Source of the DNA: Gammaproteobacteria bacterium
Lineage (GTDB): Bacteria; Pseudomonadota; Gammaproteobacteria; UBA5335; SLRW01
DNA length: 64,000 bases
Direction of reading: 5' to 3'
NCBI GenBank assembly: GCA_035638695.1
Contig: DASQZM010000043.1
Coordinates: 22,795-86,794 of the forward strand
This document shows positions 1-64,000 of this stretch, in pieces. How positions within the stretch are numbered: the first letter of the stretch is position 1; each line of letters begins with the position of its first letter. The notes beneath the pieces are model-generated. The model saw only the letters and a program-made list of their open reading frames with translations. It searched no databases and was not told the DNA's origin. Position numbers and translations under genes: made by a program.

Positions 1-672
1 ATCACACTCCTGGCCCGGCACGCCGGTCCGTGGCGCGTTCTAAGGAAGGAGCCTGCCAGCCGTGCCCTGCTGGTATTCACCGACCGCCGCCTGTTCCAGG
101 TCCCGGTGGCCCGGCGCGGTGGACGCCGCTGCGCCGTGGCACAGATCCGCTACACCGAGCGCCAGCGGGCCGAGCTGCGTGGCGGCACCCTCATCTTCTG
201 GTTCGGCGGCGGCGGATGGGAACGCCTGCCGGGGATACCGATAGCCGACCGGGCCAAGGTCCGGAGGCTTCTGAAGGCTCTGCCACCGCCGCGCAAGTCG
301 GGCCGGCGCCGATGCAAGCGTTACCTCTGTCCCCGCTGCACTGCCACCCTCGGCGCGGGCACCCGCCGCTGCGAGGGCTGCGGCCTGGATTTTCACGATC
401 CGGCGAGTTGCGCGCGGAAGGGCCTGCTGCTGCCCGGTGGCGGCTATTTCCACCTTGGCTGCCGGCAGCAGGCCCGGCGCTGCGCCGCGATGGAAATCAC
501 CGTGCTGGCAGCTACCCTGTTCGGGGTCGCCGCCGCGCCGGACGCCTGGCTGTCGGTGGTGGCTGCGGGCATTATTGTGCTGGCGGGGCTGCGCCTGTCG
601 CATGCCCGCCACGCTCGTCGCCTGGCCGAAGGCTACGTGCCGGTCGGGGCGGTGCGACCGACACGCCGATGA
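1..672 (+). CDS. Partial CDS (5' end outside window): membrane protein with PH-like segment, C4 zinc ribbon and C-terminal TM helices
   Basis: Frame 1 is open from nt 1 (ITLLARHAGPWRVLRKEPASRALLVFTDRRLFQV...) and continuous with ORF 106..672. It has a CPRC...CEGC zinc-ribbon motif and a hydrophobic stretch ITVLAATLFGVAAAPDAWLSVVAAGIIVLAGL. Family assignment is by eye only. Confidence 0.5.
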   Translation: MTLLARHAGPWRVLRKEPASRALLVFTDRRLFQVPVARRGGRRCAVAQIRYTERQRAELRGGTLIFWFGGGGWERLPGIPIADRAKVRRLLKALPPPRKSGRRRCKRYLCPRCTATLGAGTRRCEGCGLDFHDPASCARKGLLLPGGGYFHLGCRQQARRCAAMEITVLAATLFGVAAAPDAWLSVVAAGIIVLAGLRLSHARHARRLAEGYVPVGAVRPTRR

Positions 673-839
673 GCGGTACCACTTCGCGAAGGCATTGTCA
701 GGTGCAGTACCCGCCACGGGGGCTGCGCCCGGACCCACGCCTCGGGTATCCTGTCTCCCGTCTCCCACGACCGGCCGGCGGCACCGTCGCGCGCACGCCG
801 CTCGGGCCACGGTAACCCGGATTCAGGGGAAAACAGGCC

Positions 840-1625
840 ATGAACGATACCGTGCGGCACGAATCCATCGACGGCGTCGCGACCATCACCCTCGATCGGC
901 CCGACAAGCTCAACGCCATGAATCCGGCGCTGATCGAGGCGGCCGTGGAGGCGATCCAGCAGGCGGCCAGCGACGACGACGTGCGCGTGGTCGTCCTGAC
1001 CGGGGCGGGTCGCGGCTTCTGCGTGGGCGGCGACCTGTCCGCCGGTGGCTTTGGCGGCGACCTGCCGCTGCAGGGGCAGATCGCGCGCCTGCGAGGCTCG
1101 ATGCGCAGCGCCCAGCTGCTGCACGAAATGCCCAAGGTCACGATCGCGGCGATCAATGGTGCCTGCGCCGGCGCCGGCCTGTCCTGGGCCTGTGCCTGCG
1201 ACCTGCGCTATGCAGCGAGCTCTGCCAGGTTCAGCACGGCCTTCCTGAATGCCGGGCTGTCGGGCGACTTCGGCGGCACCTGGAGCCTCTCGCGCATCGT
1301 CGGCGATGCGCGCGCCCGGGCGCTGTACCTGCTGGCGGACCGCTTCGACGCGTGGGATGCCGAGCGCTACGGTCTGGTATCGGAAACCCTGCCCGACGAG
1401 GACCTGATGGGGCACGTTGGCCGGATCGCCCGGCGCCTGGCCGCATCACCGCCGCTGGCACTGGCCGGGATCAAGGCCAACCTGAACGATTCGCAGCGCC
1501 TGAGCTTCAGCGAGGCTCTCGACCGGGAGGCGGAACGGCATGTGCGCTGCGCCAACACCGAGGACCATCGCGAAGCGGCACGGGCGTTCCTGGAAAAGCG
1601 GCCGGGCGTGTACAAGGGGCGCTAA
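840..1625 (+). CDS. Enoyl-CoA hydratase/isomerase (crotonase) family protein
   Basis: 261 aa. N-terminus IDGVATITLDRPDKLNAMN...VVVLTGAGRGFCVGGDL is the classic crotonase-fold signature. C-terminal EDHREAARAFLEKRP. Confidence 0.9.
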   Translation: MNDTVRHESIDGVATITLDRPDKLNAMNPALIEAAVEAIQQAASDDDVRVVVLTGAGRGFCVGGDLSAGGFGGDLPLQGQIARLRGSMRSAQLLHEMPKVTIAAINGACAGAGLSWACACDLRYAASSARFSTAFLNAGLSGDFGGTWSLSRIVGDARARALYLLADRFDAWDAERYGLVSETLPDEDLMGHVGRIARRLAASPPLALAGIKANLNDSQRLSFSEALDREAERHVRCANTEDHREAARAFLEKRPGVYKGR

Positions 1626-1688
1626 GCTCGTCCATCCGTGACGGGGAGGCCGGACCGGGCGCCTGAACCGATCCGCGGGGGGGTCCGG

Positions 1689-1976
1689 TCAATGCGAATC
1701 GTCGGCGCCGGACACCCGCCGCTCCCGGAACGCCCAGCCGCGCTCGGAGAGCAACTCGCGCCACAGGAATGCGAAGTACCAGCCCAGTCCCCAGGCTTCG
1801 CCTGTCCCCACCGCCAGACTGACCTTTCCGGTGCCGTCCACGCCCGGAAGCAATCTCGCCCATACCTCGAACAATCCCGGCGCGAGGTGACGCACTTCCG
1901 GTACCGAAGAGGCGAGGAAGAGGCTCGCCAGGGTGATCCCGGCGAGGTTACCTGCCATGGTGTGATGCTTGCGCAT
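1689..1976 (-). CDS. Small hypothetical membrane protein (95 aa)
   Basis: Within ORF 1689..2048. The internal ATG at 1976 is preceded by GGAGGA 7 nt upstream. Hydrophobic segments (AGNLAGITLASLFLASS; WGLGWYFAFLW). No family recognised. Confidence 0.5.
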   Translation of the reverse strand: MRKHHTMAGNLAGITLASLFLASSVPEVRHLAPGLFEVWARLLPGVDGTGKVSLAVGTGEAWGLGWYFAFLWRELLSERGWAFRERRVSGADDSH

Positions 1977-2463
1977 GCGGAATCCTCCACCGTGCCCGCA
2001 CGCCGTGTGCGGCGACGGCCCGCCGGGCACTCGTCCACGTGCCGACATTGTGACGCGTGCGACACCCGCCCGCCGTGACCTGCGTCACACCAACGCAACG
2101 CGCGTCGCCGCTTCACTACTCAGGGAAGCCCGCATCCCGGCGGCATGTGGAGCCCGTCCGTGCACATCAACTGACGATCCGTCCGGCCCATTGCCCAGGA
2201 CGGACCTGCCACCCTCACGCCATAAGCATGGCACAGATCCGCAAAATTGCACGCCTGCGGCAGGCATGCCGGCGCAAGCTCAGCCGGCCGATGCCGAAGC
2301 TCGTGCCGCCGGCTGCCGCTGCCCGGCCGTCCGGTGCAGCAGCGACTGCATCTGCTGCATTTGCCGGTGCATGGCCCGCAGCCGCTGCAGCATCTGTCGC
2401 CTGCGCATGTCGTCGGAATTCGGGCTGACGTGCCTCAACGGCACGCGCAGGTGCAACGCCGGC

Positions 2464-5400
2464 TCAGCCGCCGCGCGGCAGGCTCACCCCGTCACGCAGC
2501 AGCTCGGTGAAGGAATCGGCGGGCAGGGCCGGCGCATAGAAGAAACCCTGACCCTCGGGACAGCCTGCCTCGCGGAGGATGGCGGCCTGTTCCCCGGTCT
2601 CGATTCCCTCGGCGACGAGGCGGATGTCGAGGCTCTGCGCGACGGCGATGATCGCCCGCGTGATCTGAAGGTCCTCCGGGTCGCCGGGCAGGCCGCGGAC
2701 GAAGGACTGATCGATCTTGAGATAGTCGACCACGAACTGCTTGAGGTAATTCAGCGAAGAGTAGCCGGTGCCGAAGTCGTCGATGGCCACGGTCGGGCCG
2801 AGCGCGTGCAGCTGCGCCAGCATCCGGGCCGTGCGCTCCGGATCCTCCATGAGCATGCCCTCGGTGATCTCCAGGTCCAGGCGGGTCGGATCGAGCCCGG
2901 TTTCGGCAAGGATCCGGCTGACCCGGTCCACCAGCTCCCGGTCGCGGAACTGGCGCGGGGAGAGGTTGACCGCCATGCGCAGCGGGCGATGGCCGGCGCG
3001 CTCCCACGCGCGCGCTTGCGAGCACGCGGCGCGCAGGACCCACTCGCCGATCTGTCCGATCAGCCCGCTCTGCTCCGCCACCGGTATGAACTCACCCGGC
3101 CGCACCAGCCCGCGCCGGGGATGCTGCCAGCGAACCAGCGCCTCCGCGCCGATCACGCGCCCGCTGGCGAGCTCGACGCACGGCTGGAAATGCAGCACCA
3201 GCTCTTCCCGTTCCAGCGCCCGCCGCAGCTCGCCCGCGACCGCGAGCGTCTTCGCCGCCGCCGCGTTGATCTCGGGCGAGGCGAACTGGTACGTGTTGCG
3301 GCCGAGTTCCTTGGCTCGGTAGAGGGCGGCATCCGCGTGCTTGAGCAGGGTCTCCACATCCCGGCCGTCGAGGGGATAACAACTGATGCCCACGCTTGCG
3401 GAGGTGAACAGCTGCCCGCCGTCCTGCTCGAAAGGACGGGAAAGTACATCGATGACTTTCTGCGCCACCGCCCCCGCGTCCTGGCTGTCATCCAGCTCGT
3501 CCAACAGGACCGCGAACTCGTCTCCCCCCACCCGGGCCACCGTATCGCTCTCGCGAACGGCTTCCCGCAGCCGATCGGCGACCTGCTTGAGCAGGGCGTC
3601 GCCCGCGTCGTGGCCGAGGGAATCGTTCACGGTCTTGAACTGGTCGAGGTCGAGCAGCAGCAGCCCGGCAGTGCCGCGGCGGCGGCGCGCCCGCTGGACC
3701 GCTTCCCGCCCGCGTTCGAGGAGCAGGGCGCGGTTGGCCAGGCGGGTGAGAGCGTCATGATAGGAAAGGAACTCGAGCCGCGCCTCCGTGTCGCGGTGGC
3801 TGGACATGTCGTTGAAGATCGCCACGTAGTGCGTGATCCGGCCGGCATCGTCGCGCACCGCGCTAATCGCCACCAGCGCCGGATAGCGCTCCCCGTTCTT
3901 GCGACGGTGCCAGATCTCGCCCTGCCAGGCGCCGGTGGTCGGCAACACACGGGCGAGTTCGCGGTACAGTGCGGCATTGTGGCCGCCAGAGCCGACCTGT
4001 GGGGGCGTTTTCCCGAGCACTTCCTCCGCCGGGTAGCCGCTGATCCGGGTAAACGCGCCATTGACAGAGATGATGCGCCAGCCCGGGTCAGTGATCACGG
4101 CGCCCTCGACCATATTGTCCAGCGCGTTGGCCGCGATCCGGGCCTGGGCCTCGGCCTGGCGCCGTGCCGTGATGTCCTTGGCGACCCCGCTGATACCGAC
4201 GGTCTCGCCGTCTACCACGACCGGTCCGCCGGTCGCGGTCATCTCACGGCGCTCGCCACTGGCCGAGATCACGGCGAACTCCAGGCTGCGCAGCTCGCCG
4301 GCGAGCATGCGCCGGAACTCGTTCCAGCAGTTGTCGACATCCGCCGGATCGATCACCCGGGCAAATGACGGCAGGGCACGCAGCGACTCGAGGTCGCGGC
4401 CGGTCATCTCCTGTGCGCTCGCATTGGCGGAGACGAAGCGGCCCTCGCGGTCGAGAAAATAGACCGCGTCCGGGTTGTTGTCGAACAGGGAGCGAAAGCG
4501 CTGCCATCCTTCGTCGAGCAACCGCTCGGCGCGCCGTCGCTCGGTCACGTCGCGCACGATGCCGCAGACTTCGCGCACCTCGCCGTCGCGAACGATCGGC
4601 GTGCTGGCCAGCTCGACCGTGACGCGGCTGCCGTCGCACCGCAGCAGGTCCAGCTCGTACTGCTGCGCCTCCGCCACGAGGCTGCCGCGGAAATGGTCCA
4701 GCACCGTTTCGAGCTGATCCTCGGGGAGCACCTTGCGGAAGTGCTCCCCGATCACCTCTTCCGGGGCATACCCGGTCAGGCGGCTGGCGCCGTGGTTGAA
4801 TTCGAGAAAACGGCCCTCGCGGTCGACCACATACACACCGTCGGTACTCAGCTCGAACAGCGAACGGTAGCGTTCGCGGCTCTCGCGCTCCCGGGACTCT
4901 GCCTCGCGTCGCTCGCTCAGATCGCGCAGGATCACCGCCACGCGCGTCTTTCCGTTGGGATCGGCGAACGCCCGAGCGCTCACCTCTACCGCGACGCTGC
5001 TGCCGTCGCCCCGGACCAGTTCCAGCTCTCCACGCGCTTGGCCGTTGCGCGCGCGCTCCTTCAGGTAGGCCGCCATCGACGGTGCCGATTCCGCCACCAG
5101 CGCGCGCCAGCCGAGCCTTATCAGCTCTGCCTCGGTGCGGCCGAGCAGCCGGCAGGCGGCCGGGTTCGCCGCGAGGATTCCGCCGTCCGGCTGGTTCAGG
5201 AGGATCCCGTCGAGGCTGTGCTCGAACAGCATCCGCAGGCGCTCCTCGCTGGCCCGCAGCCGCGCGCCCGGTTCCCGCGACGGTGATACTTCCCGCACGG
5301 TCCCACGTACGCCGATGATGCGTCCGTCCCGGCGCAGGGGCACCGCCGTGCAGTGCGCCGTCACCTGCTCGCCGTTGCGGCGGACCAGCGTAGTCCGGAA

Positions 5401-5859
5401 GTGTAGCGATTCGCCGGCGAACGCCCGGGACATCAGCCGGCTCGCCCGGGCGAGCTCCTCGGGAGGCAGCAGGGCCGTGTAGGGCGTGCCCTTCAGCTCG
5501 TCCCGGGGCCACCCCAGGAGCATTTTCCCCTGCCCGCTGATACCCGCGATCCGGCCCTCGGCGTCGAGAGTGTAGACCGAGCCCGGGAACTCGGACAGGA
5601 AGGCGTCATGCACCTGCAGGCGCTGCTCCAGGGCGCCGCGCGAACGCTCGAGCCGGCGCAACCGGCGCCAGGCAAAGCCAAGCCAGAGCAGCAAAATGGA
5701 CAGCAGCAACACCAGCGCGACCACGGGCGAGAACGACGCGGCGTGCGATCGGCCCGGCGGCACCTCCCACAACCACAGGACGCCCGCAAGCAAGCCGGCG
5801 AGAGCGAGGGCCAGACAGACGCCCCTGGCCTGGTGCCGGAGCCGTCGGGGTGGACTCAT
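2464..5859 (-). CDS. Membrane-anchored multi-PAS GGDEF-EAL c-di-GMP signalling protein
   Basis: ORF 2464..6228. Likely start is the ATG at 5859 (MSPPRRLRHQ...), just before two TM helices. About five PAS-like repeats (e.g. RYRSLFELSTDGVYVVDREGRF, RFRSLFDNNPDAVYFLDREGRF). Intact GGDEF (VARVGGDEFAVLL) with an RESD I-site 5 aa upstream. Intact EAL (GAEALVRW). Confidence 0.9.
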   Translation of the reverse strand: MSPPRRLRHQARGVCLALALAGLLAGVLWLWEVPPGRSHAASFSPVVALVLLLSILLLWLGFAWRRLRRLERSRGALEQRLQVHDAFLSEFPGSVYTLDAEGRIAGISGQGKMLLGWPRDELKGTPYTALLPPEELARASRLMSRAFAGESLHFRTTLVRRNGEQVTAHCTAVPLRRDGRIIGVRGTVREVSPSREPGARLRASEERLRMLFEHSLDGILLNQPDGGILAANPAACRLLGRTEAELIRLGWRALVAESAPSMAAYLKERARNGQARGELELVRGDGSSVAVEVSARAFADPNGKTRVAVILRDLSERREAESRERESRERYRSLFELSTDGVYVVDREGRFLEFNHGASRLTGYAPEEVIGEHFRKVLPEDQLETVLDHFRGSLVAEAQQYELDLLRCDGSRVTVELASTPIVRDGEVREVCGIVRDVTERRRAERLLDEGWQRFRSLFDNNPDAVYFLDREGRFVSANASAQEMTGRDLESLRALPSFARVIDPADVDNCWNEFRRMLAGELRSLEFAVISASGERREMTATGGPVVVDGETVGISGVAKDITARRQAEAQARIAANALDNMVEGAVITDPGWRIISVNGAFTRISGYPAEEVLGKTPPQVGSGGHNAALYRELARVLPTTGAWQGEIWHRRKNGERYPALVAISAVRDDAGRITHYVAIFNDMSSHRDTEARLEFLSYHDALTRLANRALLLERGREAVQRARRRRGTAGLLLLDLDQFKTVNDSLGHDAGDALLKQVADRLREAVRESDTVARVGGDEFAVLLDELDDSQDAGAVAQKVIDVLSRPFEQDGGQLFTSASVGISCYPLDGRDVETLLKHADAALYRAKELGRNTYQFASPEINAAAAKTLAVAGELRRALEREELVLHFQPCVELASGRVIGAEALVRWQHPRRGLVRPGEFIPVAEQSGLIGQIGEWVLRAACSQARAWERAGHRPLRMAVNLSPRQFRDRELVDRVSRILAETGLDPTRLDLEITEGMLMEDPERTARMLAQLHALGPTVAIDDFGTGYSSLNYLKQFVVDYLKIDQSFVRGLPGDPEDLQITRAIIAVAQSLDIRLVAEGIETGEQAAILREAGCPEGQGFFYAPALPADSFTELLRDGVSLPRGG

Positions 5860-6037
5860 ATCGTGCGTGCCATACGCTTTTCGTTGTTGTCGGAACTCGA
5901 GCAGGACATGCGACGGCGGTCGGCGTGTTGCCACGCCGACCGGCCGGGCCGCTTCAGGTCTTGCTGATCCTGAGTATCTCAGCGCAGGCCGGAGCCGGCA
6001 GGCAACGGCGGGCCGACGGACGGTAGCTTGAAATTGA

Positions 6038-6066
6038 TAGACAGGATCAGGGGCTTGCACTATTCT
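6038..6066 (+). promoter_or_regulatory. Candidate sigma70 promoter for the RRM-protein gene (-35 TAGACA, 17-nt spacer, -10 TATTCT)
   Basis: TAGACA at 6038-6043 and TATTCT at 6061-6066, in the only AT-rich patch of the 447-nt divergent intergenic region. This implies a ~230-nt leader. Confidence 0.35.
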
Positions 6067-6306
6067 GCATTCTGGTTCGTGAACTTGCCCTTCCGACGTG
6101 CCCGTCGGGACACGCCGCCCGCCGCCTAGCCTCGGGGACAGGGACGAGAGAACGACCGAAGGAACGGGTCCTCGTCCGGGACCGAACGGGCTTCGCGTGC
6201 GGGCCATGCGCTGCCCGGCGCCGGGCATAGACCCTTTCCGCAGATTCCGGCCTGCGGGCGATCGGCCCGGACCGGGGGTGTTCAGTCCTGCTTAGTGAAC
6301 GTGGCC

Positions 6307-6582
6307 ATGAAGTCTATTTATGTCGGAAACCTGCCGTTCAGCGCGACCGAAGACGAGGTGCGCGAGCTGTTCTCGCCCTTTGGCACCGTCGGTACCGTCA
6401 AGCTGATCACCGATCGCGACACCGGCCGCCCGCGCGGCTTCGGTTTCGTGGAAATGGAGGCCGCCGAGGCCGATGCCGCGATCGAGGCACTCAACGGCAA
6501 GGAAATGGGGGGGCGAACCCTGCGTATCAACGAGGCCCAGCCCCGCAACCAGCAGCGCCCACGCCAGCGCGCCCGCTGGTAG
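6307..6582 (+). CDS. RRM-type (RNP-1/RNP-2) RNA-binding protein
   Basis: MKSIYVGNLPF (RNP-2) and RGFGFVEM (RNP-1), with a basic C-terminal tail. ATG at 6307 inside ORF 6295..6582. Confidence 0.9.
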   Translation: MKSIYVGNLPFSATEDEVRELFSPFGTVGTVKLITDRDTGRPRGFGFVEMEAAEADAAIEALNGKEMGGRTLRINEAQPRNQQRPRQRARW

Positions 6583-6704
6583 CCATTCCGCCCTCGACCC
6601 GGAGGCGGTTCTCCGGAGGTCCGGCCGCCAGGCCGGGCAGGGGGCGTCGTGCTGGCTGTCGGCACGGCGTCGGGGCCGTGCCGGGCGCGTATGCGTAATG
6701 CTGG

Positions 6705-9122
6705 TTATCGGCCGGTCGGCAGCGGGAGATCGAGCTCCGCGCCGGGGGCCAGCGTGTACGTGCTGCCGTCGAGGGCCACGGTGACGGGACTCGCGGTGGA
6801 GCGCAAGGCGGTCAGGTGCACCCGGGCCGGTTCCAGCACCAGCTCCAGCGCGTGTCCGCGGTAGCGGATACGCACCGCCAAGCGGTCCAGGGCCTCCGGC
6901 AGGCAAGGATCCAGCCAGAGGGTGTCGCCGCGGGTCGAGATCCCGGTAAAGCACCGCTGGACCAGGTCAACGGTGCCGGCCATCGCACCCAGGTGGATGC
7001 CCTCGGCCGTGGTACCGCCCTGGATGTCGTGCACGTCGCTCGCCAGCGCTTCGCGGAATTCCGCCCAGGCGCGGGGCCGGTCCGAACGTGACAGCACCCG
7101 GGCGTGGGCGACCCGGCTCAGGGTGGAGCCGTGCGCGGTGCGCTGCAGGTAGTATTGCACGTTGCGCGGGATCGTCTCGTAGGTAAAGGGATAGTCCAGA
7201 CGGCTGAACAGCTCGCGCAGTTCCTCCGAGGAGAACAAGTAGAACAGCATCAGCACGTCCGCCTGCTTGGACAGGCGGTAGCGGTTGGGAGTATCGCCCT
7301 CGGCCTCCAGAATCCGGTCGAGGCGCTGGATGTCACCGTAGCGCTCCCGGTAGGCCGCCCAGTCGAGCTCGGCCAGCTCCTCGTAGCCCTCGAACTGACT
7401 GATGATGCCCTCCTCGTGGAAGGGTACCCGCATGCGGCGGCTGACCCGGTCCCACAGCTCGAGCTCCGGCGCGTCGATCGCAAGCAACCGCTCGAGCTCC
7501 CGTCGCCGGTCGGCCGGCAGCCGCTCGAGGAGCTCCAGCGCCGTCACCAGCACCCAGACCGCCATCACGTTGGTATAGGCGTTGTTGTCGAGACCCGGGC
7601 GGGACGCGTCGGGGTAGGCGTCGTGATACTCGTCCGGGCCCATCACGCCGCGGATCTCGAAGCGTTCCACGGACTCGTTCCAGCTTGCCCGGCTGGCCCA
7701 GAAACGCGCGATCTCGAGCAGCATCTCGGCGCCGTAGAAGGCCATGAACTCCATGTCGCCGGTCACCTGGAAGTACTGCCACACGTTGTAGACTACCGCG
7801 GCGTTGACGTGTAGCTGCAGATGGCTGTTGTCCGGTATCCAGCGCCCCGACCGGGGATTGAGGTGCAGTTTCTGGCTCTCCTCGCGGCCGCTGCTGCCGC
7901 TCTGCCAGGGGAACATGGCACCGCGCCACCCGGCGCCGGCCGCGGCGGCGCGAGCCACGCCGAGGCGCCGGTAGCGGTACATCAGCAGCGCCCGCGTGAT
8001 CTCCGGCATCCGCAGGTTGATGGTGGGGAACACGAACAGCTCGTCCCAGAACACGTGCCCCCGGTAGGCCTCGCCGTGCAGGCCGCGCGCGGGCACGCCC
8101 GCGTCGAGGTCCATCACGTGCGGGGACGCCGTCTGCAACAGATGGAACGTGTGCACGCGCAGCGCCCGCAGCGCCTCCCTGCCGTCGCTGCCGTCGCGTT
8201 CGGTGAAGTCGATCCCGAAGCGCTCCCACAAGTGCTCCCACGCCCGCACGTGGTCCGACTCCAGCGCTGTCCATCCGGCAGCGCCCCGCACCGCATTGCG
8301 GGCCGCGAGCAGCGGCTCGGAGATGGCGGCATCGCGCGAGCAGTACAGGGCGACCGTCTTGTCGACCGTCAGCGGCTCGCCCGGCGCGACCTTCACCCGG
8401 AACGTGCGTCCCACGCGGCCGCCCTCACGGGTCCGGCGCGCCGCGACCCGGAGCGGCTGCCCGTCTCGGGCCAGGCAAGTGCGTGAGGCCAGCGCGACCA
8501 CCAGGCGGGACTGGCGGGTGCGGACCCGCAGCCAGGCCTCGTCGTCGGCTTCGTGACCGGCATCCAGGAGCTCCAGGTGATGGCCGTCGAGCTCCCGGTA
8601 GCGCGCGACTCCGGTGTTGCTCACGTTGCCATCCAGGTCGGATGCCAGCTCCAGGGTGCCAGTCCAGTCCTCGGCCACGATGATCTGGCGCAGCGCGGCC
8701 AGGTGCGGCTCCGCCATGTGCACCAGACGCCGCTCCGAGAGGCGCGTGGTGCGTCCCGCCGCGTCCCGGAAGCGCAGGCGTGTCAGCAGCAACCCGCGAC
8801 GCAGGTCCAGGGTCTGGCGGTATTCCAGCAGGTCGGCATCGGCGAGGCGCAGCCATGCGCCGTCGGCGATACGCAGGCGCAGGCACAGCCAGTTGGGGAA
8901 ATTGACCAGGTCCTCGTTCTCCACCTCCCGTCCGGCGATCGCGGTCACGAGGCGGTCGTAACCGCCGGCGAGGTAGGTCCCCGGGTAGTGCACCCCGTCG
9001 GCCTCGGCCCAGGCCGACGCCCCGCGCGTGGCGAAGTAGCCGTTGCCCAACGTGCACAGCGCTTCCCGGAGCCCTTCCCCGGCGGGATCGAAGCCGTCCC
9101 GGGTCAGGGTCCAATCGCTCAT
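6705..9122 (-). CDS. Glycoside hydrolase family 65 disaccharide phosphorylase (trehalose/kojibiose/maltose/T6P phosphorylase class)
   Basis: ORF 6705..9368. The ATG at 9122 (MSDWTLTRDGFDP...LCTLGNGYFATRG) is a typical GH65 N-terminus. Contains the GVMGPDEYH motif with the catalytic Glu. The start overlaps the stop of the upstream gene (ATGA at 9119-9122). Confidence 0.9.
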   Translation of the reverse strand: MSDWTLTRDGFDPAGEGLREALCTLGNGYFATRGASAWAEADGVHYPGTYLAGGYDRLVTAIAGREVENEDLVNFPNWLCLRLRIADGAWLRLADADLLEYRQTLDLRRGLLLTRLRFRDAAGRTTRLSERRLVHMAEPHLAALRQIIVAEDWTGTLELASDLDGNVSNTGVARYRELDGHHLELLDAGHEADDEAWLRVRTRQSRLVVALASRTCLARDGQPLRVAARRTREGGRVGRTFRVKVAPGEPLTVDKTVALYCSRDAAISEPLLAARNAVRGAAGWTALESDHVRAWEHLWERFGIDFTERDGSDGREALRALRVHTFHLLQTASPHVMDLDAGVPARGLHGEAYRGHVFWDELFVFPTINLRMPEITRALLMYRYRRLGVARAAAAGAGWRGAMFPWQSGSSGREESQKLHLNPRSGRWIPDNSHLQLHVNAAVVYNVWQYFQVTGDMEFMAFYGAEMLLEIARFWASRASWNESVERFEIRGVMGPDEYHDAYPDASRPGLDNNAYTNVMAVWVLVTALELLERLPADRRRELERLLAIDAPELELWDRVSRRMRVPFHEEGIISQFEGYEELAELDWAAYRERYGDIQRLDRILEAEGDTPNRYRLSKQADVLMLFYLFSSEELRELFSRLDYPFTYETIPRNVQYYLQRTAHGSTLSRVAHARVLSRSDRPRAWAEFREALASDVHDIQGGTTAEGIHLGAMAGTVDLVQRCFTGISTRGDTLWLDPCLPEALDRLAVRIRYRGHALELVLEPARVHLTALRSTASPVTVALDGSTYTLAPGAELDLPLPTGR

Positions 9123-10702
9123 GACTCGTTGCCGCTCCCGGCCACCAGGCACTCCAGCAGCCTTGCCACCGCGTCCGGGTCCGCCAGGCGATAGCGCGCC
9201 GCCGTGGCACGCGGCCGGGCGGCCACCAGGATGCCGACCCCGCGCCCGGCGAGCGCGGCGAAGGCGTCCTCGTCGGTCTCGTCGTCGCCGACGTAGACGG
9301 GCAACACGCGGTCGGCATCGAGGTGCATGGCACGCATCAGCCAGTCCAGCGCGCGCCCCTTGTCCCACTCCAGCCGCGGGCGCAACTCGTATACCTTCTT
9401 GCCGCCGGTCCGCCGCAGCTCGGGATGGGCAGCCAGGACCTCGGTCACGGCCTGCCGCACCGCGGGAAGGTCGGCATGGGATACCAGCCGGTAGTGCACC
9501 GCCACGGCGTAGGTCTTGTCCTCCACCAGCGCTCCCTCGACGCCGGCGAGCCGCGCACCCAGGCGCGTTGCCGCCTCGTGAATCGCCGGGACGTACTTCT
9601 CGCCGCGGGGATACGCCTGGCGAAACCCGTTCGGGCCGCTGATCTCGAAGCCGTGGCTGCCGGCGTAGTAGAGGGCGTCGAGCCCCACCATGCGGGCGAC
9701 CTCCTCCCGCGCCCGGCCGCTCACCACCGCCACCGGCATCCGCCGCGCGAGCCTGGCCAGCGCCTCGCGTACGGACGCCGCCAGCACGGCCTGCTCCGGC
9801 CGGTCCACGATCGGTGTCAGGGTGCCGTCGTAATCCAGGAACAGGGCCGGATCCCGGCCTGCGAGCATCGCGGCGACCATCTCCGGCCGATCGGGTACGG
9901 CACCCGTGCTGGCAAAGGTGAACCGTTCCAGGTCATTCACCACCAGATCGGCCCCGGCCTGCCCCAGAAGGCCTGCGTTGCGGCCGTGGTCCAGGCCCAC
10001 GACCAGCGCGAAGCCGCCCCGGCGGCCCGCCTGGACGCCCGACACCGCGTCCTCCACCAGCATTGCTTCCCGGGGCCCGACGCCGAGCCGGCGCGCGGCT
10101 TCCAGGTACATGTCCGGCGCCGGCTTGCCCGCCAGGCCGGCCTCGGCCAGATCGACCCCGTCCAGCACCAGGTCGAACAGTCCCTCCAGGCGCGCGCGCT
10201 GGAGCACGAGGCGCCCGTTGCGGCTGGAGGTCACCGCCGCCGTGGCCAACCCCGCCTCCCGGGCCCGGTGCAGGAAAGCCACGGAGCGATCGAACACCTC
10301 CACGCCCCGGTCCTGCAGCAGCCGGAGGTAGCGCTCGTTCTTGCGATTGCCGATGCCGCACACCGTCTCCGCCGACGGCGGATCCCCGGGGGTGCCCCAA
10401 GGCAGCCGGATGCGGCGTGCGGCCAGAAACGCCGCGACGCCGTCATAGCGGGGCTTGCCGTCGACATAGGCGTAGTAATCCCGCTGCGCGTCGAACGGCG
10501 CCGGCCCGGCCCCGCCCGCGGGCGCGTGAGCGGCCAGGAAGTCGTCGAAGACTTCCTTCCAGGCCGCCGCATGCAGCGCCGCCGTGCGCGTAACCACCCC
10601 GTCGAGATCCGCGAGCACGGCGCGGATACGCCGGGGATCGATCACCGGCCGGCGACTGTCGGCCGGTGGCCGGCCGGCCTGGGCGGACTTGCGGGACGGC
10701 AT
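9119..10702 (-). CDS. Fusion protein: beta-phosphoglucomutase-like HAD domain + trehalose-6-phosphate phosphatase-like HAD domain
   Basis: The N-terminal half has ADLDGVVTRT (beta-PGM-type DxDG motif). The C-terminal half has LFLDYDGTLTPIV...YVGDDETDEDAF (OtsB-type motifs). Preferred start is the ATG at 10702, with GGGGAG upstream. Confidence 0.85.
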   Translation of the reverse strand: MPSRKSAQAGRPPADSRRPVIDPRRIRAVLADLDGVVTRTAALHAAAWKEVFDDFLAAHAPAGGAGPAPFDAQRDYYAYVDGKPRYDGVAAFLAARRIRLPWGTPGDPPSAETVCGIGNRKNERYLRLLQDRGVEVFDRSVAFLHRAREAGLATAAVTSSRNGRLVLQRARLEGLFDLVLDGVDLAEAGLAGKPAPDMYLEAARRLGVGPREAMLVEDAVSGVQAGRRGGFALVVGLDHGRNAGLLGQAGADLVVNDLERFTFASTGAVPDRPEMVAAMLAGRDPALFLDYDGTLTPIVDRPEQAVLAASVREALARLARRMPVAVVSGRAREEVARMVGLDALYYAGSHGFEISGPNGFRQAYPRGEKYVPAIHEAATRLGARLAGVEGALVEDKTYAVAVHYRLVSHADLPAVRQAVTEVLAAHPELRRTGGKKVYELRPRLEWDKGRALDWLMRAMHLDADRVLPVYVGDDETDEDAFAALAGRGVGILVAARPRATAARYRLADPDAVARLLECLVAGSGNES

Positions 10703-10821
10703 CGCGTCTCCCCATGGCTGCGTGGAACATCCGGGGCGGGGCCTGGCGCCTCCATCGGCTGCCACTGTACAGGACACGTCGGCGCCGCATTACAACCTAG
10801 CAGCACCACGCAGCCGGTTGT

Positions 10822-10835
10822 TTGATTCGCGTCAT
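10822..10835. promoter_or_regulatory. Candidate FNR/FixK-type box TTGATTCGCGTCAT (8/10 to TTGAT-N4-ATCAA)
   Basis: Centre is at 10828.5. On the minus strand a TAnnnT hexamer (TAGGTT, 10799-10794) places the box at -41.5 relative to a predicted start near 10787, upstream of the beta-PGM/T6PP-GH65 pair. Confidence 0.35.
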
Positions 10836-11028
10836 TCCGCGCGCCGGTTTGGCGGCGGCTGCGTCTCGTGTGCAGGGCTTTGCTCCGGGCCGATTCTCGA
10901 CTACCATTTACAAATACAGATGATTCCTATTCTCGTGTCTGGCGCGTCCGGCATCGCGCCGCACCGAGGTTCGCGCCCTACAGGACGTACCGGCACCGGC
11001 AGCCCACCGACGCCGATGCCGCCGGGGC

Positions 11029-11460
11029 GTGATCGACAGCCTCAATCCCGCCGCGGAACAGCTGTTCGGGTACCGCGAAAGCGAGCTCACGGGCGAGAAC
11101 GTGCGCATACTCATGCCCTTGCCCTACCGTGATGAGCACGACGGCTACCTGCAGCGTTACCTGGAGACCGGCGAGAAGCACATCATCGGCACCGGGCGCG
11201 AGGTTACGGGACTGCGCCGGGACGGCACTACCTTCCCCATGGATCTGGCCGTCGGCGAGTTCGAGCACGACGGCCACCGCTACTTCGCCGGCGTGGTGCG
11301 CGATGTGACTGACCGGCACGAGTACGAGAACGGCATGGGGCAGGGCTTGTCGATCTGCCACTCGATCGTACGCAGCCATGGCGGCCGCATCGGGCTCGCC
11401 CGCAACCATCCGCATGGCACGCGGTTCACGTTTGCCATACCCTTGCACGATGATCTCTGA
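11029..11460 (+). pseudogene. fixL: FixL-like heme-PAS sensor kinase relic: PAS retained, kinase core (H-box, N, G1, F boxes) deleted
   Basis: The 143-aa ORF reads [10 protein letters not shown]...[22 protein letters not shown]...[40 protein letters not shown]. It then jumps straight to a G2-box/C-terminal HATPase fragment, [38 protein letters not shown]. There is no phospho-acceptor His region. The N-terminal PAS strands are degenerate and there is an in-frame stop at 10921-10923. Confidence 0.6.
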
Positions 11461-12082
11461 TCCCGCGACGCCGACCGTCTACGTGGTCGACGACGAGAAC
11501 GCGATCCGGGACGCCCTGGGGCTTCTGCTGGAGACCGAGGGCTGGCGGGTCCTGAGCTACGAGTCCGCCGACGCCTTCCTCCGCGACTGCGGCCCCGGCA
11601 GCCGCGGGTGTGTCGTGCTGGACCTGAACATGCCCGGCCTGAACGGGCTCGAGGCCCAGGACCGCCTGCGGGAGCAGGGCATCGACATGCCGGTGATCAT
11701 CCTCACCGGCAATGCCGATGTGCCGGCGGCGGTCCGCGCCCTGAAGCACGGTGCGCTGGACTTCATCGAGAAGCCGTTCAGCGAACGCGACATGCTGGCC
11801 GTGGTCGGCCGTGCCCTGGAGCAGGACCGGCGGCGCGCGGAGGCGTCGCGCCAGCGCTCCGAGATCGGGGGGCGAGCGGCGACCCTGACCGGGCGGGAGC
11901 GGGAAATCATGGCGCTGATCGTGGCCGGTAAGGCCAACAAGGTGGTCGCCAGTGACCTGGGCATCAGCGAACGCACCGTGGAGCTGCACCGCTCGCGCAT
12001 CATGAAGAAGATGGGTGCCCGATCCGTGGCGGAGCTGGTGCAAATGAACCTGCAGCTGGGAAGACGGTACGAATCCTCGTAG
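11450..12082 (+). CDS. fixJ: FixJ-type two-component response regulator (REC + LuxR-type HTH)
   Basis: [23 protein letters not shown]...[14 protein letters not shown] (receiver Asp), then [44 protein letters not shown] (LuxR HTH). The start overlaps the fixL-relic stop by 11 nt. Confidence 0.85.
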
Positions 12083-12226
12083 GTTGGCGTGGCTGTTCAG
12101 CGAGCCGCGCGGGACACCCGCGTGGCGCTTCCACCGGTGCCGCGGTCGGGGTATCCTCCTGCAACCGGGCAGCGGCGGGGACGGCCGTCGATCCGGGAGC
12201 CGGCGAGCCGAGCGCCCGGCCGAACG

Positions 12227-12240
12227 CTGACTGGCGTCAA
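12227..12240 (+). promoter_or_regulatory. Candidate FNR/FixK-type box CTGACTGGCGTCAA (7/10; TGA-N6-TCA core intact)
   Basis: Centre is at 12233.5. The -10-like TTGAAT at 12263-12268 gives a predicted +1 near 12275, so the box is at -41.5, upstream of the orphan receiver gene. Confidence 0.35.
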
Positions 12241-12329
12241 TGTTCCGCCGCGGCGGCTGGTGTTGAATGGTCGCCATCGGCCGCCGGGAGCGGCGACGGA
12301 ACCGGATGCAAGCGAGACGGGCCAGGGGG

Positions 12330-12731
12330 ATGAACGCCAACGCCGTAAGACTGACCGACCCGGTCGGAACCGTGTACATCGTGGATGACGACGATGCCGT
12401 GCGCGACGGCGTGTCCCTGCTGGTCCAGGCCTGCGGCTGGACCGTGGCCGCGTTCGATTCGGCGGAGGCGTTCCTGTCCCGCTACGCGCGGGCGGAGAAC
12501 CAGTGTCTGGTGCTTGACCTGCACATGCCGGGGATGAACGGCGCGGAGCTGGAGGAGCACCTCCGGGCCCAGGGCAACGATATCCCGGTGATCGTGATCA
12601 CCGCGTACAAGGAAGATCCCCTGATTACCCGCGCACGTGCCGCCGGCGCCGCGCGGGTACTCACCAAGCCCTTCAACGACGCGGACCTGCTGGAGAGCAT
12701 CGAGCAGGCCGTGGGCAAGCCGCAGCCCTAG
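12330..12731 (+). CDS. Single-domain (CheY-like, FixJ-receiver-like) response regulator
   Basis: VYIVDDDDAVRDGVSLL...LVLDLHMPGMNGAEL...VIVITAY...LTKPF with no output domain. The start is ambiguous (ATG 12330 or ATG 12306). Confidence 0.8.
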   Translation: MNANAVRLTDPVGTVYIVDDDDAVRDGVSLLVQACGWTVAAFDSAEAFLSRYARAENQCLVLDLHMPGMNGAELEEHLRAQGNDIPVIVITAYKEDPLITRARAAGAARVLTKPFNDADLLESIEQAVGKPQP

Positions 12732-12909
12732 CCATCCGCAGACAACCCGTCCGGACTTCCCGTCCCGGTACGGGTAATTACGTATTTCGCCCCTTTCCCC
12801 TTCCTCCTAGAGTTTGCTTCACACGATGAATCGAGCGGGCCGCAGGTGCCTGCGCCCGCGGGAAGCAACACCGGCGGCCAAGCCGGCGAAGGAAAAGGGG
12901 AGTACGAAG

Positions 12910-13671
12910 ATGGGCATGTCAGCGATCGTCGACCTGGAGCAGCGCAAAAATTCCTGCCTCTGGTGCGGAGCCAGGCAGAACTGTATCGCGGCATCGCTGG
13001 AGGCCGCGGATGCGGCCCTGCTGGAGCCGGTCAAGCGCCCCTCCCGGGTGGTCCGCCGCGGACAGCACCTGTTCCTCGCGGGAGACCAGCTGCCGGCGCT
13101 TTACGTGATCCGCTCCGGGTCGATCAAGAGCTACGTCATTACCGAGGACGGCGAGGAGCAAATCATCGGCTTCCACCTGCCCGGCGACACGATCGGCTTC
13201 GACGCCCTGGCCACCGGCGAGGCCCGCTCCAACGCCGCGGCGCTGGAGACCTCCAGCATCTGCACGCTGCCCCTGGAGGGGCTGTGGCAGGTCGCCGAGC
13301 GCTCGGTGACGCTGCGGCGCGAGCTGATCAGGGGCATGAGCCGGGAGGTGCTGCGGCTGACCGGAATGCTGCAGAACGAGCGTCGCACCGCCGATCAGCG
13401 CCTGGCCGCCTTCCTGCTGGACCACGCCGACAACATGGGCCGGCGCGGCTACTCGACCGAGGTGTTCAACCTGTCCATGTCACGCCGGGACATCGGCAAG
13501 TACCTGGACATGGCCACCGAGACGGTCTCGCGGGTGCTGACCCGGTTCCAGGGTCTGGGGCTGCTGGCGACCAACCGCAACGAGATCCGCCTGCTCGACC
13601 CGACGGGCCTGAAGCACCTGGTGACCGAGGGAGGGATCGGGGATACCTCCCGCGCGGTGACCCATCACTGA
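12910..13671 (+). CDS. fnr: FNR/ANR-type oxygen-sensing Crp-family transcription regulator
   Basis: N-terminal C-x2-C-x5-C (SCLWCGARQNC) plus a fourth Cys in ETSSICTLP, equivalent to FNR C20/C23/C29/C122. YVIRSGSIKSY...IIGFHLPGD cNMP-like barrel. Recognition helix ETVSR (E--SR). GGGGAG sits 9 nt upstream of the ATG at 12910. Confidence 0.9.
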   Translation: MGMSAIVDLEQRKNSCLWCGARQNCIAASLEAADAALLEPVKRPSRVVRRGQHLFLAGDQLPALYVIRSGSIKSYVITEDGEEQIIGFHLPGDTIGFDALATGEARSNAAALETSSICTLPLEGLWQVAERSVTLRRELIRGMSREVLRLTGMLQNERRTADQRLAAFLLDHADNMGRRGYSTEVFNLSMSRRDIGKYLDMATETVSRVLTRFQGLGLLATNRNEIRLLDPTGLKHLVTEGGIGDTSRAVTHH

Positions 13672-13703
13672 GCAGCGCACGAACACATCTCCTCCGCGCG
13701 CCT

Positions 13704-13738
13704 GGCCCGGAGCCCGCCGGCTCCGGGCCTTTCTTTTT
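13704..13738 (+). terminator. Rho-independent terminator downstream of fnr
   Basis: GGCCCGGAGCC-cgcc-GGCTCCGGGCC stem-loop, immediately followed by TTTCTTTTT. Confidence 0.75.
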
Positions 13739-13849
13739 GGTGCGGGCACGGGATGGTCAACGACTTGCCAACCCGGTCAGAGGTAATGCCTCATCGCAAC
13801 GCTCCTGTCGGCCTGTCGCACAGGGTGCCTCGCCCGGCGTCGCAAGAGC

Positions 13850-13863
13850 TTGATACGGGTCAA
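13850..13863 (+). promoter_or_regulatory. FNR/ANR box TTGATACGGGTCAA at class II position (-41.5)
   Basis: 9/10 match to TTGAT-N4-ATCAA with a perfect TTGA-N6-TCAA core. The -10-like TCTAAT at 13886-13891 gives a predicted +1 near 13898, and the palindrome centre at 13856.5 is then exactly 41.5 nt upstream. Confidence 0.6.
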
Positions 13864-14038
13864 TGTCGGAGTCCTGGCAGCAGCATCTAATGGGTCTGCC
13901 GGGCCGCGGGCTGTTGTGGATACGCTTGTCGCGCTGCCCGCGTGGCCCGGCCATGCCGCGGTATGGACCGGACGCACCGGGCCGCTGCCAGAGCAGAGGG
14001 GACGGTCTTTTGCCCGGAGCCGGAAGGAGGCCACGATC

Positions 14039-14257
14039 ATGGCCGGGACACGCACCACCAGTACCAGCTCGGCCAAGGCCGCCGCGGCGATGCGCAAGGC
14101 GATCCCCGAGCACGAGCGCCACCGGCGCATTGCCGAAGCTGCCTATTGGCGCGCGGAGAAGCGCGGCTTCCCGGGCCGTGATCCCCTCGAAGACTGGTTG
14201 GTCGCGGAAGCCGAGTTCGAGCACACGAACGACCGCGGCTCCCGCGCCAGAGACTGA
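14039..14257 (+). CDS. Small DUF2934-like protein (72 aa)
   Basis: The ATG at 14039 is preceded by GGAAGGAGG. RIAEAAYWRAEKRGFPGRDPLEDWLVAEAEF matches the DUF2934 signature as I remember it. Confidence 0.7.
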   Translation: MAGTRTTSTSSAKAAAAMRKAIPEHERHRRIAEAAYWRAEKRGFPGRDPLEDWLVAEAEFEHTNDRGSRARD

Positions 14258-14317
14258 CCCGATGCTCGGGAGCGCCGACCGCAACCGTACGGAGGGGTCG
14301 CTGCGAGGACGCCCGGC

Positions 14318-15007
14318 ATGACACAGCCAGGCGGGCAGTACGCCGCCCCCGAGCCCGATCCCGGGGAGTTCGCGGTCAAGGACTGTGCCCTGATCGCGAT
14401 CGCCACCGGCCTGCGCGCGGTCACGCTCGGGGACCTGCAGGACCACCTCCGGGTCGTGGCCCTGGAGAGCCTGTACTACCACTTCTGGGGCGGCCTGCTG
14501 CAGCAGCGGTTCGAGCCGCGCGAGTACAACAACGACTTCGCCGAGTGGGCGCGGCACGCGCTGCACTATGCACCGCTGGCCGAACGGCTGGCGGTGCTCG
14601 ATCCGACCGATCACCCGGACCTCGGGGACCTGCGCCGGGAGCTTCTCGACCGGGTCGAGGAAAGCCTGTACGAATCCGAGGATCTCGGCTGGATGCACGC
14701 GATCCGTCCGTTCGAGTTTATCCGCTGCCAGACGGTCGTGTTCGACACCGACCGGCGCATCCGGGGCCCGGACGAGCTGGCCGACGTGATCCCGGCGCTG
14801 CCGCCGAGCAGCCTCTTCTACCATTTCATCGACGCCCGCCGGCGCGAGCCGCTCGGCGTGGACGACTTCCGCGCTTGGCTGCAGGGCTGGGGACCGGACC
14901 GGCAGGCGCTGATCGACCGGCTGTCCGGGGTCGACCCCTACGAGGGCGGGCTCAACGAGCTGCGCGCCAGCCTGGTGGCCGCGTTCACCGGCGGGGAGGG
15001 CGCGTGA
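14318..15007 (+). CDS. Uncharacterised protein built from two tandem ~95-aa repeats, translationally coupled to treT-like gene
   Basis: 229 aa with an internal duplication: SLYYHFW/SLFYHFI, NDFAEWA/DDFRAWL, LAVLDP/LSGVDP, LRRELL/LRASLV. The stop TGA (15005-15007) overlaps the GTG start of the next gene. Confidence 0.8.
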   Translation: MTQPGGQYAAPEPDPGEFAVKDCALIAIATGLRAVTLGDLQDHLRVVALESLYYHFWGGLLQQRFEPREYNNDFAEWARHALHYAPLAERLAVLDPTDHPDLGDLRRELLDRVEESLYESEDLGWMHAIRPFEFIRCQTVVFDTDRRIRGPDELADVIPALPPSSLFYHFIDARRREPLGVDDFRAWLQGWGPDRQALIDRLSGVDPYEGGLNELRASLVAAFTGGEGA

Positions 15008-16242
15008 GCCTCCTGGACCAGTACGCCGAGGTGGTCGGGCCGGCGATGATCGACCACCTGGCGCAGCTGGCCGCGCCACTTCAGGGCGCGCGCGTGGTGC
15101 ACGTCAACTCCACCCGCGTCGGCGGCGGAGTCGCGGAGATCCTGGGCAAGCTGGTGCCGCTCACGCGCGAACTCGGCGTCGACGCGCAGTGGGAGGTGAT
15201 CAGCGGCGACCAGGACTTCTTCCAGTGCACCAAGAACATGCACAACGGCCTCCAGGGCTCGCCGGTCAATCTTTCCGAACGCCTGGTCCAGGCCTACGAG
15301 ACCACCACGGAGCGGGCCGCCAGCCTGCTGGGCGCGCGGCTCGCCGAGGCGGAGTTCGTGTTCATCCACGATCCGCAGCCTGCCTACCTGCTGCGCTTCT
15401 TCCCTGAGCGGCACGGCAAGTGGATCTGGCGCTGCCATATCGACGTCAGCCACCCGTACCGGCCGGTGTGGAAATACCTGCGGAACATCGTCGGCGGCTA
15501 CGACGCGAGCGTGTTCTCGCTGGCCGCGTTCGCCCAGGCGCTGCCCTGCCCGGAATACATCGTCCCGCCCAGCATCGATCCGCTCGCGGACAAGAACATC
15601 GACCTGGAAGACGCCGAGCTGGGGGCCGTTCGCGCCCGTTTCGGGCTGGATCCGCAGCGGCCGCTGGTGGTCCAGGTTTCGCGCTTCGACCGCTTCAAGG
15701 ACCCGGTGGGGGTGATCCACGCCTTCCGGCTCGCGCTCCGCTACCTGCCCCGGCTGCAGCTGGTGCTCGCAGGGGGCAGCGCGAGCGACGACCCGGAGGG
15801 CGACGTGGTGCTGCAGGAGGTGCGGTCCGCCGCGGCGGACGATCCGGACGTGCACGTACTGCTGCTGCCGGCGGACGACCATCGCACGGTCAATGCCCTG
15901 CAGCGCTGCGCCGACGTGGTCCTGCAGAAATCCTTGCGCGAGGGCTTCGGCCTGACCGTCACCGAGGCCATGTGGAAACATCGCCCGGTGATCGGCGGCA
16001 ACACCGGGGGAATCCGGCTGCAGGTGTTCGACCACCATACCGGCTACCTGGTCAGCACCCCGGAAGGCGCTGCGCTGCGGATCCGGCACCTGATCGCGCG
16101 GCCGGACCGGATCGCGGAAATGGGACAAAAGGCGCACAATCTGGTGCGCGACAATTTCCTGATCACGCGTCAGCTGCGGGAATACCTGACGCTCATGGTC
16201 GCGCTGCTGCACGCAGCGCGCGAACGCATCGAGCTGGGTTGA
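15004..16242 (+). CDS. treT: TreT-like trehalose glycosyltransferring synthase (GT4 family)
   Basis: The GTG at 15004 is preceded by [24 protein letters not shown]...FIHDPQPA...WRCHIDVS...[15 protein letters not shown]...[20 protein letters not shown] closely parallels archaeal/bacterial TreT as I recall it. Confidence 0.78.
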
Positions 16243-16267
16243 CGCCGCCGGAGACGGCAACCGAGGC

Positions 16268-18402
<2,135 letters not shown>

Positions 18403-18406
<4 letters not shown>

Positions 18407-20223
18407 TCCGGCGCCACCGCGAGACCGGGTTCGGCGCCGAGATCATGCCCGACCGCCAGGTGCGTTTCCGGCTCTGGGCGCCGGCGGCGGCGTCGGTCTG
18501 TGTGGTGTCGGACGGCAATCCGGAGCTGCCCATGGCCCCGCAGCGCGGGGGCTGGTTCGAACTCGTCACGGGCGTTCTGGGGCCCGGGGACTGCTATCGC
18601 TACCGCATCGACGGCGGCGCGGCCTGTCCGGATCCCGCTTCGCGCTACCAGCCGCAGGACGTACACGGACCCAGCGAGGTGATCGATCCCGCAGCCTTCG
18701 AATGGCGCGACGACGGCTGGCGCGGGCGGCTCTGGAGCGAGGCCGTGATCTACGAACTGCACCCGGGTACGTTCACGCCCGCTGGCGGCTTTGACGGCGT
18801 GCGCGGGCGCCTGGGCCATCTCTGCGACCTGGGCGTCACAGCTATCGAACTGATGCCGGTGGCGGACTTCCCCGGTCGCCGCAACTGGGGCTACGACGGC
18901 GTGCTGCCGTTTGCACCCGACAGCAGCTACGGGCGCCCGGAATCCCTCAAGCGTCTGGTGCAGGCGGCACACGGCCACGGCCTGATGGTCCTGCTCGACG
19001 TCGTCTACAACCACTTCGGCCCGGAAGGCAACTACCTGCACGGTTACGCCCCGCAGTTCTTCTCCCGGCGCCACCACACGCCCTGGGGCGCCGGGATCAA
19101 CTTCGACGGGGTCGATGCCGGCCCGGTGCGCGACTTCTTTGTCGAAAATGCCCTTTACTGGCTCGAGGAGTATCACCTCGACGGCCTACGCCTGGACGCC
19201 GTGGACACCATCGCGGATGACTCGCGCCCGGACATCCTGGACGCGATCGCCGCGGCCGTGCACGACGGACCGGCCCGTCGGCGGAGCGTCCACCTGGTGC
19301 TGGAGAATGACCGCAACGACCCACACCGCCTGGACCGGCCGAACGGCTACACGGCCCAGTGGAACGACGACCTGCACCACGTTCTGCATCTGCTGACGAC
19401 CGGCGAGCGCGAGGGCTACTACCGGGACTACGCGGACCGCCCCGCGGCGCACCTGGCGCGCTGCCTCACCGAGGGCTTCGCCTACCAGGGCGAGCCCTCG
19501 GCCTTCCGCGGCGGGCGACCGCGCGGCGCGCCCAGCGGCCACCTGCCGCCCGGCGCCTTCGTCGGCTTCCTGCAGAACCACGACCAGGTCGGCAACCGGG
19601 CGCTGGGCGAGCGCATCACGGCGCTGGCGCCCGCCGACGCGGTGCGCGCGGCGCTCACCATCCTGCTGCTCGCCCCCGCACCGCCACTGTTGTTCATGGG
19701 CCAGGAATGGGGCAGCAGGCGGCCGTTCCTGTTCTTCTGCGACTTCGAGCCCGCCCTGGCACGCAAGGTCGCGAACGGGCGGCGGGACGAGTTCGCGGAT
19801 TTCCCGGCGTTCGCCGGCCCCGGGGCACGCCGGCGCATCCCGAACCCCGGCGACCGGAACACCTTCACCCGCTGCGTGCTCGACTGGGGCGAGATCGCGC
19901 GCGACGGCCACGCGGCGTGGCTGTCCCTGCACCGTGAGCTTCTGGCACTGCGCCGGAACCTGCTGCCGGGCCTCGCCGGCGCCCGCGCCGAAAATGCAGG
20001 CGCCATCGGACCGGGAGCCGTGTGCATCACGTGGACCCTCCCTGACGGATCCCGGCTGACCCTCGCCGCAAACCTCCACGCCGCGCCCTCGGCGCCGCTG
20101 CCGCAGGCCCGCGGCGAGTTGCTGTTCACCGCCGGCGAGGCCCCGTCGCCGGCCGGGGACAGCTGGCGGCTGGCGCCCTGGAGCGCGCGCTGGTACCAGG
20201 ACCGGGGGGAGGCCCGCGGGTGA
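18403..20223 (+). CDS. treZ: Malto-oligosyltrehalose trehalohydrolase
   Basis: The GTG at 18403 overlaps the glgX stop (GTGA). [18 protein letters not shown]..., [39 protein letters not shown] and [11 protein letters not shown] motifs. An alternative ATG at 18445 would cut the conserved FGA. Confidence 0.9.
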
Positions 20224-23200
20224 ACGCGGAAGATTTGCTGGAGCGCCTGGCGCGCTGCCACGGCATCGAGCCGGCCTACCACGATATCTGGGGCAACCAG
20301 CACGCGACCAGCGCGGAGACCGCGCGCGCGCTGCTGCGCGCCATGGGGGTGCCGGCGGACGATCCGGCGGCGATGCGCGCCGCACTCGCGGTAGCCGGGG
20401 AGCGCCCGTGGCGCGAGGTGCTCGATCCGGTGCTGGTCACCTCCGCCGATGCGCCGCTGCACATCCGCCTGCATCTGCCCGCAACCGCGCCCGAATCGCC
20501 GGGTCGCTGGCGGCTGCTGCCCGAGGCGGGCGAGCCACGCGAAGGCACCCTGCGCCTCGACGAGCTCGCCGTGCTGGAGCGGCGCGAGATCGACGGCGTC
20601 GCCTGCGGCCGTTACGAGCTGGTGCTGGACGGCCTGCCAGCCGGATATCACCGGTTCGAGCTGGACGGCCAGCGGCCCGCCGGCATGCCGGTGATCGCCG
20701 TGCCGCCCCGCTGCTACCTCCCGCCTGTCCTGGAGCAGGGCGGGCGGCTGTGGGGCCCGGCGGTGCAACTCTATTCCCTGCGGTCCGCACGCAACTGGGG
20801 CATCGGCGACTTCACCGACCTCGACGACCTGGCCCGGCTGGCCGGCGACCTCGGCGCCGACATGCTGGGCCTGAGTCCGCTGCATGCGCTGTTCCCGCAC
20901 CAGCCCGAGCGCTGCAGCCCCTACCGGCCCTCCAGCCGGCTGTTCCGCAATGTTCTCTACCTCGACGCCGAGCGCCTCCCGGAGCTGGGCGAATGCCCGG
21001 AGGCCGCCGCCATGGTGCAGGATCCCGACTTCCAGGCGGAGCTGCAGGCACTGCGCGAGAGCGAGCTGGTCGACTACCCGGGGGTCGCGGCGGTCAAGCT
21101 GCCACTGCTGGAGCGCCTCCACCGGCACTTTCGCGAGCGGCACCTGGAACCGGACAGCGAGCGGGGCCGGGCGTTCCGGGAATTCCGGCGCTCCGGGGGC
21201 CGCGCGCTGCAGCGGCACGCCCTGTTCGAGGCGCTGCAGGAGCACTTCCTGGAGCAGGACCCGCCCGTACCCGATTGGCCGTCCTGGCCGGAGCGCTACC
21301 GGCGACCGGACACGCCGCAGGTCGCGGCGTTCGCCGCCAGCCGGGCCGGCCGCATCGAATTCCATGCCTGGCTGCAGTGGCTGGTGCGGGAGCAGCTCGA
21401 TGCCGCCGCGCGGCGGACGGGGGAAATGGCAGTCGGGCTGTACCAGGACCTCGCCGTGAGTGTCGACCCGGACGGGGCCGAAGCCTGGGCCAACCAGGAT
21501 CTCTACGCCATCACCGTCAGCATCGGCGCACCCCCGGACGACTTCAACCTGCGTGGGCAGGACTGGGGGCTGCCGCCGCCGATCCCGCAGCGCCTGCGCC
21601 GGGCGGCGTACGCGCCGTTCATCGCCACCCTCCGGCATAACATGCGCGACGCCGGCGCATTGCGCATCGATCACGTGATGGGGCTGATGCGGCTGTTCTG
21701 CGTGCCCCGCGAGGCCTCTCCCGAGCAAGGCGCCTATGTCGCCTATCCGCTGGACGATCTGCTCGGGATCCTGGCGCTGGAGAGTCAGCGCAATCGCTGC
21801 CTGGTCATCGGCGAAGACCTGGGCACGGTGCCCGACGCGCTGCGCCAGGCGCTGGCCAACCGCCGGATCCTGTCGTACCGGGTGCTGATGTTCGAGAAGA
21901 CCGGGCGCGGCTTTCGCGCGCCGGAGGAATACCCGCCGCAGGCGCTAGCCACGGCCGGCACCCACGACCTGCCGACCCTGTCCGGCTTCTGGGAGGGACG
22001 CGACCTGGTGCTGCGCACCGAGCATGCCCTGTTTCCGAGCGAGGCCCTGCGGGACGCGCAGCAGGCACAGCGGGAACGGGACCGGAGCGACCTGCTCCAC
22101 GCCCTGCAACGCGAGCGGCTGCTCCCGGAGGGAGTGGACACCGATCCCGCCGCGGTGCCGCGCATGACCGAGGCCCTGGCCGGTGCTTTGCAGCGCTATC
22201 TCGCCCGCAGCCCGGCGATGCTGATGGCGCTGCAGCTGGAAGACCTGTTCGGTCAGCGCGAGCAGATGAACCTTCCGGGGACGGTGGACGAGTACCCCAA
22301 CTGGCGGCGCAAGCTGTCCCTGGGACTGGAGCGCTACCCGGCGGACGGCCGGCTGCATCGGGTCGCCGACGCGCTCGCCGCCGAAGGGCGCAGCGGCGCG
22401 GGGGCGGGGCCCCGACAAGAACCCCGCCCGCAGGGCGACGACCCGGCCGTGGTCCCGCGGGCCAGCTACCGGCTGCAGCTCAACGCCGGGCTGACCTTCG
22501 CCGATGCGCGTGGCCTGGTGGGCTACCTGGACTCGCTCGGGATCAGCCACTGCTACGCCTCGCCCTGCCTGAAGGCGCGACCGGGCAGCAGCCATGGCTA
22601 CGACATCGTCGACCACTCGGCCCTGAACCCCGAGCTCGGTGCGCGGGACGAGTTCCAGGCCTGGACCGACGCCCTGCACGCTGCGGGCATGGGACTGATC
22701 CTGGACATCGTGCCCAACCACATGGGGGTGATGGGCGCCGACAACAGCTGGTGGCTGGACGTGCTGGAGCAGGGGCCGGCCTCTCGCTACGCGGACTTTT
22801 TCGACATCGACTGGCACCCGGTCAAGCCGGAGCTCCACGGCAAGGTGCTGGTTCCGGTACTCGGCGACCACTACGGGGTGGTGCTGGAAAGCGGCGCCCT
22901 GCGGCTGGAGCTGGACCCGGCCAAGGCCTCCTGGAGCGCCTTCTACCACGAGCACCGCTTCCCGCTGGACCCGGCGACCTGGCCACGGCTGCTGCGCAGC
23001 CAGCTCGGCCTGCTCGCCGACCGGCTCGGGGCTGACCACCCGGCGCCACCGGCGCTGGAGCGGCTGGCCGGCGACCTGGAGGAGCTGCCCGAACGAACCG
23101 ATCCCTCCCGGGAGCGCTGCGCGGCGCGGCTCCAGGCCTGCCGCGCCCACAAGCAGACCCTGGCGGCGCTGTGCCGGCAGCATCCCCAGGCCCGGGAGCA

Positions 23201-25319
23201 CCTGGAACGGACGGTGACCGGATTCTTCAACGGCCGCCCCGGGGACGCGGCGAGCTTCCAGCCGCTGCACGAGCTGCTCGAGGCACAGGCGTTCCGGCTC
23301 GCCCACTGGCAGGTAGCGGGCGACGAGATCAACTATCGCCGCTTCTTCGACGTCAACGAACTTGCCGGCCTGCGTACGGAGAACCTGCGCGTGTTCGAGG
23401 CAACCCACCGGCTGGTGCTGGCGCTGGTCTCCGAGGGCCGGGTCCAGGGCCTGCGGATCGACCATCCGGATGGCCTCTACCACCCGCAGCAGTATCTCCG
23501 GCGCCTGCGCGACAGGCTCAGCGCGGTGGCACCGCCCGGGCACCCGGAGCCGCCGGTATACCTGGCAGTGGAAAAGATCCTCGCCGCGGGCGAGTCCCTG
23601 CGCGACGACTGGCCGGTCCACGGCACCACCGGCTACGACTTCGCGGCGCTGGCGGGCGGCCTGCTGGTCGACCCCGCGGCGGGCGGGCGCCTGGAGCGCA
23701 TCTACAACTGGTTCACAGGCGCGCACCACGACTTCGACGAGATCCTGTACCGGTCGCGCCGGCATATCATGCGTGTCAGCCTCGCCAGCGAGCTGAACGT
23801 GCTGGCCAACGCGCTCAACCGGCTCTCCGAGTCGGACTGGAGGACCCGGGACTTCACCCTGGGTGGCTTGCGCTACGCCCTGTCCGAGATCCTCGCCTGC
23901 TTTCCGGTGTACCGCACCTACGTAACGGGCGAGGGTATCACCGATACCGATGCGCAATACGTGCGTCACGCCGCCGACCTCGCGCGCCGCCGCAACGCCG
24001 GCACCGACACCAGCGCAATCGATTTCGTCGAGGACCTGCTGCTGCTGCGTGCCGGACAGGCGGACGAGGCGCAGCGCTGGCGGGTGGCGGACTTCGCCAT
24101 GCGCGTCCAGCAGTACACCGCCGCGCTGATGGCCAAGGGCCTGGAGGACACCGCGCTGTATCGTTACCACCGCCTGGTGTCGCTGAACGAAGTGGGCGGT
24201 GATCCCTCCCGCTTCGGGGTCGACCCGGCCGCGTTCCACCGGCAGGTGTGGCTGCGTGCGCAGCGGTGGCCGCACCCGATGCTCGCCACGTCCACCCACG
24301 ACGCCAAGCGCAGCGAGGACGTGCGTGCGAGGATCGACGTGCTGTCCGAGCTTCCCGGGCAATGGCGTGCGGCGCTGGCGCGCTGGCGCCGCCTGCGCCG
24401 GCAGCTGGTCGCCGGCCCCGGTCCCGCGCGCGAGGACGAGTACCTGTTCTACCAGACGCTGGTCGGGACCTGGCCGCTGCACGAACTGGACGCCGACGGC
24501 TGGTCGAGCTACCGGGAGCGCCTGCGCGGCTATCTGCTCAAGGCCGCACGCGAGGCGAAGCGCCATACCTCCTGGATCCGCCTTGACGAGGAATACGAAA
24601 GGGCCCTGTGCGCGCTGGTCGACGGCCTGCTGGACCCTTCGGCCGGCGCCGCGTTCGTCGAGGACTTCGCCGCCTTCCACCGGCCGGTAGCGCTGCTGGG
24701 GGCGCTGAACAGCCTGTCCCAGTGCCTGCTGAAGCTGACCTGTCCTGGCGTCCCCGACCTCTACCAGGGCACCGAGCTGTGGGACTTCTCGCTGGTCGAT
24801 CCGGACAACCGGCGGCCGGTCGATTTCGACCGGCGCCGGCGCTGCCTCAAGTCTCTGCACGACATGGACCGGCTGGCGCCGCGAGCCCGCGGCGCGGCCG
24901 TCGCGGGGTTGCTTCGGCGGTGGCCCGACGGGCGCATCAAGATGCACCTGCTGCGCGAAGGGCTGCGCCTGCGGCGGCGCTTCCCCGCGCTGTTCCGCGA
25001 CGGCGACTACCTGCCACTGGAGCCGTCGGGATGCTGGGGGTCCCGGATCGTGGCGCATGCCCGCGGCCTTCCCGGCGGGCCCGCCTGTATCGCCGTCGCC
25101 CCGCGCCTCCTCACAGGACCCGCGGAAGGCGGACAGCGCATGCCGCTGGGCACGGTCTGGGGAGACACCGTCCTGGCCCTGCCCGAATGGCTGGCGGGGC
25201 GGTCCTATCGCGAGGCGCTTACCGGGATCCGGCTCGAGCGCCCGGGCGCCGGGGTGTCGCTTTCACACGTGCTGCAACACTTGCCGCTGGCGCTGCTGGT
25301 CGCGGAGGAGCTGGAATGA
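20220..25319 (+). CDS. malQ-treY: Fusion: 4-alpha-glucanotransferase (MalQ, GH77; aa 1-~720) + malto-oligosyltrehalose synthase (TreY; aa ~744-1699)
   Basis: Single uninterrupted 1699-codon frame. The N-terminal part has LYSLRSARNWGIGDFTDL, RIDHVMGL, GEDLGTVP and AGTHDLPT (GH77). A Gly/Pro/Gln-rich linker follows (SGAGAGPRQEPRPQGDDPA). Then come ASYRLQLNAGLTFADA...SHCYASP...SSHGYDIVDH and GLRIDHPDGL (TreY). The GTG start overlaps the treZ stop. Confidence 0.9.
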   Translation: MNAEDLLERLARCHGIEPAYHDIWGNQHATSAETARALLRAMGVPADDPAAMRAALAVAGERPWREVLDPVLVTSADAPLHIRLHLPATAPESPGRWRLLPEAGEPREGTLRLDELAVLERREIDGVACGRYELVLDGLPAGYHRFELDGQRPAGMPVIAVPPRCYLPPVLEQGGRLWGPAVQLYSLRSARNWGIGDFTDLDDLARLAGDLGADMLGLSPLHALFPHQPERCSPYRPSSRLFRNVLYLDAERLPELGECPEAAAMVQDPDFQAELQALRESELVDYPGVAAVKLPLLERLHRHFRERHLEPDSERGRAFREFRRSGGRALQRHALFEALQEHFLEQDPPVPDWPSWPERYRRPDTPQVAAFAASRAGRIEFHAWLQWLVREQLDAAARRTGEMAVGLYQDLAVSVDPDGAEAWANQDLYAITVSIGAPPDDFNLRGQDWGLPPPIPQRLRRAAYAPFIATLRHNMRDAGALRIDHVMGLMRLFCVPREASPEQGAYVAYPLDDLLGILALESQRNRCLVIGEDLGTVPDALRQALANRRILSYRVLMFEKTGRGFRAPEEYPPQALATAGTHDLPTLSGFWEGRDLVLRTEHALFPSEALRDAQQAQRERDRSDLLHALQRERLLPEGVDTDPAAVPRMTEALAGALQRYLARSPAMLMALQLEDLFGQREQMNLPGTVDEYPNWRRKLSLGLERYPADGRLHRVADALAAEGRSGAGAGPRQEPRPQGDDPAVVPRASYRLQLNAGLTFADARGLVGYLDSLGISHCYASPCLKARPGSSHGYDIVDHSALNPELGARDEFQAWTDALHAAGMGLILDIVPNHMGVMGADNSWWLDVLEQGPASRYADFFDIDWHPVKPELHGKVLVPVLGDHYGVVLESGALRLELDPAKASWSAFYHEHRFPLDPATWPRLLRSQLGLLADRLGADHPAPPALERLAGDLEELPERTDPSRERCAARLQACRAHKQTLAALCRQHPQAREHLERTVTGFFNGRPGDAASFQPLHELLEAQAFRLAHWQVAGDEINYRRFFDVNELAGLRTENLRVFEATHRLVLALVSEGRVQGLRIDHPDGLYHPQQYLRRLRDRLSAVAPPGHPEPPVYLAVEKILAAGESLRDDWPVHGTTGYDFAALAGGLLVDPAAGGRLERIYNWFTGAHHDFDEILYRSRRHIMRVSLASELNVLANALNRLSESDWRTRDFTLGGLRYALSEILACFPVYRTYVTGEGITDTDAQYVRHAADLARRRNAGTDTSAIDFVEDLLLLRAGQADEAQRWRVADFAMRVQQYTAALMAKGLEDTALYRYHRLVSLNEVGGDPSRFGVDPAAFHRQVWLRAQRWPHPMLATSTHDAKRSEDVRARIDVLSELPGQWRAALARWRRLRRQLVAGPGPAREDEYLFYQTLVGTWPLHELDADGWSSYRERLRGYLLKAAREAKRHTSWIRLDEEYERALCALVDGLLDPSAGAAFVEDFAAFHRPVALLGALNSLSQCLLKLTCPGVPDLYQGTELWDFSLVDPDNRRPVDFDRRRRCLKSLHDMDRLAPRARGAAVAGLLRRWPDGRIKMHLLREGLRLRRRFPALFRDGDYLPLEPSGCWGSRIVAHARGLPGGPACIAVAPRLLTGPAEGGQRMPLGTVWGDTVLALPEWLAGRSYREALTGIRLERPGAGVSLSHVLQHLPLALLVAEELE

Positions 25320-27034
25320 GCGTGCAGAACGCCGAGATTGCCCGCCTGTTCGCGCGTCTGGCAGATCTGCTGGAGATCGAGCAGCAGAACCCGTTCCGGG
25401 TCCGGGCCTACCGCAACGCCGCACGCGTGATCGGCGGCCTGTCGCATCCGGTAGCCGATCGCGTGGCCACCGGCGAGGACCTGACCGATCTGCCGGGGAT
25501 CGGGGAGGACCTGGCCGACCGCATCATCGGCATCGTCAAGACCGGCCGTTTTCCGCTGCTGGAGGAGGTCGAGCGGCGCACCCCCGGCACCCTGAGCGAC
25601 CTCATGAAGGTGCCGGGCCTGGGGCCGGCACGCGTGCGCACCCTCTACCGGGAGCTGGGCATCACCGGCCCGGAGGACCTGGAGCGCGCGCTGCGCACGG
25701 GCGCGGTGCGCGAGCTGTCAGGCTTCGGCGAGAAGACCGAGGCCGCGCTGCGGTCGGCGCTGGCGCGCACCCGGGCGGCCTCGGAGCGCACCCTGCTGGC
25801 CGAGGCGGAGACCCTGGCGCGACCGCTGAGCGAGTGGCTGGGCGGCTGCGAGGGCGTGCTCGAGGTCGCGGTCGCGGGCAGCTTCCGGCGGCGGCGGGAG
25901 ACGGTAGGCGACCTGGACATCCTGGTGACCTGTCGCCGCGGCGCGTCGGTGATGGACTGCTTCACGGCCTGGGAGGACGTGGGCGAGGTAATCTCGCGGG
26001 GCCGGACGCGCTCCACGGTAATGCTGCGCTCCGGCACGCAGGTGGACCTGCGGGTCGTGCCGCAGATCAGCTATGGGGCGGCCCTGCAGTACTTCACCGG
26101 CTCGCGCGCGCACAACATCCACGTCCGCCGCATCGCCGGCCAGCGCAAGCTCAAGATCAACGAGTACGGGGTCTTCCGCGGTCGCCGCCGGGTCGCCGGG
26201 CGGAACGAGGAAGAGGTGTATGCGGCCCTGGACCTGCCCTGGATCCCCCCGGAGCTGCGCGAGGACGCCGGCGAGATCGAGGCCGCGGCCCGCGGTGCCC
26301 TGCCGCGGCTGATCGAGCCGAGCGACCTGCGCGGTGACCTGCATTGCCACACCCGGGCCACCGACGGTCAGCAGAGCATCGGGGAAATGGCCCGCGCCGC
26401 CGCGGACCGCGGCCACGAGTACCTCGCCATCACGGATCACTCGCGTCGCGTGTCGATGGCCCACGGCCTGGACGCGGACGCGCTGCTGGCCGAGATCGAC
26501 GAGATCGACCGCATCGCCGAGACCCTGCCGGACATGCGGCTGCTCAAGGGCATCGAGCTGGACATCCTCGAGGACGGAAGCCTGGACCTGCCGGACCGGG
26601 TGCTGGACCGCCTGGACCTGACCGTGTGCGCCGTACACTACGGCCTGGGCCTGTCCCGGCGCCGGCAGACCGAGCGCATCCTGCGGGCCATGGACAATCC
26701 CCGCTGCACCATCCTGGCCCACCCGCGGGGGCGCCTGATCGGCGAGCGCGAGCCTTGCGAGCTGGACATGGAACGCATCATGCGTGGCGCCCGCGAGCGC
26801 GGCTGTATCCTGGAGGTCAACGCCCAGCCGCGGCGCCTGGACCTGTCCGACAGCGACTGCCGCATGGCCTGCGAGCTGGACGTGGCGCTGGCGATCAATA
26901 CCGACGCGCACTCGGCAGCCCAGCTGGACCTGCTTCGGTTCGGCGTGGACCAGGCCCGGCGCGGCTGGGTGGAGCCGGGGCGGGTGATCAACACCCTGCC
27001 GCTCGGCGAGCTGCTCGCCCGCCTGCGGCGCTGA
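25316..27034 (+). CDS. polX: Family X DNA polymerase with C-terminal PHP phosphoesterase domain (PolX)
   Basis: The ATG at 25316 overlaps the malQ-treY stop (ATGA). NAEIARLFARLADLLEI...NPFRVRAYRNAARVI (HhH), GSFRRRRETVGDLDILV (catalytic Asp pair), HCHTRATDG...LAITDHS (PHP). Confidence 0.9.
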   Translation: MSVQNAEIARLFARLADLLEIEQQNPFRVRAYRNAARVIGGLSHPVADRVATGEDLTDLPGIGEDLADRIIGIVKTGRFPLLEEVERRTPGTLSDLMKVPGLGPARVRTLYRELGITGPEDLERALRTGAVRELSGFGEKTEAALRSALARTRAASERTLLAEAETLARPLSEWLGGCEGVLEVAVAGSFRRRRETVGDLDILVTCRRGASVMDCFTAWEDVGEVISRGRTRSTVMLRSGTQVDLRVVPQISYGAALQYFTGSRAHNIHVRRIAGQRKLKINEYGVFRGRRRVAGRNEEEVYAALDLPWIPPELREDAGEIEAAARGALPRLIEPSDLRGDLHCHTRATDGQQSIGEMARAAADRGHEYLAITDHSRRVSMAHGLDADALLAEIDEIDRIAETLPDMRLLKGIELDILEDGSLDLPDRVLDRLDLTVCAVHYGLGLSRRRQTERILRAMDNPRCTILAHPRGRLIGEREPCELDMERIMRGARERGCILEVNAQPRRLDLSDSDCRMACELDVALAINTDAHSAAQLDLLRFGVDQARRGWVEPGRVINTLPLGELLARLRR

Positions 27035-27047
27035 CCGAGGGTCTCCA

Positions 27048-27833
27048 ATGCCCGAGCTTCCCGACGTTGAATGCTTCCGCCGCAGCCTGCGGAACCTGCG
27101 CGGCCGGCGCGTGCGCGCGGTGCGCGTAGAGGCGCCCGGGATGCTGGAGGGGCTGGGACCGGACCAGCTCGCGAGGGCCCTCGCGGGAAAGCGTTTCCGG
27201 GAGATCGGCCGGCGCGGAAAACACCTGCTGGCCGGGCTCGAAGGGGGCGGCGCCCTGACGCTGCAGTTCGGCATGTCGGGCCGGCCCGAGCTGCTCGAGC
27301 CGGGTCAGCCGGAGCCGCCCTACACGCGGCTGGCGATCGCCCTCGACCGCGGCGCACTGGCCGTGGCGGACCCGCGCAAGCTGGGTCACGTTGGGTTCGC
27401 CGTCGACCTCGACGAATGGCTGCGGCAGCGCGAGCTCGGCCCGGATGCGCTGGCGCTGCCCGCGGACGCCTTCGCCGCGCTGCTGCGCGGCTCGCGTGCC
27501 GGGCTCAAGTCTTTGCTGATGGACCAGCGCGCCCTCGCCGGGATCGGCAACGTCTACTCCGACGAGATCCTGTTCCAGGCCCGGATGCACCCGGCCCGCC
27601 GGGCGCGCGATCTGACCGGCGCCGAGGCCCGGCGGCTGTACCACTGCATACACGCGGTGCTGGAGACGGCGATCGATTCCGCTGCCGAGCCCGAACGGAT
27701 GCCGCCGGGCTACCTGATCCATTACCGGCGCAAGGATGCGCACTGCCCCCGCTGCGACACAGCCCTGGAGCGGCTCAGTTTTTCCGGGCGCCACGCCTGG
27801 ATCTGCCCGCGCTGTCAGCCGGAGCCCGGCTAA
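27048..27833 (+). CDS. Fpg/Nei-family DNA glycosylase/AP lyase (non-canonical, short variant)
   Basis: MPELPDVE N-terminus (catalytic Pro2/Glu3), H2[23 protein letters not shown]-terminal CPRC...CPRC zinc finger. Only 13 nt downstream of polX. Confidence 0.85.
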
Positions 27834-29194
27834 TAGGCGTATTCCCGGAAGACCGGGTCGATGTTCTCGCGCCAGCGACCGTGGAAAGCGTCCAGCAGCT
27901 CCTGCGCGGGACAGCGGCCGGACTGCGCGATGGTATCGAGCACGTCGAGGTAGGGGCTCTCGTCGACGTCGCGCACGCCGCGGCGGGCGCGACGGCGCAG
28001 CCCTTCGCGCGCCAGCGTGAGCACGTCGACCGCGACCTCCCGCAGGCTGCGGTCACGAAAGCGGGTTCCCAGCGCATCACGGGGAACCTCCCGCCGCAGG
28101 CGGGCGTGTTCTTCCGGGGTCCAGTCGCGGACGTAGTCCCAGGCTTGGTCCAGCACGGCGCTGTCGTAGGTCAGGCCGACCCACACCGCGGGCAGCGCGC
28201 ACAGCCGCCCCCAGGGGCCGCCGTCGGCGTCGCGCATCTCCAGGAAGCGCTTGAGCCGAACCTGCGGGAACAGCGTGGTCAGGTGATCCTCCCAGTCGCC
28301 CAGGGTCGGGCGCTCGCCGGGGAGGCCGGGCAGGCGCCCCGCCATGAAGTCGCGGAAGGACTGGCCGGCGACGTCGATGTAACGTCCTTCGCGATGGACG
28401 AAATACATCGGCACGTCCAGGGCGTAGTCGACGTAGCGCTCGAAGCCCATGCCGGACTCGAACACGAACGGCAGGATCCCGCAGCGGTCGGGGTCGGTGT
28501 CGGTCCAGACGTGGCTGCGTAAACTGAGGTAGCCGGACGGACGGCCCTCGACGAAGGGCGAGTTCGCGAACAGGGCGGTGATCACCGGCTGCAGTGCGAG
28601 AGCCACCCGGAACTTGCGCACCATGTCCGCCTCCGAGGCGAAGTCCAGGTTCACCTGCACGGTGCAGGTGCGCAGCATCATGTCCAGCCCCAGCGAGCCC
28701 ACCGTCGGCATGTAGGCGCGCATGATGGCGTAGCGGCCCTTGGGCATCCAGGGCACGTCGCTCCGGCGCCACTTCGGCTGGAAGCCGAGGCCGATCAGAC
28801 CCACGCCGAGCTCCTCGGCCACCGCCTTGACCTGTGCGAGATGCGTGTGCACCTCGTCGCAGGTCTGGTGGATGGTCTCCAGCGGCTTGCCCGACAGCTC
28901 CAGCTGCCCCCCCGGCTCCAGCGAGATGCTGCAGCCTTCGTGCGAGAGGGCGATGGTCTGCCCGTTCTCCAGCACCGGCTTCCAGCCGTAACGCCGCAGA
29001 CCCTCGAGAAACGCGCCGATCCCGTCCGGGCCCTCGTAGGGAACCGGGCGCAGGTCCGAGAGCCGGTACACGAACTTCTCGTGCTCGGTGCCAATGCGCC
29101 ACTGTTCTGGCGGCTTGCAGCCGGATTCCAGGTAGGCCACGAGCTGGCGCCTGTCGGTGACCGGTTCGCGATTGGCGGGGGATGCGCCGGACAT
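27830..29194 (-). CDS. gshA: Glutamate-cysteine ligase, plant/alphaproteobacterial GCS2 type
   Basis: 454 aa: [24 protein letters not shown]...; full-length resemblance to the GSH1-type enzyme. Confidence 0.88.
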
Positions 29195-29439
29195 GCGAGA
29201 TGACTCCGTTGGCTCCGCGGGCCACCGTCACCACGGCGAACCCGCACCGTCACGGCATGGTGTCAGGGAAGCGGTCGTGGCTCAATCCGGCCGCAGGAGC
29301 CGGTGGTTTGACCTGCATCATCACCGGCAGCGGCGAGCGCTGCCAGACTGGATCCGGATGGCGGCGTACGCCGCCGTGATCAGGAACCCGGCGACAGCCG
29401 GGTTAGTAAACATACCCTCAATCGCGCCGGAACGGAATC

Positions 29440-31872
29440 ATGCCCCTGCCCGAACCCCTGCCCATCACCCGCCTCTACCAGCGCTGCGATGTCGACGCGC
29501 TGGGCTTCGACACGACCGCCGAGCTGGCCGACCTGGAGGAGATCATTGGCCAGCAGCGGGCCATGGACGCGGTGCAGTTCGGTGTGCGCATGCCGGGAGA
29601 CGGCTACAACCTGTACGTGCTGGGCCCCGCCGAGACGGACAAGGAGTCCGTGGTCCGCAAGTTCCTGGAGCGCGAATCCGCCGGGCGGCAGGCGCCCGGG
29701 GACTGGACCTACCTCAACAACTTCTCCGATCCCAAGCAGCCGCGCGCGCTGGGTCTTCCCTCTGGCCGCGGCGCGCAGCTCCGCGCCGACATGCAGCACC
29801 TGGTGGAAGAGTTGAAGACCTCCATTCCGGCGGCATTCGAGACCGAGGACTACCGCAACCGGCGGGCCGAGATCGAAGAGGAGTTCAACGAGCACCAGCA
29901 ACGGGCGCTGCGCGAGGTCCAGGAGGCGGCGGAGAAGGAGCATATGACCCTGATCCAGACGCCGCATGGCTTCGCCATCGCGCCGACCCGCGACGGACAG
30001 GTGCTGCCGCAGAAGGAGTTCGAGCAGCTGCCGGACGAGGAGAAGCAGCGGATCGAGGGGACCATCGGCCGGCTGAGCGAGCTCCTGCGGCGCAATATCG
30101 AGCAGTTTCCGCGCTGGTTCAAGGAACGCAAGGAGCGCGAGAAGGCGTTGGACCGCGAGGTCACGATGTCGGTCGTGGGACTGCTGCTGCACGAGCTGCG
30201 CGAGCGCCACGGGGATTTGCCGGAAGTGCTGGCCTATCTCGACGAGGTCCAGACCGAGCTGGTCGACAGCGCCCAGGACTTCATGACTTCCGGCGAGGAA
30301 AGCAACCCCATGCTGGAGATGCTGGGGGGGGGCGGCCGGCGCTCGCTCAACCGGTTCAGCGTCAACCTGCTGGTAGACCGGTCCGGCGCGGCCGGCGCAC
30401 CGGTCGTGTACGAGCCCAATCCCAGCTACCAGAACCTCATGGGACGGGTCGAGCACCTCTCCCAGTTCGGCGCACTCACCACCGACTTCAGCATGATCCG
30501 CGCCGGCGCGCTGCACCGGGCCAACGGCGGCTACCTGATCCTCAACGTCGAGCGCGTGCTGACCCAGCCCTACGCCTGGGAGAGCCTCAAGCGCGCACTC
30601 TACGGCCAGGAGATCCGGATCGAGTCGCTGGGCCAGATGCTCAGCCTGGTGAGCACCGTATCGCTCGAGCCGCAGCCGGTCCCGCTGGAGGTCAAGGTCG
30701 TGCTGCTCGGCGACCGCCGCCTGTACTACCTGCTCTATGCGCTCGATCCCGATTTCGGCGAGCTGTTCAAGGTGGCGGCCGATTTCGAGGACGACATGGA
30801 TCGGACGCCCGAAGCCACCCGCGCCTACGGCAAGCTGATCGCGACCATGGCGCGGCACCTGGACCTGCGTCCCCTGCACCGCGATGCAGTGGCGCGGTTG
30901 ATCGAGCACAGCGCGCGCCTGACCGAAGACGCCCGCAAGCTCTCGATGCACACCGGCACCGTCCGGGACCTGCTGCGCGAGGCGGACCACTGGGCGGCGC
31001 AGGGCGAGCGGGACGTCGTCGGCGCCGGCGACGTGGCGAAGGCGATCGACATGCGGGTCGAGCGACTGGCCCGGGTACGCGACCGCGTCCGGGAGGCGAT
31101 CCGGCGCGGCACGCTGCTGATCGACACCGAGGGCAGCGCGGTGGGCCAGGTGAACGGCCTGTCGGTGATGCAGCTGGGCGATCTCACCTTCGGCCAGCCC
31201 TCGCGCATCACTGCCACCGCACGACTGGGCAGCGGCGAGGTCGTGGACATCGAGCGCGAGGCGAAGCTCGGCGGCCGGCTCCACTCCAAGGGCGTGCTGA
31301 TCCTGTCTTCGCTACTGGCCGCCCGTTATGCGTCGGACCGTCCGCTGTCCCTGGCCGCCAGCCTGGTGTTCGAGCAGTCCTACGGCGGCGTCGATGGCGA
31401 CAGCGCATCGGTGGGTGAATTCTGCGCCCTGCTCTCAGCCCTGTCCGGGCTGGCGCTGAAGCAATCACTGGCGATCACCGGCTCGGTCAACCAGCTTGGC
31501 CGTGTGCAGGCCATCGGCGGGGTCAACGAAAAGATCGAGGGCTTTTTCGACGTCTGCGCGGCCGGCGGACTGACCGGCGAGCAGGGCGTGCTGATCCCGG
31601 CCGACAACATCCAGCACCTGATGCTGCGGGCGGACGTGGTCGAGGCGGCCGGGGCGGAACGCTTCCGCATCTACCCGGTCACCACGGTGGACCAGGCGGT
31701 TGCGCTGCTGACCGGCGTCGAGGCCGGCGCCCGGGATGCTTCCGGCCGCTATCCGCCCGGTACCGTCAACGCCCGGGTCGAACGGCGCCTGCATGAGCTG
31801 GCCGAGAAGCGCAGGAAGTTCGGTGACCGGCACCCGCAGGCACGCGATGAACCGGAGGGTGACGAGGAATGA
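29440..31872 (+). CDS. Lon-like S16 protease with AAA-like domain carrying degenerate Walker motifs (YcbZ/LonC-like)
   Basis: 810 aa. The C-terminus FEQSYGGVDGDSASVGEFCALLSAL...IGGVNEKIEGFF carries the Ser-Lys dyad. The P-loop position reads GPAETDKES instead of GxxxxGK[ST]. The Walker B position reads GGYLILNVE. Confidence 0.85.
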   Translation: MPLPEPLPITRLYQRCDVDALGFDTTAELADLEEIIGQQRAMDAVQFGVRMPGDGYNLYVLGPAETDKESVVRKFLERESAGRQAPGDWTYLNNFSDPKQPRALGLPSGRGAQLRADMQHLVEELKTSIPAAFETEDYRNRRAEIEEEFNEHQQRALREVQEAAEKEHMTLIQTPHGFAIAPTRDGQVLPQKEFEQLPDEEKQRIEGTIGRLSELLRRNIEQFPRWFKERKEREKALDREVTMSVVGLLLHELRERHGDLPEVLAYLDEVQTELVDSAQDFMTSGEESNPMLEMLGGGGRRSLNRFSVNLLVDRSGAAGAPVVYEPNPSYQNLMGRVEHLSQFGALTTDFSMIRAGALHRANGGYLILNVERVLTQPYAWESLKRALYGQEIRIESLGQMLSLVSTVSLEPQPVPLEVKVVLLGDRRLYYLLYALDPDFGELFKVAADFEDDMDRTPEATRAYGKLIATMARHLDLRPLHRDAVARLIEHSARLTEDARKLSMHTGTVRDLLREADHWAAQGERDVVGAGDVAKAIDMRVERLARVRDRVREAIRRGTLLIDTEGSAVGQVNGLSVMQLGDLTFGQPSRITATARLGSGEVVDIEREAKLGGRLHSKGVLILSSLLAARYASDRPLSLAASLVFEQSYGGVDGDSASVGEFCALLSALSGLALKQSLAITGSVNQLGRVQAIGGVNEKIEGFFDVCAAGGLTGEQGVLIPADNIQHLMLRADVVEAAGAERFRIYPVTTVDQAVALLTGVEAGARDASGRYPPGTVNARVERRLHELAEKRRKFGDRHPQARDEPEGDEE

Positions 31873-32696
31873 GCAGCACCGATCCGACCCGGCCCGTGCT
31901 GAGAATCCTGGTCGCGCTTGATTCGTTGCCCGCGACCGGCTCCGGGCTCGACGCCCTGGCTGCCCTGACCGGCGGGATGGAGGCGGAGCTGCTGGGCCTG
32001 TTCGTGGAGGACGCGCGCCTGCTGGAGCTGGCCGCGCTGCCCTTTTCGCGCGAGGTGACCACGGGCAACGCCAGCCACCGCCAGCTCGATCCCGAGCGCC
32101 TGCAACGCCAGATGCGGGCCCAGGCGAGCCAGGCCAGGGAGCTGCTGGTGCGCAGCGCCACGCGCCTGCGCGCCCAGCACAGCTTTCGCGTGGCGCGCGG
32201 CGAGATCGTGCAGGAGCTGCTGGAAGCGTCCCGCCAGGCGGACACGGTGGTGGTCGGCCTGCGCCGCTGGAGCGCCCCCGGCGTGCAGCAACTTGTGAAC
32301 GAGTCCGCCCGGACCGTGCTGCTGCTGCGCGACGGGTGGGGCTCCGGACGCTCGGTGGTCGTGCTCTACGAGGACACACCCGCCGCCCGCTCCGCCCTGC
32401 TCACCGCCGCGCGCGTGGCCCGGGCCGAAGGTCTGGAGCTCTGCGTGCTGGTGCCACAACGCACGGGCCACGGGCCCGACAGGACTGAACGGGAGATCGC
32501 AGAGCAGCTGCGGGGCCACGCCCGTTCGGTCCGCTTCCGCCCGATCACCGCGGTTGACGCCGCCCTGATCGGCGATCTCGCCCGCGCCGAAGGCGCCCGC
32601 CTCCTGGTGCTCCCCGCCGACGCCATGCGCATGGACCGGCACGAGCTGCAGGCGTTGATGGATCGGGGGAGATGCTCCCTGGCCTTTGCGCGGTGA
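31869..32696 (+). CDS. Hypothetical protein, tandem USP-like (universal-stress-fold) halves, translationally coupled to Lon-like protease
   Basis: The ATG at 31869 overlaps the upstream stop (ATGA). There are two halves with a beta-alpha pattern (RILVALD...ADTVVVG...VLLLR and SVVVLYED...ARLLVLP). No G-x2-G-x9-G[ST] ATP motif was seen. Fold call is by eye. Confidence 0.55.
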   Translation: MSSTDPTRPVLRILVALDSLPATGSGLDALAALTGGMEAELLGLFVEDARLLELAALPFSREVTTGNASHRQLDPERLQRQMRAQASQARELLVRSATRLRAQHSFRVARGEIVQELLEASRQADTVVVGLRRWSAPGVQQLVNESARTVLLLRDGWGSGRSVVVLYEDTPAARSALLTAARVARAEGLELCVLVPQRTGHGPDRTEREIAEQLRGHARSVRFRPITAVDAALIGDLARAEGARLLVLPADAMRMDRHELQALMDRGRCSLAFAR

Positions 32697-32713
32697 CGCG
32701 CAAACGCCAGGGA
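32676..32713 (+). terminator. Long hairpin spanning the stop codon of the USP-like gene (probable terminator)
   Basis: TCCCTGGCCTTTGCGCG-gtga-CGCGCAAACGCCAGGGA (one mismatch), followed by the T-rich GTTTCAAGTATT. Confidence 0.5.
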
Positions 32714-32716
32714 GCA

Positions 32717-32880
32717 GTTTCAAGTATTAAGTGTTAAGCAAAGAGCGTGCCGGATCCCGGCGGCAGGGTTTTATGCAGCGAGCGCATTCCGAAAGCCTGC
32801 CAGAGGAGGAACCTGCGCTGACCGACAAGCACGCCCCCATAATGTCTTTCGGGCTTTCCTTAAAACTTAACACTTAAAAC
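32717..32880. repeat. 164-bp MITE-like element: 22-bp imperfect terminal inverted repeats made of three CTTAAnn heptads each
   Basis: The left arm GTTTCAAGTATTAAGTGTTAAG (32717-32738) is the reverse complement of CTTAACACTTAATACTTGAAAC. The right arm CTTAAAACTTAACACTTAAAAC (32859-32880) matches it at 19/22. A 12-bp perfect inverted repeat TTAAGTGTTAAG/CTTAACACTTAA appears at a 7-nt register shift. GCA flanks both ends. It is an AT-rich island in a GC-rich genome. Confidence 0.45.
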
Positions 32881-32899
32881 GCAAATGCCTCCGCATTTG
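32881..32899 (-). terminator. Probable rho-independent terminator of alkA-like gene
   Basis: The minus-strand transcript reads CAAAUGC-ggag-GCAUUUG followed by CGUUUUAAGUGUU. It lies 38 nt after the stop at 32937. Confidence 0.55.
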
Positions 32900-32936
32900 G
32901 GCGCCCCCTGTCTGCGCCCACTCCGCTCCCGCCCGA

Positions 32937-33596
32937 TCAGGACCACGTATCCGGCCCTCCGCCCTCCGCCGCCCGCCACAGATACCACGCGGCCGCCGAC
33001 CGGTAGGGCCGCCAGCGCTCGCCGTGAGACCCCAGCTCGCCGGGCGTGGGAAGGGCGTCCAGCCCGCGGAGGTTGCGGAAGCCCTTGCGCACCCCGAGGT
33101 CGCGGACCGGCAGGACGTCCGGGCGTCCGAGATCGAAGATCAGCAGCATTTCCACCGTCCAACGGCCGATACCGCGGATGGTGCACAGGCGCCGGATGAT
33201 CTCCTCGTCCGGCATCGCGCTCAGGGCATCGGCATGGGGCAGCGTACCATCCTGCGCGGCGCGGGCGAGGTCGCGCAGGGCGGCCAGCTTGTTGCGGGAC
33301 AGGCCTGCCCGGCGCAGCGCGTCGTCGGCCACCCTGGCGAGGGCCGCGGGATCCGGCCCGGCGTCGCCCAACAGGGCCAGCACACGCGCGTGAATCACGC
33401 CCGCGGCGCTGCCGGCCAGCTGCTGGTAAACGACCGCGCGCAGCAGGGCGCGGAAGGGCTCCGGCCGCTGCGGGGGCGCGAGCCGCAACGGGCCCACACG
33501 CTCAATCAGCGCCGCGAGCTCCGGGTCCGCCGCGCCCAGGTGCCGCACGGCCCCGGACGGCTCGTAGCCCGATTCTTTGCCCCGCTGAGTATCCAC
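32937..33596 (-). CDS. DNA-3-methyladenine glycosylase II-like (HhH-GPD superfamily)
   Basis: 219 aa: LSRNKLAALRDLA...IRGIGRWTVEMLLIFDLGRPDVLPVRDLGVRKG (HhH-GPD with catalytic Asp). GTG start. Confidence 0.85.
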   Translation of the reverse strand: MDTQRGKESGYEPSGAVRHLGAADPELAALIERVGPLRLAPPQRPEPFRALLRAVVYQQLAGSAAGVIHARVLALLGDAGPDPAALARVADDALRRAGLSRNKLAALRDLARAAQDGTLPHADALSAMPDEEIIRRLCTIRGIGRWTVEMLLIFDLGRPDVLPVRDLGVRKGFRNLRGLDALPTPGELGSHGERWRPYRSAAAWYLWRAAEGGGPDTWS

Positions 33597-33779
33597 TCCG
33601 GCGAGGGTACACGACCAATCTTCCCGAGGGTATTGTTAGGTTTCAGCGGCTCCGGGAGCCGCCGTGCGCTCCGCCGACGGTGTTGCGCTCGCTCGACGCA
33701 GCACTACCGCGCCTGGCCGGCGCAGCGCACGACGGCTCTGAGAGCTGACAATACCCTTGAGCAGATTGGTAGCGCGGTG

Positions 33780-34115
33780 ATGAGTCCACTGTCCTTCCTG
33801 CTGGCGCTGGGCGTGTTGGTATGGATCTGGGTTGCTGCGCTGCGCGCCCGCGAGACGGCGCTGGCCGCCTGTCGCCGGGCGTGCCGGGAGGTCGACGTGG
33901 AGCTGCTCGACCACACCGTGGCCCTGGCCCGGCTGGCCCCGGGGCGCGCGGCATCGGGTCGGCTGCACCTGCGGCGCACCTACGCGTTCGAGTTCACCAC
34001 CGACGATGAGCTGCGCCACCGCGGGCGCATCCGGATGCTCGGCAACCGCATTCTCAGCGTGCAGATGGACCATCCCGGCGGCACCACCCTGGTCCGCCAT
34101 CCCGACGACGCCTGA
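33780..34115 (+). CDS. DUF3301-like small membrane-anchored protein
   Basis: ATG at 33780 inside the long shadow ORF 33024..34115. N-terminal TM helix (SPLSFLLALGVLVWIWVAAL), then RETALAACRRACREVDVELLDHTVAL...YAFEFT. Confidence 0.65.
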   Translation: MSPLSFLLALGVLVWIWVAALRARETALAACRRACREVDVELLDHTVALARLAPGRAASGRLHLRRTYAFEFTTDDELRHRGRIRMLGNRILSVQMDHPGGTTLVRHPDDA

Positions 34116-34127
34116 AGCCGCCGGCCG

Positions 34128-35329
34128 CTACTCGTGGCGCAGGGCCTCGATGGGGTCGAGCCGGGCCGCCTTGCGGGCGGGAAAGTAACCGAACACCACC
34201 CCGATCACCCCGGCGAAGCCGAATGCGATGCCCATGATCGGCACGTCGGGTATGAACGGCACGTGCACCAGTCGGGCGGCGGCCAGTGAGCATCCCAGGC
34301 CCAGCGCGACGCCGGCCACTCCGCCCAGAAGTGAAAGCAGCACTGCCTCGACCAGGAACTGCAGGAGCACCTCGCGCTCGCGGGCCCCGACGGCCAGACG
34401 GATACCGATCTCCCGGGTCCGCTCGGTCACGGACACCAGCATGATGTTCATGATACCGATGCCGCCGACTACCAGGCTCACCGCCGCGATCGCCCCGAGC
34501 AGGGTGGTGAGAACGCCGGTGGCCGTTTCCAGCACGCTCACGATCTCCTTCATGTCGCGCACGGTGAAATCGTCCTCGGCTGCCTGCGGAATATGGCGGC
34601 GCTCGCGCATGAGCTGCGTGACCCGCCGCTGGATGTCCCGGGTGTCCCCGCTGTAGCGGGCCGAGAGGAAGATCACCCCGACGTCGCGGTTGCCGGCGAT
34701 GCGGCGGTGGAAGGCGCGGATCGGGACCAGCACGAGATCGTCCTGGTCGGTGCCGAAGGACGACTGCCCCTTCGCCTCCAGCACGCCGATCACCCGGCAG
34801 GGTATCTTGCCCAGGCGCATGACCGCGTCCAGCGGGTCCTGGGCGCCGAAAAGCTCCCTCTTTACCGTGGCCCCCAGCAGGCACGCCATCCGCCCCGCGC
34901 GCAGCTCGGCGGTGTCGAAGCCCCGTCCGGCAGAGAGTGACCAGTCCCGCACCCGGAGGTAGGCGTCGTCGGTACCGGTCACGGTGGTGGGCCAGTTGCG
35001 GTTGGCGTAGACCGCCAGGGTGGGCCGGCTCGCCGCCGGCGCCAGCGCGGCCAGACCCGGAATCTCGCGCTGGATCGCGGTGACGTCCGCCATGTCCAGC
35101 GCAGGTGCGCTGGTCATCGCAGGGCCGTGACGGCTCGCGCCCGGCACCAGCACCAGCATGTTACGTCCCAGCGAGGCGATCTCGCCGGTCACGCGCGCGG
35201 TGGCGCCGCCGCCCAGGGTCACCATGGTGATCACCGCGGCGACCCCGATGATGATGCCGAGCATGGTGAGCGCCGAGCGCATCGCGTGGCGGCGTACCTC
35301 GCGCAGCGCCATCAGCAGCATGTTGCCGA

Positions 35330-35333
<4 letters not shown>
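34128..35333 (-). CDS. MacB-type ABC transporter permease (FtsX family)
   Basis: 401 aa: ALREVRRHAMRSALTMLGIIIGVAAVITMVTLG, a periplasmic core and three C-terminal TM helices. Confidence 0.88.
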
Positions 35334-36039
<706 letters not shown>

Positions 36040-36043
<4 letters not shown>

Positions 36044-37254
36044 GACGATGGCCGTTCCCGGCGGGTGTCGACGATGACCCGCTCGCCGGGACGCAGGTCG
36101 CCTTCCAGCACCACCGTGTCCCGTCCGTCGCTCAGCCCGGTACGGAGCTTGACCGGCTCGGGCCGGGCATCCCGCAGGATCCATACCCGCTCGCCGCTTT
36201 CGCCGGGGCCGGCGCCGTGACCGGGAGGGGTGTACCGCAGCGCACTGTTGGGAACCAGCAGCGCGTCGTGGCGGGTCGCGGTGGTGATCTCCGCGGTCGC
36301 GGTCATGCCGGGGCGCAGCAGCATGGCCGAGTTGTCGACCGTTAGCACCCCTTCGTAGCTGACCACGCCCTGGACCGTGCGAGCGGCGTTGTGGATCGAG
36401 ACCAGCTCGGCGGGAAAGCTGCGTCCCGGGTAGGCGTCCACCGTGAAGACGGCGTGCTGGCCCGCCTTTACCGCGCCGACGTCGGCCTCATCGATGTCCA
36501 CGTGCAGCTCCATCTTCGAGAGATCCTGTGCCAGCACGAACAGCACCGGTGTCTGGAAGCTGGCGGCAACCGTCTGCCCCGGCTCGACGTCGCGCGAGAT
36601 GACCACGCCGTCAATGGGGGCACGGATCTCCGCCTTGGAAAGGGTGGTGCGAGCGGCCTCCAGGGCAGCCCGCGCGACCGTCACCTGGGCCTGCGCCACG
36701 TCCACGGCTGCCACCGTACGCTCGCGTTGCGCCCGCGCCGCCTCGAGGTTCTGCTGCGAGGTCGCACGGGTGCGCAACAGCTTCCGCGTGCGACGCCAGG
36801 CGAGCTCCGCCTCGCGGGCGCTCGCGCGGGCCTCGGTCAGGGCCGCGCGGGCCGAGGCCAGGCTCGCCTGCGCCTGGCGCACCTGCGCCTCGAGCTGCTC
36901 GGTGTCGAGCCGTGCCAGCACCTGCCCCTTGTGCACATGGTCGTTATAATCGGCGTCGACCGCCGCGATACGCCCCGAGATCTCGGCTCCCACCTGCACC
37001 TCGTTGACCGGCGCCAGCGTTCCGGTGGCGGTGACTCTCGCCGTGAGGTCCGCGCGGCGGACCGCCACGGTCTGATAATCCGGCCCCGGGGCGGGGTGCA
37101 GCCACCACGCCACCGCCGCCCCGGCCGCGAGCAGCGGCACCAGGACCGTGAGGGTGACGAAGAGCCACCGGCGCCGGCTGTCGCCGCGGTCGAGGCCCAG
37201 CGTCTGCTCGATGTCGGGATCCCGGCTTTCGGGAAGGTCGGGCATGCGGATCAT
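36040..37254 (-). CDS. HlyD/MacA-type periplasmic adaptor (membrane fusion protein)
   Basis: 404 aa with an N-terminal TM helix, a long coiled-coil (QLEAQVRQAQASLASARAAL...), and beta-barrel/lipoyl segments. Confidence 0.88.
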
Positions 37255-37381
37255 CCTCGCTCTTGCGACGTCATGCCCACTCTAAGGTCGGCCGCCTCGC
37301 CGGGGCTTGATCCCCATCAGCCCCGTCCGCCGGCGGGTCGATATGCTGGTTCAAGGCCCGGCTGATGAACGGATCGCCCGC

Positions 37382-38115
<734 letters not shown>

Positions 38116-38119
<4 letters not shown>

Positions 38120-40485
38120 CCCGCGCACTGGATCGCAAACTGCTGCGCGACCTGTGGCGGCTGCGCGCCCAGGGAGTCGCGATCGCGCTGGTGATCGCCG
38201 GCGGCGTGGCAACCTACCTCATGGCCGCGAGCACCCTGGACTCGCTGCAGCGGACCGAGGGCCGGTTCTACCGGGAGTACCGTTTCGGCGAGGTGTTTGC
38301 CTCGCTCAAGCGCGCCCCGGAATCCGTCGCCGCGCAGATCCGGGCGATTCCGGGCACGGCCCGCGTGGAGACGCGGGTTCTCGGCCAGGCACGCCTGCAG
38401 CTGCCGGGCTTCCCCGATCCGGTCACCGCCGTGGTGGTTTCGATCCCCGACCGGGGTCAGCCGGCGCTCAACCGGCTCTACCTGCGCTCGGGCCGGCTGC
38501 CCCGGCCGGACGCCGGACGCGCCGAGGCGCTGGTCAGCGAGGCTTTCGCCGAGGCGCATAGACTGCGCCCCGGCGACGTTCTGCGGGCCGTGATCAACGG
38601 GCGCAGCGAACGGCTCCGGATCTGCGGCATCGCGCTGTCGCCGGAGTTCATCTACCAGATGCGTCCCGGCGACATGTTCCCGGACTACCGGCGCTACGGC
38701 GTGCTGTGGATGGCACGGACGCCGCTGGCGAACGTCTACGGCATGGACGGTGCATTCAACGACGTCGTGCTCGGGCTGGCGCCCCGAGCCGACGCCGCGC
38801 CGGTAATCAAGCGTCTGGACAGCGTGCTCGCGCTCTACGGCGGGCTCGGCGCCTACGACCGGGAAGACCAGTTCTCCCACCACTACCTGAGCCAGGAGCT
38901 GCAGCAGCTGCGCACCATCGCGACGCTGCTGCCCGGGATCTTCCTGGCGGTGGCCGCGTTCCTGCTGAACATCGTGATGTCGCGGCTGATCCGGACCCAG
39001 CGCGGGCAGATCGGCGTGCTCAAGGCCTTCGGCTACGGCCCTCGAGCCATCGCGCTGCACTACGTGATGCTGGCGTCGGTCATCGCACTGGCCGGCATCG
39101 GTCTCGGGATCGCCGCCGGCGCGTGGCTCGGGCACGTGGTCAGCGACATCTACCGCGGGTTCTTCCGCTTCCCGTTCCTGGACTACCGGCTGGCCCCGGG
39201 GGTGGTCGGCGAGGCGGTGGCAATCACCGGGATGGCGGCGCTGGCCGGCACCCTGTTCGCGGTGCGTCGGGCATCGCGGCTGCCGCCGGCGGCCGCGATG
39301 CAGCCCGAGCCTCCGCCGGTCTATCGCCGCACCCTGCTCGAGCGGCTGGGACTGCAACGCCTGTTCGACCAGCCCACGCGCATGGTGGTCCGCCACCTCG
39401 AGCGCGAGCCGGTGAAATCCCTGCTGTCGGTGACCGGGATCGCCTTCGCCGTGGCGATCATGATGGTCGGCCGATTCCAGACCGATGTGCTTACCCACAT
39501 CACCGAGGTCCAGTTCAAGCGCATCCAGAACCAGGATCTGACCGTGACCTTCCGCGACCCCGCGTCCCGCAGAGCCCTGTACGAGCTGCGCGGGCTGCCC
39601 GGGGTGCGATGGGCGGAGCCGTTCCGGGTAGTCTCGGTGCGCTTCCGGCACGGTCCCTATACCTACCGCGGCGGGATCCAGGCTTACGCACCCGGGAGCC
39701 GGCTGCACCACCTTCTCGACGCCGACCTGCGCCCCGTGACGCTGCCGCCGGACGGGCTGCTGATGACCGACTACCTGGCGGAGATGCTGCACACGCGGCC
39801 CGGTCAGGAGGTCGCCGTGGAGGTGCTGGAGGGGCGCCGCCGGGTCCTGCGACTGCCGCTCGTGGGCGTGGTGGGCGAACACCTGGGCGTGAGCGGCTAC
39901 ATGCGGCTTTCGGCCCTGAACCGTGCGCTGGGGGATGGCGACGTGGCCTCCGGTGCCCTGGTTGCAGGCGGGCCGGGCGAGCGCGCGGCGCTGTACCGGC
40001 GCCTGCGTGAGATGCCCGCGGTCGCCGGCGTGACGCTGCGCGAGGCCGCGATCGAGAGCTTTCACGCGACCATGGGCGAGACCCTGCTGATCTTCACCTT
40101 CATCACCACGCTGCTGGCGGCGGTGATCGCCTTCGGCGTGGTCTACAACAGCGCCCGGATCACACTGGTCGAGCGCACGCGGGAGCTCGCGAGCCTGCGC
40201 ATCCTGGGCTTCGCGCGGGCCGAGGCCGCCTACATCCTGGTGGGAGAGCTGGCGCTGATCACCCTCACCGCCCTGGTGCCGGGATTCCTCGTGGGCCGCG
40301 CGCTGTGCTTCCTGCTGTCCCACGGCATGCGCTCCGAGCTCTACCGGGTGCCGCTGGTGATCGCGCCGCGCACCTATGCCTTCGCGGCGATCGTGGTAAT
40401 GGCCGCCATGGCCCTGTCGGCCCTCTTGGTGTGGCGGCGTGTCGCGCGCCTGGACCTGGTCCGCGCGCTCAAGACGAGGGAGTAG
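38116..40485 (+). CDS. Large ABC transporter permease with duplicated FtsX/MacB-like modules (789 aa)
   Basis: The GTG overlaps the ATPase stop (GTGA). [29 protein letters not shown]-terminus. Two blocks of 4 TM helices separated by soluble domains. Confidence 0.88.
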
Positions 40486-40489
40486 GCCC

Positions 40490-41722
40490 GTGAATGCGCG
40501 ACGCATCGCCTGGCTTTCGCTTCTGGCCCTGGTGGTTGTCGCCGGGCTGGCGTGGGGCCTGTGGCCGCGCGCGGTGCCCGTGGACACGGCGACGGCGCGC
40601 CGCGCGCCGCTGGAGGAGTCGGTCACGGCCGAGGGCCGCACGCGGGTGAAGGACCGCTACCAGGTCTCGGCCCCGGTCGCCGGCTACCTGGAACGGGTCC
40701 GGCTGGAGGTCGGGGACCGGGTGCAGCGGAAAGAGGTGCTGGCCGAGCTGAGACCGGTTCCGGCACCGGTGCTGGACGCCCGCGCCCGGGCCGCGGCGCA
40801 GGCGCGTGTGGCCCAGTCGCGGGCGGCCCTGGAGGCGGCGCGGACGCGCGTGGACGGCGCCACCGCGGCCGCCGCCTATGCGGACGCCGAGCAGCAGCGG
40901 CTGCGCCGGCTGCATGCCGCAGGGCACGTATCCCGGCAAGCCCTTGAGCGCGCCGAAAGCGCGGCTCGCCAGCGGCAGGCCGAGCTGCGCTCTGCGCGCT
41001 TCGAGGCGCGGGTGGCGCATTATCGCCTGGAAGCGGCGAAGACAGCGCTGCGCTTCGCCGGAGACAGCGCCGCGTCCGAGACGCTGCTGCCGATTCGGGC
41101 GCCGGTTTCCGGGCTGGTGCTGGGCATCGCCCGCAAGAGCGAGGGCGTCATCGCCGGCGGCGCGCCGATCGCGACGGTGGGCGACCCGCGCTCGCTGGAG
41201 GTCGCGGTCGACGTGCTCTCCAGCGACGCCGTGCGCATCCGGCCGGGGATGCCGGTCCGGCTGGAACGCTGGGGCGGCCCGCAGCCGCTGCAGGCGAGGG
41301 TCCGCACCGTCGAGCCGGCGGGTTTCACCAAAGTATCGGCGCTGGGCGTGGAGGAGCAGCGGGTCTGGGTCGTTGCCGACATCGTCTCACCCCCGGCGCA
41401 GTGGCGCACCCTGGGGGACGGCTACCGGGTGGACGCGAGCTTCGTGCTCTGGCGAGGGCAGCAGGTGCTGCAGGTACCGGCCAGTGCCGTGTTCCGTCGC
41501 GGCGACGGCTGGGCGGTGTTCCTGGTGCGCAACGGCCGGCTGCGCGTGCAGCCGGTCCGCGTCGGACACGGAAGCGGGCTCGCCACGCAGATACTCTCGG
41601 GACTGGCACGCGGCGACACCGTGGTCGCTCACCCCGGCAACGAGCTGCGCGAGGGCGTGCGCGTGCGGCCAACGGAGGGGCCCCCCGCGGCGGGGGGGCC
41701 CGGCGGGGCCGGCCCGGACTAG
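40490..41722 (+). CDS. HlyD-family periplasmic adaptor
   Basis: The GTG at 40490 is preceded by GAGGGAG. N-terminal TM helix, coiled-coil (AQARVAQSRAALEAARTRV...), C-terminal beta domains. Confidence 0.85.
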   Translation: MNARRIAWLSLLALVVVAGLAWGLWPRAVPVDTATARRAPLEESVTAEGRTRVKDRYQVSAPVAGYLERVRLEVGDRVQRKEVLAELRPVPAPVLDARARAAAQARVAQSRAALEAARTRVDGATAAAAYADAEQQRLRRLHAAGHVSRQALERAESAARQRQAELRSARFEARVAHYRLEAAKTALRFAGDSAASETLLPIRAPVSGLVLGIARKSEGVIAGGAPIATVGDPRSLEVAVDVLSSDAVRIRPGMPVRLERWGGPQPLQARVRTVEPAGFTKVSALGVEEQRVWVVADIVSPPAQWRTLGDGYRVDASFVLWRGQQVLQVPASAVFRRGDGWAVFLVRNGRLRVQPVRVGHGSGLATQILSGLARGDTVVAHPGNELREGVRVRPTEGPPAAGGPGGAGPD

Positions 41723-42993
41723 CCGGCCGCCTTCAGCGCCTGGTCGAGGTCCTCGCGCAGGTCGTCGACATGCTCCAGGCCGATGGACAGCCGCACCAGG
41801 TCCTCGGTCACCCCCGCCCGGGCCAGCTCTTCCGGGCCGAGCTGGCGGTGGGTCGTGGTCGCCGGGTGACAGGCGAGCGACTTGGCGTCGCCGATGTTGA
41901 CCAGGCGGGTCACCAGCTTGAGGGCGTCGATGAACCGCGCGCCGGCGTCGCGGCCGCCCTCGATGCCGAAGCTGAGGATGCCGGAGCCACGGCCACCACA
42001 GTACTTCCGGGCCAGCGCGTGGTAGGGATCGTCCTCCAGCCCCGCGTAGTGCACCCAGCTGACGCCCGGATGCGACTTCAGGTGCTGCGCGAGCACGCAG
42101 GTGCTCTCGCAGATCCGGTCCATCCGCACCGGCAGAGTCTCGATGCCCTGCAGCACCAGGAAGGCGTTGAACGGCGACAGTGCGCCGCCCATGTTGCGCA
42201 GGGGCACGGTGCGGGCCCGTGCGATGTAGGCCGCCTCGCCCATCGCCTCGGTGAACACCACCCCGTGGTACGAGGGATCCGGCTCATTGAGACCGGGGAA
42301 GCGGTCCTTGTGGGCGACCCAGTCGAAACGCCCCGAATCCACCAGGATCCCGGCGATGCTCGTGCCGTGGCCGCCCATGTACTTGGTCAGCGAGTGCACC
42401 GCCAGGTCCGCGCCGTGATCGAAGACCTTGCACAGGTACGGGGTGGCGACGGTGTTGTCCACCATCATCGGCACGCCATGCGCGTGCGCCACCTCGGCCA
42501 CCCGTTCCAGGTCCACGACATTCCCGGCCGGGTTGCCGATGGACTCGCAATAGACCAGGCGCGTTTGAGCGTCGATGCTGCGATCCAGCGCCTCGAAGTC
42601 GTCGGAGTCCACGAACCGCACGTCGATCCCCAGGCGCGGGAGGGTATGCGCGAACAGATTGTAGGTCCCGCCGTAGAGCTGCGTGGTAGTGACGATGTTG
42701 TCCCCGCTGCCGGCGATCGTCAGTACCCCGGCCGTGATCGCGGCCATGCCCGAGGCCATCGCCAGCGCGCCGACACCGCCTTCCATCGCCGCCACCCGCT
42801 GCTCGAGCACGGCGTTGGTCGGGTTCATGATGCGCGTGTAGATGTTGCCCTCGACCTTGAGGTCGAACAGGTCGGCGCCGTGCTGGGTGTCGTCGAAGGC
42901 GTAGGACGTGGTCTGATAGATGGGTACCGCCACCGCGCGGGTGGTGGGATCCGGTGCATAGCCGGCGTGGACGGCGAGGGTCTCGATCTTCAT
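41719..42993 (-). CDS. metY: O-acetylhomoserine/O-acetylserine sulfhydrylase (PLP, Cys/Met metabolism family)
   Basis: The ATG at 42993 has GGAGGA 7 nt upstream. MKIETLAVHAGYAPDPTTRAVAVPIYQTTSYAF...; SLTKYMGGHG (PLP Lys). Confidence 0.9.
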   Translation of the reverse strand: MKIETLAVHAGYAPDPTTRAVAVPIYQTTSYAFDDTQHGADLFDLKVEGNIYTRIMNPTNAVLEQRVAAMEGGVGALAMASGMAAITAGVLTIAGSGDNIVTTTQLYGGTYNLFAHTLPRLGIDVRFVDSDDFEALDRSIDAQTRLVYCESIGNPAGNVVDLERVAEVAHAHGVPMMVDNTVATPYLCKVFDHGADLAVHSLTKYMGGHGTSIAGILVDSGRFDWVAHKDRFPGLNEPDPSYHGVVFTEAMGEAAYIARARTVPLRNMGGALSPFNAFLVLQGIETLPVRMDRICESTCVLAQHLKSHPGVSWVHYAGLEDDPYHALARKYCGGRGSGILSFGIEGGRDAGARFIDALKLVTRLVNIGDAKSLACHPATTTHRQLGPEELARAGVTEDLVRLSIGLEHVDDLREDLDQALKAAG

Positions 42994-43109
42994 GGGGAAT
43001 CCTCCATCCCGCGTTTGTGCCGTGATTACGGCCGTCGCCGGGCGCGCGGCCGGGCGCACAGTGTGCGTCACGCGCCCCGGTTTCACCAGCGCGTTTGGTT
43101 ATATGGAAA

Positions 43110-43670
43110 TTACCAGCGTTCCCGGCCACCCCAGCCCGGGTCCGTGTCCGGGTGCCAGGAGGCGCGGAAGATCGCCGCGAGGGTCTTGGCGTCAGGGATC
43201 TCGCCGCCGCGGGCCATGTCCAGCACCCGGTTCCATGGCAGCCAGTGGACTTCCAGGACCTCGCCGGGTTCGCGCCGGACCGTTCCGGCCTCGAGCTCGC
43301 GTGCCAGGTACAGGTGGATCACCTCGTCACTGAACGCGGGCGCGGTGAGAATCGCTCCCAGCGCGTCCCAGCGCCGCGCGCGCACGCCGGTCTCCTCCTC
43401 CAGCTCCCGGCGGGCAGCCGCGAGCGGCTCCTCGCCCGGGTCGATCTTTCCCGCCGGCAGCTCCCAGATCCAGCCCACCGGGGGCCGATACTGCCGGATC
43501 AGGCACACGCGCTGGTCCGCGTCCAGCGGCAGGGCGGCCGCAGCGCCGGGATGGCGCACGACCTCGAACTCCATCTCCATGCCATTCGGCAGCCGCACCG
43601 TCTCGGCGCGCAGGTCCACCACGCGGCCGCGATGAAGCTGCCGTGATCTCACGGGCTTGTCCATGTTCAC
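43110..43670 (-). CDS. nudF: ADP-ribose pyrophosphatase-like Nudix hydrolase
   Basis: Nudix box GKIDPGEEPLAAARRELEEETG. GTG start at 43670 (overlapping the thpR stop) or ATG at 43664. Confidence 0.82.
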   Translation of the reverse strand: MNMDKPVRSRQLHRGRVVDLRAETVRLPNGMEMEFEVVRHPGAAAALPLDADQRVCLIRQYRPPVGWIWELPAGKIDPGEEPLAAARRELEEETGVRARRWDALGAILTAPAFSDEVIHLYLARELEAGTVRREPGEVLEVHWLPWNRVLDMARGGEIPDAKTLAAIFRASWHPDTDPGWGGRERW

Positions 43671-44242
43671 TCCGGTGCCGGCGGTGACGCCGGTTGCAGT
43701 GGGTAACGTTCCAGGGCCGTGTGCACGGCGCCCCCGGGGCGCAGGTCGCTACGGTACAGCACCAGTTCCCACGCACGGCAGGCGACCTGGACGGGGACCG
43801 GCTCGCGCGGCAGGCGCAGTCGCCTCCCGCGTGCCCGCGCCAGGGTGATGTGGCCGCGGAACGGGCGGCGCTCCACTTCCAGGCCGGCGCCCGCCGCCGC
43901 TCCGCGCACTGCCTCCGCGAGGGCCTCCAGCGGGCGACAGGGCGCAACCACGGCCGCCACCACCCGCGGGCGCGCCACCGACGGGAAGCCGGCAAGCGAG
44001 GGCACCCGGTAGTCGAACGGCGCCGCGTCCGCCGCCGCCTCCCGGAGCCCCCGCGTGAGCGCCGCGAGGGCATCGTCCTCGACCCGTCCCAGGAAAACCA
44101 GCGTCAGGTGCAACGCTTCGCGCGGCAGCCAGCGCAGCGGTGGCGGGCGCTCCAGGCGCTGCTCGAGATCCGCCGCGGCCTGCTGCAGGCGGTCCAGCAG
44201 CCCGGCGCAGACGGGCAAGGCGACAAAGGCGCGCGGAATCAT
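43667..44242 (-). CDS. thpR: RNA 2',3'-cyclic phosphodiesterase (2H phosphoesterase, ThpR/LigT)
   Basis: ATG at 44242 (MIPRAFVALPV). Two HxT motifs, HLTLVFLG and HITLAR. Confidence 0.85.
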   Translation of the reverse strand: MIPRAFVALPVCAGLLDRLQQAAADLEQRLERPPPLRWLPREALHLTLVFLGRVEDDALAALTRGLREAAADAAPFDYRVPSLAGFPSVARPRVVAAVVAPCRPLEALAEAVRGAAAGAGLEVERRPFRGHITLARARGRRLRLPREPVPVQVACRAWELVLYRSDLRPGGAVHTALERYPLQPASPPAPE

Positions 44243-44674
44243 GGGGTTTTCCGTCACGGGCCGCCCGCGGCGCGGACGGCGTGAGGCCATCGCGGGGTAT
44301 TGTGGCCAATCGCCGGCACGTGGTCCAATTTGCCGGCCTGCTCGAAGGTACCGGCGCGGCAAGCGCCCCCTGCACGACTAGCTTGCGGCCAACGCCGACG
44401 AGCACGGCCGGCGACCCGCTTACATCTTTTGCCGGCGCGAGATCGGCTGGGCCGGGCTTTACGATGCCGCCTGCCGGCTGGCTGCCTTCCCGCGCGGCCC
44501 GGGCGTGGCGCGCGGCGAGCGGGTCGGGCTGTTCCTGCAGAACTGTCCCCGGTACCTGAGGTATAATGGCCGATCCGGGACGCTTCGAACATGGCCGGCG
44601 GGCGTCCCGGGGAGAGACGGCGGCCAGAGCGGCCCCCTTCCCGACGCCGGCAAAGCACTTGCGGCTTTCCCCCT

Positions 44675-45118
44675 ATGAATCCATTTTCACAGCTATTCCT
44701 GGTCTTCGTGCTGATCCCCATCGCGGAGATCGTGGTCCTGATCAAGGTTGGTTCGATCATCGGCGCGCTGCCCACCGTGGCGCTGGTGATCCTGACCGCG
44801 GTCGCCGGTGCGGCCCTGATGCGCCACCAGGGCATGCAGACGATGAGCGCCGTGCGCCAGGCCATGGGCCGGGGCGAGATACCGGCCGTCGAGATGCTGG
44901 AAGGCATGGGACTGCTACTGGGCGGCGCGCTGCTGCTCACGCCGGGCTTCATCACCGACGCCTTCGGCTTCGCCTTGCTGGTACCGCCGCTGCGCCGTCG
45001 CCTGGCACGCCACATGCTATCGCGCATGGAGGTCCGGGACACCACCGGCGGCCGATCCGCTCGCGGGACCGCCGGGCACTACACCATCGAGGGCGAGTTC
45101 CGCCACCGCGATGACTGA
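44675..45118 (+). CDS. fxsA: FxsA family membrane protein
   Basis: ATG at 44675: LFLVFVLIPIAEIVVLIKVGSIIG...LLLTPGFITDAFGFALLVPPLRR. Confidence 0.85.
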   Translation: MNPFSQLFLVFVLIPIAEIVVLIKVGSIIGALPTVALVILTAVAGAALMRHQGMQTMSAVRQAMGRGEIPAVEMLEGMGLLLGGALLLTPGFITDAFGFALLVPPLRRRLARHMLSRMEVRDTTGGRSARGTAGHYTIEGEFRHRDD

Positions 45119-45231
45119 CGCGCGCCGCGCACCCTTTCCGATTGCCGATCCAAGCAAGGGGAACGCCGGCAAGGCCAGCGGAGTGCGGGCGAGCGAATGC
45201 GCCCCGGCCGGGCGGCCGGGGCGCACCTGGC

Positions 45232-46440
45232 TCACATGGTCTTGCTGAGCTCGATGCGGGCCACCGTGCGACGGTGAACCTCGTCCGGGCCATCGGCGAG
45301 GCGCAGGGTGCGCAGCCCGGACCACGCCTTGGCGAGGAAGAAGTCCGAGGTGACACCAGCCGCGCCGTGCGCCTGGATCGCCCGGTCGACCACCCGCAGG
45401 GCCATGTTCGGCGCCACGACTTTGATCATGGCGATCTCCGACCGTGCCACCTTGTTGCCGACGGTGTCCATCATGTAGGCGGCCTTGAGCGTCAGCAGGC
45501 GGGCTTGGTCGATCTCCATGCGTGAATCGGCGATCCACTCCTGGATCACGCCCTGCTTGTACAGCGGCGTGCCGAAGGTCTCGCGCTGCTTCACCCGTGC
45601 GATCATCGCCTCCAGCGCCCTTTCAGCCAGGCCAATCGTGCGCATGCAGTGGTGGATGCGTCCGGGACCGAGGCGCCCCTGGGCGATTTCGAAACCGCGT
45701 CCCTCACCGAGGAGCATGTTCGACGCGGGCACCCGCACGCTGTCGTATTCGATTTCCATGTGCCCGTGCGGGGCGTCGTCGTATCCGAACACGGGCAGGT
45801 GGCGCAGCAGCTTCACCCCCTTGCTGTCCATCGGCACCAGGATCATGGACTGCTGCCGGTGGCGCTCGGCCTCGGGGTCGTTCTTCCCCATGACGATCAG
45901 GATCTTGCAGCGCGGATCGCCGGCGCCGGAGGTCCACCACTTGCGACCGCCGACGACGTACTCGTCGCCCTCGCGCCTGATCTGGCACTGGATGTTGGTG
46001 GCATCCGACGACGCCACGGCGGGCTCGGTCATGGAGAACCCGGAACGGATCTTGCCTTCCAGCAGCGGCTCCAGCCACTGCGCCTGCTGCTCCTTCGTGC
46101 CGTACCGGGCCAGCACTTCCATGTTGCCGGTGTCAGGGGCGGCGCAGTTGAACGCCTCGGGCGCAATGCCGGAGCGGCCCATGATTTCGCACAGCGGGGC
46201 ATACTCGAGGTTGGTCAGGCCCGCGCCGTACTCGCTTTCGGGCAGGAACAGGTTCCACAGGCCGGCCTTCTTCGCCTTCTCCTTGAGCTCTTCCATGATC
46301 GGCGGGACGAAGTTCCAGCGATCCTCGGCGCTGTCGAGCTGCTCGTGATAGACCCGCTCGTTGGGGTAGATATGCTCCTCCATGAATTCCTGGAGCTGCT
46401 TCTGAAGCTTCTTCACCTTGTCGGAATACTCGAATTCCAC
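45232..46440 (-). CDS. Acyl-CoA dehydrogenase family protein
   Basis: 402 aa: [14 protein letters not shown]..., [12 protein letters not shown], and the C-terminal helical domain. Confidence 0.9.
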
Positions 46441-46726
46441 GTCTGTCTCCCGAGTGGCCTGTCAGTGTGATGCCGGAAGTCGTTAGTGCCGGTACGACAG
46501 CATAGCGACGCCGGAAGGCAAAAAACAGCCGCAGGCAGGCGCTTGCGGACTAAATCCGAGCAAGCGTTCGGGGAATTCGCGGAAAAACCCGCACCTGTGA
46601 ATCCCCGCCGGCTGCCGCCGAGGTCTCCCCGTCACCGCGTTGCGCCCCCTTGCGCGGCATCTTGCGCGACGGCGCGGGGCCACCGCCCCGGTAGTCGGGA
46701 ACCCCGGGTCTGATACAATCGCCGCC

Positions 46727-47218
46727 ATGAACACGCTCGTCGGCCTGGTCATGGGCTCCAGATCGGACTGGGAAACGATGCGCCACGCGGCGGAGACGCT
46801 CGATGCCGTGGGCGTAGCGTACGAATCACGCGTGGTCTCCGCCCATCGCACGCCGGACCTGCTGTTCGAGTACGCGGCAGGGGTACGCGGACGCGGGCTC
46901 GAGGTGATCATCGCCGGGGCAGGCGGTGCCGCCCACCTGCCGGGCATGCTGGCGGCCAAGACCAGCCTGCCGGTCCTGGGCGTCCCGGTGCAGTCGCGTG
47001 CGCTCAGCGGCATGGACTCATTGCTCTCGATCGTGCAGATGCCCGCGGGCGTCCCGGTGGGCACGCTTGCCATCGGGCGCTCCGGGGCGGTCAACGCGGC
47101 CCTGCTCGCCGCGGCGATCCTCGCCAACAAGCACCCCGGAATATGCGATGCGCTCGACGGCTACCGCCGGAGGCAGACAGAGCAGGTCCTGGCACATCCC
47201 GATCCCGGGGAGTCCTGA
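46727..47218 (+). CDS. purE: N5-carboxyaminoimidazole ribonucleotide mutase
   Basis: [18 protein letters not shown]...SAHRTPD...[14 protein letters not shown]. Confidence 0.95.
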
Positions 47219-48333
47219 TGAAGGTCGGCATCCTGGGCGGTGGCCAGCTCGCACAGATGCTGGTGCTGGCCGGCATTCCGCTGGGTTATCGTTTTGTCGC
47301 GCTGGACCCCGATCCCAACGCTCCCGCCGGGCGGGTGGCCCCGCTGATCAAGGCCGAGTACGACGATCCCGATGCGCTCGATCAGCTCGCGGACCAGGTG
47401 GACGTGGTGACCTACGACTTCGAGAACGTCCCGGCCCACGTCGCCCGGCGGCTTGCCGGTCATGTGGAGGTGCACCCGCCCGGCAACGCCCTGGCCGCTG
47501 CACAGGACCGGCTCCCCGAGAAGCGGTTGTTCGGCACCCTGGGGATCGACACGGCAGCATACCGCCCGGTGGACAGCCGCGAGGAGCTGGAAGGCGCGGT
47601 CGCGAGGCTGGGCCTGCCCGCGCTGCTCAAGACCCGGCGGCTGGGCTACGACGGTAAGGGCCAGTTTTTGCTGCGCCGGCGGCGCGACATAGACCGGGCC
47701 TGGGAGCATCTGCGCGGGCGGCCGGCGATCCTGGAGGGGTTCGTCGAGTTCGAGCGCGAGGTTTCACTGCTGTGCGTGCGCTCCACCCGGGACGAGGTCG
47801 CCTTCTATCCCCTGGTGGAGAATCGTCACCGCGGTGGCATCCTGCGGGTCTCCCGGGCGCCGTACCGGGCCCCGGTGCTGCAACGGCAGGCCGAGGCGCA
47901 CGGCGGTGCGCTTCTGGCGGAGCTGGACTACGTCGGCGTGCTGGCGATTGAGTTCTTCTTGCGCGACGGCGTCCTGATCGCCAACGAGATGGCGCCCAGG
48001 GTGCACAACTCCGGGCACTGGACCATCGAGGGTGCACAAACCAGCCAGTTCGAGAACCACCTGCGGGCGGTCACGGGGCTGCCGCTGGGCGATGCCGCCA
48101 GCGCCGGGGCAAGCGCGATGGTCAACTGCATCGGCGGCGAGCCCGCCCTGGCGGATGTCGCCGCCATTGCGGGCGCACACGTGCACAGCTACGGAAAGTC
48201 GCCGCGGCGGGGACGCAAGCTGGGTCATATCACCCTCGCGGCGAGCGACCCGGAGACACTGGAGCGGCGGCTGCCCGCGTTGCTGGAGCTGATCGAAGAC
48301 AGCGCCGACGCGCCCGGAGACCGCACCGGATAG
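47218..48333 (+). CDS. purK: N5-carboxyaminoimidazole ribonucleotide synthase
   Basis: [15 protein letters not shown]... ATP-grasp fold. The ATG shares its A with the purE stop codon. Confidence 0.93.
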   Translation: MKVGILGGGQLAQMLVLAGIPLGYRFVALDPDPNAPAGRVAPLIKAEYDDPDALDQLADQVDVVTYDFENVPAHVARRLAGHVEVHPPGNALAAAQDRLPEKRLFGTLGIDTAAYRPVDSREELEGAVARLGLPALLKTRRLGYDGKGQFLLRRRRDIDRAWEHLRGRPAILEGFVEFEREVSLLCVRSTRDEVAFYPLVENRHRGGILRVSRAPYRAPVLQRQAEAHGGALLAELDYVGVLAIEFFLRDGVLIANEMAPRVHNSGHWTIEGAQTSQFENHLRAVTGLPLGDAASAGASAMVNCIGGEPALADVAAIAGAHVHSYGKSPRRGRKLGHITLAASDPETLERRLPALLELIEDSADAPGDRTG

Positions 48334-48359
48334 GTAGGCGCTGTTCCGGGTTGCCGTGG

Positions 48360-49424
48360 TTAGAGCAGGGGCAGCTGGTTTCCGGTTCCCGGAACGCGGA
48401 AGGCGTCGGTATCCAGCGGCGGCGCCGGGGCGAAGCGATAGCGGGTATGCGCGAGGCGGAAGCGCTGCGCGATGACGTTGGCCCTCGCGCCGGTCCCGCG
48501 CATGCGCCGTCCGAACGCGCCGTCGCTGTCGCGTCCGCCGCGGGTGTCGCGGATCGCGTTCATCACGTGCGCGGCGTGGCCGGGCCGATGATGCGACAGC
48601 CACTCCGGGAACAGCTCGGCCACCTCGCCCGGCAGGCGCAGCAGGGTGTACCCGGCGAAGCTCGCGCCGGCCTGGCGAGCCCGGGCCAGGATGGACTCCA
48701 TCTCGGGGTCGGTGAGCACCGGGATGAGCGGGGCCACCAGCACGCCCACGGGAATGCCGGCCGCGGCTAGCCGCCGGATGACCTCGAGCCGACGCAGCGG
48801 CGCCGCGGCACGCGGCTCCATTCGGCGCGCCAGCCCATGGTCCAGCGTGGTCACGGAGATCATCACCTGGCACAGGGCCTGCTCCGCCATCCGGGAGAGC
48901 AGATCGACATCGCGCAACACCAGGGCCGACTTGGTCACCAGCGTCAGCGGGTGGCGGTACTCCCACAGGACTTCCAGTAGGGCGCGCGTGATGCCGAGCC
49001 GGCGCTCGGCCGGCTGATAGATGTCGGTATTGCCGCCCAGTGCGATCGGGCGGCAGACGTAGCCGGGTCGCGCCAGCTCATCCCGGAGCAGGGTCGCCGC
49101 GTCCGGCTTGTAGACGATGCGGCTCTCGAAATCCAGCCCCGGCGAGTAGCCGAGCTGGGCGTGCGAGGGCCGCGCATAGCAGTAGATGCAGCCGTGCTCA
49201 CAGCCCCGGTAGGGATTGATGGTGCGGTCGAAGGGCAGGTCCGGCGAGCGGACCCGGTTGAGGATCGAGCGGCTGCCGTCCCGCTCGAGCCGCGTCCGCA
49301 GCGGCTCCGGCGCCTCGTCGGGCGGCCAGCCGTCGTCGAAGCTCTCGTGCCGCAGCCGATGGTAGCGGCTGTCGCGGTTGCTCGCCGCACCGCGTCCCTT
49401 GCGCGTGGCATCCGGATCGGTCAT
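48360..49424 (-). CDS. Radical SAM protein, PA0069-like family
   Basis: KGRGAASNRDSRYHRL...FDDGW N-terminus and CEHGCIYCYA (CxxxCxxC) cluster motif. Confidence 0.85.
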   Translation of the reverse strand: MTDPDATRKGRGAASNRDSRYHRLRHESFDDGWPPDEAPEPLRTRLERDGSRSILNRVRSPDLPFDRTINPYRGCEHGCIYCYARPSHAQLGYSPGLDFESRIVYKPDAATLLRDELARPGYVCRPIALGGNTDIYQPAERRLGITRALLEVLWEYRHPLTLVTKSALVLRDVDLLSRMAEQALCQVMISVTTLDHGLARRMEPRAAAPLRRLEVIRRLAAAGIPVGVLVAPLIPVLTDPEMESILARARQAGASFAGYTLLRLPGEVAELFPEWLSHHRPGHAAHVMNAIRDTRGGRDSDGAFGRRMRGTGARANVIAQRFRLAHTRYRFAPAPPLDTDAFRVPGTGNQLPLL

Positions 49425-49515
49425 CCGCGGGCCTCCGGTCGGGCATCGTCACGGCCCCGCGCCCGGGCTCTACCACCGCCGGCGGCGCGCGGCCGGACCG
49501 CAGCGGGACACGGTC

Positions 49516-51408
49516 TCACGACGAGGCCGTTCGCGGCAGCTCGGCGCCGCACCGCTTCAGGTGAACCAGCAGCAGCGAGATCGCCGCCGGGGTCACGCCC
49601 GGGATGCGCGCGGCCTGCGCGAGCGTCGCTGGCCGGGCCCGTAGCAGCTTTTCCCGCACCTCGTTCGACAGTCCGGCCACCGCGCCGTAGTCCAGGTCGG
49701 CCGGAAGCGCGGTTTCCTCGTGGCGCCGGGAAAGCTCGATCTCGCGCTGCTGGCGCTCGACATAGCCGGCGTAGCGGGCCTCGATCTCGAGCTGCTCGAC
49801 CACGTCGGCGCGCTCCGTCCCGCCGCCGATCAGCTCCGCCACCTCGGGGTACCCCACCTCGGGCCGGCGCAGCAGGTCGAAGGCGCTGACCTCGTTTTGC
49901 AGCGGCCGCCCGAGGACCTCCGCCTGGTGCTGCCGGCGCCGGCCGCCGGGCCGGATCATGGTGCCGCGCAGACGGCCGCGTTCCCGCTCGAGGGCATCCC
50001 GGCGAGCCTCGAACGGTGCCCAGCGCCCGTCGTCGACCAGGCCCATCTGCCGGCCCTCCGGGGTCAGCCGGAGGTCGGCGTTGTCCTCCCGTAGCTGGAG
50101 GCGATATTCGGCCCGGCTGGTGAACATGCGATAGGGCTCGCGGGTGCCGCGGGTGGTCAGATCGTCGATCAGGACGCCGATGTAGGCCTGGTCCCGCCGG
50201 GGAGTCCACGGCGCCTCGCCGCGGCTGTGGCGAGCAGCGTTGAGACCGGCGATCAGCCCCTGCGCGGCGGCCTCCTCATAGCCGGTGGTGCCGTTGATCT
50301 GCCCCGCCAGGTACAGCCCGGCGAGGATCCGCGAGGCCAGCGAGGGATCCAGGTCGCGCGGGTCGAGATAGTCGTACTCGATCGCGTAACCGGGCCGGGT
50401 GATGTGCGCTTGCTCGAAGCCGCGGATGGAACGTACCAGGCGGTGCTGGGTCGCGAACGGCAGGCTGGTCGATATGCCGTTGGGGTAGACCTCGTGCACG
50501 TCCAGTCCCTGGGGCTCGACGAATACCTGGTGCGAGCTCCGATCGGGGAAACGCACCACCTTGTCCTCCACGGACGGGCAGTAGCGGGGCCCGCTGCCCG
50601 TGATCGCCCCGGTGAACATGGGCGAGTCACCCAGTCCCTCGCGGATGATTTCGTGCGTGCGCTCGTTGGTCTGGGTGATGTGGCAGCACACCTGGCGCGG
50701 GTGCGCGGATGGATCGCCCAGGAAGGAGAACGCGGGCCGCGGCTCGTCGCCGGGCTGGGCCGCCAGGCGCGAATAGTCAATGCTGCGGCCGTCGAGCCGC
50801 GGCGGGGTACCGGTCTTGAGACGATCCACGTGAAACGGGAGCTCCCGCAGGCGCCGGGCGAGCGCATTTGCGGGCGCATCGCCGGCGCGGCCGCCGGCCT
50901 GGCTGGAGCGGCCCACGTGGATGCGCCCTCCGAGGAACGTCCCCACGGTCAGGACCACCGCCCCGGCGTGAAAGCGCAGACCCATGCGCGTCGCTACCCC
51001 GCGTACCCGGTCGCCCTCGACCAGCAGATCGTCGACCGGTTGCTGGAACAGGGACAGGCCAGGCTGGGTCTCGAGCGCGGCCCGCACGGCGCGCCGGTAC
51101 AGGCTGCGGTCCGCCTGGCAGCGGGTCGCCCGCACCGCGGGGCCCTTGCTCGCGTTGAGGCGACGGAACTGGATCCCGGCCTGGTCGGCCGCGCGTGCCA
51201 TCAGGCCCCCGAGGGCGTCGATCTCGCGCACCAGGTGACCCTTGCCGATGCCGCCGATGGCCGGGTTGCAGCTCATCTGCCCCAGGGTCTCCAGGTTGTC
51301 GGTCAGCAGCAGGGTGGCGGCGCCGGTGCGTGCGCTCGCGAGCGCCGCCTCGGCGCCCGCGTGGCCGCCGCCCACGACGATCACGTCATAGCTGCCCGGG
51401 TAGCTCAT
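49516..51408 (-). CDS. mnmG: tRNA uridine 5-carboxymethylaminomethyl modification enzyme MnmG (GidA)
   Basis: ATG at 51408: [21 protein letters not shown]...[15 protein letters not shown]. Confidence 0.95.
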
Positions 51409-51504
51409 GGTCCGCGCCCTCGTCTGCCGGGAATCCATTGTAGAGGCTGTCGAACCCTGGTGCAGCCGGTGCTGGTCAAGCTGGAGACGGCGTTATAACA
51501 AATA

Positions 51505-52851
51505 TTATTTCCCGACGCAGAAGCTGGAGAAGATCCTCCCCAGCAGGTCCTCCGTGGTCACCACGCCGGTGATCTCGCCGAGGGCCTGCTGGGCCTGGCG
51601 CAGGTCCTCGGCGACCAGTTCGGGCTCGTGGCTGGCAAGCGCGCGGGCCGCGTCGTGCAGCGAGCGGTTCACCCGCTCCAGTGCCTCGAGATGTCGGCGG
51701 CGTGCGCTGAAGCCGCTCTGCTCCGGGCCCCGGTATCCCATGCACTGTTTGAGATGCTCCCGGAGTTCCGGCAGCCCGGCCCCGGTCAGCACCGACACCC
51801 GCAGGGCGGGCGGTTCGCTGCCCGGCACCGGCCCGGCTGCCGTGCCCCCCAAGTCGACCTTGTTGCGCACCAGCGTGACCTCGCAGTGCTCCGGCAGCGC
51901 CCGGAGCAGCCCGGCGGGCGCCGCCTCGGCCGAGCTGTCCTCCACCATCAGCAGCACCCGGTCCGCCGTCTCGATTTCGCCGCGGGCCCGACGGATCCCC
52001 TCCGCCTCGACGGCATCCGGGCTGTCCCGCAGCCCGGCGGTGTCGACGATGTGCAGCGGGAGTCCGTCGAGCTGGATGTGCTCGCGCAGCACGTCGCGGG
52101 TGGTGCCGGGAACCTCGCTGACGATGGCGGCGTCGTGGCCGGCCAGGTAGTTGAGCAGGCTCGACTTGCCGACGTTCGGTGGACCGGCCAGTACCACGCG
52201 CATGCCCTCCTGCATCAGGCGGCCCTGGCGCGCCTGGTCCCGGAGCTCGCCGGCGTGGCCGAGCAGCTCCTCGATGCGGGCCCTGATGCGGCCGCCGTCC
52301 AGCAGATCCAGCTCCTCGTCCGGGAAGTCCATCGCGGCTTCGATGAACGCCCGGAGCTCGGTCAGGGCGTCCGCGAGGTCGGCCACCCGGCGCGAGAGCG
52401 CGCCCTCCAGCGACCGCAGCGCCGCCCGCGCCGCTTCGCGTGAGCCGCTGGCAACGAGATCCGCCACCGCTTCGGCCTGGGCGAGGTCGAGCTTGCCGTT
52501 GAGAAAGGCCCGCTGGGTGAACTCGCCGGCCCGGGCCGGGCGCGCGCCCAGGGCGAGGCAGCGTTCCAGGACCGCATCCAGCACTACCGGCCCCCCGTGA
52601 CCGTGCAGCTCCAGCACGTCCTCGCCGGTAAAGGAGCGCGGGCCCGGGAAGTACAGCGCGAGGCCGTCGTCGAGAGCTTCGCCCGCCGCGCCCAGGAACC
52701 GGCGGTGCCACGCGAGCCTCGGGCGCGGGAGTCCGCCCAGGAGGGCCCCGGCGATCCCGACGACGGCCGGACCGGAAACGCGGACGATGCCCAAGCCGCC
52801 GACACCCGGAGGGGTCGCGATGGCCGCAATGGTATCCGGGTCAGCGGGCAC
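51505..52851 (-). CDS. mnmE: tRNA modification GTPase MnmE (TrmE)
   Basis: DTIAAIATPPG..., GPPNVGKSSLLN, DTAGLR, C-terminal FCVGK. The preferred start is the GTG at 52851 (GGGGGA 6 nt upstream). The ATG at 52947 would add about 32 non-conserved residues and overlap yidC by 64 nt. Confidence 0.92.
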   Translation of the reverse strand: MPADPDTIAAIATPPGVGGLGIVRVSGPAVVGIAGALLGGLPRPRLAWHRRFLGAAGEALDDGLALYFPGPRSFTGEDVLELHGHGGPVVLDAVLERCLALGARPARAGEFTQRAFLNGKLDLAQAEAVADLVASGSREAARAALRSLEGALSRRVADLADALTELRAFIEAAMDFPDEELDLLDGGRIRARIEELLGHAGELRDQARQGRLMQEGMRVVLAGPPNVGKSSLLNYLAGHDAAIVSEVPGTTRDVLREHIQLDGLPLHIVDTAGLRDSPDAVEAEGIRRARGEIETADRVLLMVEDSSAEAAPAGLLRALPEHCEVTLVRNKVDLGGTAAGPVPGSEPPALRVSVLTGAGLPELREHLKQCMGYRGPEQSGFSARRRHLEALERVNRSLHDAARALASHEPELVAEDLRQAQQALGEITGVVTTEDLLGRIFSSFCVGK

Positions 52852-52883
52852 GGCATCCCCCGAGAAGGACCTGCCAGGGGACG

Positions 52884-54647
52884 TCAGGCCTTCTTCTTGC
52901 GTCGGTGACGGTCGCTGCCGTCCTCCATCCGCTTCATGATGAACCATTGCTGGGCAATGCTCAGCACGTTGTTGGTCAACCAGTAGAGCACCAGTCCCGA
53001 CGGGAAGAAAGCGAAGAAGATGGACAGCCCGATGGGCATGAACATCATGATCTTCTGCTGCGTCGGATCCATGGTCATAGCCGAAGCGCTGAGCTTCTGC
53101 TGGAAGAACATGCTGATGCCGAACAGGATCGGCAGCACGTAGTACGGATCCGGGCTGGTCAGGTCCTGGATCCAGAACATGAACGGAGCGTGGCGCAGCT
53201 CCACGCTCTGCAGCAGCACCCAGTACAGCGCCAGGAATACCGGCAGCTGGACGATCAGCGGCAGGCAGCCCCCCAACGGGTTGAATTTCTCCTGCCGGTA
53301 GAGCTGCATCATTTCCTGGTTCAGCTTCTGCTTGTCGTCGCCGTACCGCTCCCGCAGGGCCTTGATGCGCGGGGCGAACTTGCGCATCTTGGCCATCGAG
53401 CGGTACTGGGCTTCCGACAACTTGTAGAACGCCGCTTTGATCAGCACCGTCAGGCCGATGATGGCCCAGCCCCAGTTCCCGAGCAGCATGTGCAGCTTCG
53501 ACAGCAGCCAGAACAGCGGCTTGGCAATGACCGTCAACATGCCGTAATCGACGGTCAGGTCCAGCCCCTTGGCGATCGAAGCCAGGCGGTTCTGGAGCTG
53601 GGGGCCGACGTACAGGCGGCTGTCGAGGGTCGTATCCTGGCCGGGGCCAACCTCGTGCGAAGGGGCAACGAAGCCCATCACGTATCGGTCGTCGCCGATC
53701 TGCTTGCCGTACAGGAAGTCCTCCGCACCCGAGGGCGGAATGGCGGCGCCCACGAAGTACTGCTGGACCATCGCGACCCAGCCGCCGTGCGTACTCTGCT
53801 TGACCGGGCTGCCCTTGAGATCGCCGTAGGACACCTTCTCGTACTTGCCGGTGTAGTACGCGCCGCCCTTGAAGGTATGCTCGTGAAACATGCCGGTGAG
53901 GCCGTGGTGGGCCGCAACGTGGCGACGCTCAAGCTGGCTGTACTGGCGCACGGTCAGTGGCTTGCCGGTGGCGTTGTGGATCTGGTACTTCACCCCGATG
54001 GTGTACTTGCCCCGCTGCAAGGTATAGACCTTGGTGACGCTGATGCCGTCCTTGCGCCAGTGCAGGGGCACGGTGACGGTGTCGCTACCCTTGGCGAGCC
54101 GGTAATGCGTGCGCGCCACCCGGTAGCTGCTGTGGTGATTGGGGACCTCGGCGCCCGAGGGCGACAGCAGACCGTTCTGGGCGACATAGAGACCGGAGGG
54201 GTCGGCCGTCAGGAGCCGGAACGGCACGTTGGGGTTGTTCGACGACTCCGAATACTTGCTCAGGCTGGCGTCCCGGATGCCCCCGCCGAGGGTGGAGATC
54301 ACCACGTGGAGGACGTCGGTGTCGACGTGAACCAGGGTGCCCTGCTGCGCGGACTGCCGGGTCGGGCTAGTCGCCGCGCCGGCGCTGCCCGAGCTTTTCT
54401 TCGCACTGCTCTGCGGGGCGCTCGGCAAGCCGCTTTGCGCTTGGCTGGACTGCGCGGATTCCTTGCCGGTTTTCTTCGCGGCTGCCGCCGACGCCCGGCT
54501 CGCGCCGGTGCCCTGGCCCTGCTGCTGTGTCGCGGCCGGCGGCTTCGGGGGCGGCGCCGTCTGGCCATAGTCGTGCTGCCACGACTGCCACAGAAGGAAG
54601 CCGACGAACGCCAGGGCGGCCAGCAGGAAATACCGCAGGTTATCCAT
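52884..54647 (-). CDS. yidC: Membrane protein insertase YidC
   Basis: 587 aa: MDNLRYFLLAALAFVGFLLWQSW..., a large periplasmic domain, and the C-terminal 5-TM core. Confidence 0.95.
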   Translation of the reverse strand: MDNLRYFLLAALAFVGFLLWQSWQHDYGQTAPPPKPPAATQQQGQGTGASRASAAAAKKTGKESAQSSQAQSGLPSAPQSSAKKSSGSAGAATSPTRQSAQQGTLVHVDTDVLHVVISTLGGGIRDASLSKYSESSNNPNVPFRLLTADPSGLYVAQNGLLSPSGAEVPNHHSSYRVARTHYRLAKGSDTVTVPLHWRKDGISVTKVYTLQRGKYTIGVKYQIHNATGKPLTVRQYSQLERRHVAAHHGLTGMFHEHTFKGGAYYTGKYEKVSYGDLKGSPVKQSTHGGWVAMVQQYFVGAAIPPSGAEDFLYGKQIGDDRYVMGFVAPSHEVGPGQDTTLDSRLYVGPQLQNRLASIAKGLDLTVDYGMLTVIAKPLFWLLSKLHMLLGNWGWAIIGLTVLIKAAFYKLSEAQYRSMAKMRKFAPRIKALRERYGDDKQKLNQEMMQLYRQEKFNPLGGCLPLIVQLPVFLALYWVLLQSVELRHAPFMFWIQDLTSPDPYYVLPILFGISMFFQQKLSASAMTMDPTQQKIMMFMPIGLSIFFAFFPSGLVLYWLTNNVLSIAQQWFIMKRMEDGSDRHRRKKKA

Positions 54648-54876
54648 GGGTGGAGCTCTTGGGGGATTCGGGAACGGGATCGTACCCGCCCGGAAATCCG
54701 GGATGACAGCGTGCCACGCGGCAGATGGCCAGCCAGCCGCCCCGCAGAGTGCCGTGCCGCCGGAGCGCCTCGAGCGTGTATTGCGAGCAGCTGGGATAGT
54801 AGCGGCAGTGTGGCCCGAGCAGGGGGCTCACCACGAGCCGATAGGCCTTAACCAGAACAATCAGCAGGAACCGCAT
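54640..54876 (-). CDS. yidD: Membrane protein insertion efficiency factor YidD
   Basis: LVKAYRLVVSPLLGPHCRYYPSCSQYTLEAL...HG. Confidence 0.9.
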   Translation of the reverse strand: MRFLLIVLVKAYRLVVSPLLGPHCRYYPSCSQYTLEALRRHGTLRGGWLAICRVARCHPGFPGGYDPVPESPKSSTHG

Positions 54877-55220
54877 CGTTGCGTCAGCCTTTCCCAGTGC
54901 CGCTCGAGACTTGCCCGCAGGCGTGCCGCGTCCGCCGCCGCGGCTGCCGGGCGCGCCATGACTACCAGGTCGACGGCCGGCAGCTGCTCGCGGTGCCGGC
55001 GGAAGCTTTCCCGGATGATCCGCTTGAGACGGTTGCGCTGGACCGAATTCCCCGCCCGCCGGACGGAAATCGCGAGCCCGAGGCGGGCGGCGCCGGCGTC
55101 GTTGCTCCGCGCCAGCACCGTAAAGCAGGAGTCCGCGGAGCGTTCAGCCTGCTGGAACACCCGCCGGAACTCGGCCTGGTGCAGAAGCCGCGCGGTGCGG
55201 GGAAAGCGGGCGCGAGACAT
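54861..55220 (-). CDS. rnpA: Ribonuclease P protein component
   Basis: 119 aa, basic: ISVRRAGNSVQRNRLKRIIRE (RNR motif). Sits between rpmH and yidD. Confidence 0.92.
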   Translation of the reverse strand: MSRARFPRTARLLHQAEFRRVFQQAERSADSCFTVLARSNDAGAARLGLAISVRRAGNSVQRNRLKRIIRESFRRHREQLPAVDLVVMARPAAAAADAARLRASLERHWERLTQRCGSC

Positions 55221-55236
55221 GGGCCGCCGGGCGGCC

Positions 55237-55371
55237 CTAGACGGTGAGACGGTGACGACCCTTGGCCCGCCGTGCCTTGAGAACCTGCCTTCCGCGCCGC
55301 GTCGCCATCCGCGCGCGGAACCCGTGGGTTCGCTTGCGCTTGATGTTGCTGGGCTGAAACGTTCTCTTCAT
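55237..55371 (-). CDS. rpmH: 50S ribosomal protein L34
   Basis: [44 protein letters not shown], the last 44 codons of ORF 55237..56325. Confidence 0.95.
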
Positions 55372-55499
55372 AGTGCCTACCGGTACCTGATTCTGCTGCG
55401 GGGAGCTGGCTTCCATCGCCCGGGAAACCGGCGAGGGAAGCGCGTGAGGGTACTTGGTGCCGACCGGCGGTGTCAACCGCCGGGTGGCTCCCGGGAGGC

Positions 55500-55508
55500 T
55501 GTGGATAA
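55500..55508 (-). promoter_or_regulatory. Perfect DnaA box (TGTGGATAA = TTATCCACA) upstream of dnaA
   Basis: Exact 9-mer in the rpmH-dnaA intergenic region, 113 nt upstream of the dnaA GTG. A TATAGA -10-like hexamer lies at 55523-55528. Confidence 0.7.
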
Positions 55509-55620
55509 GCGGGTGCCACGGGTATAGACTGCTCTGTGCGGCCGGCGAAAAGTGCGGGGTAAGCACTGGCCGCTCCGGCTCCGTCAGATGCACTGCAGCC
55601 CACGTCCGCTCGAGGGGAAG

Positions 55621-56973
55621 GTGAACGTTTCCTTGTGGAACCAATGTATCCGTTACCTCGAAGGCCAGGTGCCGGAGCAGCAGCTCAACACCTGGATCCG
55701 TCCCCTGCAGGCGGTCGAGGAAGACGGCAACCTTCACATCTTTGCCCCCAACCGGTTCGTGCTCGACTGGGTGCACGAGAACTTCCTGTCGCTGATCCGG
55801 GATGTTGTCGCCGACCTGAACGGGGACGGGCAGGCGCAGGTGACGCTGGAGGTAGGCGCTGCCGCAGGTGGGCCCCGGGAGCGCCGGGCGGGCGAGCACG
55901 GGCACGCTGGACGCGAGGCGTGGCCGACGGGGGGGCGCCGGGAACCGGCGAGGGGCAACCGGCTCAACCGGAACTTTACCTTCGAGACTTTCGTCGAGGG
56001 CAAGTCGAACCAGCTGGCGGTCGCCGCAGCCCGGCAGGTGGCGGAGAACCCGGGTGAGGCCTATAACCCGCTGTTCCTCTACGGCGGTGTCGGGCTGGGC
56101 AAGACCCATCTGATGCACGCGGTCGGCAATCGCCTGCGTAACCTGAACCGGGAGGCGAGGGTCGTCTACCTGCATTCCGAGAGCTTCGTCGCCGATATGG
56201 TGAAGGCGCTCCAGCACAACCGGATCAACGAGTTCAAGGCGTTCTACCGCGCCGTTGACGCGTTGCTGATCGACGATATCCAGTTCTTCGCCGGCAAGGA
56301 GCGCTCGCAGGAAGAATTCTTCCACACGTTCAATTCCCTGCTCGAGGGCCAGCAGCAGGTGATTCTAAGCTGCGACCGCTATCCGAAGGAGGTGAACGGG
56401 CTGGAAGAGCGTCTCAAGTCCCGCTTCGGTTGGGGCCTGACCGTTTCGATCGAACCGCCGGAGCTCGAGACACGCGTGGCCATCCTGATGAAAAAGGCGG
56501 AGCAGAGCCGGGTCTGCCTGCCGGACGAGGTCGCGTTCTTCGTCGCCAAACGCATCCGCTCCAACGTCCGTGAACTCGAGGGCGCCCTACGCCGCGTCGT
56601 CGCGAACGCACATTTCACCGGGCAGCCGATCACGCTGGACTTCGCGAAGGACGCGCTCAAGGACCTGCTGGCGCTGCAGGAGAAACTGGTCACCATCGAG
56701 AACATCCAGAGAACGGTGGCGGAGTACTACAAGATGCGCAGCTCCGACCTCCTGTCGACGAAGCGCAGCCGCTCCATCGCGCGTCCCAGGCAGATCGCGA
56801 TGGCGCTGGCGAAGGAGCTCACGAGCCACAGTCTGCCGGAAATCGGCGAACAGTTCGGGGGCCGGGACCACACCACGGTCCTGCACGCGTGCCGCCGCGT
56901 GAAGGCCCTGTGTGAAAGCGACGCCAGATGCGAGGAAGACTACGCCAACCTGTTGCGGACGCTGACGAGCTGA
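55621..56973 (+). CDS. dnaA: Chromosomal replication initiator DnaA
   Basis: The GTG at 55621 is preceded by [20 protein letters not shown]..., [10 protein letters not shown] (Walker A), LLIDDIQF, C-terminal [11 protein letters not shown]-binding helix. Confidence 0.95.
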
Positions 56974-56993
56974 TGGCCAACCTGGGGATCGGA

Positions 56994-57002
56994 TGTGGAT
57001 AA
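56994..57002 (-). promoter_or_regulatory. Perfect DnaA box (TGTGGATAA) in dnaA-dnaN intergenic region
   Basis: Exact 9-mer 21 nt after the dnaA stop. A 7/9 box TTTTCCACC lies at 57064-57072, and a 38-nt patch of about 24% GC at 57162-57199. Confidence 0.7.
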
Positions 57003-57239
57003 CCGTTGCGCAAGATGTGAACGCGACGGCAGCGACGCAGCGCAACGGAATCGGTCCAACAGTTTTCCACCGACCGCCCACAGGAGGTAAACCGGCCTTG
57101 GCGGGCGCAAGTCTCTGGGTGGGAAGGCATTAACGCAACAGTCCCCGGGCTGACGACGGGCTAATAATAATAGAGTAAAGAACAGGAACTTCATTTTGAC
57201 TGGTGGACGGGCGATTAACCAGGACGGGCTGGCAGAGCG

Positions 57240-58340
57240 ATGAAATTCGAGATCGAACGCGAAGAATTGCTGAAGCCACTGCAAGCAATCGTCGGGGTGG
57301 TCGAGAAGCGGCAGACGATGCCGGTGCTATCGAACGTGCTCCTGGCGGTGCGGGACGACGGGCTGTCGGTAACGGCCACCGACCTCGAGGTGGAGCTGGT
57401 CGCACGGGCCGGGCTGGAAAATGCGCACCCGGGCGCCGTAACGGTGCCGGGACGGAAGCTCGTGGACATCGTCCGGACGCTGCCGGAAGGCGCAACCGTG
57501 GCGATGGAGCTGGAGGGGGACAAGGTGACGATCCGGTCCGGGCGGAGCCGCTTCACCCTGAGCACGTTGCCGGCGGCCGAGTTTCCCGTGGTGGAAGAGA
57601 TTCACGGACTGTTGGAGCTTCAGGTGGGCCAGGCCGGGCTGAAGCGTCTTTGTGGCCAGACTGCGTTCGCCATGGCGCACCAGGACGTGAGGTATTACCT
57701 GAACGGCCTGCTGATGGAATTTCGGTCGGACATGCTCCGGGCGGTCGGCACGGACGGGCACAGGTTGGCGCTGTGTGACGTGGAGGCGGCGACGGGTGAA
57801 TCGGAGCTGCGCCAGGTTATCGTGCCGCGCAAGGGGGTGGTCGAGCTGCAGCGGCTGCTGGGGGAAGATGACGAGCCGGCGCACCTGGAGGTGAGCACGA
57901 ACCATGTGCGGGTGACTCTGGGGGACCTGCGCTTCACCTCGAAGCTGATCGACGGGCGCTTCCCTGACTACGAGCGGGTGATTCCCCGGGACGGGGACAA
58001 GTACGTGGAGGTTGACCGGCAGTTGTTGCGGCAGGCGCTGGCGCGTGCGGCAATCCTCTCGAACGATAAGTATCGGGGAATCCGTTTGCAGCTGGCTGCC
58101 GGGCGGCTGGCGATTCAGGCGCATAACCCGGAGCAGGAGTCCGCGGAAGAGGAGTTGGAGGTGGGGTATGAGGGCGATGGTGTGGAAGTGGGCTTTAACG
58201 TGAATTACCTGCTGGATCCGCTTGCGGCGCTGGAGGGTGAGTCGGTGGAGCTGATCCTGAAGGATGCGAACAGCAGCTGTTTGATCCAGGCGCCGGGCAA
58301 CCCGAGCAGCCGACATGTTGTGATGCCAATGCGACTCTGA
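57240..58340 (+). CDS. dnaN: DNA polymerase III beta sliding clamp
   Basis: MKFEIEREELLKPLQAIVGVVEKRQTMPVLSNVLL..., 366 aa. Confidence 0.97.
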   Translation: MKFEIEREELLKPLQAIVGVVEKRQTMPVLSNVLLAVRDDGLSVTATDLEVELVARAGLENAHPGAVTVPGRKLVDIVRTLPEGATVAMELEGDKVTIRSGRSRFTLSTLPAAEFPVVEEIHGLLELQVGQAGLKRLCGQTAFAMAHQDVRYYLNGLLMEFRSDMLRAVGTDGHRLALCDVEAATGESELRQVIVPRKGVVELQRLLGEDDEPAHLEVSTNHVRVTLGDLRFTSKLIDGRFPDYERVIPRDGDKYVEVDRQLLRQALARAAILSNDKYRGIRLQLAAGRLAIQAHNPEQESAEEELEVGYEGDGVEVGFNVNYLLDPLAALEGESVELILKDANSSCLIQAPGNPSSRHVVMPMRL

Positions 58341-58348
58341 GCGACAGG

Positions 58349-61872
<3,524 letters not shown>

Positions 61873-62013
61873 GGCGTCCGAGGCTGGCCGCGGAGACCGT
61901 GCCGCCCAGGGCCCCGCGCCTGTCCAATCGATAATTCCAGTTCGGTCAGGTCGTTACGGGCCAACTGCCGTCCCGGACAGGTGCTTTCCCGGGCCCGTGT
62001 GCCGGGATCGGCG

Positions 62014-62823
62014 TCAGCGCGGCGCGCGCCGGGATCCAGCTGAACGTCCCACCCGCGCTTTCCCCCGACGCGCGCCGCACGGCCTCGGCCGCGCTGCCAG
62101 CGCCTCGGTATTCGTGTCGATCCACTGCTTGGCACGAGCGTTGATCTCCCGCGGCTTGAGCCCGGCGGTATCGATCGCCGGCCCGATACGCACGCGAACG
62201 ATACCTGGCTTGATCAGGATGCGGCCGCGCAGCCAGTGCTCGCCGGCGTTGTGCGCGACCGGCACCACGGGGGCTTCGGTCTCCGCGGCGAGCATCGCGC
62301 CACCGGCCCCGAACGAACGGGTCCGGCCCGGGGGTACCCGGGTACCCTCAGGAAAGACCACCACCCAGATTCCCTGCCGGAGCCGTGTGCGTCCCTGGCG
62401 TACCACCTCCCGTAGCGCGCGCTTTCCGGAGCTCCGATCGATCGCGATCGGAGCTGCCGAACGCAGGCCCCAGCCGAACACGGGGATTCGCAGCAACTCC
62501 CGCTTGAGTACCCAGGTCTGCGGCGGCATCACCTTCTGGGTGAGCAGGGTCTCGAGCATCGACTGGTGCTTGCAGAACACGATCGCCGGTCCCGCAGGCA
62601 GATTCCCGGTACCTTCGTACTCTACCCGGACGCGGCACAGCCAACGCAGGCAGAAGCGCTGCACCGCAATCCAACTGTATATCAGCGGGTAGCGCATGCC
62701 ATAGGGCAGGGGAAGAGCCAGCACCAGGAGGACCACCCAGACCGGGATCGTAACCGCCGCCTGCGCGTAATAAACGAGTGACCCCGCCAGCGCTTTCGGG
62801 CTTGCCCTTTCGCCCGGCGTCAT
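62014..62823 (-). CDS. plsC: 1-acyl-sn-glycerol-3-phosphate acyltransferase
   Basis: FCKHQSMLE (HX4-acidic block) and VVFPEGTR block. The ATG overlaps the gmhB stop (ATGA). Same position as PA0005 in the Pseudomonas origin region. Confidence 0.85.
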   Translation of the reverse strand: MTPGERASPKALAGSLVYYAQAAVTIPVWVVLLVLALPLPYGMRYPLIYSWIAVQRFCLRWLCRVRVEYEGTGNLPAGPAIVFCKHQSMLETLLTQKVMPPQTWVLKRELLRIPVFGWGLRSAAPIAIDRSSGKRALREVVRQGRTRLRQGIWVVVFPEGTRVPPGRTRSFGAGGAMLAAETEAPVVPVAHNAGEHWLRGRILIKPGIVRVRIGPAIDTAGLKPREINARAKQWIDTNTEALAARPRPCGARRGKARVGRSAGSRRAPR

Positions 62824-63380
62824 GGGCGTGACTCGGCGGCCCTGCCAGCCTCGGCCAGCGCGAGGGAAAGCTCATTCAAATCCCGGTAGACGGGCACGTC
62901 CGGCCGCTCGTCCAGTGCGGCCAGGGTGGCTTCCCCCCGGCCCGTGCGCACCAGCACCGGGCGGGCCCCGGCGCTGATCGCAGCTTCCAGGTCTCCCAGC
63001 TGGTCGCCGACCACCAGCACCTCCTCCAGCTCCGTCTGGAAGCGCCGGCCGATGTCCTCGAGCAGTCCGGGCCGCGGCTTGCGGCAGTGACAGTCGTCCT
63101 CGGGCAGATGGGGACAGAAGAACAGACCGTCGACGCTGCCACCGAGGGCGGCGAGCTCCCGCTGCATCCGGCGATGGATGGCAAACAGCACGTCGGGCGT
63201 GATCAGCCCGCGGCCGATCGCGGGCTGATCGCTCGCAATCACCAGCCGGTGGCCGGTCTGCGCCAGGCGGACCATCGCCTCGAGGCTGCCCGGGATCGGG
63301 ACCCAGGCCTCGGCGGACGCCAGGTAATCCTCGACCTCCTCGTTCACCACCCCGTCCCGGTCGAGAACGATCAGGCTCAT
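62820..63380 (-). CDS. gmhB: D-glycero-beta-D-manno-heptose-1,7-bisphosphate 7-phosphatase
   Basis: ATG at 63380: MSLIVLDRDGVVNEE...FFCPHLPEDDCHCRKPRPGLL (Zn-binding Cys cluster)...VVGDQLGDLEAA. Confidence 0.88.
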   Translation of the reverse strand: MSLIVLDRDGVVNEEVEDYLASAEAWVPIPGSLEAMVRLAQTGHRLVIASDQPAIGRGLITPDVLFAIHRRMQRELAALGGSVDGLFFCPHLPEDDCHCRKPRPGLLEDIGRRFQTELEEVLVVGDQLGDLEAAISAGARPVLVRTGRGEATLAALDERPDVPVYRDLNELSLALAEAGRAAESRP

Positions 63381-64000
63381 GCCGCCACCCCGGGCTGCAG
63401 GCGCGAGATGTCCGCGATCTCCAGGAACCGTGCCTGTATTGATTGCAGCAGGGCCAGGCGATTCCTTCGCAGCTGCGCGTCGCCGGTCATCACCATGACC
63501 CGGTCGAAGAACTCGTCGACAGCCTCCCGCAACTCCGCCAGCGTGGCCAGCGCACCGGTGTAGTCGCCGCTCCCGACCAGCCTGGACAGCCGCTCCCGGC
63601 GCACTTCCAAAGCCCGGTCCAGGGCGCGCTCTTCCGGCGTTTCCAGCGCGCCGCGGTCCACCGCGTTGTCGAGGTCCTCGGGATCGGCCTTGCGCAGGAT
63701 ATTGCCGATGCGCTTGTTGGCGGCCGCCAACGCCTCGGCCTCGGGCAACTCCAGGAAAGCCTCGACCGCGCGCAGCCGGCGCTGGAAATCCGGCGGCGAC
63801 ACCGGCCGGCGGGCCAGCACGGCGTCGAACACATCCGCCCGGATGCCCTGCTCCTGGGCGTGCGCCCGCAGCCGCTCGAACATGAAATCGTAAAGCTCGT
63901 CGGGCAGCCCGGCATCGCTCTCCATCGGCTGCAGCCGGCATGCTTCTACCAGCAGCTCCGGCAGGGACAGCGCGAGCTCCGCCTCGGTCAGGATCCGCAT
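63377..64000 (-). CDS. glyS: Glycine-tRNA ligase beta subunit, C-terminal part (5' end beyond window)
   Basis: The frame is open to nt 64000: AANKRIGNILRKA...VMVMTGDAQLRRNRLALLQSIQARFLEIADISRL. The stop overlaps the gmhB start. Confidence 0.92.
   Translation of the reverse strand: MRILTEAELALSLPELLVEACRLQPMESDAGLPDELYDFMFERLRAHAQEQGIRADVFDAVLARRPVSPPDFQRRLRAVEAFLELPEAEALAAANKRIGNILRKADPEDLDNAVDRGALETPEERALDRALEVRRERLSRLVGSGDYTGALATLAELREAVDEFFDRVMVMTGDAQLRRNRLALLQSIQARFLEIADISRLQPGVAA

Follow-up and report, generated by a model that had tools for sequence, protein, structure and literature searches.

A probable fixL pseudogene remnant upstream of an intact fixJ in an uncultured gammaproteobacterium

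The closest described counterpart of the locus presented here is FixL of the FixLJ two-component system, known from Bradyrhizobium japonicum and Sinorhizobium meliloti (heme domain structures 1dp6 and 1d06, respectively). The fragment found at this locus shares with FixL the heme-PAS core and its proximal histidine, a C-terminal ATPase tail, and the position upstream of, and overlapping, the gene for a FixJ-family regulator. It differs from FixL in lacking the first PAS domain, a start codon, an intact Aβ strand, the DHp/HisKA domain with its phospho-acceptor histidine, and the N, G1 and F boxes.

In Francisella tularensis Schu S4, the sensor-kinase pseudogene FTT1544 lies beside the retained regulator gene FTT1543 (PMC6584805). 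There, as here, one partner of a tandem two-component pair has decayed and the other is intact. The present locus differs in that decay is at an early stage, leaves an open in-frame fusion ORF and has taken two routes in two sister lineages, and in that the regulator is demonstrably under purifying selection. Literature searches for fixL pseudogenes or orphan FixJ proteins returned nothing specific.

A further likeness is to the short LOV proteins, such as PpSB1-LOV (3sw1/5j3w, weak PDB matches of the fragment), which also consist of a single PAS core with a short C-terminal extension and no effector. However, short LOV proteins form conserved families and have a complete five-stranded PAS fold plus dedicated helices at both termini. 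The fragment, by contrast, is devoid of Aβ, carries as its extension a piece of an ATPase fold that is predicted to be disordered, and has no conserved relatives.

The window, that is, the whole 64,000-nt stretch of DNA that was analysed, contains the fragment at positions 10924-11460. This region is probably what remains of a canonical two-PAS fixL that became a pseudogene recently, its 3′ end surviving as the leader of fixJ.

The remnant reading frame and its neighbours

The features of the locus are as follows (L179 and L176 are relatives with intact kinase boxes, described below).

10792..10938, plus strand: intergenic segment that separates the fixL remnant from the divergent HAD/trehalose-phosphatase gene, with the motif ATGATTCC at 10920
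10921-10923, plus strand: in-frame TGA that bounds the remnant reading frame on its 5′ side
10924..11028, plus strand: degenerate N-cap and Aβ of the heme-PAS, from three-frame translation and comparison with L179 and L176 DNA
11029..11460, plus strand: fixL remnant ORF with a GTG start, 143 codons (143 aa)
11029..11328, plus strand: heme-PAS core from Bβ to Iβ with the first linker residues, 100 uninterrupted codons
11326..11328, plus strand: deletion junction, with one GAG kept of the GAG...GAG direct repeat around 609 nt
11329..11460, plus strand: C-terminal tail of HATPase_c, which begins at the G2 box GMGQGL, continues in frame from the PAS core and ends with the stop codon
11450..12082, plus strand: fixJ, 210 aa, Response_reg and LuxR/GerE HTH, intact
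12306..12731, plus strand: receiver-only response regulator, 141 aa, Response_reg with E=1.5e-25 (Pfam)
12910..13671, plus strand: FNR-type regulator, 253 aa, cNMP_binding and HTH_Crp_2 (Pfam), N-terminal Cys cluster

The first 100 codons of the remnant ORF correspond to a FixL-type heme-PAS core and the last 43 to the extreme C-terminus of a kinase ATPase domain. In the remnant frame no ATG, GTG or TTG occurs between the TGA at 10921-10923 and the GTG at 11029, which is the next possible start. The 143 codons are free of stops and frameshifts and keep the heme-pocket residues, whose single identities follow the BjFixL numbering.

A sequence-only reading of this DNA had aligned the frame with the heme-PAS core of Bradyrhizobium FixL, including the proximal His, and had placed the extreme C-terminus of an HATPase domain directly after it. 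A PDB search returned the same alignments, to the heme domains of S. meliloti FixL (1d06, E=5.6e-35) and B. japonicum FixL (1dp6/1xj4, E about 1e-31); the proximal His of both 1d06 and 1dp6 has an aligned His in the remnant, and the FG-loop region is also matched. The tail, comprising approximately the last 43 residues, aligns to the FixL kinase part of YF1 (4gcz, 332-374). A Pfam scan of the stop-to-stop translation bears out this order of domains, with matches to PAS (PF00989, E=8.4e-12, residues 33-128) and to HATPase_c (PF02518, E=2.7e-7, profile positions 56-110/111 only) and no match to HisKA. On the NCBIfam model of the rhizobial FixL equivalog (NF041777) the remnant scores 150 bits, below the cutoff of 850; an intact FixL from a relative (L176) also stays below it with 373 bits, so that the model is too narrow for this clade.

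FixJ is FixJ-family but short of equivalog level: it matches Response_reg (3.6e-27) and GerE (1.4e-20) in Pfam, and its NCBIfam FixJ score of 232 bits lies just under the cutoff of 255. Its receiver residues DD, D (in LDLNMP), T and K are present by eye. The fnr gene begins 0.83 kb after fixJ, and its product matches Aliivibrio fischeri FNR (5cvr, E about 1e-47); in the alignment CLWCGARQNC lies opposite CQDCSISQHC, and SSIC opposite SMVC. All four cysteines, those of C-x2-C-x5-C and the central one (the Cys122 equivalent), are thus in place; the NCBIfam Fnr score is 195.7 bits, below the cutoff of 228. A tblastn search with the FixL kinase core found no other FixL-like core in the 64-kb window. 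These results agree with the sequence-only reading, which had described an intact fixJ with no cognate kinase in cis and a Cys-cluster FNR 0.8 kb downstream. A 1131-aa multi-PAS neighbour was considered as a replacement kinase and rejected on its domain content, PASx5-GGDEF-EAL. The host is apparently trehalose-metabolising.

The locus recurs in many assemblies. Assemblies from ENA, Logan and JGI, which cover several sample series, encode the exact 143-aa product on at least 19 contigs; an identical FixJ is encoded on 24-25, and the gene order is the same in all of them. Over 10700-12200, the 16 loci that were fetched share at least 99.93% identity with the window, and one contig (L011) is 100% identical over 12.6 kb. 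The single variable site, 11259 G/A, lies inside the remnant and is synonymous (GAG/GAA). The contigs carrying the remnant represent one near-clonal population sampled many times, and mis-assembly is ruled out. That a mis-assembled, chimeric or collapsed contig, or a minor allele, stands in for what is in reality a full-length fixL has negligible probability. Metagenome assemblies can in principle collapse repeats, which is the sole point found in favour of such an artefact, but at least 19-24 contigs, produced by three assembly pipelines from several sample series, have an identical junction and identical flanks, the deletion is flanked only by the 3-nt GAG and not by long repeats, and a second species has decayed independently at the same locus.

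Lesions mapped on intact orthologues

A search with FixJ found three lineages that share the synteny of the locus (GH65, HAD/trehalose-phosphatase, fix module). The first, L017, is the gammaproteobacterial MAG SMAG_U11089, accession DASQZJ01, with a FixJ 87% identical to that of the window. In the second, L179/L180, FixJ is 84% identical, and the contigs come from the SRR260742xx series, as do several of the remnant contigs. The third, L176-L178, has a FixJ 76% identical to that of the window. The dS values place the window, L017 and L179 at nearly equal distances from one another (0.36-0.42) and L176 outside this group; by tail sequence the window groups with L017. The receiver-only gene has the same position in all these relatives.

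L176 displays the complete arrangement GH65 / HAD-TPP / 502-aa FixL / FixJ / receiver / FNR, and its FixL is intact, with PAS, heme-PAS, HisKA and HATPase domains. The FixL of L179 is partial, as its 351-aa ORF is cut by the end of the contig, and has every kinase box. Among 5.8 billion clustered proteins the nearest full-length FixL is that of L176, which is 70% identical to that of L179; the next is at most 50% identical. In L176 and L179, as in the window, fixL lies directly upstream of fixJ and overlaps it.

Alignment to L179 and L176 defines the breakpoints of the large deletion. In blastn, window 11019-11328 matches L179 10-317 with 89% identity and one 2-nt gap, and window 11326-11520 matches L179 924-1118. 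Position 11328 of the window equals 317 of L179 and 11329 equals 927; therefore, 609 nt (203 codons) are missing, in frame. The sequence across the junction, marked by a slash, is ...CAC GAG TAC GAG/AAC GGC ATG GGG... The deleted codons, 106-308 of the partial L179 FixL, carry the boxes H (HEVNQPL, at 133), N (246), G1 (286) and F (300); the G2 box GMGQGL (310) is retained in the remnant. The heme-PAS core is 89% identical to that of L179 at the nucleotide and 90% at the amino acid level, and the tail is 81% identical to that of the intact orthologue.

The region of the Aβ strand carries smaller lesions. Two extra bases lie at 11027-11028 (window GCC GGG GC GTG vs. L179 GCC GGC GTC), and about 7 codons of Aβ are out of frame, reading AHRRRCRRG instead of ..TDADAAG. 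The latter frame, which matches IDPAG in L179 and TIDAAG in L176, differs from that of the remnant ORF. Further 5′ the remnant frame again encodes a typical PAS N-cap, which implies a second, +1, indel near 11005. This second indel is probable and comes from comparison with the more distant L176, as the L179 contig ends there. The scrambled first PAS strand thus appears best explained by two small indels (+1 and +2). The lesions together leave one open frame from 10924 to the fixJ start, the small indels summing to +3. An in-frame deletion combined with indels that sum to +3 is what is expected of a very young pseudogene, and equally of continued selection.

The 5′ end was compared with L176, in which the motif ATGATTC..AT also occurs in the intergenic region, 232 nt upstream of the start of the intact fixL. 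From this motif to the heme-PAS the distance is 661 nt in L176 (before RAILD) vs. 52 nt in the window (before RALQD). Hence about 0.6 kb is absent at the 5′ end, comprising the 5′ UTR, the start codon and PAS1; relative to L176 the loss includes 143 codons with PAS1 and the start codon. The ATG at 10920 was rejected as the ancestral fixL start because the same motif lies 232 nt upstream of the true start in L176 and because the downstream frame differs between the window and L017.

The intergenic segment 10792..10938, in which the motif lies, presumably holds promoter or regulatory elements of the fixJ operon. Its homologue in L017 is 7567-7715 (67% identity, E=2e-14); the homology is significant up to approximately 10938, and beyond this point the MAFFT alignment is only 55% identical. 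A simple promoter and terminator scan found no sigma-70 consensus or terminator at the remnant locus, an Rfam scan of the window gave no match, and an FNR/FixK box search returned one site, away from the remnant.

Disabling lesions relative to intact syntenic orthologues, the mark of a pseudogene, are thus present. The five-stranded PAS fold (Aβ to Iβ) is incomplete, since Aβ is out of frame or degenerate. HisKA/DHp and the phospho-acceptor His are absent from the remnant, the orthologue's H box falling within the deleted 203 codons. The HATPase_c domain, which when complete has N, G1, F and G2 boxes, is in effect reduced to the G2 box and the last strands. The sequence-only reading had put the lost kinase part at about 200 aa, carrying the phospho-acceptor His and the N, G1 and F boxes, and had noted the in-frame stop at 10921 and the scrambling of the first PAS strands. 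All of this holds on the orthologues, including the structural interpretation; the two small indels that probably lie behind the scrambling, the lost N-terminal PAS and the loss of the gene's own start codon had escaped it.

The same alignment bears on the proposal that the remnant is a member of an ancient conserved family of short heme-PAS proteins without a kinase domain in their ancestry. Many short PAS-only homologues exist, mostly contig-end fragments, in a search effectively limited to proteins of at most about 250 aa. Nevertheless, the last 43 residues of the remnant are a kinase ATPase tail 81% identical to that of the intact orthologue, and both junction flanks are colinear with intact fixL at 80-89% nucleotide identity. 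A family without kinase ancestry is thereby excluded, and the proposal can be regarded as already refuted.

The ancestor would have been a protein of about 500 aa with the order PAS-hemePAS-HisKA-HATPase, its gene overlapping fixJ in a conserved fixL-fixJ-receiver-fnr module. Its decay involved a 5′ loss of about 0.6 kb that took away the 5′ UTR and start codon together with the first PAS. Two small indels (+1, +2) probably hit the Aβ strand of the heme-PAS, and a 609-nt in-frame excision between GAG triplets removed the DHp with its phospho-acceptor His together with the N, G1 and F boxes.

Independent decay in a sister lineage

Only about 460 nt separate the HAD/trehalose-phosphatase gene from fixJ in L017. 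A tblastn search with intact FixL found no PAS in this interval; it contains FixL pieces only, including ..AVPDADMER and VFPPFLTTKE, in different frames. In the DNA alignment the L017 tail carries indels of -1, -12 and -11 nt relative to L179. L017 retains ..VPDADMER and the F-box sequence VFPPFLTTKE, both of which are gone from the window, and the window retains the PAS that L017 has lost, so that the large deletions are independent. The fixL of L017 is a different, more advanced wreck of the same gene, and in this lineage the PAS is dispensable.

The part of fixL nearest to fixJ has fared differently. In the window the remnant stops at 11458-11460 and the fixJ ATG is at 11450, an overlap of 11 nt; across the window, L017, L179 and L176 the fixJ ATG lies 8-11 nt inside the upstream ORF, and none of the four has a Shine-Dalgarno-like sequence upstream of fixJ. 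Over the 121 nt before fixJ the window and L017 are 92% identical, vs. 55-66% further upstream. An ORF of 131 codons in L017 (7616..8011) ends at the fixJ coupling site despite three indels.

These observations, together with the single frame to the fixJ start that the lesions in the window jointly preserve, favour an exapted leader ORF. In such a leader the encoded protein would be irrelevant, and a translated frame ending at 11460 would be selected for termination-reinitiation coupling to fixJ. This is nonetheless very unlikely. Long open frames are frequent by chance in GC-rich DNA, and many spurious ORFs of more than 100 aa occur here. An in-frame deletion with compensating indels arises by chance roughly 1 time in 9, too often to be a strong argument. 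The leader, too, would need a start for its translation, and none is convincing. Finally, read in the former fixL frame, the tail substitutions are synonymous, which points to past selection at the protein level and not to mere openness of the frame.

Selection on the module and the fate of the remnant

Pairwise dN/dS values for the three genes downstream of the remnant are as follows.

fixJ: window-L017 0.20; window-L179 0.22; L179-L176 0.25
receiver-only gene: all pairs 0.06-0.19
fnr: window-L017 0.14

For fixJ, all comparisons with the window, including the window-L176 pair, lie between 0.20 and 0.22. The flanking metabolic genes have dN/dS values of 0.16-0.23, to which those of the fix module are similar. 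Three-point arithmetic on the pairwise values gives branch dN for fixJ of 0.046 in the window, 0.024 in L017 and 0.046 in L179. As dN is equal on the window branch and on that of L179, which has an intact fixL, loss of fixL has not relaxed fixJ. Purifying selection thus still acts on all three genes in the lineages that have lost the kinase, with dN/dS values of 0.06-0.22 overall and 0.06-0.12 for the receiver-only gene.

The remnant itself does not show the dN/dS near 1 of relaxed selection. Its PAS block (100 codons) has a value of 0.19 against L179, which is not elevated, and with L176 as outgroup 3 replacements are specific to the window vs. 2 to L179. In the tail, 35 codons compared with L017 contain 6 synonymous and 2 non-synonymous changes (dN 0.039, dS 0.28, dN/dS 0.14), and both non-synonymous changes are confined to the final four codons, where the frame overlaps the start of fixJ. 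Had evolution been neutral along an entire branch (dS about 0.2), dozens of replacements would be expected; so few are seen that either the lesions are recent or a product is still selected. The low dN/dS of the remnant is read here as recency of the lesions, and continued selection would give the same values and fits them equally. Within the population, dN/dS on the remnant has no power, with one synonymous SNP among 16 near-identical contigs.

Continued selection would concern either a small heme-binding O2/NO protein or a translated leader whose termination at 11460 drives re-initiation at the fixJ start; that the remnant is kept for one of these ends is unlikely. If the leader version were true, a dead sensor gene would have been exapted as a cis-acting expression element for its former partner.

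The protein version holds that the 143-aa ORF from GTG 11029 is a neo-functionalised heme-binding PAS mini-protein, which acts alone or modulates FixJ, the receiver-only protein or a kinase in trans. It is quite improbable, as is the binding of O2, NO or CO proposed for such a stand-alone PAS module. The open ORF with its conserved heme-pocket residues, the in-frame deletion, the dN/dS of 0.19 against the intact orthologue with no excess of window-specific replacements, and the synonymous nature of the sole SNP in the population are all in its favour. An AlphaFold model of the ORF, computed with an alignment of PAS homologues, has a mean pLDDT of 82.9 and a core above 90, although the core value mostly reflects the alignment. 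However, the model contains three strands only (57-62, 68-80 and 83-92) and a tail that is unstructured, with pLDDT below 52. The pairing of Aβ with Bβ is absent, as Aβ is missing and Bβ unpaired, and a PAS sheet devoid of its central Aβ strand is unlikely to be stable. The only start, GTG 11029, arose by a GTC-to-GTG change at an old Val codon and has a GGGG run 1-2 nt upstream of it, which is no usable ribosome-binding site. The DHp, through which the kinase contacts its regulator, is gone. The architecture is confined to one near-clonal population, and L017 has deleted the PAS and frameshifted the tail, yet its fixJ, receiver-only gene and fnr stayed under selection. The stand-alone heme-PAS protein that the sequence-only reading offered as one outcome is therefore disfavoured; the other outcome it named, regulatory replacement in progress, is compatible with the data.

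On the preferred reading, that of a young fixL pseudogene, the losses appear, from the sequence comparisons, to be recent and lineage-specific. The locus is in any case unable to encode a kinase: the remnant is incapable of autophosphorylation and of docking to and phosphorylating FixJ, and so is no oxygen-sensor kinase. The 143-codon ORF is still open because the large deletion is in frame and there has been little time for point mutations. The 3′ end of the remnant would persist as the carrier of the translation-initiation context of fixJ, because the fixJ ATG lies inside it with no Shine-Dalgarno sequence, as in the intact relatives. Expression of fixJ may still require the remnant to be transcribed and perhaps translated. 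FixJ and the receiver-only protein would now be served by a kinase encoded elsewhere, and direct O2 sensing at the locus would rest on the downstream Fe-S FNR.

The locus offers a natural snapshot of the dismantling of a two-component system, in which the kinase is lost piecemeal and differently in two sister lineages. It implies that FixJ is fed by another kinase or pathway and suggests that low-oxygen signalling has been rewired in this uncultured gammaproteobacterium. The process is ordinary gene decay, of which this is a well-resolved new example with parallel decay in a sister, and it does not define a new class of system.

In a search of cluster representatives, the remnant is the sole single-stretch 143-aa match among the representatives listed and forms its own cluster; the search is dominated by giant multi-PAS proteins and shows this own-cluster status only. 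A metagenome scan with the remnant yielded PAS domains of unrelated kinases, 50-70% identical, of which L102 and L099 were kept as generic references only; the apparent coverage of remnant residues 1-137 by L102 is a spurious extension into its DHp. The 143-aa "PAS domain protein" predicted by three pipelines is the fixL remnant and should not be labelled a sensor.

Genes enclosing the fix module

The fix module, made up of the fixL remnant, fixJ, a receiver-only gene and fnr, is enclosed by a trehalose/glycogen gene cluster with an upstream part on the reverse strand and a downstream part on the forward strand. Synteny of the upstream part is retained in L017, a sister lineage with a differently decayed fixL, and in the syntenic relative L176, which has an intact FixL.

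Genes around the fix module
2464-5859, - strand: 1131-aa protein with five PAS domains, then GGDEF and EAL (domain search)
6307-6582, + strand: 91-aa protein with a single RNA-recognition motif (RRM_1, E=6.3e-24)
6705-10702, - strand: upstream part of the cluster; GH65 phosphorylase and a HAD-phosphatase/trehalose-phosphatase fusion
14039-25319, + strand: downstream part of the cluster; DUF2934, DUF5752, TreT-like glycosyltransferase, two CBM48/alpha-amylase enzymes and a 1699-aa MalQ_N-GH77-alpha-amylase fusion

The RRM_1 gene is kept at the same position in all the near-clonal population contigs that carry the stub locus. One PAS domain of the 1131-aa PAS/GGDEF/EAL protein shows weak similarity (34% identity) to the FixL PAS.

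FNR/FixK-type sites

The only perfect match to TTGA-N6-TCAA in the 64-kb window, where 0.09 would be expected by chance, is the FNR/FixK-type box TTGATACGGGTCAA at 13850-13863 (+ strand). It is located between fnr and the DUF2934/DUF5752/TreT genes, and hints that the trehalose genes downstream of it may be under FNR or FixK control.

A degenerate Crp/FNR-like half-palindrome, TTGATTCGCGTCAT, which is not significant alone, was spotted by eye in the intergenic region 5' of the fixL remnant (10819-10832, + strand); its counterpart in L017 is TTGACTCGCGTCAC.

The receiver-only gene and kinase-plus relatives

Within the module, constraint is strongest on the receiver-only gene that follows fixJ (12306-12731, + strand), which has a dN/dS of 0.06-0.07 between the window and L017, both of which are kinase-less. 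Its product contains only two Cys, which sets it apart from the 4-Cys FixT of Caulobacter.

The syntenic relatives L179/L180, in which fixL is apparently intact and FixJ is 84% identical, derive from Logan SRR26074213 and SRR26074214. Stub-carrying contigs are also present in this sequencing series (SRR26074207-216), so sister populations with and without the kinase seem to share a habitat.

Follow-up and report, generated by a model that had tools for sequence, protein, structure and literature searches.

The locus examined here raises the question of whether an FNR-type palindrome, placed ahead of a long string of trehalose and DNA-repair genes, is the activator site from which that string is transcribed, and which regulator would read it. 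The window, meaning the whole stretch of DNA that was analysed (64,000 nucleotides), derives from an uncultured gamma-proteobacterium assembled from several metagenomes. Judged from sequence features, the palindrome at 13850 probably serves as the activator site in a class II FNR-type promoter, from which one transcript would run from the DUF2934 gene to fpg. This reading had been put forward in an initial annotation of the same DNA and is supported by conservation in three species, a recurring promoter layout, the sequence of the neighbouring regulator and the packing of the operon.

The palindrome and hexamer ahead of the DUF2934 gene

The FNR-type box, TTGATACGGGTCAA, occupies positions 13850–13863 and agrees with all eight core positions of TTGA-N6-TCAA and with nine of the ten positions of TTGAT-N4-ATCAA. 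It is followed on the plus strand by a −10-like hexamer, TCTAAT, at 13886–13891, which lies 22 nt past the box and places the predicted transcription start at about 13898. With the start assumed at 13898, that is, 7 nt beyond the hexamer, the centre of the palindrome falls at −41.5. These elements had all been claimed in the initial annotation: the sequence readout returned the same box, consensus match and hexamer, and the −41.5 arithmetic was reproduced under the same assumption of a start 7 nt beyond the hexamer. The distances given there also agreed with those measured, as the box begins 111 nt after the T-run of the upstream fnr terminator (about 110 nt had been stated) and 176 nt separate it from the ATG of the DUF2934 gene at 14039.

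Class II FNR and ANR promoters of Escherichia coli and Pseudomonas, for example narG, dmsA and arcDABC, carry the regulator site at −41.5. The window promoter resembles them in having a TTGAT-N4-ATCAA motif over the predicted −35 position, a −10-like hexamer 22 nt further on and no −35 hexamer, and differs from them in its half-site consensus, TTGA(C/T)-N4-GTCAA followed by TG. The prediction that 13850–13891 constitutes a class II FNR-type promoter, ordinary in kind and unusual in its gene cargo, is well supported.

Judged within the window alone, the box is marginally beyond chance and only suggestive. TTGA-N6-TCAA is matched once on both strands of the 64-kb window, with 0.09 matches expected, and at least one match was present in 9 of 100 shuffles of the window. 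When up to one mismatch to TTGAT-N4-ATCAA was allowed, two matches were found against 0.20 expected, and two or more were present in 3 of 100 shuffles. Eleven window sites have at most one core mismatch, and five or six of them are non-coding by a test of codon-position asymmetry around the individual sites; this test was the sole use kept for a GC3-based gene map, which was too crude in itself (window G+C, 70%).

The box was raised above chance because it is conserved in other species. The exact locus is carried by three species, all of one clade, and the relatives of the window locus are L007 (GCA_035638775.1, with a DUF5752 protein 86% identical) and L010 (GCA_975969915.1, 78%). The counterparts of the box are TTGATATGCGTCAA in L007 and TTGACCGGCGTCAA in L010, with TCTAAT and TTGAAT, respectively, as the hexamer at the same spacing. 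All three species keep TTGA-N6-TCAA followed by TGT, with a diverged spacer of exactly 22 nt before T(C/T)(T/G)AAT. In the alignment of the intergenic DNA (A2), the mean column identity is 62% and large gaps are present, and the box and the hexamer form the main invariant blocks. It is thus close to refuted, and in our estimate very improbable, that the palindrome is a chance occurrence or that its TTGATA is the −35 element of a constitutive sigma-70 promoter. Such an explanation would find room in the 9 of 100 shuffles that contain a match and in the identity of TTGATA to TTGACA at five of six positions, but both half-sites are kept in the three species amid diverged DNA, and the second half-site, GTCAATGT, is better conserved than the first. 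Furthermore, the positions 16–18 nt downstream of TTGATA hold CCTGGC and its neighbours, none of them a −10-like hexamer, and a simple consensus-match scan of 12600–14400, in itself weak evidence, returned no sigma-70 −35/−10 pair; TTGATA was rejected as a plain sigma-70 −35 element.

Two other readings of this stretch were tried and dropped. A sigma-54 promoter formed by TGGCAG...TCTAAT does not fit in its GG/GC spacing, and the GG is not kept in L010. An attenuator or riboswitch in the predicted 148-nt leader (13898–14045) was discarded because the leader folds no better than its shuffles (z = −0.65) and is not conserved between species. No known RNA family was detected by a Rfam scan of 12500–14500 at E-values up to 1.

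The arrangement in L010 bears on the ownership of the box. Two minus-strand genes, a 107-residue gene and a PilZ-like gene (2536–3268), are inserted there between fnr and DUF2934, and the box is found on the DUF2934 side of the insertion. This argues that the box is part of the DUF2934 operon's promoter rather than of the 3′ region of fnr. In L010 the divergent PilZ gene may be a second target of the box, with CACACT located 22 nt away on the minus strand.

The downstream gene string and its distant relatives

The string from DUF2934 to Fpg that had been described downstream of the box was recovered in the order DUF2934-DUF5752-TreT-GlgX-TreZ-MalQ-TreY-PolX-Fpg, with every gene on the plus strand. 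The first gene encodes a 72-aa DUF2934 protein (14039–14257) and is separated by 60 nt from the gene for a 229-aa DUF5752 protein (14318–15007). A TreT-type trehalose synthase (15004–16242) starts within the DUF5752 stop, with an overlap of 4 nt, and is followed by a GlgX/TreX-type debranching enzyme (16268–18406) and by a TreZ-type maltooligosyl trehalose trehalohydrolase (18403–20223), the GTG start of which overlaps the preceding stop. The next gene (20220–25319) encodes a 1699-aa protein in which MalQ, a GH77 4-alpha-glucanotransferase, is fused to a TreY-type alpha-amylase domain; L125 has this fusion as well. The string is completed by a PolX DNA polymerase/PHP protein (25316–27034), joined to the malQ-treY stop through an ATGA overlap, and by an Fpg/MutM glycosylase (27048–27833), which begins 13 nt after polX and closes the operon, the gene beyond it being convergent.

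From 14318 to 27833 the junctions consist of 4-nt overlaps at 15004, 18403, 20220 and 25316 and otherwise of gaps of at most 25 nt. Between 13600 and 29500, no convincing plus-strand terminator and no other promoter-like site was found except for one weak in-gene match. Packing of the genes through PolX and Fpg as one predicted operon of 13.8 kb is supported, as is the conservation of this linkage within the clade. The polX-fpg tail is attached to the trehalose operon, with apparent translational coupling, in all three species of the clade (25316–27833 in the window, 7001–9512 in L125 and 2011–4537 in L126), while in Thioalkalivibrio denitrificans (L127) polX-fpg is not coupled to trehalose genes. 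The link between repair and trehalose genes is therefore specific to the clade.

The DUF5752-treT pair is distributed far more widely. DUF5752 is followed directly by TreT in 80 of the 80 genome loci retrieved (L012–L091), which span Gammaproteobacteria, Desulfobulbaceae, cyanobacteria, Nitrosomonas and others, and the two adjoin in all loci examined. This adjacency over several phyla implies a functional pair; a literature search found no mention of DUF5752. Within the 350 nt upstream of DUF5752 at 78 non-identical loci, seven perfect boxes were observed where 0.52 were expected, an enrichment of about 13-fold, and the maximum reached in 200 dinucleotide shuffles was three. Boxes are 17 times as frequent upstream as in the remainder of these loci, a figure obtained from nine boxes in 400-nt upstream stretches with two loci of identical upstream regions left unmerged. 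The enrichment is confined to perfect boxes, given that sites with at most one core mismatch numbered 14 upstream of distant DUF5752 genes against 10.45 expected.

A perfect box is lacking in 72 of the 78 distant loci. The six loci that bear one are all gamma-proteobacterial and belong to Thiogranum, Ectothiorhodospiraceae, Chromatiales and a MAG labelled Pseudomonadales. No fnr gene lies within 4 kb at any of these six loci; an adjacent regulator is therefore not required, and another protein of the CRP/FNR family could use the box. The predicted control of the DUF5752-treT trehalose module by CRP/FNR-family proteins is recurrent, not universal. In some loci of Ectothiorhodospiraceae type, two FNR-type boxes lie 166 nt apart upstream of DUF5752 (L047 at 3158; L048 at 1069 and 1235; L051), and the proximal box of such pairs has TAG(T/G)CT 22 nt downstream.

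DUF2934 is confined to the window clade; in the distant loci DUF5752 comes first, with the box directly upstream of it. Together with the 60-nt gap between DUF2934 and DUF5752, this makes an additional internal promoter possible. The same three features would also be accommodated if FNR bound the box without activating the full 13.8-kb string, either by acting as a repressor or by driving DUF2934 alone while the remaining genes relied on one or more promoters of their own. That arrangement is considered quite improbable: the invariant distance of 22 nt between box and hexamer is the geometry of class II activation, four of the junctions are 4-nt overlaps, and the 13600–29500 interval offers neither a terminator nor an alternative promoter beyond the weak match noted above. 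Activation of the whole string from the palindrome at 13850 remains the preferred reading.

The neighbouring regulator and the other promoters of the island

The gene immediately upstream of the box (12910–13671, plus strand) encodes an FNR-like regulator of 253 aa; its start had earlier been placed at 12911 and is corrected here to 12910. It is closed by an intrinsic terminator at 13704–13739, formed by a hairpin at 13704–13729 with an 11-bp G+C-rich stem and then a T-run. The protein scores 195.7 bits against the NCBIfam model of the Fnr subfamily, which is under the cut-off of 228 although this is still by far the best model; the FixK model is second, at 86.6 bits against a cut-off of 300. 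It aligns with Aliivibrio fischeri FNR (5cvr) at an E-value of 1e-47. In this alignment C16, C19, C25 and C118 fall on the four cluster ligands of the A. fischeri protein, with the Cys-X2-Cys-X5-Cys arrangement and the central Cys present, and the ETVSR segment is paired with ETISR, the recognition helix of E--SR type. The four [4Fe-4S] cysteine ligands and the E--SR helix that the initial annotation had reported were thereby upheld. A further segment, ITEDGEEQI, is aligned with the ITEQGDEQI loop of A. fischeri FNR, the ITE-G-EQI loop being known as AR3 in E. coli FNR. The window regulator is like those of known class II FNR/ANR systems in its four cysteine ligands and E--SR helix and unlike them in falling under the curated Fnr cut-off. 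A scan of metagenomes with the FNR protein returned only the known L007 species and FNRs at most 43% identical.

The regulator gene is preceded on the plus strand by a fix-type module. At 10924–11460 lies a fixL remnant in which a heme-PAS domain runs directly into the final ~45 residues of the kinase's ATPase domain. The remnant matches the heme domain of Sinorhizobium FixL (1d06) at an E-value of 6e-35, the EHDGYLQRY segment included, and lacks the DHp domain that bears the phospho-accepting histidine; it is not an intact FixL kinase. In L007 the C-terminal piece of fixL alone is left, and it is frameshifted, while the more distant loci L128 and L129 have intact fixL genes of 636–659 residues. 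The remnant is followed by a FixJ-like response regulator with a receiver and a GerE/LuxR helix-turn-helix (11450–12082), whose best-scoring model is FixJ (232 bits, with the cut-off at 255), and by a single-domain response regulator with a FixJ-like receiver (12330–12731). All three species retain intact copies of fixJ and of the receiver gene. FixL input has apparently been lost in the lineage, and a predicted Fe-S-based FNR sensor kept.

FnrN of Rhizobium leguminosarum is a cysteine-containing, autoregulated protein. As in FixLJ-FixK(-FixT) cascades and with FnrN, a box precedes the receiver gene in the window and the regulator seems to act on its own transcription unit. The window regulator is unlike FixK in carrying the FNR cysteines and cannot be classed as a FixK without a cluster. 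The gene order fixL, fixJ, single-domain receiver and CRP/FNR regulator is that of the FixLJ-FixK(-FixT) cascades of alpha-proteobacteria (PMC7078487); unlike in these, the host is a gamma-proteobacterium and its fixL is internally deleted, with no DHp domain. The receiver was considered as a FixT and rejected, given that the 4-Cys motif of Caulobacter FixT (PMC7078487) is absent, the window protein having two Cys only and a normal phospho-acceptor pocket; the resemblance to fixT is one of gene order alone.

Two more promoters with the box-22 nt-hexamer layout are present in the island. The first, CTGACTGGCGTCAA followed by 22 nt and TTGAAT (12227–12268, plus strand), stands ahead of the unit made up of the single-domain receiver gene and fnr. 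L007 and L010 both retain it, and in L128 and L129 the boxes are perfect; a conserved box ahead of the receiver-fnr unit suggests putative positive autoregulation of fnr. The second, ATGACGCGAATCAA followed by 22 nt and TAGGTT (10794–10835, minus strand), is located ahead of a divergent gene (9119–10702, minus strand) that encodes a 527-aa protein in which a beta-phosphoglucomutase-like HAD domain is fused to a trehalose-6-phosphate phosphatase. It is kept in L007 as GTGACGCGAGTCAA, 22 nt and TAGGTT. The regulatory context described in the initial annotation therefore stands with respect to the FNR box and the operon and was incomplete in that these two additional island boxes, the decayed fixL, fixJ and the receiver gene had been missed.

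The same layout recurs beyond the clade. The loci of FNR relatives ~50% identical to the window protein have the order fixL-fixJ-receiver-fnr-hsp20-LonC-like protease-usp and contain perfect boxes, with the hexamer 22 nt on, ahead of the receiver gene, of hsp20 and of a divergent gene. For 16 sites drawn from these neighbourhoods, agreement with TATAAT averages 3.94 of 6 at an offset of 22 nt and 0.5–2.25 at the other offsets from 14 to 30, a profile in which the choice of strand and site was not blind for some of the sites, for example a few on the minus strand. Across all sites compared, the distance of 22 nt between box and hexamer is invariant.

A mechanism can be proposed on these grounds. 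When oxygen is scarce, the FNR-like protein would hold a [4Fe-4S] cluster on C16/C19/C25/C118 and dimerise, and its ETVSR helix would read TTGA-N6-TCAA. Bound ~41.5 bp upstream of the start, FNR would recruit RNA polymerase to a promoter with a −10 but no −35 hexamer, and a single transcript would extend from ~13898 to 27833 through DUF2934, DUF5752-treT, treX, treZ, malQ-treY, polX and fpg. From the box at 12227 FNR would also raise transcription of its own unit, and from that at 10822 it would turn on the divergent trehalose-phosphatase gene; the whole island would then constitute a local low-oxygen regulon. In this scheme we infer the start site, binding by the neighbouring FNR, activation over repression, and oxygen as the signal.

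One alternative concerns the identity of the reader. The box may be functional and yet be read by a different member of the CRP/FNR family, such as an NO sensor of Dnr/NnrR type or a cysteine-free protein of FixK type, in response to another signal. FNR, ANR, Dnr and FixK proteins have TTGA-N6-TCAA in common, the view of this genome spans 64 kb, and another CRP/FNR paralogue of the genome could be using the same box. The organism has denitrifiers among its relatives, such as Thioalkalivibrio denitrificans and Thiohalomonas denitrificans, and the distant DUF5752-treT loci that carry the box have no fnr within 4 kb. A different reader is nevertheless judged unlikely, considering that the linkage of fnr and box is held in three species, that the conserved box ahead of the fnr unit is what would be expected of an autoregulated FNR, that boxes flank the gene on either side in the ~50%-identical FNR relatives and that the neighbouring protein possesses an ETVSR helix of the kind that reads TTGA-N6-TCAA. 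The adjacent FNR-like protein is accordingly retained as the probable reader of the box at 13850.

Known systems and the wider setting of the island

A rise of trehalose under low oxygen has long been known. To our knowledge, treT, treXZ, malQ-treY, polX and fpg lie outside the described FNR regulons. Literature searches found no description of an FNR-controlled treT or treYZ operon. The novelty claimed in the initial annotation is nevertheless reduced by a micro-oxically induced trehalose synthase gene of Paraburkholderia phymatum, SptreS, whose promoter contains a putative Fnr site (PMC13375364). That system shares with the window, where the link is predicted, a tie between trehalose synthesis and oxygen limitation, and it likewise has an Fnr-type site noted in the promoter. 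It differs in that its pathway is TreS and not TreT/TreYZ, in that its host is a beta-rhizobium in a symbiotic setting, and in that SptreS has neither an adjacent regulator nor DNA-repair genes, the site being noted there and not analysed (PMC13375364). A trehalose gene under predicted CRP/FNR control has also been described in an anammox community (PMC8510549). With these two cases, the link between low oxygen and trehalose has precedents. What are new in the window are the predicted placement of its trehalose operon under FNR, the coupling to PolX and Fpg, and the putative local regulon of three promoters.

If confirmed, the arrangement would mean that one regulator ties oxygen limitation both to compatible-solute synthesis, by TreT, TreY/Z and the trehalose-phosphatase route, and to base-excision and gap-filling repair by Fpg and PolX. 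It would extend FNR regulons beyond respiration and supply a mechanism for the rise of trehalose under low oxygen. The island would also represent a FixLJ-FNR module outside the alpha-proteobacteria, apparently midway through the loss of its kinase. The prediction is clean and holds no surprise in mechanism, and since this box is one that E. coli FNR also reads, the promoter lends itself readily to testing.

The DosR regulon of Mycobacterium tuberculosis, a hypoxia and dormancy regulon, includes hspX, universal stress proteins and otsB1. The island is like it in theme, combining a low-oxygen regulator with genes for small heat-shock proteins, Usp and trehalose phosphatase (hsp20, lon and usp beside the fnr relatives; the phosphatase and a Usp-like gene in the window). 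DosR is of NarL type, and the regulator family and the DNA motif are unrelated, the resemblance being functional only. It is possible, and on balance doubtful, that the island is a self-contained low-oxygen survival programme, an analogue of the DosR regulon assembled from FNR parts. In a halophilic or alkaliphilic gamma-proteobacterial lineage of sulfur type, an ancestral fixL-fixJ-receiver-fnr subfamily controlling hsp20, a LonC-like protease and Usp would have lost its FixL input and captured the 13.8-kb operon. In that operon PolX and Fpg would be combined with three routes to trehalose, and the loss of oxygen alone would trigger a state in the style of dormancy or desiccation, with a glass-forming sugar and DNA repair.

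The genes beyond fpg touch on the origin of this arrangement. A GCS2 glutamate-cysteine ligase gene (27830–29194, minus strand) is separated by a divergent spacer from genes for a LonC-like protease (29440–31872) and a Usp-like protein (31869–32696). In the fnr relatives, lonC-like and usp genes follow closely after fnr, which gives the trehalose/repair block the look of an insertion between fnr and lon. Two of the non-coding window sites with at most one core mismatch are additional candidates. Within the divergent spacer, a candidate site, TTGACCTGCATCAT followed by 22 nt and CAGACT (29308–29349, plus strand), is placed ahead of the LonC-like protease and Usp-like genes. It is identical in L125, where the spacer has hardly diverged. 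A further candidate, TTGATCCCCATCAG, occupies 37307–37320 in a spacer of 127 nt between a gene for an HlyD-type membrane-fusion protein (36040–37254, minus strand) and a pair of genes for an ABC ATPase and an FtsX permease (37382–40485); its minus-strand reading is CTGATGGGGATCAA, followed by 22 nt and TAGAGT.

Follow-up and report, generated by a model that had tools for sequence, protein, structure and literature searches.

Genes and boundaries of the string

The window analysed here, a 64,000-nt stretch of a gammaproteobacterial metagenome-assembled genome, contains eight intact, in-frame open reading frames on the + strand (14039–27833), the junctions of which measure, in order, +60, −4 (GTGA), +25, −4 (GTGA), −4 (GTGA), −4 (ATGA) and +13 nt. 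This layout had been proposed, together with the junction sizes, in a sequence-only reading of the same DNA and proved exact to the base: the boundaries were recovered in our ORF check and again in gene calls made independently for this genome on public contigs. Since GC3 lies at 0.84–0.93 for every gene, with homogeneous composition throughout, all frames are real coding frames. Intergenic distances are bimodal, with at most 60 nt within the string versus 178, 223 and 367 nt for other same-strand gaps over the 25 kb that gene calls cover, where two obvious operon pairs (−11 and −4 nt) also occur. The earlier claim that the junctions leave almost no space for internal promoters is borne out: none of them could house one.

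The string is flanked 5′ by a strong terminator, with a 367-nt leader in front of the first gene, and 3′ by the convergent gshA gene (27830–29194, − strand; plant-type glutamate-cysteine ligase, TIGR01436 712.8 bits versus a cut-off of 463), and the stop codons of gshA and fpg overlap in the sequence CTAATAG at 27829–27835; this convergent arrangement is likewise found in the related lineages L035 and L028. A scan of all junctions revealed no terminator-like site, and the sole + strand terminator candidate inside the string, located within treZ (20099–20116), is weak. No AT-rich island was found within 2 kb upstream of polX. A sigma-70 scan of positions 12500–30000 yielded zero matches and is uninformative in this 70% GC genome, because it remained blank everywhere, including upstream of the operon. 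A promoter within the 3′ part of treY is compatible with the sequence.

Pfam and NCBIfam agree with the family assignments made earlier from the translations. The first gene (14039–14257) encodes a small DUF2934 protein of 72 residues (PF11154, E=8e-11), has a strong ribosome-binding site, GGAAGGAGG, and is present in L035 and L028, with no call in L029. It is followed by a DUF5752/OrfY-like gene (14318–15007; PF19027, E=3e-74), the product of which matches PDB entry 4CSO (‘OrfY protein, transcription factor’; E=3.7e-15), and which overlaps by 4 nt the gene for a TreT-like trehalose glycosyltransferring synthase of family GT4 (15004–16242; Pfam TreT_GT1 and Glycos_transf_1). The same overlap emerges from the gene calls for the window, L028 and L029; in L035 a later treT start was called, yet the protein alignment extends to the same junction. 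The TreT-like protein scores 186.8 bits with TreT_GT1 (cut-off 27) and 381 bits with NCBIfam TreT_Thcocales, under the cut-off of 775. Next come the glycogen debranching enzyme GlgX (16268–18406; TIGR02100 1060.9 bits versus 640.9), the malto-oligosyltrehalose trehalohydrolase TreZ (18403–20223; TIGR02402 695.9 bits versus 538.8), and a fusion of 1699 residues that joins MalQ (4-alpha-glucanotransferase) to TreY (malto-oligosyltrehalose synthase; 20220–25319). Both halves of the latter exceed their NCBIfam cut-offs (TIGR00217 malQ, 483 versus 206 bits; TIGR02401 TreY, 978 versus 499 bits), and the full-length model NF011077 gives 2138 versus a cut-off of 2148; fusions of such length are common among Nitrospirota, Nitrospinota and both Gamma- and Betaproteobacteria.

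The last two genes encode DNA-repair proteins. PolX (25316–27034; POLXc and PHP domains, NF006375 486 bits versus 426) aligns over its full length with Thermus thermophilus PolX (3AU2, E=2e-149), the GDLD..D, GFGxK and all PHP metal-ligand motifs being identical. Thirteen nucleotides further 3′ starts a divergent Fpg-like paralogue of the Fpg/Nei glycosylase/lyase family (27048–27833; Pfam Fapy_DNA_glyco, H2TH and zf-FPG), which retains an N-terminal Pro-Glu, the RRGKHL sequence with its catalytic Lys, the H2TH motif and a C4 zinc finger. It scores under both MutM equivalog cut-offs (180 versus 212 and 169 versus 203) and carries, in common with other PolX-linked copies, a short loop in place of the 8-oxoG-capping loop. 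With dN/dS values of 0.15–0.19 for PolX and 0.33–0.40 for the Fpg-like protein, the latter being the least constrained gene product of the string, both are under purifying selection, with their catalytic motifs retained. It is reasonable to regard them, as had been suggested, as a small base-excision unit.

Regulator and predicted promoter

Our analysis adds to the earlier picture a predicted FNR-like regulator encoded directly upstream and a conserved candidate FNR box at class II spacing. The regulator gene (12910–13671, + strand; Pfam cNMP_binding, HTH_Crp_2 and Crp) is separated from the string by its own intrinsic terminator (13704–13729, + strand). This consists of an 11-bp stem, 10 pairs of which are G-C, and of TTTCTTTTT behind it, is kept in L035 and marks the predicted upstream limit of the transcription unit. 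The top NCBIfam match of the regulator is Fnr, with a score of 195.7 bits, under the cut-off of 228, and alignment with Aliivibrio fischeri FNR (5CVR, E=1e-47) reveals that it keeps the C-x2-C-x5-C motif, a fourth Cys within ETSSIC and the recognition helix, ETVSR. L035, L028 and L029 likewise have its gene in synteny with the tre operon (35% identity in L029).

Within the leader, the FNR-type box TTGATACGGGTCAA (13850–13863, + strand) conforms to the consensus at nine of ten positions and is one of only two matches with at most one mismatch in the 64 kb, where 0.2 would be expected. In L035 and L028 it is kept (TTGATATGCGTCAA and TTGACCGGCGTCAA, respectively) within an otherwise diverged leader. 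A −10-like hexamer read from the sequence, TCTAAT (13886–13891, + strand), lies 22 nt 3′ of the box, and the same spacing recurs in L035 (TCTAAT) and L028 (TTGAAT), so that box and hexamer stand at fixed distance in three lineages despite the divergence around them. The hexamer, as it stands behind the class II spacing, is weak. The transcription start predicted from this arrangement falls near 13898 and places the box centre ∼41.5 nt upstream. In the outgroup L029 a box, TTGATCGGCGTCAA, also precedes a tre operon devoid of PolX, where the spacing to the −10 element differs. These features predict an FNR-type promoter for the tre operon, probably controlled by low oxygen.

The treY/polX junction

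The physical overlap of the polX start with the stop of the trehalose gene, on which the sequence-only reading had laid weight, is evident as ATGA at 25316–25319, with the polX ribosome-binding site, GGAGGAG, sitting inside the final treY codons. Overlap and embedded GGAG are kept in L035 (PolX 91% identical) and in L028/L020 (PolX 80%), in L028 across a dS of ∼0.7–0.8. The junction RNA has less structure than its shuffled counterparts (z=+2.8), which indicates that no RNA structure enforces coupling; of the translational coupling proposed earlier, a possible route through termination and reinitiation is what stands. The tight junctions, the lack of terminator and AT-rich island at the sites scanned, and the conserved ATGA and Shine-Dalgarno sequence make it likely that the tre genes and polX-fpg are co-transcribed.

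Distribution of the linkage

The linkage between tre genes and polX was found in one narrow clade of uncultured gammaproteobacteria only, in which three lineages share the fusion (dS 0.3–0.9): our neighbourhood survey for polX-fpg behind treY/malQ was positive in L035 and L028/L020, and negative in the outgroup and in the distant loci sampled. The ∼25-kb neighbourhood is wholly syntenic in this clade, and since unrelated flanking genes (FNR, gshA, lonC, a gene for a 275-residue protein and HhH-GPD) are as syntenic as the string itself, conservation of the linkage says little. Likewise, because the three lineages are close and have the whole neighbourhood in common, the fusion could have persisted simply by descent.

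Outside the clade the two parts occur separately. In the nearest outgroup genome the tre operon (L029/L030) comprises OrfY-TreT-GlgX-TreZ-MalQTreY without PolX and runs out into non-coding, intergenic DNA that holds a hairpin, while PolX resides on a separate contig; in Sulfurifustis an unrelated hydrolase comes after GlgX-TreZ-MalQTreY. Outside the clade, no tre operon that we examined runs on into polX. Conversely, an intact PolX-Fpg pair without tre genes is present in two other gammaproteobacterial lineages, L024 and L025, in the former behind unrelated genes such as those for hydrogenase maturation and a formyltransferase, and Nitrosococcus halophilus has PolX and then a truncated Fpg, again without tre genes; neither tre genes nor Fpg were found beside the distant PolX loci sampled. 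PolX stands beside LonC and the 275-residue gene also in the outgroup L021, indicating that its position is ancestral.

In Deinococcus wulumuqiensis, a distance of 4.2 kb separates polX from treZ-treY, which share its orientation, and two unrelated genes and gaps of ∼200–720 nt stand between polX and treZ; such proximity is absent, as judged by locus tags, in D. geothermalis, Kineococcus and Rubrobacter. We rejected this non-operonic arrangement as a second case of linkage, and no independent recurrence of a tre-polX operon was found among the loci sampled.

Discussion

The reading we prefer, with a probability of roughly 60%, is that the string constitutes a lineage-specific super-operon accreted from older modules, in which polX-fpg has come under the probably low-oxygen-controlled tre promoter. 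From the genes, junctions, conservation pattern and motifs described above, we infer its operation and origin as follows. The first module would be a glycogen-to-trehalose operon travelling with the FNR-like regulator gene and an FNR box in its leader: GlgX would debranch glycogen, TreY and TreZ would turn the linear chains into trehalose, the MalQ domain would recycle short leftovers and release glucose, and OrfY-TreT would form trehalose from NDP-glucose and glucose. The second module would be the older two-gene base-excision pair, the Fpg-like enzyme removing an oxidised base and cutting by beta,delta-elimination, so as to leave a one-nucleotide gap with a 3′-phosphate, a block which the PHP domain of PolX could clear, the gap then being filled by the polymerase domain. 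The ancestor of the clade would have lost the sequence separating malQ-treY from polX, to the point where the ATG of polX came to overlap the stop of treY, so that transcription of polX-fpg now most likely starts at the tre promoter. A single mRNA of ∼14 kb would start behind the box and −10 element and end somewhere inside the convergent gshA, with PolX translated from its own Shine-Dalgarno sequence in the unstructured junction, possibly aided by reinitiation. The link between trehalose and repair would then be regulatory rather than biochemical, that is, common control, probably by low oxygen, which may have been selected or merely tolerated. A connection between stress protection and repair is plausible here, as a local and unproven one.

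Alternatively, a rearrangement or deletion may have brought the units together neutrally, the tight junction reflecting genome compaction and the co-linearity being biologically meaningless, with polX-fpg expressed mainly from a promoter of its own in the 3′ part of treY, or by read-through devoid of selective value. The confinement of the linkage to one narrow clade with equally syntenic flanks, the separate contigs in the nearest outgroup, and the lack of a wider tre-PolX association in the distant loci sampled and, by locus tags, in D. geothermalis, Kineococcus and Rubrobacter are all in keeping with such a juxtaposition. So is the frequency of 4-nt overlaps in this genome, which occur for lonC and the 275-residue gene and even for the convergent fpg and gshA; moreover, PolX has a ribosome-binding site of its own at an unstructured stretch and would not need treY translation. 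However, the overlap leaves zero non-coding DNA, the 2 kb upstream of polX are free of AT-rich or promoter-like patches, and the overlap and its embedded ribosome-binding site have survived the divergence from L028. Overlapping genes on the same strand are, furthermore, the class most often co-transcribed, as is well known from operon prediction. We consider neutral juxtaposition rather unlikely.

The sequence-only reading had gone further and taken co-transcription for a dedicated stress module of protection and repair; in full, trehalose protection and PolX/Fpg repair of oxidised bases would have been selected for joint expression under desiccation, oxidative or re-aeration stress. All points favouring co-transcription speak for it as well, and genes for low-oxygen sensing and redox functions abound in the neighbourhood: a FixL fragment, regulators resembling FixJ and FNR, gshA, and GH65 with a trehalose-phosphate phosphatase. 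PolX of Thioalkalivibrio denitrificans lies less than 10 kb from homologues of GlgX, GH65 and trehalose-phosphate phosphatase, and the proximity in D. wulumuqiensis points the same way. In the outgroup genome, an FNR box with one mismatch 84 nt upstream of the unlinked PolX, together with the box at its tre operon, hints at shared control. This PolX box is, however, one match among 12 regions tested, in a box-dense locus and with its spacing 5 nt off; the Deinococcus case is interrupted and missing in D. geothermalis; PolX-Fpg stands elsewhere behind unrelated genes (L024); and the operon does not recur independently among the loci sampled. With the linkage confined to one clade in which the flanks are syntenic too, the proposal of a dedicated module is not supported by these data, and we regard it as quite doubtful. 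Finally, a chimeric assembly or miscalled starts and stops, conceivable for a metagenome-assembled genome, may be dismissed as the source of the overlap, since three independent assemblies (ERZ27257072, ERZ27257104 and ERZ27257098) agree at every base of the junction, the architecture is repeated in two diverged lineages, full-length alignment with PolX models and 3AU2, beginning at residue 4, fixes the PolX start, the obligatory Met-Pro-Glu N-terminus fixes that of Fpg, and the TreY C-terminus is of normal length, extending six residues past the conserved (F/L)P(V/L)ALL motif.

Comparison with known systems

The string resembles the TreY/TreZ operons with GlgX and MalQ known from Proteobacteria, Actinobacteria and Sulfolobus: its GlgX, TreZ, TreY and MalQ all pass their NCBIfam equivalog cut-offs, and both the MalQ-TreY fusion of ∼1700 residues and the order GlgX-TreZ-MalQTreY recur in many genomes. 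Unlike these, the string adds DUF2934 and OrfY-TreT at the head and two DNA-repair genes at the tail. The OrfY-TreT pair is reminiscent of the TreT pathway of Thermoproteus tenax, where we take orfY and treT to be neighbours, and the DUF5752-TreT_GT1 overlap of 4 nt is found in every lineage seen; here, however, the context is bacterial and of high GC, and TreT falls well short of the archaeal equivalog cut-off.

The TTGAT-N4-(A/G)TCAA box ahead of the predicted start, and the adjoining FNR-like gene with its four Cys ligands, correspond to class II promoters of the FNR/FixK type. In Paraburkholderia phymatum, low oxygen induces the trehalose synthase gene SptreS, which carries a putative Fnr site and confers protection from H2O2, its mutant being H2O2-sensitive (PMC13375364). 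That precedent differs in that treS stands alone without attached repair genes, whereas FNR control in the window is predicted from sequence.

PolX is a full-length homologue of the T. thermophilus enzyme (POLXc and PHP), which, like that of Bacillus subtilis, combines gap filling with 3′-end cleaning in base excision repair (for the PHP domain activities, see PMC6616362). PolX of B. subtilis, T. thermophilus and Deinococcus is, unlike that of the window, not reported beside fpg or trehalose genes, and our literature search retrieved no description of polX in an operon with fpg/mutM or with trehalose genes. Among proteins of known structure, T. thermophilus MutM (1EE8) is the one that the Fpg-like protein resembles best in sequence; the long 8-oxoG-capping loop of MutM is, however, replaced by a short AEPxRMP..(F/Y)LI stretch, which aligns better with Arabidopsis FPG1 (3TWK) of the plant/fungal Fpg branch, and this short loop suggests that the substrate preference may differ from that of MutM. 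By analogy only, the PolX-Fpg pair would parallel mammalian APE-independent base excision repair (NEIL1/2, PNKP and Pol beta), in which a beta,delta-lyase glycosylase leaves a 3′-phosphate that is handed to a phosphatase and then to a family X polymerase; in the window, phosphatase and polymerase would instead be two domains of PolX, with PHP in place of PNKP.

Organization of the Gene String

Eight intact open reading frames occupy the forward strand of the window from 14039 to 27833, with boundaries exactly as the sequence-only reading had drawn them; the same boundaries recur in the gene calls of others for public contigs of the same genome. They encode, in this order, a DUF2934 protein (14039-14257), a DUF5752 protein (14318-15007), a TreT-like protein (15004-16242), GlgX (16268-18406), TreZ (18403-20223), a 1699-residue MalQ-TreY fusion (20220-25319), PolX (25316-27034) and an Fpg-like protein (27048-27833), and the successive junctions measure +60, -4 (GTGA), +25, -4 (GTGA), -4 (GTGA), -4 (ATGA) and +13 nt. 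Within the 25 kb for which gene calls exist, the remaining same-strand spacers amount to 178, 223 and 367 nt, two obvious operon pairs apart, and the string is therefore locally distinct as a single packed unit. It is delimited upstream by a strong intrinsic terminator (13704-13729) and downstream by a convergent gene with its reverse-strand stop at 27830. As expected for an operon, the genes share one strand, their spacers are short or negative, and no junction carries a terminator-like site; the sole forward-strand candidate inside the string is weak and lies within treZ (20099-20116). A sigma-70 scan of 12500-30000 yielded zero matches anywhere and is thus uninformative on internal promoters, and searches with Rfam and for tRNAs revealed neither a riboswitch nor an sRNA match in leader or spacers, and the window as a whole is free of tRNA genes. 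Taken together, we consider it likely that the string is co-transcribed (probability about 0.75-0.8).

At the 3' end, the fpg stop codon overlaps that of the reverse-strand gene gshA, which encodes a plant-type glutamate-cysteine ligase (CTAATAG at 27829-27835), and no terminator separates the two genes, so that convergent transcripts must enter each other's coding regions. This arrangement is shared by two relatives from the same clade (contigs L035 and L028), and the only terminator-like site found on the forward strand past fpg lies 257 nt further on. A single transcript would start near 13898, extend through fpg and have its 3' end inside gshA.

Three independent assemblies agree to the base across the junction between treY and polX, ruling out an assembly artefact. 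Translational coupling at this point, which had been considered likely on account of the overlapping stop and start codons, is possible by reinitiation but not enforced; polX has its own ribosome-binding site and an unstructured start region. This site, GGAG inside the last treY codons, is conserved along with the ATGA overlap in both relatives. An RNA hairpin masking the polX start, as required for obligate coupling, was rejected because the junction of the window folds worse than all 200 of 200 shuffled sequences (folding is unremarkable in the relatives); likewise, the tail of TreY has a typical length and is thus not a C-terminal extension created by the fusion. A recent foreign origin of either block was rejected on the basis of uniform GC3 (0.84-0.93 across the eight genes and their neighbours, at a G+C content of ∼70% for the window) and of uniform codon usage through string and flanks. 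SOS control was discarded as well, given that neither the leader nor the vicinity of polX contains a LexA box (CTGT-N8-ACAG, at most one mismatch); matches in the window are fewer than expected.

Trehalose Genes

TreY (TIGR02401, 978 bits; cut-off 499), TreZ (TIGR02402, 696 bits; cut-off 539) and the debranching enzyme GlgX (TIGR02100, 1061 bits; cut-off 641) each score above the curated cut-offs, which identifies this part of the string as a TreY/TreZ trehalose pathway operon. MalQ scores likewise (TIGR00217, 483 bits; cut-off 206), and its fusion to TreY is common in Gamma- and Betaproteobacteria, Nitrospirota and Nitrospinota. The protein encoded upstream of GlgX contains the TreT-specific N-terminal domain (PF21269, 186.8 bits; cut-off 27) and a GT4 catalytic domain (PF00534); since its score of 381 bits against the TreT equivalog NF041139, a model built on Thermococcales, falls below the cut-off of 775, we name it TreT-like. 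The preceding protein, which the sequence-only reading had listed as unknown, belongs to DUF5752 (PF19027, E=3e-74) and matches the solved structure of OrfY (PDB 4CSO, E=3.7e-15), deposited as a transcription factor. Its gene shares 4 nt with treT according to the gene calls of the window, of L028 and of L029, a contig of the nearest outgroup metagenome-assembled genome (MAG), and the alignment for L035 reaches the same junction. The OrfY match and the overlap shared across lineages thus mark OrfY-TreT as an old pair, and suggest that it constitutes a conserved functional pair from archaea to gammaproteobacteria.

A second trehalose-related unit lies ∼3 kb upstream of the string on the reverse strand (6705-10777) and consists of a GH65 phosphorylase gene (887-residue frame) followed by a gene for a fused HAD/trehalose-phosphatase protein (552 residues). 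The two longest frames overlap by 250 nt, the GH65 start being probably later, and an FNR-like box with two mismatches is located at 10822 in the divergent promoter region of this unit.

PolX and the Fpg-like Glycosylase

PolX exceeds its family cut-off (NF006375, 486 versus 426 bits) and aligns end to end with the Thermus thermophilus enzyme (3AU2, E=2e-149), the motifs of the polymerase domain (GDLD, QVDLRV and GFGEK, corresponding to the catalytic GDLD..D and to GFGxK) and the metal-ligand motifs of the PHP domain (HCH..D, DHS, GIE, VH, AHP and TDAH) being identical. Judged from its three catalytic Asp residues, GFGxK and the His/Asp/Glu ligands of the PHP domain, the protein belongs to the bacterial/archaeal PolX group. 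For PolX homologues, polymerase, 3'-5' exonuclease, AP-endonuclease and 3'-phosphatase activities are known, and in bacterial homologues 3'-phosphatase, 3'-phosphodiesterase and AP-endonuclease activities of the PHP domain were reported (PMC6616362).

The protein encoded 13 nt downstream exhibits the hallmarks of the Fpg family, that is, a Met-Pro-Glu start, the catalytic Lys in RRGKHL, an H2TH motif and a C4 zinc finger (CPRC-x16-CPRC). It scores below the cut-offs of both MutM equivalogs (NF002211, 180 versus 212 bits; TIGR00577, 169 versus 203 bits) and is therefore classified as an Fpg/Nei-family paralogue rather than as MutM. T. thermophilus MutM possesses a long 8-oxoG-capping loop between H2TH and zinc finger, whereas the corresponding stretch here is shorter and different, and resembles that of Arabidopsis FPG1, as seen from pairwise alignments only. 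The apparently short loop and the zinc finger are common to the PolX-linked Fpg copies. A third gene of the DNA-glycosylase type, a weakly AlkA-like member of the HhH-GPD superfamily, is found 5 kb downstream of fpg on the reverse strand (32937-33596) and is conserved in L028.

Distribution of the Linkage

The MalQ-TreY protein of the window is present in a public collection as a protein of 'MAG TPA: Gammaproteobacteria bacterium'. The closest PolX proteins are 91% and 80% identical, and are followed by a plateau at 60-65% that includes Nitrosococcus, Thioalkalivibrio and Methylohalobius. The complete architecture was found again in both the 91% lineage (L035/L001) and the 80% lineage (L028/L020), the shared order being FixJ-like, REC, FNR-like, DUF2934, OrfY, TreT, GlgX, TreZ, MalQ-TreY, PolX and Fpg, and thereafter gshA on the reverse strand, lonC and a gene for a 275-residue protein, with the HhH-GPD gene following in L028 (L035 stops short). 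The synonymous divergence from the window is ∼0.3-0.4 for the 91% lineage and 0.6-0.9 for the 80% lineage; all genes are under purifying selection, with dN/dS of 0.15-0.19 for PolX and 0.33-0.40 for Fpg. Because unrelated flanking genes are equally syntenic, persistence of the linkage within the clade is weak evidence of selection on the junction.

The sequence-only reading had proposed a survey of whether polX-fpg follows treY/malQ in related genomes. Such a survey found the linkage solely where the flanks are syntenic as well; none of the lineages examined that lack the wider synteny combines the two blocks in an operon, and the linkage is absent from the outgroup MAG, Sulfurifustis, Nitrosococcus, Thioalkalivibrio, two metagenome lineages and the distant PolX loci (pattern scans for PolX yielded just 10 loci in genomes and 9 in metagenomes). 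In the outgroup MAG, OrfY-TreT-GlgX-TreZ-MalQTreY (55-69% identical) is followed by non-coding DNA with a hairpin, and PolX (63%) resides on a different contig behind a divergent ATP-grasp gene, adjoining lonC and the gene for the 275-residue protein. Since PolX is next to lonC also in the outgroup, this position is ancestral, and the trehalose operon was brought to PolX. In Sulfurifustis variabilis, GlgX-TreZ-MalQTreY is followed by an unrelated hydrolase. PolX-Fpg without trehalose genes occurs in the two metagenome lineages L024 and L025 (Fpg 44-45% identical), and in Nitrosococcus halophilus a 110-residue frame directly after PolX (L023, 11724-12056) comprises the N-terminal domain of Fpg only, with MPELPDVE intact, and is apparently a truncated remnant of the pair. 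A solitary PolX is found in the outgroup MAG, in Thioalkalivibrio denitrificans and in relatives with 58% identity, and neither Fpg nor trehalose genes lie within 10 kb of the PolX loci sampled from Planctomycetota, Chloroflexota and other distant groups.

In T. denitrificans (L026, 333-19722), homologues of GlgX (67%), GH65 (59%) and trehalose-phosphatase (46%) are located within 10 kb on either side of the lone PolX, a layout which may have survived from an earlier association of PolX with glycogen/trehalose genes in this region. Insertion of the trehalose block between a PilZ gene and polX, considered because of weak PilZ matches in L028 and T. denitrificans, was rejected, the two PilZ-like proteins being unrelated. 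An independent recurrence in Deinococcus was examined as well. In D. radiodurans, treY/treZ and polX carry the close locus tags DR_0463/0464 and DR_0467, which the literature confirms. In D. wulumuqiensis, one strand carries polX, a GGDEF/EAL gene, a CAP-domain gene, treZ and treY with gaps of ∼200-720 nt. In D. geothermalis, Kineococcus and Rubrobacter, polX and the treZ/treY orthologues are hundreds of genes apart. We rejected this case as coincidence, that is, as loose proximity in one species group and not a recurrent operon. In D. wulumuqiensis (L036-L038, 8561-20717), treZ-treY lies 4.2 kb downstream of polX. At its other end, polX shares 4 nt with a methyltransferase-like gene, which is itself preceded by a stand-alone PHP-domain gene.

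Several further features of the window lie outside the string. The genes for the LonC-like protease and the 275-residue protein (no family match) overlap by 4 nt (29440-32696), and adjoin PolX even in the outgroup MAG without the trehalose fusion (L021, 13059-16300); an FNR-like box with two mismatches lies at 29308 in the divergent gshA/lonC spacer. A sharp AT-rich island, with G+C down to 0.30 in a 70% G+C genome, is situated between the convergent genes for the 275-residue and HhH-GPD proteins (32693-32907). Between 56000 and 62000 the composition departs from that of the remaining window, with G+C lowered to 0.635-0.665 and a GC skew that climbs to +0.19; this shift is not accounted for by any rRNA, tRNA or Rfam match.

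Predicted Control by an FNR-like Regulator

A cluster of oxygen-sensing regulators is located directly upstream of the string (11029-13671). It comprises a FixL-like PAS fragment of 143 residues, which retains only the tail of the kinase domain and may be degenerate, together with a FixJ-like response regulator (11450-12082) and a receiver-only protein (12306-12731); an FNR-like regulator (12910-13671) completes the cluster just upstream of the string. In this regulator, the Cys residues of Aliivibrio fischeri FNR have aligned counterparts in C16-x2-C19-x5-C25 and C118, and the recognition helix ETVSR aligns with ETISR; by alignment, the protein thus possesses the four Cys ligands of a [4Fe-4S] cluster and the E--SR DNA-recognition helix. 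As its score against the Fnr model NF008365 (195.7 bits) is below the cut-off of 228, we call it FNR-like.

The 367-nt leader of the string contains a predicted FNR box, TTGATACGGGTCAA, at 13850-13863, which matches 9 of the 10 consensus positions (TTGAT-N4-ATCAA) and is one of two matches with at most one mismatch in 64 kb (0.2 expected). With a TCTAAT hexamer 22 nt past the box, the centre of the box would sit ∼41.5 nt upstream of the predicted (not mapped) transcription start, and a position near -41.5 is the classical class II geometry of FNR. Box, spacing and TnnAAT hexamer are retained in L035 and L028, although the leader has diverged elsewhere. A box is likewise found upstream of the outgroup's trehalose operon, which lacks PolX, with a different downstream spacing; FNR control therefore looks derived from the trehalose operon and gained by polX-fpg via the fusion. 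Overall, we consider FNR control of the string plausible, at roughly even odds. It would agree with Paraburkholderia phymatum, in which trehalose synthesis is induced by microoxia, a putative Fnr site is present and a mutant is sensitive to H2O2 (PMC13375364).

Among 12 other loci searched for FNR boxes upstream of PolX, only the outgroup locus L021 yielded one, with one mismatch and 84 nt upstream of the unlinked polX. Its spacing is off by 5 nt and the locus is rich in boxes, making it suggestive at most of FNR control. The surroundings of a PolX with 58% identity (L011, 6-10195) contain, within 12 kb, three identical copies of a perfect palindrome of the FNR type, TTGATCTGGATCAA, as well as further near-perfect ones. 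A scan of the 400 nt preceding this PolX gene found none of them; the palindromes may belong to a dense FNR regulon or constitute a repeated element.

Discussion

We regard the parts of the string, their order and junctions, the conservation of motifs and the phylogenetic pattern as established, and on these a scheme can be built in which the trehalose enzymes would turn glycogen into trehalose by two mutually feeding routes, with MalQ freeing glucose that TreT could use. The Fpg-like enzyme would leave a gap with a 3'-phosphate, which the PHP domain of PolX could clean and the polymerase domain fill.

The sequence-only reading took the string to be a dedicated protect-and-repair unit. The gene string itself has been borne out and co-transcription is likely, but the linkage is local to one clade, and an adaptive coupling of protection and repair is unproven and, in our judgement, unlikely. 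Equally doubtful is a more specific version, according to which low oxygen, acting via the FNR-like regulator, triggers one transcript that directs glycogen into trehalose and supplies an AP-endonuclease-independent repair pair in anticipation of the oxidative burst upon re-aeration. The pair would then consist of an Fpg-like β,δ-lyase and of PolX, with the PHP domain removing the 3'-phosphate and the polymerase filling the gap. If this were true, units unlinked in related bacteria would still be under common FNR control.

The string offers a clean natural example of how the promoter of a stress-metabolism operon can take over a pair of repair genes, with the unfused ancestral state visible in a sister genome, and the predicted FNR promoter would tie trehalose synthesis, and by fusion DNA repair, to low oxygen. 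None of these modest points overturns current understanding. All components are from known families, and operons often join unrelated functions; therefore, the string does not represent a new kind of system.

In comparison with known systems, the novelty of the string lies in how known parts are arranged, the trehalose core, OrfY-TreT and PolX each having been described already; our literature search found no description of the polX-fpg pair or of an operon joining trehalose genes to polX. PolX-Fpg is the more general and better supported unit, the trehalose link being local. The two genes recur together in several gammaproteobacteria, the Fpg member being a distinct paralogue with an apparently short loop, and this suggests a bacterial counterpart of the base excision repair route that employs a glycosylase, a 3'-phosphatase and a family-X polymerase.
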